Source: Convolutriloba macropyga
Lineage: Eukaryota
Length of the DNA stretch: 56,703 nucleotides
Direction of reading: 5' to 3'
Assembly: GCF_964194025.1 (NCBI RefSeq)
Contig: NW_027453125.1
Coordinates: 1-56,703, forward strand
Each line of letters opens with the position of its first letter. Within the stretch, counting starts at the first letter, position 1. A model generated the notes under the pieces. The model worked only from the letters and a program-made list of their open reading frames with translations. It had not been told where the DNA came from and searched no databases. The position numbers were made by a program, and so were the translations under genes. Positions 1 to 56,703 of this stretch are shown piece after piece.

Positions 1-1499
1 GTGTCACTGAATTTTCCTCTTTGCAAAGCATCATAGTTAGCGAGGATAGGACAGCAGGAAGGTGGGCCAGCTCTGGGAAGAGACGGCTGTCATTCCTGGG
101 GCAACCCTCAGCCATGTACAGGCACGTGCAGAGAAGCAGTTGGAGAGAGCAGGTTGGGGGACTGCCTCTGATGGGAGTAGAGGAGGAGGGAACCGGAGAA
201 ACAGCGCGGTGGCTGTCTCCCTGTACAGTGAGGGAGACAGAGCAAGCCGCATTCACTCACACACCTGCAAGGAAGACAGGACGTTGCCCTCACAGAGCAG
301 GGTTCCAGAAGGCTCCGGCTGGCCTTCCAGAGGAGGTGTCCTAAGGGCAACAGCTTCCATGGCTACTGTCTAGTATTGTTTTATTCGATGCAAAGTATGT
401 GTTCAACCAGAATCGCTTCCATATTCAACTGCATATGCCGTGCTTGACGTATAGGAACACAATTAAGGCCGAGGGTACTCGGATGCACACTTGAGGCAAA
501 ACTTCTCCGGCAATATAGTCAGGGCGGCTGGTTGAAGAGTTTCAAGTCTTGACTGTATCGAGGTTGGAAATCAAGCTTAGTCGGGGACAAAGCGAGCAGG
601 ATCCTGCCCACCTGTGCCGGTGTGGGCAATGCTTCCGCACACGAGTGTCTGTGATTGTATGGCAGGCTCACGAAAGGCTCAATATCACTTAATTCCCTCA
701 CACCCATGGTGCTTCACTGCATCGCCTCTTTGGTTGGCCCAAACCCCTGGTGCATTGTGGTGTTGCATATCTGCATTGCATTATTGTTCTGAGCCTAGAC
801 TCTAGTTTTCCTGAAGTTGAATTGTATGCCAATACGAGAGCAACCCGTCGCGCCCAGGGATCCAGCCTTGATCAGCTACTTGATCGAGGTGCAGTGCCTG
901 CTGTGTCCTTCTTTCAACATATAGTAAAAGAATCAATTATGGGTGTCCGTCAGTCATCCAGTCAGTCTCACTGTTTGGATGTTGGTCTGTCTACTCAGTC
1001 CTGTCTGTCACGGTCCCTGTTCCGCACCTGACTCGCGGGCAAATCCCACGAACCATGGGCCTCGCAAGCGCACCCTGCTGTACTCTCTGGCATATATATC
1101 ACTAGGTGCGACGGCTACTCGGGCCATTACGTGTACACATAGCTATAAGCATATCAACAAACACGCCACGGCAGTGTTGCAACACCCGGTCGGCCCGGTC
1201 GAGGTCGAAATCTGGTCAGTGGTCAATGGTCATGCACAGTGATGACCGAGTGCTGTGGTGCTGAGGACTGAGGTGCGGCCCTGTGCGGCCCGCCCTGTCT
1301 CCAGCACCGGTAGGTAGGGCACCTACCCTACCTATCATTATTATTATTACGAGTACGAGGGCAACGTAAGCTTGCAGTTGGGCGAGCGCTAGGTACCCTA
1401 GGCTGCGGATGGTGCAATGGTACGTACCTAGCTGGTACACTCGCGTACACTCGTACAAACCGTGCTTATCACCCATAGTACGTACGCCGTACGGTCGGC

Positions 1500-1805
1500 T
1501 TTTGAGTGATTGGACGGCATGCAGGAAGTACTATGTCATCGGACGGTGCCGATTTTTTATGCATCTTTCCGTTTCCCAACAGCAAGAAATTTTGCCCCAT
1601 CTATAGGAATAACTTACTATACCGTGGCATATTTACAACCGCCCGATTTTGATCGTACGGCCCAGAAAATTTGTCCGCCCCCCATTATATGAAATATGTT
1701 TACTACTTGTCTACTTAATCAGTCTTCACGTACCTGATAGCCGAACCGCTCCGCTCCGGTGCTGCTGCGCACCATCCTCGCTGCGCTTGGATTATTATTT
1801 TTTAG
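1500..1805 (-). mobile_element. Possible non-autonomous Helitron/Helentron-like terminus
   Basis: CTCGCTGCGCTTGGATTATTATTT end motif. TCATCGGACGG (~1536) matches the reverse complement of the 41870-41886 segment of the Helentron-like end. Confidence 0.3.
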
Positions 1806-2149
1806 AATAAGATTAATTGATATTATAATATATGTTGGTCTTGACTCTTGATGTTGGACGGGCGACGGGCGACGTGCGACCCCGGCGACGGCAGTCGGCC
1901 GGCAACATCAGTGGCCGGTATATATAGCTGGCCCACAGACCAGACAGTACAGCATTGTTCCGGAACGATGTGAGCTGACCACACTCATCGACGGCATGCA
2001 TTTCAGTCGGCTCCGCAGGACCACCTGCCCAAGTCGGGCCTGCCTACCATCCGGACGCTTATATATCTCTCGAATATCACTAAGATGTCTCGCGATAATG
2101 GTCAAGGCGATCGAGGCGGCCAGGTCCGGCGCCACGTATAAAGTACTGT

Positions 2150-2707
2150 GTGTGGGAGTTTGCGCGATGTCGCCTGAAGGTCGATGCACAGGCGCAATAT
2201 CGCCGGAAAGTTTTCAAAGCCGACCACTCGGTCAAAGTTGTCAAGCGCCTCCGTCCTACGGATACAGAGCTCCCAGAGAAGGTGCTGCAAAATCTGCAAC
2301 ATTACCGGGTTCACACATCTCACTGTGCAGAGGCTGACCTCGAAACGGGCTTTGGGAAGCCTAGCATCAAAGGGGACGCTCTCGCTTTGCCGATGGATTC
2401 TCACAATCGCCTGCCCTCCCCTCACGCGTCAACAACAAGTACTCGACACCCTCCGCTGCGCAACCTAGACGTCCCCCTGCGACAATAGCTCCTACCCCTC
2501 GGCCTGCGGCCTTCACGTCTCTTGAGCTCTACAGCAGCGCCCCGTGGAGCAAGGCCAGCTGTTGTTGTTCGTCGAGTGCTGGGAGATGTCACCAACACTT
2601 GTGCTGGCTCTTCCCCACCTCTTCCAGCCAAAAAAAGGAAAACATTAGACCTTCAACTTCGAAAATCCGTCGCCCTTGCTCTCTCCCCTCGTCAGCACAA
2701 CAGCTGA
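2150..2707 (+). pseudogene. Decayed ORF of unknown function (one in-frame TAG at 2486-2488)
   Basis: ORFs 2150-2488 and 2522-2707 share a frame. They contain RRVLGDVTN and PAKKRK and are followed by an (AAT)n tract. Confidence 0.3.
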
Positions 2708-2886
2708 TCCAATCTCCCAGCCGCAGCGAAGCCCGAATACCCCAAGCCCTTAAACCCCAAAACCCTACAAGGATGCACTACCTCGTCCCAGTTCCGCGGC
2801 ATGCCGGGAAGAAGTATTCTATTCTTAATCTTTTTCACCCTTGGGAGAAGGTGGGTCGAAAAACCCCTGCCCCACTCTTTAACTTC

Positions 2887-2919
<33 letters not shown>
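2887..2919 (+). repeat. (AAT)n microsatellite immediately 5' of the TSD
   Basis: About 10 AAT units. Confidence 0.9.
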
Positions 2920-2921
<2 letters not shown>

Positions 2922-2940
2922 GTAATAATTAAAAATCGGA
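2920..2940 (+). repeat. Target-site duplication, left copy (right copy 5917-5937)
   Basis: Exact 21-bp direct repeat bounding the retroelement. Confidence 0.95.
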
Positions 2941-5916
2941 AACATAAAGGCCTGGGGGACCCTAGGAGTGGGGCCCTAATCAACACAGTGCGTCTCATCT
3001 GCTATCTGCATGCCTCCCAAAGCGACGGGGTTCGGTACATCATCGAAAATGTCCCGGGCACAGAGAAACACCCGGAGATTGCTAGAATGCTGGGGGCCCC
3101 TGTAAAGCTGGATGCCCCCCCCTGTGGGTCAGCGGCGCGTAGACAGACGCTGTTCTGGCAGAACCTGGCCCCCGTCGAGGAAATACAATCTAAGTTCGGG
3201 GCCCTCCCGCCCCCGTCCCAAACAGTGAATGGTGCCCTGAAACGGGCAGGGCTGCATACCTGGCGGTCCCAACCCCAGGAGTTGGGCGTGACCTGCTTCC
3301 CTGGGGACCCCTACAATCTCCCGGGCCTCCCTCAGCGAGCCATTCCCAAGATGGTCTGCTTCAAGGGCTCCCATGCGTTCCGGTTTAAAAGAGTCCGGGG
3401 GAGGATGCTCCCCGGCCCTGGCATGCTTTACAAGGGCAATGAACTGACGGAACCTGACGCCGAAGTGGCCGAGGCCCTGATGGGATTTGAGCAAGGGGAT
3501 ACGGCGGCGCCGGGCCTCCTGCCTGGGCAACGGCGCCACCTGCTGGGCCAGTGCATTGACATTAACTTATTCTCGTGGTTAATTGCCACGGCCTCCCCCC
3601 GCACGGAGCTGCACCCGCCACCCCCCTGGCCCCGAGCACGGCACGCAGTCCCAGAGGAGGGAGTCAGGCTGTGGCAGGTCTCTGAGGCACAACGGGCGGC
3701 ACGCTGGCTGGGGGACCCCCTCCCTTGGGACTGCATGGCCCCCCTGTCGGATGCACCAGGTCTAGTACCGAGTCCACCCCTGGAGGATGCGACGAGGGCG
3801 CTAGTTGTCCCTCCGCTCCGCCGGCACCTTGCTCATGACCCACGGGCCTGGGTGTACACGGACGGCTCTAGAAGTGAGGCTTCCTCTACACTGGGGGCTG
3901 CCGTTGTGCACCTAGAGACCAACACCTTCGTTAGGCTGGCATGTACGGGGAAAGAGGAATGTAACACAGTGTTTAGGGCGGAGCTCGTGGGCATCCACGA
4001 GGCTATCTGTCATTTTAGTGAACGTGAGAGATTGTATGTCCTGAGTGACTGTGCCTCGGCGATACAGGCGGTGGACGCCGCCGTCCGCCGCCCGCACGAG
4101 CGGGGCTACCACCACCACAGGCCCCTGCTTCACGCCATAGCCCAGGGGATCCTAGAGAGGGACCGCTCAGGGAAACACACGGTCATACATAAGGTCAGAG
4201 CTCATGTGGGCATAGAAGGGAATGAGCTTGCAGATTGGCATGCTAAGTTTGCGGCGAAGCATCCGCTGGGTACGGAGGATTTCCCTGTGAAGGCACACAC
4301 CCTGGGGGCTGCGCCGGCCCGGCCCTGTTACTGGCTGTTCTATGAGCCGGGTGTACCGTCCCCCCAAACAGCAGACTCTGCGGGGAAAGCCCCCGCAGCT
4401 CGGGAAGGGCCTAGGAAGAGAAAACTTGGCCATCTGCAGAAGGGACCTGATGTAAGCCCTGACCCCACAAGCCCCCCCCCACCCCCTGCAACGGATGCTC
4501 GGCCTTCGGCCTCGCAGGAAAATAAAGGGGGGGAGCCAGATGTACCCGCTGGCCAGCCCGGACAAGAATGTGGGGAGAAGGAGCCCGTTAGACATGCCTT
4601 TACTGACCCGCAGAAGCATATCAGAACTCGGGTGCGGCCCAGGGTGTTAGAGATGACGGCCTGCAACTCCCTCTACAGGAGACTGATTATGGCTGCCAAA
4701 CAGAGGGGGGACCAAATTGAGGAAACTGCGGCTGGCCTGGCTAAGCTGCATAGAGAGGGTAGGCACAGGGATGCCACCAGAATCTTTAAGTTCCTGTGGG
4801 GGCAATACTACAATGGCAAGCTGGCGAGACGCTACGGCCACGCCACGCATGACAAGTGCCCCCTCTGCAGCCTACCGGACTCGTGCACTCACATAGGGGC
4901 GGGGTGCCCGGCCCTTGCCCCCCACTACCTCCTCCGCCACCAAGCGGCTGTACAGGCTGTACATGTGTTTATCCGTCAGAGCGAGAAGGGGGCGGGGGCT
5001 ATCCTGGGTAACCCCCTGACCTTGGTTGCCTGTGATGGGGGCGGGGAGGCTGCAGCTAGCAAGGACCCCACACTCCGAACCCTGGCCGGCCTGGAGGCAC
5101 ATGCTACGAGCAGACAAGGACCCCCCAGAGACTCAGACCCCAGCCTTTGCCTGAAAGAATGTATACATGCACCGAAGTACCTGCCTGAGTGGGTCCTGCC
5201 CAAAGCAGTACACGACCGCCTGTTAGCCGAGGGGGCCGGACTGGCCCCGGACATTGTGTATGCTCGGGGAGTACCCAACCTCTGCCCCCCCCCACCCAAC
5301 TCATTTAACCCGTGCCATTGCAGCCTGCTGCTGGTGGAAGTTGGGTACTGCCAGGACCTGCGTCTAGACAGCAAAGAACAGATGAAGCTGGGCAAATACG
5401 ACTCGCTTGTCACGGCCCTACGGGAGAGGTGGGGCAGGGTCACTCTAGTTGGGATTCCCCTAGGGATTGGTGGGACTGTGTCGAGCTCCACCGCCCAAGA
5501 ACTCGCATTAGCCCTCTGTCTCAAGCGACCTAACCTACAGTCAGCACACCGTAGCACAACCGAGGCAACCCATGGCGCAGACAAATCCGAAGACGAGGCA
5601 GGGGAGGTGGACGCTAGGGCGCTGCGGGCTACGAGGAAGGCGTTGAAGAGTCTCGCCAAGACGCTTCGGAGCCTGGCGCAAGCACACCTTCTGCACATCA
5701 TGAAGGCGAGAGTATGTAAAATGCTGGATGAAGAGAAACCTACCAGGGGTGGCGACGCTGGGGCCCCGAGTGTGATCAAATAACCTGGTGGGGGGCAGTT
5801 CCCTAGCCAGGCTGCTCCCCCCCTCTCTACTCTCAGGCTACTAGGCCCCCGGCGCTTGGCGCTGGAGTGCTGATGTCTATATGTATCCTTACAGTGTAAG
5901 GCAGTCCTCCTCCTCC
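2941..5916 (+). mobile_element. 5'-truncated non-LTR retrotransposon (RLE-type, Dualen/RandI-like) carrying a cytosine DNA methyltransferase domain
   Basis: Identical 21-bp flanks TAGTAATAATTAAAAATCGGA at 2920-2940 and 5917-5937. Short 3' UTR ending in (TCC)4. The ORF is open from the left junction and encodes RNase H, a zinc knuckle and an RLE. Confidence 0.9.
2943..5783 (+). CDS. Retrotransposon polyprotein, N-terminally truncated: DNMT (motifs V-X) - RNase H - CCHC zinc knuckle - restriction-like endonuclease
   Basis: In frame from 2943: HKGLGDPRSGAL..YIIENV (3045), PVKLDAPPCGSAARRQTLFWQNL, EALMGF..RRHLLGQCID. RNase H: VYTDGS (3852)..AELVGI..SDC..KVRAHVGIEGNELAD. Knuckle: CPLC..HIGAGC (4857). 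RLE: RH..PDIV (5247)..LVEVG..KLGKYD. Confidence 0.88.
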   Translation, partial: HKGLGDPRSGALINTVRLICYLHASQSDGVRYIIENVPGTEKHPEIARMLGAPVKLDAPPCGSAARRQTLFWQNLAPVEEIQSKFGALPPPSQTVNGALKRAGLHTWRSQPQELGVTCFPGDPYNLPGLPQRAIPKMVCFKGSHAFRFKRVRGRMLPGPGMLYKGNELTEPDAEVAEALMGFEQGDTAAPGLLPGQRRHLLGQCIDINLFSWLIATASPRTELHPPPPWPRARHAVPEEGVRLWQVSEAQRAARWLGDPLPWDCMAPLSDAPGLVPSPPLEDATRALVVPPLRRHLAHDPRAWVYTDGSRSEASSTLGAAVVHLETNTFVRLACTGKEECNTVFRAELVGIHEAICHFSERERLYVLSDCASAIQAVDAAVRRPHERGYHHHRPLLHAIAQGILERDRSGKHTVIHKVRAHVGIEGNELADWHAKFAAKHPLGTEDFPVKAHTLGAAPARPCYWLFYEPGVPSPQTADSAGKAPAAREGPRKRKLGHLQKGPDVSPDPTSPPPPPATDARPSASQENKGGEPDVPAGQPGQECGEKEPVRHAFTDPQKHIRTRVRPRVLEMTACNSLYRRLIMAAKQRGDQIEETAAGLAKLHREGRHRDATRIFKFLWGQYYNGKLARRYGHATHDKCPLCSLPDSCTHIGAGCPALAPHYLLRHQAAVQAVHVFIRQSEKGAGAILGNPLTLVACDGGGEAAASKDPTLRTLAGLEAHATSRQGPPRDSDPSLCLKECIHAPKYLPEWVLPKAVHDRLLAEGAGLAPDIVYARGVPNLCPPPPNSFNPCHCSLLLVEVGYCQDLRLDSKEQMKLGKYDSLVTALRERWGRVTLVGIPLGIGGTVSSSTAQELALALCLKRPNLQSAHRSTTEATHGADKSEDEAGEVDARALRATRKALKSLAKTLRSLAQAHLLHIMKARVCKMLDEEKPTRGGDAGAPSVIK

Positions 5917-6983
5917 TAGTAATAATTAAAAATCGGACACAGACTACAAGTACCTACCAACCTCAAATCTGATGCTGGTCAAAAATAAGGATGGGCCGAT
6001 GGTTCCAAATGACATATTGCAGTAAAAATATTGACACGCACCTGATCGAACTGACACGAATAAAAAAATCCCACTGGCGACTGGATCTCCATATAATAAA
6101 GGAACGTAGATAGAATCTACGTAGAATATTGCAGGATCGAATGATGATAATTGATAAAAATGATAACATTTAGATGATTCACAAATCACATGCACCCAGC
6201 ACAGTGCAGGCGGCAGCAGCACCTCTGTACTCCTCTCTCTAGCGAGTCAGAACAAGAAGTCAGAACTCGGAAATCAGCTGTCACCTCGACGTTCTGTATT
6301 ATTATAATACTAGTATACATGCCACATGTGTGCCATGGGATGTGCCGTGTTCGCCTGGTACGGTATGGTAGGTACAGCCGTACCTACTCTAGAGAGCTAC
6401 AAGCTACAGCCCGTGCTTCCTTCTGCTCGTACGTACCCTACCCTAGGGTAACGTACTCGTACAGTATTAGAGAGAGGCTTTTGCCTTTTTTTCTCCGGCC
6501 GGCCCGGGAGAAGGTAGGTAGGTATCCTTACCTACCTAGGTCGAGTAACAAAAAAATCGAGATTCGATCTAGTCTCGAAGACCAGGCTCCGCAGGGAGGT
6601 ATTTCGCAGTCCGCTGTGTAATTACGAATATGTCACGATAGTACACCACATGACGGAATAATATTTGCATTCTGCGTAGTACACATGTACTCATGGTCAC
6701 AGATTTGTTCCTCCCGCTGTTTCGTCTGCAAACCGTTTACTGTTCGGAAAAGTCCGTGCTACATCTACGTATTCTACGTTCAACGGGCACCCCAGAAATT
6801 CGATATTTGAATTCCGCACGAATTCCTTAGAATTTGCACGAACGTTTTCACATTCAGACATAGACAGTATAGTGGTTACATGACATGTAATATAAACAAT
6901 GTACATACTACTACTATATTATTGGAACAGACACGGGGAGGGGCCCAAGGGGGAGGTTTCCGACTCCGAGGGGTTTCCCCTCG

Positions 6984-7122
6984 CGGCTCGTGGCTCGTGG
7001 CTCGTGGCTCGTCTCGCGTCGCCTCGCCTCGCGTCGCCTCGCCTCGCCTCGAAAAGTCGTCTAGGCCGGCCGTCACGCTTACGGTTGCGGCTGCCGTTGC
7101 GGTTACCGTTGCGGTTGCATTT
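6984..7122. repeat. Short GC-rich tandem repeats: (GGCTCGT)n, (CGCCT/CGCGT)n, (CGGTTG/CCGTTG)n
   Basis: Directly visible. Confidence 0.75.
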
Positions 7123-8181
7123 CGCAGTTCCGGTTATGTGCTGAGATGCGTTTCCCGGAAAGAGAGGGAGAGAGAGCCTGGCGTTTCCCGGGAATATATA
7201 CTAGTACCTCACCCTTCCCCCCGCCCGGCCGGCCGGCAGGATCCTGACTGCCGGCCAGTGCCCACCCCGGTCATCCTGACTCGGACTATATCCCTGGACT
7301 GTACATTGGCAGTTCCTGCGATTCCTGCGTTTCCGCATATATTCCTAGTATATTCCACGGGCTTGTTGCTAGTACGAGGGGTGACAAGGTGACTGGCTCG
7401 GGCTCCCGGGCGGTTGCGCCGTTTACGGGTGCCTGTCCACTGGCGCCCTCGATGTGGCTTCCACTTCGCTCGGGGTGTCTACTTAGTGGTCTCTGTATGT
7501 TTGTGCTGTTTGTGCTGACCCTCCCCGTGTTCCCCGTGTAGTGCAAGGCCTACCCAGGATTATCACAACATATAGATAGAGCCTGCCCATTGGCCAAATG
7601 CCCCATAAACCCCTCAACGAGAGGGTCATTTCTTTTTCAAATAGGGTTTCTAGGGTTCGCAGCCTGCTGCGGGGGTTATACAGGGCTTTGCCTTTGATGT
7701 CCTTCTAAGTATCAAACTTAAGGGTGTAAGTAACTTCTCTCTCTCTATATATTCCACGGGTTCCTTACATTCTAGCGGTACTGTACACTTTCGCATTTCC
7801 TTAAGTACGTACCCTGACTACCCGGCTCCATATGTAAGGAGCGGTTTTGGGTCGAGGTACCTATTACGCATACTAAGAAAATATAAATCAGGATACTGGA
7901 TAGTGGATACCTACGTCCTACTGAACCACCAGAGCGCAGACCTGCTGAGTAGTGAGTACTAGTACGACCTGTACGAGTACTAGTAGTAGCTTTGTAGATC
8001 GATCGATCGATCTGGCCTGGCTGGTCGATTCTACGGCTGCAATCAACCTCTCGATTCCTACTGTAGGATCTACTGTAGGTAGGCCGTAGGGTGACAGGTT
8101 GATTACCCTACTGTACTCGTAGGTAGGGTACGTACTACGAAGCGCTACCAGCTAGGTACCCTACCTACCCTATAGGTAGGG

Positions 8182-8772
8182 AGAGGAGATTCCTACTTTG
8201 CAAAACCTATGGATATCCCGGGTTTTACCCCGAAACACGCAAATCTAGCGTTTTACATGGCTGCCGTTGCCGCTCGGCAGCCGTAAACACCGTGAAACCG
8301 CGGCTCCGCGGCTCACGCCGCGGGCAACGCGGACGGCCCGTCCACCACCCGGACAGCTCGAGGTCAAAGCCTGGACCTGTCCTGGGCTGGTGTGATGGCT
8401 GGCGGTGGTTGTCGGCGTGTGTCCGACGATGTCCGATGATGGCCGCCACTGCCTAGGATCACACATAGGGCAGGTGGACCCCCAACCATATTTCGAAATG
8501 GGCCCACCGTACCTGGGCGGCCTAGGGCAAGGCGGCGGCCATCGGACATCGTCGGACACATGCCGACGGCCACCGCCAGCCATCGCACTAGCCCAGGACA
8601 GGTCCAGGGGTTGACCTAGAGCTGTCCGGGTGGTGGACGTGCCGTCCGCGGTGCCCGCGCTGTGAGCCGCGGAGCTAGCCGCGGTTTCACGGTGTTTACG
8701 GCGGCCGAGCGGCAGCCATGTAAAACGCTAGCAGGGGGCTTAACACCGCAGGGGAAAGTAGGAATCTCCTCT
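8182..8772. mobile_element. Fold-back / MITE-like element with long inverted arms
   Basis: Perfect 18-bp TIR AGAGGAGATTCCTACTTT (8182-8199) / AAAGTAGGAATCTCCTCT (8755-8772). Imperfect inner arms of ~210 bp at ~8246-8458 and ~8521-8731. Confidence 0.8.
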
Positions 8773-9651
8773 ATACTAGAGGTGCCCACCTTGGGCGCTG
8801 CTGCAGCTTGCACATGTACGTCAGGCACCCTACGGTACGCTAGTACGAGTACCCGAAGTACAATTCCGGCCGGCCCGATCGAAGTATCCTTTAAAATTAC
8901 CTACCTACCATGGGGCTAGCTTGGTACTCGTAGCGGCGTAGCTCACATACCTACTAGTACCACTGTACCAGCTCTCTAGCGATAGCTAGTACCCTACCTA
9001 GCCTACTACTACAATCATGAGCTACAGCACAATACATGGCAGGATGAGTAGGCCGAGGGCGGGTCAGGTGGTTATTGATCGCATAAGGCACGCGTATTGC
9101 GTCGGTTGGTCATTGCTCTACGAGTAGGGTACCCTACTATAGTACAGTAGATAGGATACCTCCGGCCCAGACGTGCAGTTGGTAGTACTCGTAGGTACCT
9201 CTAGAGTACCTAGCCAGTACCTAACTACTGTCAAGCGCCTACCAGGACCTTCCTCGGCCTGCTGCTAGCCAGGGTACAGTACTCGTACGGTGTACTCTCT
9301 AGAGAGAGGCCTCTAGCGATACCCCACGCGTATATCTCTATATGCAGCCCGCCAGCTACTGCACTCGTACTAGCGATAGTAGGAGCTCGCGCAGCTGCAT
9401 ATGTCAACCCGTAGTTATAGTGTACATATATGTAGTACCTACCTACTATCCTTTAATTTACCTGTAGAGTGTAGTAACCTTACAGTTACTCGTACTCGTA
9501 GGGTACTACCTACTATGGCGCGCCCGATGTAGATAGGACTCATGCCAACCAGCTGACTGGGGCGTCAGGACCGTTGAGCTAGTCCGCGCCAATCTCATTG
9601 ACCCCTGACTGCAGTGCACGCGCCTGCGCGCCTGGAATCCGATCGACGACA

Positions 9652-10866
9652 ATGTCGCGGCGAAGGAGGATATATCCGTCCAGTATCTGCACAACCGTAG
9701 TTTGGTTGTCTGTTGCGTTGCTCTCCGGCCCGAAAGCTGGCTCCTGCCATGACGCGTTGCCCGAATCTGGTTGGAGCAGGGCGTCGTGCGATGACGACGA
9801 CATGCTTGTCAGGCGTGGTGTGCCTGCTCACGAGGTGGAGGAGTGGAACCGGCTGGCTACGATTGGCGTTCTGAGATTGTTAAAGATGTGGAATGAAGGC
9901 GGTAGGAAGACCTCATCCAGCCGAGTCATCATTGCGGGCGACTCTATGGCCGGGAACACATATCAGGCCATATGGTGCGCCGCTGCGAAGGCTGGATGCG
10001 ATGTGCGGCCAGGCAACCCGTATGAAGTGCTGACCTCTGGCGGGCGATACGAATACGCCCCGGTGGAGCTAGAATTTAGAAATAAGACAGCGAGGAATCC
10101 AGTCACGGAGGCGATCGTCCAGCGGCATAGGATCAGTTGCCCCACGCTCGGATTCTCTGTCAGGCTGGTGTGGATCAAGTTTTGGTGGCTTGACGAACCC
10201 GAAGTTGGTGTGGGGAACCTGAACATTCAGACTGAGACACTGTTGGAGCTGACGAAGGACGCCACCTTCGTTTACGCCAATGTTGGCCACGACGTATCCC
10301 AGCCAGGCGCCGATGAGAGAGTCTGGTCTGTGGTTGACACTATCGCGAGCATAGCTACACGGCTGAACGCCCGGCAGCCTTTCCTCCGCATCGCCAGCAA
10401 GGACCTGCCGGCGCCTCCGCCGAGAGTGTTCGTACTAGAGAGGCCGCCAAAACACTTCTACGGGTGGGGAAATGGGACAGGGGACCACGTATCGGAACGG
10501 CATCTCCCTGTGGAGAAGCGTGCGGCCGCAGCAGAGTGCACTTGCTATCAACCTCACCACGACCAATCGCTTGTGTTCGCTGGGAACGTCAACACCCGCG
10601 CAGAAGTGATTTACCACAACACACATACACCGCCAGGAGGACTCCGCCTGGGATTGATTGCTCGATACTACTACAGCTTCCTGCATGAGCCCAGGTGCCT
10701 ACTGCACCGAGGAAGCGGGGACTGCCTGCACTTCCTGCACCACCCTGGAATTTGGTACCCGGTGATGGATGAAATGGTTGCAGCGGCGTCTGAGGAGCCT
10801 CCCACCAACACCACCAAACCATGGCGCCACATCGATTTTTCACGCAAGCTTTCTGAGGGGGACTGA
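9652..10866 (+). CDS. Intronless SGNH/GDSL-type PC-esterase (TBL-like O-acyltransferase/esterase) with N-terminal signal or anchor
   Basis: IIAGDSMAGNTYQAIWC (GDS), YANVGHD and a C-terminal DCLHF (DxxH). Hydrophobic stretch after MSRRRR; ATG at 9652. Confidence 0.7.
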   Translation: MSRRRRIYPSSICTTVVWLSVALLSGPKAGSCHDALPESGWSRASCDDDDMLVRRGVPAHEVEEWNRLATIGVLRLLKMWNEGGRKTSSSRVIIAGDSMAGNTYQAIWCAAAKAGCDVRPGNPYEVLTSGGRYEYAPVELEFRNKTARNPVTEAIVQRHRISCPTLGFSVRLVWIKFWWLDEPEVGVGNLNIQTETLLELTKDATFVYANVGHDVSQPGADERVWSVVDTIASIATRLNARQPFLRIASKDLPAPPPRVFVLERPPKHFYGWGNGTGDHVSERHLPVEKRAAAAECTCYQPHHDQSLVFAGNVNTRAEVIYHNTHTPPGGLRLGLIARYYYSFLHEPRCLLHRGSGDCLHFLHHPGIWYPVMDEMVAAASEEPPTNTTKPWRHIDFSRKLSEGD

Positions 10867-13800
10867 CAACTATCCGATCCGTCAGATGTTCCATAGGGAG
10901 TGCCAGGACGATTAAACGGCTACGATTGGACCAAGGCCACAGACAAAGTCGCCAGCTACGTGCACAGTAAATTATTAGCACAAGTACATACATATATCTC
11001 ACATCTGTGTGCCGTATATATTATAACAGGTCACAATTCACGCGCACAAAAACATCTTCAAACGTGTCTGAGTTCACATATGTACTGACAATATCGAACA
11101 CGAGGGGAAGCTGGGTCTTGTATGGATGGCCGGAGTGGGGTTGTTTATTTGTCAGCATGAAGAGCTGTCTATCCGGGCTTTGTAAAAACGTGACATGATG
11201 CAATCCGAGTGCTCAACACAGACTGGCTTCACCACTGGCAGCATGAGGCAGAGATTACAGTAGCGTCAGTTTCCATGTGTACGAAGCTTCATACACATTC
11301 CCATGCATAATTGGGAGACTATCTTTGCGCCTTGGGAGCTGCAAGTGAGCTTCGGGACTATACTAGTACTGGTGGTGTTTTGCCACACACCACAATTATT
11401 GGGAGATTCCAAACCAGCATGCACCCTCAAACGGCGTCAAGACCTGCAAAAGAATGTTGTGCGGTACTGTGAAAAAATACCACCAATAATCCTGAAGCAC
11501 TACAGACGTCGGCGAAACCCCTTTCAGCGACGTGGAGCCCTCGAGATGCAATCATGAGCAGTTTCGACTCAACAGGTCCCCCACGTCCCTGCATTGGATG
11601 TGAATCAGGCCTTCAAGCGGAAACAATGGAGATGGAGAAACGCAAGGGCTATCAGCATCAGGGCGGCCGTCAATGAGACCCTTGTGGTTACAAATCACTT
11701 ACATGGAGGGTATCGAAGCATTTGTTGACGGCAGGCTGTGATGTGCACACAGATCACCGTCGGGGAAAATTACCCTGATGCCACAGATAGTCTCATCCGC
11801 ATTAGGGCGCTGTGTGTGGAGGGTCACTAGTTTCTTCACCAGCTCCAACTTCTGCAGTCACTCATCATCTCCCCAGCTGCCGTGTTGTTCCACTCGCATA
11901 AGGGGCCCCCAAGCACGGCAGGCCCCCTGTAGACCGCGGTCGTGCCTGTGCAGAATCATAGTCAGTGATCAAGGGCTGATACGGAGAGAAGCGCAGGCCG
12001 ATCATTGTGGCCAGATGGAGGTGGTCATCATGGATAGTGAAGACGATGACAGTTTATCAGCTGCCAGCCCTGCCTCCTTTTACAGGAGCTGCATGGTCGC
12101 AGATAGGAGCTCATCCTCGGCTGGGTAGTTCGTATGTTTTTCGTGTACTGCTCAAATTTCAATCTGGGAGAACTCAGAGTCCTGTGACAGCATCCAAGCA
12201 GGCTGATGGTATGCATGGAACCGAGCTGCGCCATTCTCTTTCCGTCCATGGGAGCTAACAATGGCAAAGGACAACGCGGTAGTCGTTGGGCAAGAGGAAA
12301 ACGAATGCAGCTTGTAAGAGATGATAAAACTATCGTACAAGAGGTCAAGGGCCGGGCGGCGGGAGGAAGGCCGGGGCCGGCCATGACCGAAGAGGCAGCA
12401 GGGGCAGCTCCACGTACGGGGTATCTAACCTGGCAAACCCATACGACAAACCCCGGATGTACTGGGCTGGCCAGATGTGCAATGCCAGTACCAATCATGA
12501 CATCGACTAGCTGCTCCCTACTCAAATATGGCCCCGTGGCAGTCGGCACCACAGACGATACCATTGATCAGCGCGAGGCTAAAACGGAACGCAAGCACTG
12601 CCATATGCACGGTGCTGGTGGCAAGCTCCACAGCATTCGCGTGGTCCCTCAGCACATGGTCTAGGCCATGGGCAAGTGCATACCCGCTGCCCGGACGATG
12701 CTGGTCTTGTGATGCCATACAGTACTTGCGGGCTAGACATTTCTAACTCCAGCCCATCTGATGCTTCCCTTTGTTGGTGGCATCCCTAGTGGCAGACACA
12801 TCGTTTGAGACGACATTGCTTTTTGTCATGTGCAGTTTCCCCCGGAAACGGCCCACCATCCAGGCCCTAGTTAGGAAGCCTCTCATTTCCCAGCACAAGC
12901 AGCTATGCTGCAGCAGCACCCATGGCTGTCCATTTGCCTATGTACCCTGTTAGTAAAGTGCTTGGCTGCAGCCGCCAGAAAAGTACAAAGGAATGTACCC
13001 CAAGCAGCAGTCCCCGATCGAGGCCAAAGCGCTCGCTTTCCCAATTCCCTGTGCCCTTTTCCCTCTGCTTGGCTCGACGGGGCGCGCGGAAAAGCACTAT
13101 GCCTTTGTCTGCCCTCTGCAGGTTAATAAGTGATTACACAGAAAAGCACTGTGCCTTTCTCTGCTCTCTCAGTCTGGTGCAATATGTCATTAAAAAAAAC
13201 ATCACGGGCGACAGTGGCTGGAGGGGGCATTAAATTATTCTCGAAGATCCGAATTCATGCTGACTCTCCTGATCTATCGCTATTTCCCCACTCCCCAATC
13301 AGTGAGTGCCAAACATAAATTCCCAGGCCTGGCAGTTGGCACCCCACGGGTAGGTAGCGATAGGTACGGTATAGATAGTAGGCTCCGTGATGTGGCCAAT
13401 CTGGTTTCTAAAAAATAAAAAACATAGAAACAGGGACGTAGACAGGTCGGGCGTGCGGGGAAGGGGACCTACGGGCCCTGCGGCTGGGACCTGCGGCTGG
13501 GCAGCTAGGTATGTCCTAGGGTACCCGGATATGGGGCAGGGTAAAGCTACGTGAGAGTATAAATAAGAGTAGGGTACAATACCGACTTGGGGTAAGTAAT
13601 GGGAGTTATTATGGGACGCCCATGTTTGTAGGATACCTGCCCTACCCTCTACCTACAAGTATTATTTATGTATATCGGTATAGGGCGTACAAGCGCGTGA
13701 TTATGCATGGCGCATGGGCGGCTACGTGGCAAACCAAGTACTCGTACAACGTACATATATGGACAGAAAATGTGAAACGTACTGCAACGGCCGGGAAATG

Positions 13801-14142
13801 GGGTTTTGGAGGCGAAAACACACGGGACAGAAATAAATGAATTTGTACCTACCCCCGGCACTTCAATCCTTGCCCGCCGTTATTCCGGTACGTTTTCATT
13901 TTTCCAGTGCGTACACCAGCGCCGTGATTGTAGCACTGTTCTTTCGTCCCCGGGGGTGAAAAAAAAGCACTGTTTTTTCGTCCGCTCCACCTGCCCCCAC
14001 TGAAGAACCACACACTTTCCCCTGTAGTCTTTGAGTGCAACCTGTGCATATTAGTAGTATGTGCTCCGTTGATTGCGCTTTCTGTTCTCGATGCAGATAC
14101 AAATAGACCACTTCGTTACGTTGCCATGCATTTTACCACAAC

Positions 14143-14220
14143 TGCTTACTACTGCTTTCTTGCATTCACAGTGCTTACTGCTTTCTTGCATTCATAGTTA
14201 GTGCTTCCTGCTTTCTTGCA
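14143..14220. repeat. Three-copy ~26-30 bp tandem repeat (TGCTTACTGCTTTCTTGCATTCA-like)
   Basis: Directly visible. Confidence 0.7.
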
Positions 14221-16169
14221 ATATGCACAATTCGTACACATGATACATGATTCAATGGGTCGATGTTGTTCGCAGGCCATGAGTGTAGCATGCAGTGTCC
14301 CCGGTAAGCCGGTTGCTGCCACTGATTGCAAAGTTTGCATAGGGATTGATCTATGTGCACAGTCAGTTTAGCTAGCACAGAACATAGTAATTATGCGTCT
14401 GCATGGCATGTGCTCATTTGTGTAATGTGAACTAGCTGTCGTTACTTGTTACTACCATACCAAGTGCATGTAGCGTATGTTGTTTTATCCCACACCACTG
14501 TTAGCCATTCCTGATCTGGCGTCAGCTTTGTCGGCCTTCAACACAGGTGATTCATTCGTGTGCCGTGCGTGTGACTCTGGATACTGTGTTCATGGAAATT
14601 ATGCATATGGTGTCACGTCATGAAGTAGTTGTTGTTACTACCACACCAAGTGCATGCAACGTATATTGTTTTGCCTCATGGATTGCATACTATTCGACCA
14701 ATGGCCTCCGACACAAATCAAATGTCGTTTTTGTCCCATATGCCATGCAGCAGGTGGACGGCCTACTACGGCGCCATGTAAAATGGCAGATTCAATAAAA
14801 ACCCCGCCTTGCGGCAGCTGCACGACACATCTTGTCATGCAGTACAACGAGTGTCTCTCATGTTGTAAAGTGCACCACTGCTTTCAAGGAATGGTGTTAT
14901 TAATCTGCATGCTTTGCGGCAATGACGTGACTGTACATATTCCCCACCGCCAAAGAAATTCATGGCTTGAACATATTCACGGATCTCATTGAATTGGTAT
15001 TGAAGACGTGTTGCAGGTTGCCTTGAATGCATACTTTGCTTTGTTCGCACTTTTCTTTGCACTTTTGTTTGCTCGCGCAGTGTACACAGATATGTATACC
15101 GCTTTGCATTTTGAACATACAGTACAGGCGACTAGCAACACTCTGATCAAGACCACAACAAACGCAAATGATACATCTATTTAGGTAGTGCGGTCAACAC
15201 CTACTAGTCATCTGCAGCTTGTTCTCGTCATAGCAATAACCTATCTTTGTTATTAGACGTGACACTTTTTTGTGCCGGCTCATCTGTAAAGCAGCCTGTC
15301 GTGCAACAAAATGAATATCATGTTCAGATCCCAAGCTGTTCAATGTTACAACCGCCCACCATTCCCATATTTCTACCACTAGTAGCTTGTTTCTAGTCAT
15401 GTGACCTAGTACTACCCACCTGTACCTACGACTGAAGCTGTCCCACTTGTCTTTCTCATGAGTGAACTGTAATATGACGAAACCAATTTGGTCCTTACCT
15501 AATCCGACATATCTTTTTTCGATCTTGTCGTCATGGGGAACGCCATGCTTGCGCAACTAAGGGCGCTTTGCTCGTCCAGGGGCACCTGTCGACCATTGCA
15601 GATGCGCTGTTAACTGTCGACTCCGCACAGGTCTGCTCGCTATGCAGCGCATGCCACCACACCTGCCAGGTCTCTACCTCCACCAACCCTATTACTAGCC
15701 ATGCAAACGAGCGTTCTTCGAATTCGTGCTTACCTCCAATGCCTGCCATTCGATTGTGGCGAGTCCTCAGGTCTTTTCCTTCGCTTGCGCGTCAGAGGTC
15801 AGCATTTGGTGCAACCAAACAGGCGTGGGTGAGGTCTTGTCACCACACATCCCTCTGGACGCGCACGCCGCCTTCTAGCGTCCCAATTTCCACGTACCTC
15901 GTATCTTATAATCCTCTATTTCCATATCTCACCATTTTGCTACACCAATGTTTACAATGTTGCCAATCTGTCTGAGCATCTGAGCCAGTGTAGCCACCTG
16001 GATATTCCCCAAAACGTACCGTCATCACAATTAATCCACGCAATGAAATGCTACATTGGCGAGGCATCATGGCTCGCAACTCGCATGTCTCCCACTACCC
16101 ACCCACCCTGGGACAATATAAAAAGGCGAAACACGAGAAGGGTGGTGGTTGGGGTGGGGCGGCTCCCCT

Positions 16170-16320
16170 GTCTCCCTGAAAATGCTAAAAATGTAAGGGG
16201 ACAAGAGGGCAAGGGGGCCGTGAGGTGCGAACGAGACCTAAGATACCCTAACTATGTAAGGATGTGTTGACCTTAAGATTATGGGGGGGGGGCACTAATG
16301 GTTCCCAAGGCTACGTCCTA
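16170..16320. mobile_element. Terminal repeat of the Academ-like family (right end, ...GGCTACGTCCTA); element body probably lies to the left (~14100-16170, decayed)
   Basis: Reverse-complement match to 39330-39490 (GGACAAGAGGGCAA.GGGGCCGTGAGGTGCG, TGTAAGGATGTGTT, TAAGATTATGGGG, GGTTCCCAAGGCTACGTCCTA). Confidence 0.7.
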
Positions 16321-18163
16321 ACTATCCATTAATCTCCGGTCTCTCGTCCTCGTACTCGTGCGATATCATAGGAGGCCACCCGACGCCATTATTAGAAGCC
16401 CGCGTAAAAGAACCTGCGATCATGTATATGCCACCTACGGCCTACCGTGTACGTCTTCGATTTACAGTCAATCTGACCTGGCTGTCACGAGAGGCCACCA
16501 TCAGGTCACGCCCCCCCCCAGCCAGGTGGCATCACTTGCTCTTCGGTGACGCGGTCGCAAGCTGTACGAGTGGCCGGCAGGCCGGAGACCGGGGTATCCA
16601 CGCCCGGTCCACCCCGTTAGGTACCCTACGCGCAGCGCGCGAATGAATCGTGTGGTCTGTCGCCACTACTGTTGCTTTAGGTCGTCATAGCCTCCAGCGG
16701 AATCGCGCTCTGTGGCTCTTGCTCTCTCCTTCACGGTCGTTTTGAGAGGCGACACCGCGCCCGAGGAACTCCGCAGGCGGCCTTGTGAGGCTCAGGATTT
16801 GCGGGGTGCTCACGTCCGGGCTCGGCCGAGCAGCTGGGTGAGGTTGGAGCCTGCCACTGTGCCAGAGTACCATACAGGCACCGCACTTGGCCCAACCGTT
16901 GAAATTGTGCGGCTTAACCGGTAGTTCTGCTGCTTTGGGCTGCCTTGCAGGTTCGGCAGCACTGGATTTGTAGGTTGAAGAATAGCTTTGCCAACACAAT
17001 GAGTGTAAGCTGCTCCTGGCTTCCCTTTCCCTCACAGGCTGAGTGGCAACAGCTTGCGGTCACCCCCCCCCCGGCCCCCTTTTGCTGTGCTTGCCAGGGT
17101 AGCCTCATCCACTCACGCGCGCCCATGAGCGAAATCAACTCCCGTCATCCGCCGGCTCTAGTTTCTCACCCCCCTCGGCCTCCGACGCAGTCTCTGATGC
17201 TGATCACAAGCCCACCATGCCTACTCTGCCTTCAGGGCCTTTCACGCTCCGCGGCAGCCTCAGTCCTGGGGATTTGCCAGTTCTGCTTCTCCAGGCGTGG
17301 CACGGGCGCTGCAAGGCCTGCAGGAGAAGCTTGCAAATGGTTTACCCCCCATATGTCTGGGCCACAGAGACCTCACACCTATCCCAATGCCACCCTCCAC
17401 TGTCCTTCTCACGTTACCCTGCACTGCACAGCAGCTCCCACGAACTTCCCTGTCTGCATGTCTTTCAGGCGTCCTATCTCTCTGCTGCTCGTGCCGCCGA
17501 TGTTCACCTGGCCTGCCGGCCTGGCATGTCCTGCCATTGGTGTGCCCGGTATGCTGCACATCGCATGCGACCGTGTCCCTACCACTGGGTGAACGTTTAT
17601 TAGTAGTGTACCACTATTAGTTAGTAGTGTACCACCGAGACGGTGAGAGGTGTTTTACTGCTATTTTTTTACACAAGGAATATTGGAATTGCACCAAATC
17701 GCCAGTTCCTAGTAGGGGATAGGTACCTACCCTACCTAGAGTAGGGAAATTGCTACCCATGTATATTATGCCTATGAAAAGTGTATAATAAACCTCGTAG
17801 GGTTTTTTACTAGTGTTGCACAATGCACATACTACTAATTTTGATACTTCAATAATAAGAAATGTGCCATCCCTATCTCGGCAGAGTGGATTTTTACACC
17901 GATATGGGTGACTTTTCCGGACTTGTCCTTATCAACGAGTTGAGCGAATATTCGGATTCACAGCTGCATTGCACAGTGTACGAGTACAGAGAGTAATATC
18001 GTCTCATCGAAACCCGGCCACGCACACCAACGGGCAGCGACAGCGCGCGAAATGATGATGGGTGGCATGGCGGCTCCAGCAAACAGTTGGAGCTAGTGAT
18101 ATCAGCTTGTCTCGTCACTCGCTTCTTTGCTGCTGGCCAGTGTCGAAGATATGGTCTTTAGAA

Positions 18164-20212
18164 ATGTTTAACTCGAGTACCGCTGCTCCGTCTCGATGCC
18201 GTGCTTCTCAGCTGCCCGGTCGCGTCGCTGCTGCAGGCCCTCCCACACCTTGCCAGCTGGCCACTTCGAACCTTCGAGCACGCCGGGGACATGCCGGAGC
18301 GGATCTCGCCGCGCCCCAACGGTACTCGCTCTACGTGCGATCGAATGTTGGAATCGTCCGAGGACCCCATGGTGGAAGCACCAAAGGGCGCCTACACCAC
18401 ACCGCAGCACTCGCAGTCGCGGAGCCGCCTGTCGTAAACCCCTCGGGGCAGCAGCTAGCTCCGTCTGATCGGACCGAGGAACCTGATCTAGTGGGCAGCC
18501 GCTACCGTCTAGGGCCAGTTCTTGGCAGGGGCAGCTTTGGGACGGTGTACTTGGCCAATGACACGCATTTGGATGACCGCCTCGTTGCTGTGAAGAAGCT
18601 AAGTCGGAGGGCAAAATATCGTTTGACGGAGGAGGACCAGCAGTTCAAAGTTCGTGAAGAGGTAAGAACTACTTGACACATGCACGCGAGGGTTGCAAAA
18701 TCGGGGTTGTACACTCTTGATGTGACGCAGTCGACGGTGATGATTCACGGATTCTGTCATCGTCAATATACGAAAAACACACATTGTAGCCACGTCGATT
18801 GTCCCCATGTCGCATCCTCCACATCAAGCACCCTACGTTTCCACCACAGCGAGAACGTGAGCTGTTGAGACTGTATGTATCTAGGCGCTATACATACGCA
18901 GTACGCTTGTAGAGCTGCGTGGCTGCCTGCCGAGGCGGATGGATGACGCAGTGTTGTACTCACGTACATCATGTTTGATTTTCCCCAATCGACTTGTCAT
19001 GCCTAGGTTCGCTTACTACGGGGGGTACTGAGCTGTCGACTTGTCAGTCAGTTCCATGGTTTTGAAACCATGGGCGACCACACGTACCTGGTGATGGAGC
19101 GGATCGACGGGCCAAGTCTCGAGGAAGTGGTCAAGCGACGTGGGAAGTTGACTGAGAGCGAAGCGGCAGCGGCTATTCATGACATCCTACAGGTCAGTCC
19201 GGGCAGTGTATATGTGAGAGGTCCCCTTGCAGCTGCTTCCATGAATTAATTGCAGGCACACCTCTTATCACAAATGACACTATTGTCGCTATATCGACGT
19301 AAGTGATGCGATGTGTCTACAGACCTTGTCACACTGCCACGGAGCTGGGATCTGCCACTCTGATGTTAAGCCCGCAAACTTCTTGTACCAAGCAGTGAGC
19401 AGCTCCATTGACAGCAAGCCTTCAGGACATGTACAAGAAGCTATGGGACATTACACTCAAAGACGTCCCAGTAATCAGGACCCGGAACACCTCTGTGCGC
19501 TGGACCTCAACATGCGCGTGCTGAAAGCCATTGACTTTGGATGTAGCCCGCAGGTCTCCCATGCTCATCCTAAGCTCACCATTCCCAAGGTCCGTGCTGT
19601 GGCCATGCTAGGACCCCATCTCTGCTTCCATGGGAGTTGTGTTGCTTGCTCGCTACTCAGGGCCCATGATAGACGGCTGACTTCCTGTTGCCCATGTACT
19701 GCCATATTTCAGGGCACTCCAGTATCTTCAGCGCCAGAGCTTTACATGAGGAGCTACAGCAGCGAGGCTGACATTTGGAGCTGTGGCATGATCCTCCACC
19801 ATCTGCTCACCGGCAAGCTCCCATTCTGGGATTCTCCGCTTGATGACCTCACCAGGAAGCAGGTAAGCACAGCCTCTGTGCAAAAGCCAGCGGCTTTCCT
19901 CTGACTTGCGCCTCGGCCGTTGCCAAATGCAATGCCTCCTATTTCCCCTTTCTTTCTTGTCATGAGGCCCGCAAGGGCTCTTGTATGCGGACTGTCCTCA
20001 TGCTAGTCTCTGTCTGATGTTCACAAGTGTTTGATGGAGTCATGCATGCCAAGTTGGATCTGAACACCTCAGACTGGCAGGACATTTCGCCCGAGGCGGC
20101 GGACCTGTGCAAGCAAATGCTTGAGCGACGGGAAGCGTTCCGCCCGTCGGCAAACCGCGCAGTGGAGCATCCATGGATTCAAAAGCACATGCAAAACCGA
20201 ACCGGCAGTTAG
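18164..20212 (+). CDS. Ser/Thr protein kinase, CDPK/CAMK-like without EF hands; 5 exons (~18164-18661, 19007-19192, 19323-19589, 19713-19862, ~20027-20212)
   Basis: LGRGSFGTV, VAVKKL, YLVME, HSDVKPANFL, KAIDFG, GTP..APE, ADIWSCG, ISPEAADL..HPW. GT-AG introns, except that the last acceptor is anomalous. Ser/Arg/Ala-rich N-terminus resembles a transit peptide. Confidence 0.88.
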
Positions 20213-23200
20213 TGGGAGTAATCAACTGTTCCGCACTGGGCTACCCCTCGCTGGGAAGATTATGGGGGACGGTACTCCTACCGCTGTTAGGCGAGCTGCT
20301 ACAAAATGCACATGCATGCAGCACATATGACGAATGTTGCTTTGAAGTTTTGCGTGCGCTGCATGCCTCAGCAGTGGCACAGATTCATCGTACAAATGCT
20401 GGACATATGTACGTGATGCGTACATGTGGAGAGAGAGAGAGAGAGAGAGTTCTTTCGAGAGTTACTTTAATAGCTTTTCGGACATCTTGAGGTATAGTCA
20501 CCTGTATAGACCTGCACCCAGGAGTCTTAATAGACTTGTACACAAGGGTCGCATTTTGACCCAGCGAAGTATCAGCTAGCATGTACGTCAGCCATTCTGG
20601 TGGGTAGGCGGGCACAACATGGCTAGGCTGTGGTGCCGCTGCTCGTTTGTAGAGTCCTTGACTCACCAACCACGGTCATATAGCCGTCATGGCGCAGAGC
20701 GTTTTCCCTGTGCTTCGCCTACGGAAGGATCAACCTGAGTTTTGGAGGTGTTGTCGCCAACCTAAACAGCACAAATTTTGTAATTTGATCTATATTGTTG
20801 CATGCATACATAAGCCTTTAACAGCTTTCGCTCATCGTGGCTAGCTCTTGTGCATGCTAGCCTCACTGCATGCACCTTGTATGCATTTGATGACATATTG
20901 ATCTGTGGCGGTTTACATGTAGTTGGAGCAACTGGGACTGTTCATGTGACGCTGCATGGAAAGGGCTCTACGTTATTGGAGGTGCCGCGCCCAGCGTGAG
21001 TAACTACACTTAACGTACCAGGCACATACAGGGAAATCTAGCGATCGACACTCGGTGGTGTCATATTCCTATTTCCAGTGCGAGGGCGTTGGTTTTTCCA
21101 AGCTTGATCGAGCACAATTTTGTACCCGCACCAATAAGAGCGAAGAAGCCGTCGGCTGGTGGCCGACCTAACCATCGCGTCCGGGCCGGAGGGGTTTTGG
21201 CCGACTTCCTGCTTGGCAGCTAGGTGCAATTCGTGGGCATGTCGGCACGATATAGGCTAGGGTATGCACCTAGCACGGCCGCCTCCGGGACCCCTCCCCG
21301 GCCGGTCGGTCTCGATAACACCTAACAATGTCTGCATGCAAAACGTTGCAGTTCCTACACCTCTCGGCCCTCACATATGCCCAATTATATCCCTCCGGCT
21401 GCTAGCTGGCGGTTCACATCCCTGTCGTCCCTCGATCTGTTGCTTTGCACGTGTGTAAGTAACTGACAGTATACAATTTCGGCCAGCGAGTTTATATCTC
21501 TTGGCCGTTAAGCACACCGACTTCCTTCCAGTAAAAGGCCGGGGATGGGGGCGGGGAAGTGACCAGCTTGTTTGCGGAATGAAAATCACAAGGGCACCCC
21601 TGTTAATTCCCCCCTAGATGCACTGGTCCAAGCTGCAGCGCAATGTTTTGGGCGTGGTTGAAGTCCTGAGCTTGCTCTGGGCATGTGCTATAGGTCTTGG
21701 GTGGGGGAGCTGCTCCTGTCGAATGCATGATCACCGTGATCTGCATGGCTTGCTCGCGCTTTTCCCTGCCTGTTAATAATGCCACCATATGGTGTGCATG
21801 CACACTTCCGATCCATGAGCTGGCCGCATATGGCCAGCTGCACATATCCTGCGACCTGCATGCACCCATGATGTGCCTACTAGTAGCTTGCCATTGCAGT
21901 GGCGGTGCAGCTGTTTGCTTCCAGAGGTGGCGTTTGGATGTAGTGGTTTCCTACTAACTAATGTTAAAAGAAGAAACGATAATTAGACAGAGTGAGCGCT
22001 AATTGGAAGAAGAAGGGCCGGGGTTGCTCCAATTGCAATTACAATGTATACCGTCGGCCCAGGATGTATATCCTGACGGCTCATGCGCCCGACGTCAGCT
22101 CATCCACTGATGCACCTGCCTGCTGCCTTGCCAGTTAACGCTACGTGCGCAAGACATACATTTTTTTTTAAGTACAGACATTCGACACGCATGACATTCA
22201 CTGCACCGACTGGCCGGGCACTGTATGGGCCATTCATTGACTGTTATAATAATTACAAAAGGCTTAACAATTTTAAATTCTGGTAAAATCTACGATAATC
22301 TACGGTCCATCTGTACCATCATTGTAAAACTGTGGATATCTGATATCTGTGGAGAAAGTAAAACGTACCCTACACGTACTTCCTACTCTAGAGAGAACGC
22401 TGTGGTCGGTGGGCCGCGCCCGCCGCCCGGGCCCCAGCCTCAAGTTAGGAGGTAGGGTACCTACTCCAGTCTCCATTGGTATATTTCTCGAAAGCAGGGA
22501 CTCTCTCTATCTTTTATTAGCTAGAGAGTACGAGTAGAGAGCTAGAGTCAGAGAGTATTGTGTATGCACAGTCTCATGTGCAGGGATCGATCCTCTCTAC
22601 TAGAGAGCTCAGTCACCTACCGTACTCGTACATATGTATGTTGTTACGCGGTGCGGCGTACGCGTGTACATGCGTGAGTGATCAATTGATCATACACGCA
22701 GGTACATAACTCGTACTACACTACCCTATTATATATTGAAAAAGCTAGAAACTGCGTACGAGACACGAGCACCTGATTTCATACGGACTTTGGTGCATCG
22801 CGAGAGGATCACTGAGTCAGTTTCTTTAACACCCGCTGAGTCAGTTATTTGAACTTTGAAGAACGGGCCAATATTTGTGTCGTCATGTATGTCAACAGTT
22901 TTAATGATTAAAATATCTATTAATGATCAACACTTATAAGTTGTTGTATCGCATAACACTTCGTCTGATCTCGATAGTAGTATATTCTAATCGGGATTTC
23001 CTCAGATATCGCTCCAGATGTCCGGTGTCGTTCCATGTTACCATGTATAGCTATCCCTACAGGATCTACACGGGTGCACGCAGCGCAAGACAACGTACGT
23101 CACAAACTGCCGGGGGTGGTAGGTATCCCTACGGGATACCTACTATACGGGGAGCGCGCGGCATGCGTGGTGACAGCGACCGAGGGCGAACAGTGCGTTT

Positions 23201-23983
23201 TCCGCCCACGCAAGTGAACCCGGAGGATATCATATGTATTGTGCCCGCACACCTCACATCACTCGCGAATAGTACATCGCTCACCTTCAATAAGGCCTGC
23301 GGAATTTCCGCGCCAGGTGGCAGCCCGTTCCTGGAACGGCGATTATACGTACATCTCAGCACTGGTACTGCACGTACATATGGCGTCGACATTCCCTTCA
23401 CACCATGCCCGCTGCTGCAACGCTTCGCAGGCGGCCTTAGCCACAGCTTAATACTCGCAGCGCGGGCGCGGGGCAGAGCCCGGGTCAGGGCTGGGCATGA
23501 GCAAGGGTGGAGAATGTATACATGTCGTACGGATGCCTGATTCCGATCTGCCGCTAGCTCTGTAGACAATTGATATCCCGCGCGGCCGCGTCACATGCGG
23601 TGTACTCAACTAGCACGTTCGTCATATGCAGCTAGCTGTTGCTGGAGCTGATGTATATACACACGTGTGTTACAGGACTATAGCTGCATCCCTCCTTCTG
23701 ACAGTACAGCGAGCTACAATGTATCTAACCTATATATATTATCCATGTATGCCCTCCCAGGCACGTCTGGTCGACTGTCAGCTTACAAGGCGTTGAAGAA
23801 TTGATCTGGCCCAGCTTGGCTGAAGTATCCGGATCATTGGCGGGATGGCCCAGCTGCAGCTAGGAGTCACGCCTCGTTGAAAATCCCAGGGATACCTGGG
23901 TACCGGCAGGACCACACAGCAGCCCTAGCTCAGCCAGCTCGGTCACCCCTTTAACTGCTTTGCCCATTTTTGCTCATATCCCC

Positions 23984-24612
23984 ATGACACAATGGGTCTC
24001 GTCTCTGTGGCTCCTTCTCCTTTCCTGCAGTCTTGTTGCTGGCGAGATGCAACATGCAGTCCATGACCAACAGATTCATCAGGGCGGCAGGACAGTGGAC
24101 TTACAAGGCGGCCGGCACCTCCTCCATGACACCTCAGACGTGCAGCAGCCCCCTAAATTGCCAGCCTCTACCACGGCCGTAACTCACTTGGAGGCTCACA
24201 CCAGTAATTCTCATCACAGCCACTCTCACCCCAAAGTTTCTGCTGGCAGTCCTGACACAGCAGTGCCCGGCATCAGCAAACATGAGGGGTCCTTCCCACA
24301 AGGAAAGGTCAGGATCACCGCAATTGCTTCATTGCAGCCGACACCCAACGGCCACCCCAGCCAAGACACTCCCCATCAGGACAGTCCTCAGCCTCGTGTC
24401 TCCCCACATCAGCCTCGTGTCTCCCCGCATCCCCATGACCTCCATCACTCTGGGGTACCGGTCACCAAAGAAAAGCAGGGTGGACTTGGCCATGAGCTGC
24501 CTCAAGAATCAGGTAGTGTCATGCCACAATATTCTTGCTTTCCAGCCTTGGCAGCAGCTAGCCTGTTGTAAAAGAAAGGGAAAGACCGTGAGCCACGGGA
24601 AGGGGACGAGAA

Positions 24613-24654
<42 letters not shown>

Positions 24655-24914
24655 TACACCCGTAAGAGGGGACGAGGAATAACTTAGCGGGAGACCTAGG
24701 TGAATCAGGCAGGAACGACCCTACCTATGGCAGATATCGAAGAGGGCGTTTAGGGATTGTCATTCACTCGATGCTGATTGGAAGCAGGCCGGCCAGCTCC
24801 AACTCAACTACCTAAGAAACCAGCCGTGGTCCTCGCAAGGTGGGTGCTCCCATCAATGCCGTGGCTGTCAGTGCGCTGCTGCTTCATGAGTGAGACAGAG
24901 ACACAGAGAGATGG

Positions 24915-24950
<36 letters not shown>

Positions 24951-26023
24951 GGATGAACTAGCTCAGGAAAGACACAAGTGGCGAGAGGACAAAGGACTCG
25001 GGCAGACAGAGAAGTCGCACCACTCAGGAGTTTACTGACACTTTGATATTGCCTGTAGATACAACGAGGACGTAAGCTGGGTTAAAACTGCCATCAAAAG
25101 CTCTTCAAAAGCGTTCACTGCATACGTCTACCAGTCTTTTGACAGCACAGCACCAAATTTCGTGCCAAATCGCGGGTTTGAAGCTACCAAGTACCTGAAG
25201 TTCATCTTGGACCATTACGACCACCTCCCTCCAAAGGTGACCGCCTGCAGCAGCCCCGGGCTTCGTGCAGCCGGCATGGGAATGTCCTGCACCCAGACAG
25301 TAGCCCACGTCTTGCAGGTCCCATCCCAAGCCCTGGCTCCCTCTCCCTCTCGCCCGCCCCCCTCCTGGGTGTTTTCCTGCTGTTGCCTTGCTCGATTGCA
25401 GCAGGAATAGATTGCTGAGACGTGCTATTCAGAACCAAATGCTGCTGACCGGGTGTACTTCACTGCGCCAGGGCTGATCAGATGAATGAACAATGTTAGC
25501 AGAGGAACTGCAGGACAGAGAAAGGTGACAGAGGGGGAGGGGGGTGGGGCGGGAAAAAAGGAACGGGGGCGGGGCTTTGCGTTCTGCACAACAGCTCTGA
25601 AACCCCCCCCCCCCCCGGCCCCCCCCCCCTCCCCGGCCCTTTCCCCGTGTACACACAAAACCACGCACGCAGGTGCTGTTCCTGCATGCTCATGAGAAGT
25701 CATCCCACAACCCTTGCGCTCCAACAACGTTCCTGAAGCACTGGAACTGGCACACTAAGCATGGCCTGGTTACCATCCCAGCAACCTTCAAAACGTTTCC
25801 ATACAGGGTACGAAACCGATCTGTGATCACTCCCAGCTCCTTCACACGACAGCCCCCCCCCCCCCCCCCCCCACACACACACACAGTCATGCCCAGGTCG
25901 CCCCTTGCCTCACCTTGGGCTCGTCAGGCAAGTCCGGGCATCTGGCAAAAAGCTCTGACCGTCTGTCTCTTGCTGTCCTGATCAGTCTCAGAAACTTTCA
26001 CGACACTACGTCGAATTACCCTG

Positions 26024-26054
<31 letters not shown>

Positions 26055-26636
26055 AAAAAGAACACATTCCGCTCTGCCGCTGCTGCCGCGTGAGCCGTTT
26101 TGTTCATCAAGTAGAGGATCAGCCACGACATTGCCTGACTACCTTCTCCTCATCTGCTCGGGCTACGGTAACGACTTGCGGTTTTCCATGCCTCACGCAA
26201 TGCCACCCCCCTGTGCTCCCAGGGCTTCTCGGAGTGGAACACCATCAAGTGGACAGACCTGCTGCGTTACGGGCAGGAGATTGCTGGGCTCACACCTCGG
26301 GATTACAACAAGCGCAAAAAACTCACGCTTCCGATGAACGCACAGTTTATGGTCAGCCGGGAGCGGATCCTGCAGCTCCCCCGCTCTGTGTACCAACGGC
26401 TGTACGATGCCGGCATCAGCGAGTGTAGCCCGCCAGAGTGGATGTTAGAGCGCAACCCCGACCGGCCCTTCATCCAGAATGAATGCAGCGGGAACCGGCT
26501 CTTTGGCCTTGCAATGGAGATCTCCCTGCAAGCCATCCTCTCCGCCAACCTGACGTCCATGGGATGGGTGTCGGGCAAGAAGAACTGCTTCTCGGTGTGC
26601 AATAACAAGGACGGCGTCTGGTGCCAAACCAAGTGA
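23984..26636 (+). CDS. Secreted/membrane DUF3431-like protein, multi-exon (exons ~23984-24512, ~24785-24839, 25059-25236, 25673-25807, 26223-26636)
   Basis: Signal peptide MTQWVSSLWLLLLSCSLVAG. VVLAR|YNEDVSWV, PNRGFEATKYLKFILDHYDHLP, VLFLHAH, NAQFMVSRERIL, GLAMEISLQAIL. Confidence 0.75.
24614..24648. repeat. (GA)n microsatellite (others at ~20430-20449 and ~24917-24947)
   Basis: Directly visible; intronic. Confidence 0.9.
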
Positions 26637-27209
26637 TTCGCATTGGTTTTCGGAATAATTTTTCGAGGATAGATGGATTCGTAGAGTTCCCGCGGGGCAT
26701 AGCGTAGCCGTTAGACATTGTGCTCCCAGGTTTTGTGTTGTCTTAGAGAAGCGAACTCCCCCCCCTCCCCCCACCGGCCCCTCCCCCCGGGGGTTGCCTG
26801 TCATTACCTCTCAATCGTTGCCAACGAATAAGGAAGGGTGTGTGTTGCGAAAAACGACCTTGTCAAAGACCATAGCCCCAGTCCACCCCATATCCCAACA
26901 CTCCCCGAGGCGGAAATCGTCGTTGTGGATTACAGACTGCCATCGTGCTTTGTACGTCGAGCTACTGGGCATCTGGATCCTCCATGACCTATTCCCGTGA
27001 GCCCACGCCGTATCAATCAGTGCATGATCCCAAATGACACACGCCAGGCCGGGACGGCACCGGGAGGAATGGGAACAGCCGCCTCCACCCGCCAGCTCAG
27101 CTCCCGGTGTCGATGACGCTCTTCCATGGTCTATGTGCATAGCGCAGTTACAGTTCCGGCACTCGATGGCATGCTATTGCAGATTCGGAATCGAAACTTG
27201 TCTGAGACT

Positions 27210-27500
27210 TGTGGGGTGGGGCGGGGTGTGGGGGCAGGCGTTGGGCCCTGGGGTCGGGGCAGGTGTTGGGCCTGGGGTAGGTGCTGGGGTGGGACCAGGA
27301 GTGGGACTAGCTGGAGTGGGGCCGGGGTTAGGGGCCTGTGGTGGGGCTTGGGTTTGGCATCCCCACTGGAGATTCAGCAGTGGGAGTGGGTGTCAGTGGG
27401 TGTTGGGGTGGTAGCGGGTGAGGGTGTTGGGGTGGGGGCAGGCATAGGCACGGGCGTTGGGGTAGCAGTGGGAGCTGGAGTTGGCGCAGGTGTGGGTGCC
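27210..27500 (-). repeat. Degenerate PTPA/PTPG-coding-like GC-rich repeat downstream of the HemK-like gene
   Basis: Minus strand reads SAPTPAPTPAPTATPTPVPMPAPTPTP..., with stops and frame changes. Confidence 0.5.
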
Positions 27501-27736
27501 GACTTCGGAAGGAGAATGGGAGACAGAGTTCAACAGTTTCCTGCGCTTTCTGTCAGCGGTGAAATGTATTCCTTCCTATATGAGAGCGCCTCCACCGCAA
27601 ATCTTGGAGCTGGAAGGGCCGCTGCCTGGTACTGGCTTAGATCATGAGGCAGGACCCGCGCTGACAGAATTCTTCGCCAAATGAACTGCTGCGGACCCCT
27701 GTGGGCTGCTGTGAAAGGTTGAGTGGCTGATTCCCC

Positions 27737-30700
27737 TCAAATTGAGTTGCTGTTGGACCTCGGGGGGGAGGCGACCACTGCACGGTGCACACCCCTCGCA
27801 TCGCGCACAGCTTCCAACACCTCGAAACCCGCATGCTTCAGTACTGCAGAGACCCGGATGTGGCCTCGCTCCCCTCCTGGCGCTTGGAACACGACGAGGC
27901 CACGAGGCGACAGCAGTGGAGGCTTGCAATGTGCAATACTGGACAAGCGTTCATTTGCACCACAGGCGTGTCAGTTTCACAGTGCAACCAGTTGAAAGTA
28001 CGTAAAATCAACAATGTGCGAGGGAAACTAGGGGCCGAGACCTCGATGCAATGGCAGCATACGCCTCCATCCCGGTCTGTCCCCCCACCAAAGCTTTGGC
28101 TCCCTCATTTGTGATTCGCCCCTTGGCCCTGCACCAGTCACAACCGCCAGCCAGGAAAGCTCTCAATGATTCCACACGTCTCCCAGTGTCTGAGTATACC
28201 AAGCATCCTACGCTCGGCGCCCTGAGGCGAAGATGTGCAGCCCTCCAGCATGACACGGAGGGGGATCATGTCTGTCTGTTCCACTGGCATGATCCTCTCC
28301 TGGGCCCTCCTAAGTAGTGAATCCGACTTCTCTGCTGCTCAATGGCTCAGACATGACGTACACCTGGCCTGGTACTTTGTTCCCTCTCTCCGCCTGCTCC
28401 TAGATCTCAGTACAGCTGTCCGAGTGCACAGTCCACCATGGCACTGTGACACCGCACCTGTCGTCCGCCAGGAAGGGAGGGTTTGATAGGACGACATCGA
28501 ACGGAGTTCCTTCGCAGCATAGCTCCTGTGCAAGACGCAAGGCGAAGATTATGCGCGGCAGCGGCAACAAATTGGTACGCCAGGTGGCCGTTCACTCTCC
28601 CATGCAGGTGGGGGCGGTTGCGTGCAGGGCAGAGTGGCAGCGCGGTGGACAGCACCAGGCCATAAAGGGATCTGAACAGCAGTTGGTATCGCTTAGGGGC
28701 TCTGACGTACAACGCACCTGGCGCATTTCTAGCAGATGCAGCTTCGAGAAGTCTGCCTTGCAGAGCCTCACTTGCGCTGCGGTGATAGCCCCCTCGTTGA
28801 CTCTGGCCTGCAGGCCAGGTCCCGGGACGCTTAGACAGGCGTCCCCTTCACCAGTTTGAATTTTCCAAGCCCCGCGTCCCTGTGATTGCTTAGCTGCAGT
28901 CCTCAATTGTCTCCCCACAAACCCGTCACTCACTCTTTGTGGGTCCGGAGGGAAGGGACATAGACAGATATACTATAGAGGCACAAAGGCAGACAGATCC
29001 GGGAAGCCTGGTGACATAGTCCGTGGAACACAGGATCTTACCTGGGTGTTCCTCTGTGCAAGCTGCAGGGCGCTATCACTCAAGTCGACGCCCACTCCGC
29101 TGGCCTTAACGTCTGACCTACTCAAGCGGCATAGCAGGGACAGGAGCAGGCAGCCGCAGCCAGTGCCCAGGTCTAGGACTCGAATCTCGCTCTCAGGGCT
29201 GGACTGCATCAGGACTCTCCTCTGCATGTTCTCGATGGCATGCACGGCAGCCTGGATGTGCAGCGCAAGGCCCAGTGGGAAGTGGGGCGGACGGAGCTCT
29301 GGTGAGGGGTTCACCTTGTCTGTTTATAGGTGTGAACTGACACAGGCTCTAGACGGGGGCATGGAAAGAGCTCATGGATGACGATAAGCACGGTGATGCG
29401 AGATGAGCTCGCACCGGATGTTGAACGCTGAACAGAACGCAAGGAGCACAGCATGCGATGGAAAGGAGGTGGCGTTGTGTCTCTCTGGGTCTGACGGAAA
29501 AAGCAACATGTGGACCGCGGCGGCGGAAGGGATGATGGGGACACCGGCGATGGCGGCAGTACATACGGTTCACTCCGCTTGCGCACCGTTACAATTGTTT
29601 CTGATGACTTCCTTGGAATCAGCTCTGGAGTGGTGGCAACAAAGTCATACCCCAAGAACTCCACAACCACTTCCTCCCCAGCGGCACGGTTTTTCATCTC
29701 GGCCCTGGCAGGGTTTCGGATTTCAAGGGGTCAGAGCAATATCCGATGCCTCGCCAACACGTGGGTCAAGGGCTGCCGGCAGCAGATGAACATTCCCAGT
29801 ACACTGAGGTAGGGGAACGGCTGCAAGCGGCAGAGGGCAGTGCGGGGAGTGCTTTGTGACACGGGATTTAACACTTTGTGAGTCCTCTCACATGCGGCCT
29901 TCTCGGATGGTGGTGCGTCTCAACAATTTCTTGAACTTTTTCGGGACTGCGTGCTCCACAACAGCGCCGAGGCCGAGAGCGGGAGGGAGTCCGGACAGCT
30001 TTACCAGGGCGATGTGGGCACCCCTAACAAGTGCGGCCAAGGGACACAATCAGCCTGTAATCTGGCAGCACTCTACATGACCCAAAGACGCAACTGGCGC
30101 GCATGAAGCGTCTGATCGTCAACGGCACACGACCTCGAGACGCAGCACAGGCAGCCGAAACCGCGAAGAAGCCGGTGTGTGTTCGGTACTACCTCTGCTG
30201 TTCCAGAGATCGGCGTGAGCATCCGGCAAGAGGTGGATTGGTCACGTGTGGGTGCTCTCAGCGCTTTGCCAGTCATCATTCAACAGGCGGCCGGGGAGGG
30301 GGGGGGGGGGGGGCAGTGCTCACCTGGCTCCCTTGACAGACGGGCTGCCAGTCCTCCCCACAACCGCCCCTGCATCCCTCTCCAGTTGAACACAAGCATT
30401 CCATGCGCTCGTACTGCCCTGCGATGCCGTGAAAGCCAACTCCAGGGTACCCTGGCAGCGCAGCGGCAGCCATGAGCAAGTCAGCACATGTGTCGGCCAC
30501 GACTGCACTCCAGCGCTTGGAGACCTGCCACTGACTTGCTGCACGAGAGTCGAGAACGCTCCGCGGATCACTGGCTGCGATGCCCTAGCTGTCCCTCAAA
30601 GCCCCTCACTTCCTAACGGCCCAGATTGGTCCACACAGCAGCTGCGGACGAACAACTGCTGGAAGGATATCCCTTCACTGAGGATCTTGTTGGAATCGCG

Positions 30701-31315
30701 AGCTACCGTAACGCTGAAACAGTGCTGGGAGACGGCCAATGTTTTGCAAGTTGGTTCAGGGAGGCAAAGGCTGCAACACCTTAGGTGAGTCCGTGCGACT
30801 CAGAACCACCGCTGCAAAGTGTGCGGTTATCGATGGGGCCGCCGCAGACAGTGAGGTAAATGCCTCCGGGGTCTTGGCTATCAGCACCTGGAGGGTTGAG
30901 AGCGGAAGGTGAGGTGTCAGCCAGCCTGGTCTGGGGTGTGTGAGGAGGTATCGATATCGTGGCCGCCGGGAGAGAAATGGAAGAGCCACCAGGCCGGTGC
31001 GAGGACGAGGGGGGGAGGGGGGGGGAGGGGGGCGGGAGGAGGATCTTTAATGCCGGTTGCAGAGCTGTGCGGGCATGTGTGTGGGAAAGACAACATGTGC
31101 GGTCTTCTGGCAGCCAGACTTACCAGTCCAGAGGCGCCCCTCTCCAGCTCACCGGCGACCTTGGCCTCGTCCCCCCACTGCTTCACTGCGCATTTTTCAA
31201 TGGGCTCCCCAGCCCTGCTCGCCCGCCCATTCCCGCCCATGCGGCCGCCGTCCATGAGAGGTACATCCGGGCGCTTCCAGACCACAGCTGCCGTATCCGA
31301 CTCAGCCACTACCTG
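27737..31315 (-). CDS. Multi-exon gene: degenerate RluA-type pseudouridine-synthase-like domain fused to a HemK/PrmC-family N5-glutamine methyltransferase (5' exons further upstream, not resolved)
   Basis: HemK: EFLG..LIPRKSSE (~29580-29650), VLDLGTGCG, VDLSDSAL, FDVVLSNPPF (~28474-28500), ALVGGQTGMEAY, VRDARGVHR then stop at 27737. RluA-like: VVAESDTAAVVWKRP, GELERGASGL|VLIAKT, GAHIAL..VPKKFKKLL. Confidence 0.72.
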
Positions 31316-31991
31316 TGCCAGTAGACAGCCAATCACAGCCGCAGCGTTGCTCAGGCCACTGTCTGTCCGATCTTAATGCATTTGCCGTGGTGTGCATTAT
31401 ATGTCCACAACAGACTCTGGCCTAGATGCTGAAGCACTAGTGAAGCACGTCCATGGACGTCAACGTGTTGCGCGCATGTTGCGCTGCATGTGCTGTTGTT
31501 TGGAGTTTAGGTGCACAGCTCTGCCCTAGCAGTGGCGATTGCCAAGTGGTGCCATTCCTCCAAGACGGAGATTTGCCAAGTCCCTAGCTGCTCCATCCTC
31601 CCTGCACGCCCTACTCGTTCGCATCAGCACATTGCGTCGATCCCCATAGATCTCCAGACATGCAAACCTCCCCCTCGCCGCTCCCCAAATTACCCCTTCG
31701 ATTGATTTGGCAAAGAATTAGGGAACAACAGGCTTAAGATGCAAGCCTAGCTTCCATGAAGCTACACTGCTCACAATGATCTCCGTACGTGGCATCCCTT
31801 CCCGAAGTAAATGCATGGCCGGCCCACGCGCGCGTCATACGGATCGCACTTAATTTTATGTCATCATATGCAGGCCGGGGTACTGCCAGCTATATAGGCC
31901 GAGCAAAGCCATCGCTCCTCGAGAGTCAGACACGATAGGGACAGGTTCAGTGATGCTGGGCTTCAGACCTGACCGCCTTCCTCCCTTCTCC

Positions 31992-32022
<31 letters not shown>

Positions 32023-32925
32023 CCATGCACAATATACCTAGGGGCCGGCTACCACTTGATCCCTTCAGATCGACCGCGACATGCATGGGAGCACACCTCC
32101 AAATCGTATCGACTGGGGTTCGAGGTTGAGGAACGTTCCCGCACGGCAGCTACGACCACCATCCGTCTTTCAGCCCTTAGATCCAGTTGTCCCCTGGGAT
32201 ATTCATCTCGAGCGACGCCCGCGATAGCTCGACGGCCAGTTGCAGCTGCACGCGGCCGCATGCGCAGCAGCGCTAGCACTGTTGCGCAATGGAAAGTGAT
32301 CCCGCGCCAACCTTCGTCGCGGCCGGACCGCCGTCCAGGGAGCCAGAGATTGCAAACGGCCTGAACACGTCCATTCTTTTCGGCCATAGGCCTCATCGCA
32401 ATTTCATTACGTCTAGTGGAACAGGAACGCCAGGGTGGGCGGTCGTCCCAAGAGCGTTGTCTCGGGAGAGAAGCTCTGCAGTCTGTTTGGCGACTGCCGA
32501 AAGCTACTTGTGGGGATAGCCGCGTTCCTTCCCATGCCACTGGTCGAAGCGGCATGTCGGCGAAAGCGGGATCTGTCCTCCGACTAGCCAGAGAAAGGTA
32601 CTGGTGGCTACAGCCAGTCAGCGGTTTCAAAGTTTCGGTGTCCCATCACCGACACTGACAGCGGCACACGACATCACGAAGGGTGCTGGCGGCTGAAACA
32701 GTAGGAGATCTACTACCAAACAAGGCCGTGCTTTAAAATTAATAATAGCTTATTAATTAGCTTAATTAATTAGCTTAATTAGCTTAAGTAGACTGGGTAC
32801 CAGCTGATACGGACGCTCCACCTCCACCTGCCCGGGGGTGTAAAAAAAAAACAGAACGGAGGTTCCAGCTGCCGTGGGGCCGGGTGAATCGGCGAGCTAC
32901 GCGGTGTGTAGTACCCCCCAACTCC

Positions 32926-32927
32926 CG

Positions 32928-32958
<31 letters not shown>

Positions 32959-32974
32959 CCAATATTCACGTGCA

Positions 32975-33008
<34 letters not shown>
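32926..33008. repeat. poly(C) tract and (CA)n microsatellite
   Basis: Directly visible. Confidence 0.9.
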
Positions 33009-33009
<1 letters not shown>

Positions 33010-33596
33010 TCCTCTCACAACCTCTCGTTCCCCAGAAGCAGCCACATGCCCATCGCAAGCTGGAACAGCTGCAGGAGTGCCCACCACTTCTGAGGGCCGT
33101 ATGCCTAGCTGGCCAGCAGCACCAATATGCCCCCACATAGTTTGGATGAGCTAACGGATCAGCACCGACAGGAGCGCCTCGAGCAAGTTTTCATGAAACT
33201 TGGCTGGTTTCAAGCGGTATTATTATCTACCAAGTGCTAAGTATGTATGTCAAGTATCTATGAACCCAATTACCTGCCCTGTTTGCCGCCAAAGCGATGA
33301 CAGCTCGTCTGGCCGGGCAGGGCAGCAATTGGGAACGACAACAAAACAAAACGCTGGCCGAAGGGGGCTGTCGTTGTCATGCTAAGGTATCGGCTTAGGG
33401 GAGTTGTGGGCCACCATGGGTGGAGGGGGGGGGGGGGGGGGGGCGGGGGCGGTGCGGGCTGCCTGAGAGCACGAGGTGGTGGCGGTCGGGGTCAAGGGGC
33501 GGTCAGTGATTCTCTACGAGGGGCCGCCGGCTGTCCCTAGCTAGATGCGGGGCCAGCCAGCCAGTCCCAGAGCTATGCGTCAAGCTGACACTAAGT

Positions 33597-36101
33597 TCAG
33601 TGTGCTGTGGGAGGGTCTATCCGTGCTTGGCTCGGTCGGCTGTTGGGTGGGTTAGCCGGTGCAGTCGGGCTGTGGCCGGTAACTGGCGCCGCAGTGCCGT
33701 TGGCAGCAAAATCCTCGAAGCTCTCGAGGTATTCGGGGGTGCCGAAGGCGCTGGGTGGTGTGTCATTGTGGATGACGCCCTCTTCTGCCGGGCTGAGCTT
33801 TCGGAGTGGGAAGCTGCGCATCACTGCCATGGCCACCACGGCAGCAATCCCGCTTGCAGAGATGACCGCCAGCTTGGCGGCGTTCATGGCATCAGGCGAG
33901 TGGGCCATGGCGAGAGCTATGAGGAACAGGCACATGGTGAAGCCAATGCCTCCCAGCAGCCCGAGCACCACCAGGTGCTTGGTGGTCATGCTCTTGGGCA
34001 TCTTGGCAATGCCAGACTTGACCGCAAGGACGCTAAAGGCGGTGATCCCCAATGGCTTCCCCAGCAGCAGGCCAGCCAAAATCCCCACGGAAACCGGCTG
34101 TGACATCAGCCCACCCAGCATGGACAGGTCGATTTGCACCGCGGTGTTGGCGAGCGCAAACAGCGGCATGATCAGCAATGCGGTCCAGGGCACCATCTTG
34201 TAGATGAGATGGTCCATGAGCGTGGGGGAGTGGCCGTGCTCCAGCGGCACTGCCTTGCTGGTGTGGGGGGCCTTTGAGGCAGCGGGGATGGCAAGCGCCG
34301 TGATCACCCCAGCAACGTCAGCGTTGACCCCCCCAACCAACAAGCAGTACCACAGCGCCACCCCGGCGGCGCCGTACATGGCGAGGTGCAGCTGCTTCCA
34401 CGGCAGGCGCTCGATAGCAAAGAGACTCACACTCACGGCGGCGGCAGCAGCGAGGAATGGCGCGTTTATCTTCGTGGCGAAGAACAGAGCAATGACAAGG
34501 ATTGCGCCCTGAAAAGCCAAGCCAGAACAGTGCGGCAGAGAATTTGTCAGCTGGGAGGGGAACATGGATCAGGCCCGCAGATTTCAGACCAGGTCCGCCT
34601 TTCGTGGAGCGAGAGAGAAATGGGTTAGCGCGGTGCGCATTGCGAGGCGAAAGAGAGGAGCTGTGGCCTGTCCGCAGCGGAGAGCGGCTCTGTGCTGTGG
34701 GCTGGAAGCGGCACCGATGTCATGGCGCAACAGGGGTGCGTGGACCCGGTGTATGGGATGGGGCTGGGGGGCAGCGCTTCGCACCAGGTCATCCACGGTG
34801 GCGAGAGTGAGGAGGAAGGCCGATGAGCTCCTTGGCATCCGCCTGTTGAAGAACCCAAAGATGCCCATCGCGAACGCAATATCGGTCGCCATGGGGATGG
34901 CCCATCCGGACATGGCGCCGCCCGAGCCAGCGTTGAGGGCGACATACATGCAGATAGGGACAACCATACCCCCCAGGGCTGCAGCGCAAGGCAGAATCGA
35001 TTGTTTGATGGAGGCCAGGTGCCCAAACACACACTCCCGCTTGATCTCAAGCCCGACGGCAAAGAAGAATAGCGCCATCAGGCCCTCATTCACCCAGGCC
35101 TGCAGGGTTAGCTGGTGCCCGCCCAAGGGGGGCCCGATTGGCGTGTCCCAGAGCCCAATCCAGCTGGGCCCCATGCCAGTGTTGGCGAGGATGATAGACA
35201 GTGCCGTTGCTGCCAGGAGCACAATGCTTCCAAGCCCTTCCTCGAGTGCCTGCAGGCCATCGAGACATCAGCATATCATGCTGGACGTAGTCAGTGCGTG
35301 GGGCAGCAAATGGCAGCTAAGGGGGGGGGGGGGGGGAGGGAGCCCAGGGAAGGGGACGTCTAGGTGAGGGAAGCAACAGTGCGAAGCCCGAGTGGCTAGT
35401 GGCGTCAGCAGAGGTAGCTGACAAGGGTGGGGGGCAGGGAGGCAGGGGCCGTATGGACGGGGACAAGCGAGGCTAGGGCCGCAGTACGTGCCCAAGGCCA
35501 GGGCCTCTGAGCGGAAATGGGAGTGGGTACGGCAAGGCTCCCCAGTGAGGAAGGTGGAAAGGGAAAGGGTTAGAGGGAGAGGGAAAGGTAGAGGGAGCGA
35601 CCCCTTCTCGAGCAGGATGTATGGGACAAGTTAGTGACCAGGGCAGCTATGTATTCAGCTCATTGCCAGTAGGGTACACAACAGCAGGTTGAGGAACAGA
35701 GGAGCAACGCCCCTCTGCTCCAGGCCACCCCTCGGGTTTGTTACCTTGTGCAGCGGCGATAGCGTGTTGTTAGTCGGTGCCTCCAGCACCACAATTCCCG
35801 ATGGTTCTGGCACAGGTGCCGCTATCGAGTGGCACCGCACGGTGCGGTGCCTCGGCCGCAGCAAAGACGAGGGTCTGCAAGCGGTGGAGCGGCACCTGCG
35901 GAGTGAGGAGGCGAGGGTGGGGCAGGCAGAGGGGGTCCGCTGCTCCGAAGATACCCGCGGTTGTCCGGCCCGTGAGTATCCTGTACTCGGCTGCTGCGAT
36001 TTCACCCTAATGACGCCATGACTGCGGGGCGTCCTCGCCACAGAAAGGTTGCGGCGTTGGGCTGTTCCCACACCGTTGAAGGCCGCCGTGGGGGCAGCCA
36101 T
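33597..36101 (-). CDS. nhaA: NhaA-type Na+/H+ antiporter with putative plastid transit peptide; exons 36101-35745, 35249-34785, 34508-33597 (~577 aa)
   Basis: WVNEGLMALFFFAVGLEIKRE, GWAIPMATDIAFA, LATVDDLGAI, PLFALAN, GKPLGI, GIGFTM. Both introns are phase-0 GT-AG. N-terminus is Ser/Arg-rich. Confidence 0.93.
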
Positions 36102-36772
36102 TCTAGCTGTCGCGCTGTGTTCCTCGAGTTGCAAAAAAACCGAGAACCTATGATGACGCGCGGCTATTTCGCTCGACAGTACTCCAACTCGTCCCGCTTG
36201 GACTGATCGCAGGATCCTGAAACCAGCAGAGGGTTGAGTGGCTGCGCGAATGTGGGGAACAGTTTGGGTTGCTGCCGTGAGAGAGCGCGCGTCGGCGATC
36301 CACTCGACGGCCTGGCTGCCGTGCAGCTCGTGGCCGCTTTCACGGTTTTTGCCGCGTGTTGATCACGTACCACAAAATGGGATTACGTACAATATTCCAT
36401 ACGAGCCAATAGCCAGCGAGAGGTTCATTTTTAAGAAAATGAATGAGACTCGATGAGTTTCTGTACGACTATGAGGTAATAGGGAGCAACGACCTGTTGG
36501 TTTTAATTTATATATATATTATACTACCGTAGACTATAGTACACCTCGCCGTACTCCTGTAGGTACCTACCGTACGAGGCTGGGAGGGTGAATTAAGCCG
36601 AAATACGGCTAGGGTTTAGTTTCCGACGTTAGGGTTTCACCATTTGACCCAAATTCCCATAAACAACAGACAAGGCTCTACTAACTAATAACTACCTGCC
36701 TCAACTCATGCACGGCGCCTGTTTTTGAATATCGGTCTATTTCGGGTTAGGGTTCAATAGGGCTGACTAGGC

Positions 36773-47699: not shown

Positions 47700-50600
47700 G
47701 CGAAGGTGCACCTACACTTGGTGCACCGCCTCCACGGCCTGACGTCCCGGGCCCACGCACGCCCCCGGGCCGTTTGACACCCGCGCAGCGCGAAATGCCC
47801 TCACCCAGCGTCCACAGCCAAGGCTGCGCCAGCAATGTCGCCCAGCGGCAGCCACTGAACACCCAGCCCTCCGGTCGTCCGAATCCGACAGACATATCTA
47901 CATTGGGTCTGCCCGCTGCTGCAACAGTGCCATGGGGCCGCCAAGCGGGCCCCCGAGAGATGGCAGTCCAAGGCGCTAATGTCACACCCCCCTTGCTGGG
48001 TTCACCCACTGCAGCCAATGCCGGCCGCACAGCACCGGCCATCACGCCCCCGCCCCCAGGAAATGTCCGGCCTATCCCCACACCTAATTCCCCGCCCCCA
48101 GCTATGGAAAGACCAGCAGTTCCGCCAGGCGGCAGGGTAGGCCTGTGCAGAGGCTCGCCCACATATCAACAGGCCGCCCAGCCTGTCTCATTTGCAGGCC
48201 AGCAGAGAACCCCGCCTCCCCCGCCCCTCTCACAGTCCAACAAGTCTTTGCCAGCAGCTCCGAGTGCATCCCAAGCTCTCAGCTGTCCCACAAGATCCCC
48301 AGCACCAACTGCCGCTCCAGCCGCCAGTGACGCTGGAGTTGGGTCAGAGGACCAGAAAGCCAGCGGGGCCAGCCCGACACTCGGGCCGGGGCCGCAGACG
48401 AAGCCAGGGCCGATGGGGCACGACGCTGGCAAGGGCGGCCCTTCAGCATCTGACGCCGTCGCAGACACAGCCAAGCTGGCAACTGAATCCCCTGAGACAA
48501 AAATTGCACCCAGCAAAGCTCCAGGGATTGCGCAGGTAGGCTTTCAATCAACGGATTTCCCTGCATGAGGGATCCACACAGCACCCCTCCCCCTTGCGCG
48601 GAGGCCCTCCTTCACAATTGTGACTATGTGTGAGAACAGAGCGGTGGACACCCCGGGAAATCCTTGTGCACAGGATGTTTGGGGTTCCTGCCCCGATTCT
48701 TGTCGCCTGGATGTACAGAGGGTTGCTAAGCCCGATCCGAGCTGCGGCACCCCCCTGCAGATCTGCGGCCGTCTGCATCCCATGCCCCTCCTTAATCCCC
48801 TCTTGCTCCTAGCCTTGCGTTCCCGCCCCACCTGCTTCACGTGCTGCCCCTCTCCATCACGCTGCCCGTCTCTCTCGTTCAATTGATGGCATGACGATGT
48901 GTTTGTGTCTGATGGCGTCTGCGCATGCAGCCACATGCTGCCGTAGAGGCAGAGGCTTCAGGGTCTGCGGCCGTGGCTGCAACTCCCAAGGGTGGCGCTT
49001 CCGCCCCGACAGCGGCTACAGAGTCTGATGCCGTGGCTGCTATTCCGAAGGCTTCCGCCCCGGCAGAGGCTTCAGAGTCTGTCGCCGTGGCTGCTACTCC
49101 CAAGGCTTCCGGCGGAGGAATGGCACTCACCAAGCCCTCATCACCAGACTCCGGTGAAACTCCGCCGCCTCCAGAGTCACCTGCCTCGACCCAGGTTGCT
49201 GCCGCGGCGCGCAGCTCCTCCCCTCCCCGTGCTGAGCGAAGCTGCCTGGTTGCAGCAGCTCCTGAACAGCCCTGTGGCAGCCAGCAGCCCTCGCCGGCTT
49301 CCCCGCCCGTGCAGAAGCGAGATGAGGAGCCAGTCAGTTCCACCTGTCTGATCGCGGAGAAGAAAACAGAGGAGACTTCTGCGGAGTCAAGGCCACAGAA
49401 GAAAGCAGAGGAGGAAGCAGAGGAGACTCCTGCAGAGTCAACGCTCCAGATGACGGCAGAGGAGGAAGCAGAGGAGACTCCTGCAGAGTCACAGCCCCAG
49501 AAGGAAGTAGAAGCGACTCCCGCAGGGTCAAGGCCACAGAAGAAAGCAGAGGAGACTCCTGCAGAGTCAAAGCCCGGGAAGAAAGCAGAGGAGGAGGTAG
49601 AGGAGACTCATGCCGAGTCAAGGCCCCAGAAGGAAGCTGCAGAGGAGGAGGCAGAGGACACTGCTGCTGAGTCAAGGCCCCGGAAGAAAGCAGAGGAGGA
49701 GGCAGAGGAGACTTGTGCAGGGTCAAGGCCCCAGCAGGAAGCAGAGGAGGAGGCAGAGGGCCCCCGTGAAGCGTCAAGGCCTGGCCAGAAGAAAGCAGAG
49801 GAGGAGGCAGAGGAGACTCTTGCAGAGTCAAGGCCCCAGAAGGAAGCAGAGGAGGAGGCAGAGGAGCTTCGTGAAGCGTCAAGGCCCCAGAAGAAAGCAG
49901 AGGAGAAGGCAGAGGAGACTTGTGCGGAGTCAAGGCCCCAGAAGGAAGCAGAGGAGGAGGCAGAGGATCGTCCTGCAGCGTCAAGGCCCCGGAAGAAATC
50001 AGAGGAGGAGGCAGAAGAGACTCCTGCAGAGTCAAGTAGGCCCCCTGCTGTGGACATCACTGCCCCTGCGTCTGCTGAGGGCACTCCTGGCATGGTCGGC
50101 TCTAAGCTCGCACGCGAGCCGTCGCAGGCGGAGGCGCTGACTCCTACTCAGCAGCCTTCACAAGATCAAACCAGGGTTCGTACAGATAACGAGGCAGAGC
50201 AGGCCGCGTCTCTGGACCTTGGGCCGGATGCCTCTCCCCCAGCAGCAGAGACCGCAGAAGGAACAGGAGGTACTAACATCCCAACGTTAGGTTGTGTCCT
50301 TTCCCCAGCCCCTGCCATGCGGTGATTGATTAGCTTGCTTGCCTGCACCATTCCTGCTTGCGTTGTTAAACCTGTCCTGGTTGGCTAGTGCAGTCTTCCC
50401 TGCTGTACAGCCGCCGCCGCCCCCCTCCATGCCCCATCATGGACATGCACTAACTGTGCCCCTGCCGTCTCTTCACATTCCCTTTATCTCCTGCCAAACC
50501 CTCTCCATGTCTCTCTGCGCCTCTACTTTCTTGAGTTTGCTGCATTACAATCTGCCCTCCCACTCTCAACACAAAGACCATGTCGACGTTCCTGTGAAGT

Positions 50601-53368
50601 AGGCACTGACTGCTGAGGTGTCCGTGTTGCACCCAGGATCTGGCCACCAGCCTGACACAGCTGCGGGAAATGGCACGTCCGGCAGCCCCTCTCCTCCCTT
50701 GGAATCAGGCGACCCCGACAATGCCACACCTCAGGAGCTCAGCCCCGCCCCGCCTGTGGAAGCAGGTGACAGTCTTGCAGCTGGCTCAGGCGCCGGTGCT
50801 GCTCCCTTCCTCGGCCGGCTCACTCAGTCTGAGATGCGTGCAAAGCTGAGGCGGCAGGGCTTGCGGTCGAGTGCTTGCAACTCCTCAGTCTCTGGGGGAA
50901 GAGAGAGTTGTGGAGAGGGTGGGCGAGGCTGTCAGAACGCCGCAGGAGACTTGATCATTGCGGATGGCGGTGGCAAGAGCTTGGAGCCCTGTGCAGCACG
51001 CTCTGCCCAACAGTTGTCCGACCTGACATCCGTAGCGCGGGCTGCGCCTGGTGGTCAGCGGTCCTTGAAGTCATCCCAGCTCCTAATGTCTGCGTCGGCT
51101 ACGCCTAGCGACTCACGGGCGGCTGCCACGACAGGCCGGAGAAGCAAAGCACCCATGGTGAGCCTTGTAACTTCTGCACGTCCAGCTGAAGGCTCATGGC
51201 AATCTTCTAAGGCAGACACTCAGAAGCCAAAGAGCGTGGCTAGCCTCAAGAGGAAGATGTTTCCAGATGGGGAACCCTCACGCAAGAGGCCGAGACCGCC
51301 GTCCAAGAGAATAGTGAGGAATGGCGCAACAGTCAGATCGCCAGCTGCTGGACGGCACACCAGGTCAATGGACACACGAGGCCCTAACGACCTGTCCCCT
51401 CTGCTCAGCGGAGCATGGGAAGCCGTGCCAAAACCCTCGCCCAGTGATCCCAAAGGCTCTGATGCAGGCGAGGTGTGCGACCGGCTGTCTGGGGAGACAT
51501 CCGGTCAGAAGAGGAAGATACAACCGTCCTCGCCGACGGCACAAAAACCTCCACTTCGAAAGGGCGGCATTCGGAGAACTGGGCATGGCCTAGCCATGGG
51601 CACGTCCCAGCCCTTGAGCTCCGGTGACCCATCCGCTGCCGGGGAACCCTCACACAAGAGGCCGAGGCCGCCGGTCAAGAGAATAGTGAGGAAAGGCGCA
51701 ACAGTCAGATCGCCAGCTGCTGGACGGCACACCAGGTCAATGGACACACGAGGCCCTAACGACCTGTCCCCTCTGCTCAGCGGAGCATGGGAAGCCGTGC
51801 CAAAACCCTCGCCCAGTGATCCCAAAGGCTCTGATGCAGGCGAGGTGTGCGACCGGCTGTCTGGGGAGACATCCAGTCAGAAGAGGAAGATACAACCGTC
51901 CTCGCCGACGGCACAAAAACCTCCACTTCGAAAGGGCGGCATTCGGAGAACTGGGCATGGCCTAGCCATGGGCACGTCCCAGCCCTTGAGCTCTGGTGAC
52001 CCATCCGCTGCCCCCGGACGTGGGTATGATGGGCCTGCAAAGAGCGCAACAGGCATGTACACCTCTAAGGAGGTGGAGCAGCTGTTCGCAGCAGCCGGCA
52101 CAGACCCAGGAAGCAACTCGGCCAGCTCCAGTGAGGGCTCCCAATCTGAGGAGGCCGCAAGCAGGGAGGAGCAGCAGGAAGACCAGAGGGAACCAGTATT
52201 CACAGACCCTATAGCCGTAAGACTGCGCACGAAGAAGCAGAGTGACGTTGATGCGGGGACCGAAGCCAGTGCATCAAGGCCCTCAAGCATCTCAACCTCT
52301 GCCAGGAAGCCGGAAGCCAGCAAACGCAGTGTCAGCACTTCCTCAACCCACAGAGGGTGCAGAACAAAGGCATCGAGAGGCGACTCAGGTCTGTCTTGTT
52401 TGCCCAAGAGGGCAGTCGCTCTTCCTCAAGGTGCATTGTCGTCCTTCTGGCTTCATCTCTTTACCCCTCTGTTGCTTGATCTGCGCCCTCCTTTCGACTC
52501 CATGTATTCAACATCCCCTCATGAGCAGTCAAGGCAAGCCTATTGCAAGTGCCTACCAAACCACGCCAGAGAGCCGCGGGGGGGGGGGGAAGCTATAGAT
52601 GCTCCCTCGAAAGCACACAAGTTAGAGAAAGTCGTATGCCCTGGGGTCTCTACCTCCAGCCTACCTGTTGTCAAACACGACTCCTGTCCTCGCTGAGCGA
52701 CAGTGCAGACGGCTTGTCTCAGCATGTTGCGCTCGTGCATGTCCCTTCAGTTGCAAAACCACTGAGCCGGAAGATGATAGAAGAAAGGAAACGCTTGGCG
52801 AGGAATCTGACGGGCAAGCGCCTGTTAGTGCCGGGCCAGGTCTTCAAAACACCCCACATCGACTACCCTGCAGTGGTGAGTGACAGCGCAGCTACGCCTG
52901 CTGTCGTGTGAGTGCGGTTTGAGAGGGTGATAGGCACAGGCCCTCAGCAGCATGACATAGAGTTACGCAGTGATGCCACACCCCCAGCTTGATGCCTCAC
53001 CCCCAGCTTGGACGCTGGTGTTTCACAACTGTGCTCATCTCCACAGGTGTGGAAGCCGGACAGCAAGCGGCCGACCACTGTTCTTGTGAAGTTTGACGAC
53101 AAGTCGCAGTACTGGTTCCCAGTAGGTGAGTACTGGCAGCCGGGCCTGTGTTGTGTTCAGCAGACTGTGTCCGGCTTGACTTGAAAATCCGCTTTCCATG
53201 GCTGTCAAGAAGCCTGTCCCTGACAGTATGGCATATCTTTGGTCTGTCTTCCACCCACTGACAGCTTCTGGCCATTGCTCTCCGCCCCACATGGCTGATG
53301 GATGTGATCTCGACATCCAAGCGGATGTGGAGAAATGGACCGTGTCTCCACAAAAGAAGAAGAAGTGA
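47700..53368 (+). CDS. Large low-complexity (Pro/Ala/Ser/Glu-rich) probable nuclear protein with a C-terminal Tudor/SH3-like module; exons ~47700-48535, 48931-50269, 50637-52388, 52751-52875, 53047-53125, final exon to 53368; first exon unresolved
   Basis: Phase-compatible GT-AG junctions join the long ORFs. Basic NLS-like clusters (RKRPRP, QKRK). C-terminus LTGKRLLVPG..YPAVVWKPDSKRPTTVLVKFDDKSQYWFP..VEKW. Confidence 0.65.
49360..50035 (+). repeat. Coding minisatellite, ~51-bp unit (EETPAESRPQKKAEEEA-like), ~13 copies
   Basis: Repeated GAGGAGACT..GAGTCAAGGCCCCAGAAG units in frame. Confidence 0.9.
51269..52012 (+). repeat. Near-identical in-frame 372-bp tandem duplication (51269-51640, 51641-52012)
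   Basis: 124-codon unit GEPS.KRPRPP...SSGDPSAA present twice. Confidence 0.95.
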
Positions 53369-54219
53369 AGCGCATCTGAGTTTGGATTGCTGCCAGCGGG
53401 GTTTGCCCCCGGGATGGTATTGCAATCCATCAACTCGTGAGTGTCAGCGAGAGACTCTCGGCTCGCCACTGTATCCTCTACCTAGCTGCTTTCCAGAAAT
53501 CCAGAGAGCTGGAATCATTACAGATCCCGAATAAGCTGTACATGTGTTGGCGCGTCCAATATGTAGTCGAATCCGAGTGATCAGTACGTCCATATGGCGC
53601 ATGTATAGAGCGAAGTCGCGCAAACTCGTTGTGACGGAGCTCAGCTTGTGAATTGTGCCGCAGGGCACGCTTGATAGATGTAGCATACATGCACATGTGA
53701 CGGTGGTTCTTCTGCGTGATGTGGCTCATGGTCTGCATGGACGACGGTGCCTTCGATCTATGTTGAGGCTCACGGATCGAGCTGCTCCCCCATATATAGT
53801 CCAATTTATTGCCTATTATGTGCTGTACATGGCTGCATGCACATGGGCGCGCAGCTGTGCTGTGTGCATGTTGGTATATACTATGCCTATGTTCGGGTAT
53901 ACGGTAAGGTACAGGAGTCGGTACCTGCCTGGCTCAAAAGAATCAATGGTTGTGACGTGTGTGAGTGTGGGTGTGTGTGTGTGCCACCGCCTGGAGACAG
54001 CACTGCTCTGCTCTGAACTCATGCTTGTGTTCACGCACTAGCCGTACATTCGTACTCGTAGTTTGTGAAGTTTTTGTGAAGTATTCGTACGAGCAGGCTG
54101 CCGGGACTTAATATGATCGATCCCTCTGGTAGTATATATATGACTATATGTGTACCTGCCAGTACCTTCAAAAATGACGATCGTGTCACATGCACCCCTG
54201 ACTACTACTACTAGTACTA

Positions 54220-54690
54220 CACTGCTCCACAAAAGTTTGCACCCCCTAAAATCTTCCCATAATTTTGTCGATGGCCAATGCATTGAGTTACGAAACCATC
54301 TTTGGCTCCCTTGGCTGAAGAACAATGCATTATGACTCGTTATGGCTTAGATGTCAAGGCAGTGGTAAGGTTATGCATTACATGGTGGGTGGGGGTGCCC
54401 ATGGTAAGGCAATTCCATGTTGAGTTTACTTCGATTTTGCCTGAAACTAAAAATATTGTCACATTTCGAGACATAAGTGATCACTTCTTAGTTCCTTACA
54501 ACATCGTAGCAAGGACAATGTGTCTCTTGTCATGCATAGCTAGGAACCATAAGGCCTCACCCTACAACACTAGGGCCTCATGAGTTGCTGGTGCTTTGCT
54601 GGTGATTTCGAGCGACCCAATTTTGGAACCTTCTTGACACTATTTGGAGTCCTTCCACCATGGATGAGACACTCAAGCCATGCTATTCGT
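54220..54690. mobile_element. Possible Tc1/mariner-like left end with decayed body
   Basis: TA|CACTGCTCCACAAAAGTTTGCACCCCCT resembles Tc1 termini. No matching right TIR seen. Confidence 0.3.
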
Positions 54691-55079
54691 GCGCCTGAGG
54701 CACTACCTAGAGGTACACTACCTAAGTAGCATACGAGTGGGCGGTACGGGACCCTACCTACTACTCGTACCAGTACTAGTACGAGTAGATGTACCTACTA
54801 CTCATACTAGTACCAGGAGGAACCCTGCTACTACCTACTTCGAGGATGGTTCCGGTGGAGTACAACTACCGCCTACCTACCTAGGCCGCTCTAGGTAGGT
54901 ACTAGAGGTATCTACTCATGATCACATCTCGCATATGCGGCCCGTACCAGCATTTATCCGACTGGCCGCGGGCGATTACGAGTACTTCGCGGACACACAG
55001 ACAGACAGACAGGCACAATTTCACACACCCGCCACCCGGAACAAACAGAGTTTGTGATAAGAGCACCCCATGTAGGGTA

Positions 55080-55563
55080 GGGAGCGGGGGACCTAATTAT
55101 ATACATTTTTGCGGTCTTTTAGCACCCCTGGTTCACCATGATGCCGGCTGGCACACCACCTGTGTAGCCGGCGACAGTTTGTCGAAGACATATGCAGTCT
55201 TCCGCCAGGAGCGGCGGTGATGGCGGTCACGTCGGCAGCCGCGGCAGGTCGGGGGGGGGGGGGGGGGGTAAGCGCATCTTCCGGGGGTGTTCCTAATTAT
55301 AGACATTTTTCGCTAGAAATAAATACGAAATTATTACATATATATTACGAATACATAACGGATGCAGTCCGGATCCATTTCCCCTCTGTAAAAACATTTC
55401 TGTCCTCTTTTTGACAGCATGTGACAAAAAAACGGAATCCCGCGATCGGACAGGTGGATGCTACGAGCAAAGCTCAGGCAGTAGTATACTCAGTATGTAT
55501 ATGAAAACGTACCAAATGTATATAATTAGGAACATGTCTACGATTAGGTACGTCCCCTCTCTC
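55080..55563 (-). mobile_element. MITE family copy 3 (inverted relative to copy 2)
   Basis: TA|GGGAGCGGGGGACCTAATT is the reverse complement of 45496-45514. 55435-55557 matches 45040-45160 and 39200-39320 in reverse. Confidence 0.8.
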
Positions 55564-56651
55564 TACCCCCTACTGTACCTGGGTAGGAAATCTAGGTACC
55601 CTAGGGTACCCTCCCGGACCTATCCACCGACCTACCTACAGCACCTTCCGAGTTCCGGTAGTACGAGTACTATCCTGTATCCACCTTTCCGGTATCTAGG
55701 GATACTATCGACAATCCTCATCCTTTTCGTACGAGCATGCATACGGGACGATCACCCATGTGAGAATATGATCGAAATATTTTAAAATTCTGGAAGACAT
55801 GGGCCGGCGCGATGGCTCGTATTGTACTCGTAACGGGTGGAGAGGGAAAAGGCAACAAAAAAAGGCGGTATATGCAGAAATTAAAAAGGTAGGTTAAAAA
55901 TAGGGTTTATTAGGGTCTTAAAATTTTAACACCGGTATTTCTAGGGTCTTTGCTAGGGTATTGCTTATTGTCTCCACTGCAGAATTCATTTCTGCAGATT
56001 GCCGCACTGCCCTGGCATAACGTACAAACTAACAAATGTACCCGTACTGGTACCGCCGGTGCGCATACTCGTACGTATTGATAGTTTTTGAATTTCGAAT
56101 AATAAGCATGGTGCACTGTACTCGTACAGTACTTGCTAGTACTATACGAGTACCCACACTTGTTAGCACTTACTTTCCGACACCAACCCTGACCTATTTC
56201 TGTTCGCTACTCGCGATTGCGCAACAGATCTGGCTTTGTCCCTCCCTCGCCGTGTTCGTCCCGCTTCAGCGGAGCTGAGCCCGTGATTTATCGTCGCCAG
56301 GGTCTTAAATTCAGGCGAGGAAACCGTTTATCTAGCTGCTGCTCGGCGAGTCGGCGCTCGCATTGCGCATGTCTGTCTGTCCGTCCGTCGGTCTCNNNNN
56401 NNNNNNNNNNNNNNNNNNNNNNNNNNNNNNNNNNNNNNNNNNNNNNNNNNNNNNNNNNNNNNNNNNNNNNNNNNNNNNNNNNNNNNNNNNNNNNNNNNNN
56501 NNNNNNNNNNNNNNNNNNNNNNNNNNNNNNNNNNNNNNNNNNNNNNNNNNNNNNNNNNNNNNNNNNNNNNNNNNNNNNNNNNNNNNNNNNNNNNNNNNNN
56601 NNNNNNNNNNNNNNNNNNNNNNNNNNNNNNNNNNNNNNNNNNNCTTTCTCC

Positions 56652-56703
56652 GTCCATTCATCCATCCATCCATATCTCCATCCGTCCATCCATCCATCCA
56701 TCC
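56652..56703. repeat. (ATCC)n microsatellite flanking an assembly gap
   Basis: Directly visible after the Ns at 56396-56643. Confidence 0.85.

Follow-up and report, generated by a model that had tools for sequence, protein, structure and literature searches.

The window analysed here is the whole 56,703-nt stretch of a Convolutriloba macropyga contig (C4029), and the locus under study is an insert of 2,976 bp bounded by identical direct repeats and closely related to a longer copy found elsewhere in the assembly, on contig C1707. The features of the locus are as follows.

2920..2940, + strand: left target-site duplication, 21 bp (repeat comparison, homology limit)
2941..5916, + strand: LINE copy of 2,976 bp, very probably 5'-truncated, 98.3% identical to C1707:4258-7227 (minus strand)
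2940..3590, + strand: C-terminal C5-DNMT remnant, motifs I-IV missing (motif reading, C1707 alignment)
3045-3053, + strand: DNMT motif VI, ENV (motif reading)
3129-3158, + strand: DNMT motif VIII region (motif reading)
3477-3500, + strand: DNMT motif IX region (motif reading)
3546-3572, + strand: DNMT motif X-like GQCIDINLF (motif reading)
3849..4256, + strand: RNase H domain (PF00075, E 4e-12)
4857..4907, + strand: CCHC-type zinc knuckle, CxxC...DSCTHxGxGC (motif conservation)
5247..5474, + strand: putative PD-(D/E)XK nuclease core (conserved motifs, fold comparison)
Within the core, + strand: nuclease motifs PDIV at 5247, EVG(Y/F)CxDLR block in 5325-5363, and conserved Lys at 5385 onward
5781..5783, + strand: ORF stop codon (reading-frame scan)
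5784..5904, + strand: 3' UTR, between stop codon and tail
5905..5916, + strand: (TCC)4 3' tail, directly 5' of the right repeat
5917..5937, + strand: right target-site duplication, 21 bp, same as the left (repeat comparison)

The two direct repeats are identical at 21/21 bp, and there is no other such repeat within 2500-6400; by our own estimate, the number of equal 21-mer pairs expected by chance in ~4 kb is ~2e-6. Homology with C1707 spans window positions 2940 to 5916/5917, which are the inner edges of the repeat. The A at 2940 is both the last base of the left duplication and the first base in common with C1707, giving a microhomology of 1 nt at the 5' junction, and this junction lies directly after a 30-bp (AAT)10 tract and a very-high-copy repeat. 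A repeat search across 2500-6400 found no long terminal repeats around the insert. An 11-bp hairpin near the start of the 3' UTR (about 5790-5820) is kept in a further copy, C142, that is 67% identical. Starting at 2919, the frame bearing RNase H crosses the left repeat and reads on without interruption as far as the stop at 5781-5783; the copy shows 947 codons without a stop. A perfect 21-bp duplication, a (TCC)4 tail and a frame open right from the left junction had each been claimed in a preliminary description of this DNA, and all three are borne out.

In the window ORF, Pfam recognizes RNase_H only; no DNMT domain is called, though motifs VI, VIII, IX and X are readable. The CCHC knuckle is almost invariant among relatives that are 35-55% identical, and structure comparison of a model of the nuclease core matches it to the R2 restriction-like endonuclease and to other PD-(D/E)XK nucleases. 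DNMT motif I (SAM binding) and motif IV (the PC catalytic Cys) are absent from the window copy, as are the RT and APE domains. As judged from its sequence, then, the copy is predicted to be able neither to methylate nor to move, since it contains no SAM-binding/catalytic-Cys half, RT, APE or promoter, and its earlier characterization as catalytically dead and RT-less agrees with the loss of motifs I-IV, RT and APE.

The preliminary description had implied a longer copy elsewhere, and C1707 provides it. This ~15.5-kb full-length copy, whose 5' end is defined by one 12-bp repeat with no second full-length copy in the assembly, is 98.3% identical to the insert and extends in frame 5' beyond the window junction. 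Its main ORF consists of 3,815 uninterrupted codons and encodes, in order, an EEP/APE-like endonuclease, a non-LTR RT, PHD, PCIF1-like and C5-DNMT domains, RNase H, a CCHC knuckle and an R2-like PD-(D/E)XK nuclease. Two upstream ORFs of 226 and 933 aa contain no recognised domain. The 3' UTR ends in (TCC)5, and a candidate 12-bp target-site duplication begins directly after this tail. Pfam matches in the main ORF include RVT_1 (6.5e-27), PCIF1_WW (1e-12), DNA_methylase (5e-9) and RNase_H (5e-12), with the PF00145 match covering DNMT motifs IV-VI. The DNMT lies ~1,100 residues downstream of the RT and is an in-frame part of the single large ORF, as expected from the proposal that it moved with the element. 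Both motif I (ELCAGIATG) and motif IV (GPPCQP) are present in C1707. Motif IV reads GPPCQPYSTAG followed by KHKGLG, and KHK corresponds to the first codons retained in the window; therefore the cut falls 8 codons past the catalytic Cys, and the position just past motif IV that had been suggested for the truncation proves correct.

The nearest solved structures to the C1707 RT are R2 and L1 ORF2p, with R2 closest by sequence. In the APE region, Pfam Exo_endo_phos matches across the whole profile (8e-5), and a model of the region matches the EEP nucleases TDP2, ExoIII and Nocturnin (Foldseek E 5e-7). Conserved CCHC and PD...E...K motifs mark the C-terminal domain; R2 proteins are the top Foldseek matches of its model (E 6e-3) and give its longest VIA alignments (166-176 residues, Z 6.1-7.1), so that the restriction-like nuclease assignment carries middling structural scores from a model with a mean pLDDT of 58. 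Sequence-only PDB searches with the C-terminal and APE regions returned no match, the matches coming by fold comparison only. An independent public assembly carries the C1707 ORF with 2 of 3,794 residues different. A relative that is ~40% identical keeps the same domain order, and the proteins of relatives reach 4,900-5,300 aa.

Assembly searches that used the 3' 500 bp, either flank or the 5'-most 600 bp of the full-length copy as query returned three copies of the subfamily: the 2.98-kb window copy, C1707, and C142, a decayed copy that reaches at least into the RT. Their tails are (TCC)4, (TCC)5 and (TCC)3, respectively, and their flanks differ, all three insertions being in unrelated AT-rich sites. 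The base following the tail is T in every copy, and the following two are TA in two of the three. A common 3' end combined with differing 5' ends and differing flanks is the pattern expected from target-primed reverse transcription with 5' truncation. The nested truncations, common (TCC)n tails and distinct duplications that had been anticipated are therefore seen, but in a set of only three copies; a single 5' start for all copies, which would have spoken for another kind of element, is not, as the starts differ among the three.

The difference between the window copy and C1707 (~1.6%) is mostly synonymous, with a dN/dS of 0.19 (p = 3e-8 against neutrality), which places its origin in lineages that were replicating rather than in post-insertion decay. 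This ratio points to C1707 being a closely related sister lineage of the window copy rather than its direct parent and, together with the clean hallmarks of insertion, to the replication of at least two lineages under selection, as read from the sequences. Of the earlier claim that the insertion is young, a qualitative form stands, on the basis of the identical duplications and the 947 stop-free codons.

With a perfect duplication at the limits of homology, a common 3' end and a longer copy in the same assembly, we consider it very probable that 2941-5916 is a dead, 5'-truncated insertion of a giant LINE that arose recently, as first suggested, by target-primed reverse transcription, with the DNMT travelling along and C1707 as a sister. 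An endonuclease of the element would nick the bottom strand at the left boundary of the 21-bp site, next to the end of the (AAT)10 tract, and the exposed 3' end would probably pair with the (UCC)n end of the element RNA, as the T directly after the tail in all three copies (TA in two) suggests. Reverse transcription from the 3' end would then stop or switch at 2,976 nt, 8 codons past the catalytic Cys of the DNMT. The end of the cDNA would be joined through the 1 nt of microhomology, and a top-strand cut 21 bp downstream would yield the duplication, leaving a copy with DNMT motifs VI-X, RNase H and the zinc-knuckle nuclease only.

That C4029 instead fuses a collapsed repeat to unrelated flanks through an assembly artefact is very unlikely. 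Four runs of one public study contain the locus, as de Bruijn contigs, and among public contigs none bridges 2876-2939. The left junction does follow an (AAT)n tract and a very-high-copy repeat, and contig depth at the left flank is about half that at the right, as such a fusion might produce. However, a false join would not leave the insert flanked by perfect 21-bp repeats. Contigs from three runs contain the right junction (tail, duplication and flank), beginning at 5889, and the reads show letters peculiar to the window variant at a depth near that of the left flank. Less likely still is a full-length insertion that was shortened later by an internal or flanking deletion, or a segment that was copied by duplication at the DNA level. 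The truncation itself and the 98.3% identity are compatible with these events, but a deletion of the 5' 12.5 kb would also take or shift the left target-site duplication, whereas a perfect 21-bp duplication adjoins the truncated end with merely 1 nt of microhomology, and the unrelated flanks of the window and C1707 loci argue against segmental duplication. Least credible is the idea of an RT-less, non-autonomous element mobilised in trans, with 2941 as its defined 5' end. The clean ends and open frame of the window copy would fit such an element, but C1707, the sole close relative, passes the equivalent point in frame in mid-DNMT, no other copy found in the assembly search begins at that base, and the start lacks both promoter and initiator and splits a domain.

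The architecture of the element is Dualen/RandI-like, a likeness that rests on domain layout, and is unlike that of the published SymbioLINE-Dnmt. Dualen or RandI LINEs are said to have been described by Kojima and Fujiwara in 2005. In common with them, the element has a single giant ORF with an APE-like endonuclease ahead of the RT and with RNase H, a CCHC knuckle and a restriction-like endonuclease after it, thus combining both types of endonuclease, with moderate scores for the restriction-like one, and it has an accessory methyltransferase-type domain within the polyprotein. The cryptophyte Dualen-1_GCr (5,287 aa) contains SET methyltransferase, C48 peptidase, APE, RT, RNase H, CCHC and RLE domains (Lescot et al. 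2016, PMC5029228). In contrast to the SET domain of Dualen, the accessory module here consists of PHD, PCIF1-like and C5-DNMT domains between the RT and RNase H. No Pfam match to a C48-type peptidase was found, even at E 10; relatives do conserve an N-terminal domain that is duplicated and shows an H...D...C pattern.

In the SymbioLINE-Dnmt of Symbiodinium, the DNMT occupies a separate ORF1 upstream of an APE-RT ORF2, and the elements have target-site duplications, conserved UTRs, no poly-A tail and CpG depletion relative to other sequence (de Mendoza et al. 2018, PMC5890265). The present element is likewise a C5-DNMT-bearing LINE with duplications, conserved UTRs, CpG depletion and no poly-A tail. 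However, its DNMT is not in ORF1 but follows the RT within one and the same ORF, and is accompanied by a PCIF1-like domain, RNase H and a second nuclease. Our searches gave no indication of a dinoflagellate or a green alga as the source: the 21-mer of the dinoflagellate spliced leader (DinoSL) occurs neither in the window nor anywhere in the 1.18-Gb assembly at <=1 mismatch, and the assembly as a whole lacks the chlorophyll a/b-binding protein and PsbO families. In the cyanobacterial genome of Synechococcus elongatus, which served as a control, the search for PsbO was positive.

The insertion itself resembles 5'-truncated copies of L1 and other LINEs in its target-site duplication, common 3' end, variable 5' end, short 5'-junction microhomology and dead-on-arrival state. 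It differs from L1 in having a (TCC)n microsatellite tail and not poly-A, and from L1 and other LINEs in its duplications, of 21 bp in the window copy and 12 bp (candidate) in C1707. The C-terminal CCHC knuckle and PD-(D/E)XK nuclease are shared with R2 and other RLE-type non-LTR elements; R2, however, lacks APE, RNase H and methyltransferase domains and targets rDNA specifically, unlike the element behind the three insertions here.

Taken alone, the truncated copy is ordinary transposon biology. Its hallmarks of insertion nevertheless indicate that a methyltransferase-bearing unit moves as one RNA-derived piece, and has done so recently, and it led to the intact 15.5-kb copy with the entire architecture. 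Previously described DNMT-carrying LINEs have the DNMT in ORF1 only (Symbiodinium), and our literature search, which was incomplete in coverage, found no description of a LINE with PCIF1 and DNMT domains downstream of the RT. A second, independent layout on a Dualen-like backbone strengthens the case for repeated capture of methylases by retrotransposons. The PCIF1-like domain resembles a cap-adenosine N6-type methyltransferase. CpG observed/expected is 0.49-0.57 in the element and 0.8-0.9 in its flanks. It is conceivable, and we suggest it tentatively, that in a recently active Dualen-type lineage the PCIF1-like and C5-DNMT domains mark the element's own RNA and/or cDNA in cis. Such marking during target-primed reverse transcription, if it occurs, would explain both the element-specific CpG depletion and the purifying selection on the two domains. 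The intact and dead copies form a tractable pair for tests of methylase function.

We also looked for the empty site. The 2940>5938 joint occurs in 0 contigs of the four runs, in which contigs break at (AAT)n and lose rare variants. The right flank occurs only once in the assembly, so no separate empty site exists there, and the only assembly match of the left flank is a 50-bp high-copy repeat. Two other joints, 2833>6697 and 2856>6706, were considered as empty sites and rejected, as both lie on the high-copy repeat. A 16.3-kb contig in X1 carries the window variant with 2 differences and extends 13.4 kb upstream; it may be a chimera of the graph or else a third full-length copy, of the window type.

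The insert (2,976 bp; GC 0.61 versus ~0.53 in the flanks) lies between the two copies of a 21-bp perfect direct repeat, window 2920-2940 and 5917-5937, the sole repeat of such length in 2500-6400. A (TCC)4 tail at 5905-5916 closes the insert and abuts the right repeat, and a single frame without a stop runs from 2919 across the left repeat to a stop at 5781-5783. The repeat as a target-site duplication, the tail, and the frame open from the left junction had all been named in the preliminary description, and all are seen in the window sequence. The A at window 2940 is common to target and element, amounting to 1 nt of microhomology. RNase H is the only Pfam domain called in the ORF; motifs VI (ENV), VIII, IX, and X of a C5-DNA-cytosine methyltransferase (DNMT) can be read by eye in its N-terminal 200 residues. 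An 11-bp GC-rich hairpin opens the 3' UTR (window 5790-5820) and, among the three sequences available, is retained in a 67%-identical copy on contig C142, where one pair is changed from G-U to A-U. The hairpin is possibly a recognition element for the reverse transcriptase (RT).

With the final 500 bp of the insert as query, the 1.18-Gb assembly to which the window belongs yields two further copies, one on contig C1707 (99% identical over these 500 bp) and the other on C142 (67%). The alignment of window 2940-5916 with C1707 is 98.3% identical, and its limits coincide exactly with the inner edges of the 21-bp repeat, while C1707 runs on upstream in frame (...DLVIAGPPCQPYSTAG-KHKGLGDP..., in which KHK represents the first retained codons of the window copy). 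The window copy is truncated 8 codons past the catalytic Cys of motif IV. The preliminary description had placed the cut a few codons downstream of that motif and had called for a longer copy elsewhere; C1707 provides it, continuing past the junction in a 3,815-codon open frame. The tails of C1707 and C142 are (TCC)5 and (TCC)3, respectively, and the flanks of the copies are unrelated. In C1707, the 12 bases after the tail recur once, 15.5 kb upstream, which is a candidate target-site duplication (we estimate the chance of recurrence at that exact offset at ~5e-4) and gives the element a length of about 15.5 kb. At 67% identity and with stops, the copy on C142 is old, but RT pieces are still there. 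Nested within it, between the PHD and PCIF1 regions, is a Copia-type LTR retrotransposon (1026-6100 of C142:9000-18999) with a 1,369-aa Gag-PR-INT-RT-RNH ORF and repeated ends near 1026 and 6054 of the same extract. The three copies do not all start at one 5' base; a common start would have refuted the preliminary description. As had been anticipated, their 3' end is common, while the 5' ends and target-site duplications vary; the length of the (TCC)n tail varies as well. Such a pattern is the hallmark of target-primed reverse transcription with 5' truncation. These observations support the interpretation of window 2920-5937 as a 5'-truncated, dead-on-arrival insertion of a Dualen-like LINE carrying its own DNMT. 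The insertion mechanism is ordinary; the interest lies in documenting that an unusual methylase-bearing element has moved recently. The window copy points to the intact full-length form of this LINE, and what is added here is proof of mobility together with an intact full-length copy, the features of which are as follows.

Features of the full-length copy on contig C1707 (domain matches from Pfam)
C1707:4390-15834, minus strand: giant ORF, 3,815 codons
Residues 894-1132 of the giant ORF: Exo_endo_phos (weak), E 0.0021
Residues 1530-1752: RVT_1, E 6.5e-27
Residues 2475-2616: PCIF1_WW, E 1e-12
Residues 2848-2913: DNA_methylase, motifs IV-VI, E 5e-9
After the DNMT: RNase_H, E 5e-12
5716-8517 and 8533-9213 of the C1707 extract, minus strand: ORFs of 933 and 226 aa, upstream of the giant ORF and inside the 15.5-kb element

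A public ENA assembly contains the C1707 protein with 2 of 3,794 residues differing, and the long ORF is therefore no accident of assembly. The order RT, PHD, PCIF1, DNMT, RNase H is kept in a ~40%-identical relative. The nearest solved structures to the RT are those of R2 (9e-25) and L1 ORF2p (4e-21). The PCIF1-like domain can be aligned to the catalytic part of human PCIF1 and reads NPEY in place of NPPF. Residues 82-361 and 399-629 form two tandem domains of ~250 residues with an H...D...C pattern and 26% mutual identity. This tandem domain has no match in Pfam, is also retained in relatives, and could be a cysteine protease, as in Dualen. The 933- and 226-aa ORFs, also without a match in a Pfam search, are candidates for ORF1-like proteins.

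The element appears to encode two nucleases. The region resembling an EEP-type endonuclease (APE), when searched alone, matches Exo_endo_phos at 8e-5 across the whole profile, and its ...ET.., GGDFQ, and DHH motifs are invariant in four 30%-identical relatives. The model of this region has low overall confidence, with a core pLDDT of 65-87, and shows matches to TDP2, Nocturnin, and ExoIII, all of them EEP nucleases (E 5e-7 to 3e-6). The C-terminal region has no match in Pfam and no sequence match in the PDB. Its CxxC...DSCTHxGxGC knuckle is nearly invariant; the region also has a PD(I/L)V ... (I/V)EVG(F/Y)CxDLR ... K ... K block, and its model has a mean pLDDT of 58, with 75-92 in the nuclease core. 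R2 proteins are the top three Foldseek matches (E 6e-3 to 3e-2, probability 0.96-1.0). With VIA-align 2, the longest alignments are to R2 zinc-knuckle-plus-RLE regions (RLE, restriction-like endonuclease; 166-176 residues, 18-20% identity, Z 6.1-7.1), and the remaining high-ranking rows are all PD-(D/E)XK nucleases. Because the scores from both searches are middling, we grade the modeled domain as only a probable restriction-like nuclease.

The defining layout of Dualen/RandI LINEs comprises an APE-like and a restriction-like nuclease, RNase H, and a CCHC knuckle; the C1707 element likewise has an APE-like nuclease, a probable restriction-like one, RNase H, and a CCHC knuckle. Giant Dualen/RandI LINEs with an accessory methyltransferase domain (SET) have been described in cryptophytes (Lescot et al. 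2016, PMC5029228). Retrotransposons bearing a DNMT have been reported in three kinds, SymbioLINE-Dnmt, SymbioDIRS-Dnmt3, and KnitGypsy-Dnmt3 (De Mendoza et al. 2018, PMC5890265). In SymbioLINE-Dnmt, ORF1 encodes the DNMT and lies upstream of ORF2, which encodes APE and RT; the element has target-site duplications and no poly-A (PMC5890265). In the C1707 element, however, the DNMT is downstream of the RT, beside a PCIF1-like domain, RNase H, and a second nuclease, an arrangement present in none of the three. We found no paper describing the layout with PCIF1 and DNMT downstream of RT in the literature covered, which is incomplete.

Between the window copy and C1707 there are 47 substitutions (35 of them transitions, including 9 at CpG) and one 3-bp indel. 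The Nei-Gojobori estimates are dS 0.041, dN 0.0078, and dN/dS 0.19, and the nonsynonymous share is far under the neutral expectation (p = 3e-8). The low dN/dS indicates that most of the divergence accumulated with both lineages under selection and still replicating; by this sequence comparison, C1707 represents a sister lineage of the window copy and not its parent. The 947 unselected codons of the window copy contain no stop, which with the identical 21-bp duplications fits the young insertion proposed in the preliminary description, though it supplies no date. CpG observed/expected is 0.8-0.9 in the flanks but 0.57 and 0.49 in the window and C1707 copies, respectively, a depletion that may reflect methylation in the lineage of the element.

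Public reads with the locus come from one study (two samples, four runs) and were analyzed as de Bruijn contigs. Window-type and C1707-type variants are both present, and three runs have contigs with the right junction (tail, duplication, and flank). The (AAT)n tract keeps any contig from spanning window 2876-2939, and no empty-site joint is seen, though such contigs cannot show absence. Contig depth in the left flank (1900-2860) is about half that in the right (5889-6900) in three runs (18.3/31.2, 12/27.9, and 5.3/11.9), and window-type letters occur at a depth of ~13 where C1707-type letters reach ~26. The halved depth may reflect a heterozygous insertion haplotype or a duplicated right flank. 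One 16.3-kb contig joins a full-length 5' part to a window-type 3' part.

The LINE inserted just past (AAT)10 (window 2887-2916), which follows a 50-bp sequence starting with a T-run (2831-2880). This sequence has at least 44 copies, on small contigs only, with a summed contig depth of ~5,400 versus 18 for the flank. At two loci it belongs to a ~65-bp unit that occurs in both orientations with an 11-bp direct repeat on either side, and it probably represents the end of a highly abundant MITE-like or other repeat. Further left, window 2740-2770 has a degenerate CCCTAAA-like motif (TTTAGGG-type telomere), and in all four runs a contig extends leftward from 2759 into ...CCTAAACCCCTAAACCCTA. The methylase-LINE family occurs on 21 contigs, all small (~10 kb to >130 kb where lengths are known), with flanking GC of 0.51-0.55 at the loci sampled (window and C1707). 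It is on none of the chromosome-scale contigs, which instead carry another LINE, its ORF 1,181 aa long (GC ~0.46 at two loci sampled). The confinement of the family and the 50-bp repeat to small contigs suggests that they reside in a second organism or in a genomic compartment of their own. The dinoflagellate spliced leader (DinoSL) is absent across the whole 1.18-Gb assembly, as are PsbO and the family of chlorophyll a/b-binding proteins; these absences lend no support to a dinoflagellate or green-algal source. Finally, two ORFs lie in the window outside the LINE insert: one (33600-34565, minus strand) strongly matches an NhaA-type Na+/H+ antiporter (PF06965, 1.4e-54), and the other (42385-43524, plus strand) weakly matches a Pif1 helicase 2B domain and may indicate a Helitron.

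Follow-up and report, generated by a model that had tools for sequence, protein, structure and literature searches.

The question raised by this locus was whether a cytosine DNA methyltransferase (DNMT) is an integral part of a LINE retrotransposon and, if so, of which kind of LINE and in whose genome. The window, a stretch of 56,703 nucleotides covering contig NW_027453125.1 of the Convolutriloba macropyga assembly, contains a plus-strand frame (frame 3) that is stop-free from 2919 to a TAA at 5781–5783. An earlier note on the same DNA had reported a frame of about 946 codons; we counted 954 codons from 2919, of which the last 946 are ORF2 codons inside the insertion described below. All of the DNMT motifs quoted in that note were recovered, namely KHKGLGDPRSGAL from 2940, IIENV at 3039–3053, SAARRQTLFWQNL at 3129–3167, EALMGF at 3471–3488 and LLGQCID at 3540–3560, within the C-terminal two thirds of a DNMT3-type C5-methyltransferase (2940–3617; motifs VI, VIII, IX and X). 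The claimed RNase H, zinc knuckle and PD..E..K endonuclease were likewise located downstream of the DNMT in the same frame. The RNase H (DGS ... E ... D ... H..D) lies at 3849–4256 (Pfam PF00075, E 4.6e-12), and the region at 4857–4952 comprises a CCHC knuckle CPLCSLPDSCTHIGAGC (4857–4907) followed by RHxAAV (RHQAAV, 4935–4952), as found upstream of R2-type restriction-like endonucleases (RLEs). The PD-(D/E)xK core with PDIV, EVGYCxDLR, K..K..KY and PLGxxG occupies 5244–5477, with PD at 5244–5264 and EVG at 5325–5363.

The ends that had been assigned to this feature, 2941 and 5916, proved to be the boundaries of a single insertion. A 21-bp target-site duplication (TSD), TAGTAATAATTAAAAATCGGA, occurs on the plus strand at 2920–2940 and 5917–5937 and brackets the insertion at 2940–5916, the final 1–4 bases of the 5′ copy being microhomology with the element. 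The insertion consists of the last 946 ORF2 codons followed by the stop codon, a 133-nt 3′ UTR and a (TCC)4 tail in place of poly(A) (5781–5916). It was 98.3% identical to a full-length copy on contig C1707 (dS 0.041, dN 0.0078, omega 0.19). The window copy begins 8 residues past the catalytic Cys and has lost motif I and the PCQ catalytic loop by truncation, and is therefore inert, dead on arrival. In a search for the empty site, no contig of any sequencing run spanned 2860–2940 and no reliable joint from 2941 to 5917 was detected. We concluded that 2940–5916 is very likely a young 5′-truncated insertion, made by target-primed reverse transcription, of a low-copy dual-endonuclease (Dualen/RandI-like) non-LTR retrotransposon of approximately 15.5 kb.

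The full-length copy (15.5 kb, 12-bp TSD TATAGCTGTTGT) has the same 3′ UTR as the window copy and ends in (TCC)5. It encodes a 938-aa ORF1, in which Pfam recognised no domain and no DNMT, overlapping a 3815-aa ORF2. In order, ORF2 contains two C48/Ulp1-like cysteine protease domains, an APE-type endonuclease, a reverse transcriptase (RT; YADD), a PHD-type zinc finger, a PCIF1-like methyltransferase domain (NPEY), a complete DNMT3-type methyltransferase, RNase H, a CCHC knuckle and an R2-like RLE. Of the upstream parts that the earlier note had proposed to look for beyond the truncated end, the full-length copy has a PCQ motif (PPCQ), a motif I (GIATG), an RT and an APE-type endonuclease, and the note's suggestion of a Dualen/RandI relationship agrees with an APE upstream of the RT and RNase H, knuckle and RLE downstream. 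Its placement of the DNMT held with respect to RNase H, which follows the DNMT, but not with respect to the RT: rather than adjoining the RT, the DNMT follows it at a distance of about 800 residues, past the PHD finger and the PCIF1-like domain. The element fits a Dualen-type dual-endonuclease LINE, a class assigned from the layout of predicted domains. A chromodomain suspected by eye at about residues 2215–2240 of ORF2 was dropped, Pfam support being absent.

The family is of low copy number, with 9 loci in the assembly and two copies of this subfamily. The order APE-RT-PCIF1-DNMT-RNH-CCHC-RLE was found on every one of four contigs (C4007, C4596, C333 and C2229) and in every one of the proteins P0002–P0009 and P0020, and is shared by public metagenome proteins. 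Five subfamilies that are mutually only 40–50% identical all have the same domain order. The earlier note had allowed that other copies might lack the DNMT; every family member examined has it, in the same place.

On the full-length copy, Pfam detected RVT_1 (3.8e-27), PCIF1_WW (8e-13), DNA_methylase (2.6e-9) and RNase_H (4.8e-12), while in the N-terminal 850–2190 residues of four family members it found nothing. In a search against the PDB, the RT was nearest to R2 (8.5e-25) and also matched L1 ORF2p. The Pfam profile Exo_endo_phos covered the APE region over positions 2–225 of 225 with E 1.3e-3 and 19 bits, which is below its 24.5-bit cut-off, and the residues N, E(TP), GDFQ and DH were invariant in canonical order in 8 members; the APE family profile had no match in the PDB. 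The C48 domains are assigned solely from the order of their motifs and from language-model features: among 100 Atlas feature matches, 67 were Peptidase_C48 (top score 0.95), and the H-D-Q-C order was invariant in four repeats, while the family profile had no match in the PDB. At the C-terminus, the C-x2-C..H..C, RHxAAV, PD, E and K residues were invariant across 8 family members, and the CCHC-RLE family profile matched R2 proteins only (E 0.02). The fold matches of the RLE model (mean pLDDT 62, of middling confidence) were weak; the best by Foldseek were R2 proteins (9dou, E 4.9e-3, prob 0.98), and VIA-align returned NgoMIV, SgrAI, R2Tg (Z 5.3) and Hjc, with Z 5.3–5.7 to R2Tg and type II restriction enzymes. 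With moderate confidence, the CCHC and PD-(D/E)xK module is predicted to be an R2-like RLE.

The DNMT occupies ORF2 residues ~2750–3095, downstream of the RT. Its motifs are unpermuted (I GIATG, IV PPCQ, VI ENV, VIII RxxxFWxN, IX MGF and X GQCID) and complete in the full-length copy and all family members, the window copy being without I and IV. The PF00145 search proposed in the earlier note accordingly had two outcomes: Pfam made no call on the window copy alone because motifs I–IV are absent from it, whereas the full-length copy gave the match listed above. Against the PDB, the DNMT profile matched DNMT3A (3e-23), DNMT3B/C (1e-19), DNMT2 (5e-10) and M.HhaI (5e-9) and did not match DNMT1. 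The AlphaFold model had a pLDDT of 91.3, and all of its top 50 Foldseek PDB chains were DNMT3A/B/C (E 3e-16, TM about 0.8); the AFDB cluster matches were also DNMT3-like. The enzyme is therefore of the DNMT3-type C5 cytosine class as judged by profile and fold match, with predicted activity; the DNMT3-like catalytic C-terminus claimed from the letters alone was corroborated, and the absence of a methyltransferase fold from the N-terminal segment, which would have spoken against it, was not observed. The PCQ Cys, the ENV Glu and the R and W of motif VIII were invariant across the 40–50%-identical subfamilies and the LTR-borne relatives.

The PCIF1-like domain scored 53.6 bits against PF12237 (cut-off 31.1 bits; 2.7e-14 on the isolated domain) and matched the human and zebrafish PCIF1 structures at 4e-7 and 3e-6, respectively. 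NPEY replaces NPPF in 10 of 10 such domains, and no WW domain was found by Pfam in the ORFs of the element; because both NPPF and the WW domain are lacking, we refer to the domain as PCIF1-like and not as PCIF1. Departing from the NPPF catalytic motif, it may be inactive, as has been proposed for the DIRS1 domain, though the invariance of NPEY indicates a constrained pocket. The domain would either modify the RNA of the element or have a non-catalytic role in binding RNA or Pol II.

Only a few kinds of retrotransposon are known to carry a DNMT, and the sole LINE case known so far has an orphan DNMT in ORF1. As described by Lescot et al. (2016, PMC5029228, citing Kojima & Fujiwara 2005), Dualen/RandI LINEs such as the cryptophyte Dualen-1_GCr have one giant ORF with C48-APE-RT-RNase H-CCHC-RLE, and a SET methyltransferase gives Dualen-1_GCr an epigenetic enzyme as well. 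The present element has the C48 peptidase, APE-like endonuclease, RT, RNase H, CCHC and RLE in the same order, but its C48 domain is duplicated and, in place of SET, which it lacks, it has PHD, PCIF1-like and DNMT3-type domains between RT and RNase H. De Mendoza et al. (2018, PMC5890265) described SymbioLINE-Dnmt from Symbiodiniaceae, likewise a LINE that has TSDs but lacks poly(A) and encodes a C5-DNMT under purifying selection, its copies being CpG-depleted; the DNMT of SymbioLINE, of an orphan non-DNMT3 lineage, is encoded in ORF1 upstream of an ORF2 with APE-RT only, whereas here the DNMT is DNMT3-type and lies in ORF2 downstream of the RT, followed by RNase H and RLE.

SymbioDIRS-Dnmt3, KnitGypsy-Dnmt3 and the DNMT3 domains of Copia/DIRS elements (PMC5890265, PMC12344493) resemble the present case in having a DNMT3-type domain, conserved by selection, inside an RT-bearing polyprotein. 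All of these are of the LTR or tyrosine-recombinase type and insert cDNA that is already double-stranded, while in this non-LTR element RNA is copied at a nick. The EpiLTRs of Cymbomonas and Euglena (Fernandez-Moreno et al. 2026, bioRxiv 10.64898/2026.05.21.726589), LTR elements with a prokaryote-like DAM, a DNMT4-related DNMT and a chromodomain, likewise combine two methyltransferase folds (adenine-type and C5) with a chromatin reader in one retrotransposon protein. Here, by contrast, the carrier is a LINE with TSDs and APE/RLE, Dam scored 0.055, Pfam Chromo was absent, and the corresponding domains are of the PCIF1 clade, DNMT3-type and a PHD finger. The PCIF1-clade methyltransferase of DIRS1 (Iyer, Zhang & Aravind 2016, PMC4738411) is also a retrotransposon polyprotein domain with an altered catalytic motif, but belongs to another element class; ours is above the Pfam PCIF1_WW cut-off with NPEY invariant. 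We did not find in the literature a description of PCIF1-like and DNMT3-type domains between RT and RLE. What appears to be new is the DNMT3-type enzyme and the PCIF1-like domain within a LINE ORF2, LINE-borne DNMTs as such being already known. It adds to the value of the case that the same protein has, besides the DNMT, a PHD finger and another methyltransferase fold, which is PCIF1-like.

On the basis of depth, GC content, repeats and a linked metagenome contig, the carrier is probably an algal cobiont, a GC-rich eukaryote with plastids whose DNA was sequenced together with that of the animal. The other reading, that the element is native to the animal and resides in an unplaced, GC-rich, TE-dense compartment that not every cell or individual has (germline-restricted, supernumerary or highly polymorphic heterochromatin), we consider unlikely, though several observations favour it. 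The contigs were retained when the animal's genome was assembled; every tubulin gene maps to chromosomes C1–C16 and the assembly has no second tubulin set, so the small contigs do not make up a complete second genome; a related DNMT-bearing ORF lies on the chromosome-scale contig C6 (locus L020, for which megablast gave no high-identity nucleotide match to other elements); and the window-to-chromosome depth in sample S1 was 0.27–0.46, near hemizygous. Against this, in two other samples the contigs exactly matching the flanks were at 4–11% of the depth of the chromosomes, a value that no germline nuclear locus can produce. The depth ratio of window to wnt locus was about 0.36, 0.46, 0.11 and 0.05 in four runs, and run X4 was without the unique region of the window. 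The window has 55% GC compared with 34–38% at the chromosomal wnt loci, a gap of 17–20 points that extends to non-TE sequence. A 50-bp dispersed repeat in the flank outside the element (2831–2880) was present on at least 40 small unplaced contigs and on no chromosome, tying the window to the small-contig compartment. The window also contains intron-bearing exons of an NhaA-type antiporter, a family that, to our knowledge, is not found in animals. Finally, one metagenome assembly holds an identical ORF2 on a 6x contig and a 64% identical relative on a 5x contig, and the latter, of similarly low coverage, also carries a multi-exon gene of DUF3531, a cyanobacterial/plastid-lineage family. LHC (PF00504) and DUF3531 were not found in the animal assembly itself. 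A practical consequence of the algal reading is that many of the small GC-rich contigs of this assembly are probably cobiont DNA. A dinoflagellate carrier was ruled out, the dinoflagellate spliced leader being absent from the assembly.

With a DNMT3 as part of one protein that also has APE, RT, RNase H and RLE, a de novo methyltransferase is physically present where target-primed reverse transcription takes place. CpGs of the element's own new cDNA or insertion site might be methylated by the ORF2 protein during or just after this reaction, a proposal to which we give somewhat less than an even chance; the PHD finger would help the protein to read chromatin, and new copies would arrive pre-marked and hence be tolerated by the host. 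CpG observed/expected ratios were 0.47–0.56 in the LINEs, 0.77–0.85 in their flanks and 0.70–1.15 in DNMT-bearing LTR elements, and TpG was in excess alongside the CpG depletion of the LINEs. This depletion hints at self-methylation; host DNMTs or codon bias are other possible causes. It is rather improbable that both domains are instead kept as non-methylating modules, with the DNMT tethering the ORF2 protein to DNA or chromatin and the PCIF1-like domain binding the RNA template or Pol II. The change from NPPF to NPEY in all ten PCIF1-like domains, the view of Iyer et al. that the related DIRS1 domain is inactive (PMC4738411) and the lack of methylation in yeast from SymbioLINE and KnitGypsy DNMTs (PMC5890265) are in line with such binding roles, but the catalytic DNMT residues are all invariant even in the LTR-borne relatives, NPEY is itself invariant, and the LINE copies are CpG-depleted. 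The fusion makes directly testable, with one protein, the proposal of de Mendoza et al. of a ‘self-methylating cDNA’.

It is extremely improbable that the DNMT is in this ORF by accident, either as an artefact of chimeric assembly or because one LINE copy alone recently picked up an exon of a cellular DNMT3: the subfamily has just two near-identical copies in the assembly, but each has its own TSD, a 16.3-kb contig from the independent assembly of run X1 joins upstream element sequence to the window part (of either copy), five subfamilies that have diverged from one another have the domain order in common with several metagenome proteins, all LINE DNMTs fall into a single clade (SH-aLRT 99), and the DNMT is under strong purifying selection. 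DNMT amino-acid identity equalled or exceeded RT identity in 5 of 6 pairwise comparisons, and between the C1707 copy and locus L051 it was 0.73 compared with 0.69 for the RT, with dN/dS of 0.06 and 0.07, respectively; purifying selection on the DNMT is at least as strong as on the RT, and of all domains in the 3815-aa protein the DNMT is conserved best.

In the tree, the sister group of the LINE clade contains Gypsy and Copia DNMTs of the same assembly, showing a single apparent origin of the LINE-borne DNMTs with these as nearest relatives. That the sister DNMTs are borne by Gypsy and Copia elements in the same organism indicates that epigenetic domains are exchanged as modules between TE classes. 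A broader and more doubtful reading is that of an ‘EpiLINE’, a dual-endonuclease LINE with its own toolkit of PHD reader, PCIF1-like adenine methyltransferase and DNMT3, whose DNMT module passed, inside a single algal lineage, between LINE, Gypsy and Copia elements. The PCIF1-like domain would then act on capped RNA or an RNA:DNA hybrid, template and new cDNA would be marked during target-primed reverse transcription, and, with the module exchanged within the lineage, retrotransposons and not host genes would be the main DNMT3 carriers there. A library search of public data returned 496 clusters of the TE-borne DNMT3 family at E <= 1e-30, mostly Gypsy. As a separate observation, DNMT genes were present on chromosomes C1 and C15 of the assembly and a PCIF1 gene on contig C2565.

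In the window, frame 3, preceded by a (TAA)n microsatellite, is free of stops from 2919 to a TAA at 5781–5783 (954 codons). A 21-bp direct repeat, TAGTAATAATTAAAAATCGGA, with copies at 2920–2940 and 5917–5937, bounds the interval 2940–5916, which ends at its 3′ side in a (TCC)4 tail. Because the direct repeat and the tail are hallmarks of target-primed reverse transcription, we identified this interval as a 5′-truncated insertion made by that route. Its first residues, KHKGLG, lie eight residues past the catalytic Cys of a cytosine DNA methyltransferase (DNMT) domain, so that motifs I–IV are missing and the DNMT of this copy cannot be active. Every motif quoted in the earlier note was found at its window position and its observation on 2940–5916 was confirmed, the sole Pfam domain recognised in this copy being RNase H.

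When the assembly containing the window was searched at the protein level, the DNMT segment was found with 100% identity on contig C1707, within an open frame of 3815 codons; weaker matches lay in other very long frames. The C1707 element is a full-length copy of 15.5 kb, in which ORF1 (938 aa) is overlapped by ORF2 (3815 aa; first ATG 52 nt before the ORF1 stop), followed by a 137-nt 3′ UTR and a (TCC)5 tail, and it is bounded by a 12-bp target-site duplication, TATAGCTGTTGT. Its last 2.98 kb are 98.3% identical to the window copy (dS 0.041, dN 0.0078), and given the omega of 0.19, the 1.7% divergence accrued mostly in selected, active lineages. The full-length copy supplies the 5′ part missing from the window, including motif I, the PCQ loop, the reverse transcriptase (RT) and an APE-like endonuclease domain.

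The Pfam profile DNA_methylase (PF00145) matches full-length ORF2 at 2.6e-9, and the C5-methyltransferase motifs are all present and unpermuted (ELCAGIATG, GPPCQPYS, IIENV, RRQTLFWQN, EALMGF and LLGQCID). Alignment to DNMT3A revealed the DNMT3 signatures GIATG and SAAxRxxxFWxNL. A profile built from 15 domains borne by transposable elements (TEs) reached DNMT3A at 3e-23 and DNMT3B/C at about 1e-19, but DNMT2 only at 5e-10 and M.HhaI at 5e-9, and did not reach DNMT1. For the AlphaFold model of the domain (pLDDT 91.3, pTM 0.90), the best 50 PDB chains were DNMT3A/B/C only (E down to 3e-16, TM about 0.8 by target), and the AlphaFold-DB clusters matched were DNMT3-like entries.

ORF2 begins with two repeats with an invariant H..D..Q..C order, to which Peptidase_C48 was assigned in 67 of 100 protein-language-model feature matches (top score 0.95); no HMM support was found for this assignment. 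An Exo_endo_phos match spans the whole profile at E 1.3e-3, under the Pfam cut-off, and the APE-type residues N, E, GDFQ and DH are invariant in all eight members compared. The RT (RVT_1, 3.8e-27) has R2 (8.5e-25) and L1 ORF2p (4e-21) as its nearest PDB proteins. ORF2 also contains a C4HC3 PHD pattern with weak Pfam matches (PHD_4 4e-4; PHD 5e-5 in a sister subfamily), a PCIF1_WW match of 53.6 bits against a cut-off of 31.1 bits, with PCIF1 structures at 4e-7, and an RNase H (4.8e-12). Within ORF2, the RT occupies residues 1440–1960, the PCIF1-like domain 2440–2700 and the DNMT about 2750–3095, its catalytic Cys being residue 2862.

The C-terminal module has the layout CCHC, RH, PD, E and K. 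Its stretches C-x2-C-x4-5-DSCTH-x-G-x-GC, RH-x-AAV, PD(I/L)(V/I), EVG(F/Y)C-x-DLR, K..K..Y and P(I/L)G..G are invariant across eight family members. In the PDB, the family profile of this module matched R2 proteins only (E 0.02), aligning in the same order with their CCHC-RHN and K..KY..PLG stretches. Its structural model was middling overall (pLDDT 62) with a core of about 85; Foldseek ranked R2Tg, two other R2 proteins and R2Bm at the top, followed by PD-(D/E)xK cap-snatching nucleases, and VIA-align returned NgoMIV, SgrAI, R2Tg (Z 5.3) and Hjc. With moderate confidence, the module is a predicted restriction-like endonuclease (RLE), which together with the APE-type domain would give ORF2 the dual-endonuclease layout that defines Dualen/RandI elements.

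Long ORFs on contigs C4007, C4596, C333 and C2229, with domains only 40–50% identical, each showed the order (APE)-RT-PCIF1-DNMT-RNase H-CCHC-RLE. Nine loci in the assembly combine PCIF1 and DNMT, all on small unplaced contigs. A search of 5.8 billion proteins provided eight further proteins with this domain order from ENA assemblies, and P0018, P0020, P0021 and P0022 were added by an exhaustive representative search. With the DNMT present in at least four further divergent ORFs and in database proteins, the window copy is not a one-off chimera, an outcome the earlier note had considered. Its interpretation as an RNase H-CCHC-RLE LINE with a DNMT upstream of RNase H was supported, with amendments to the activity of the window copy, to its probable host and to the place of the DNMT, which lies not at or just after the RT but about 800 residues farther downstream, behind a PHD finger and the PCIF1-like domain.

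DNMT amino acid identity equalled or exceeded that of the RT in five of six pairwise comparisons; for the C1707 element, DNMT and RT identities were 0.73 and 0.69 with L051 (a metagenome locus carrying a sister element), 0.50 and 0.42 with C4007, and 0.54 and 0.49 with L047, while the RT was marginally higher against C4596 (0.45 and 0.46). Where dS was unsaturated, dN/dS was 0.06 for the DNMT and 0.07 for the RT. The DNMT-LINE has a defined architecture and intact catalytic motifs, and is under selection. PCIF1-like domains were 0.44–0.64 identical, with NPEY invariant in 10 of 10 members. P0011, a sibling LINE from another metagenome (L052, ENA ERZ18628587 scaffold_3282), has the order RT-PCIF1-like-RNase H-CCHC-RLE without a DNMT, about 100 residues only separating the PCIF1-like domain from RNase H, which fits stepwise accretion or loss. 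A two-exon gene on a small unplaced contig (C2565:15744–16253) has the assembly's highest PCIF1_WW score (2.9e-19); this gene may be a cobiont's cellular PCIF1, from which the LINE's domain could derive.

DNMT3-type domains about 35% identical to that of the LINE were found in other TE classes of the same assembly (L035–L046): in Gypsy elements with the DNMT before the RT (C3642:70618–80577, C3927 and C44), in Gypsy elements with the order RT-RNase H-DNMT-PHD-INT (C1925:16383–22472 and C3484), and in a Copia element (C3925:11734–17973). A representative library contained 496 clusters with a DNMT at E ≤ 1e-30; among its best 150 rows, in a tally also counting P0001–P0017, 105 were Gypsy-type, 2 Copia and 14 LINE-type. 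In an unrooted tree of 170 domains (IQ-TREE, LG+G4, quick search), LINE DNMTs formed one clade (SH-aLRT 99), whose sister group (SH-aLRT 99) comprised the assembly's Gypsy and Copia DNMTs and three database proteins; the 142 remaining sequences fell outside both. Since the tree is unrooted, no donor TE class can be named, but its topology argues for a single acquisition by the LINE lineage, the module probably having passed between TE classes inside a single host lineage.

Only one TE-like ORF with a DNMT lies on a contig of chromosome scale (C6:8214094–8214774; a 688-aa open frame, 51% GC within a 34–38% GC genome). In the tree it has a long branch and falls with the Gypsy DNMTs of small contigs; it may be misplaced, horizontally transferred or a relic belonging to the animal. 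Chromosomal DNMTs also included an intronless 392-aa frame matching the whole DNA_methylase profile (C15:23969286–23970380, 7e-35), and there was a multi-exon DNMT gene at C1:3302631–3328224.

Among known systems, the cryptophyte Dualen-1_GCr has the order SET-C48-APE-RT-RNase H-CCHC-RLE (PMC5029228), and an N-terminal C48 is likewise found in ORF2 here. SymbioLINE-Dnmt carries an orphan DNMT in ORF1, and SymbioDIRS-Dnmt3 and KnitGypsy-Dnmt3 were described in the same study (de Mendoza et al. 2018, PMC5890265). A 2025 survey added Copia and DIRS DNMT3s (PMC12344493), and a May 2026 preprint of the de Mendoza group covers those same elements and EpiLTRs, the latter combining DAM, a DNMT4-like DNMT and a chromodomain in a combination presented as undescribed before (10.64898/2026.05.21.726589). 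These elements do not include a dual-endonuclease LINE whose ORF2 has both a DNMT3 and a PCIF1-like domain, and our targeted full-text literature searches found no report of one.

The assembly's chromosomes are an animal's: wnt genes are present, and neither LHC nor the dinoflagellate spliced leader was found. The window is unlike these chromosomes. Its GC is 55% throughout versus 34–38% at two wnt loci, and its 50-bp repeat (window 2831–2880), present beside the C1707 copy too, was seen on over 40 small unplaced contigs but not on any chromosome. With a wnt locus as the reference, unique flanks and element had word depths of about 0.36, 0.46, 0.11 and 0.05 in four runs covering three samples; of the window's unique sequence, a 9.9-kb stretch was absent from the fourth run. 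Exons of an NhaA-type Na+/H+ antiporter (window 33597–35367, minus strand; PF06965, 1.4e-54) belong to a family that, to our knowledge, animals do not typically have; a further exon must encode the N-terminal portion of the profile. A single ENA metagenome assembly, ERZ25071359, contains both the identical ORF2 (P0001), on a contig tagged 6x, and a sister element with 64% identity (P0002), on one tagged 5x, and the P0002 contig (L051, ctg23576_5x_l) has a multi-exon DUF3531 gene (25759–27722; 2.8e-11 and 8.5e-8) 5 kb downstream of the sister LINE, its upstream, first exon being transit-peptide-like at the start. Among control genomes, DUF3531 was matched in a cyanobacterium only. We consider it fairly likely that the element's host is a plastid-bearing eukaryote living with the animal, and the TE-rich contigs of that eukaryote would have escaped decontamination. 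Given the link to Dualen elements, this host might be a green alga. Against this reading, and in favour of the animal's own genome, the assembly has no second tubulin set and a related DNMT ORF is on chromosome-scale C6.

CpG observed/expected ratios were 0.47–0.56 in LINE copies, with TpG in excess, versus 0.77–0.85 in flanks and 0.70–1.15 in DNMT-bearing LTR elements. This depletion is suggestive of self-methylation, and the same signal was reported for SymbioLINE-Dnmt (PMC5890265). Carried on one polypeptide with the APE, RT, RNase H and RLE, the DNMT3 domain might methylate nascent cDNA or the target during integration; we regard self-methylation as a tentative proposal, somewhat short of even odds. 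The PHD finger would read histone tails, and the PCIF1-like domain might modify capped template RNA or serve as a non-catalytic binder; a PCIF1-related domain of DIRS1 was considered inactive by Iyer et al. (PMC4738411).

Elsewhere in the window, short dispersed repeats (2831–2880 and 1500–1893) had word depths of 400–2900 in runs. Run X6 (80 million letters, sample S5), which contains 30% of the sampled words of 27000–36900, might be RNA and could then show expression of window genes. We also observed a protein-kinase exon (19278–19901, 6e-17), an ORF with a weak Pif1 2B-domain match, possibly Helitron-like (42385–43527), a low-complexity ORF of 470 aa (48913–50322), and runs of N at 41347–41490 and 56396–56643, either gaps or masked.
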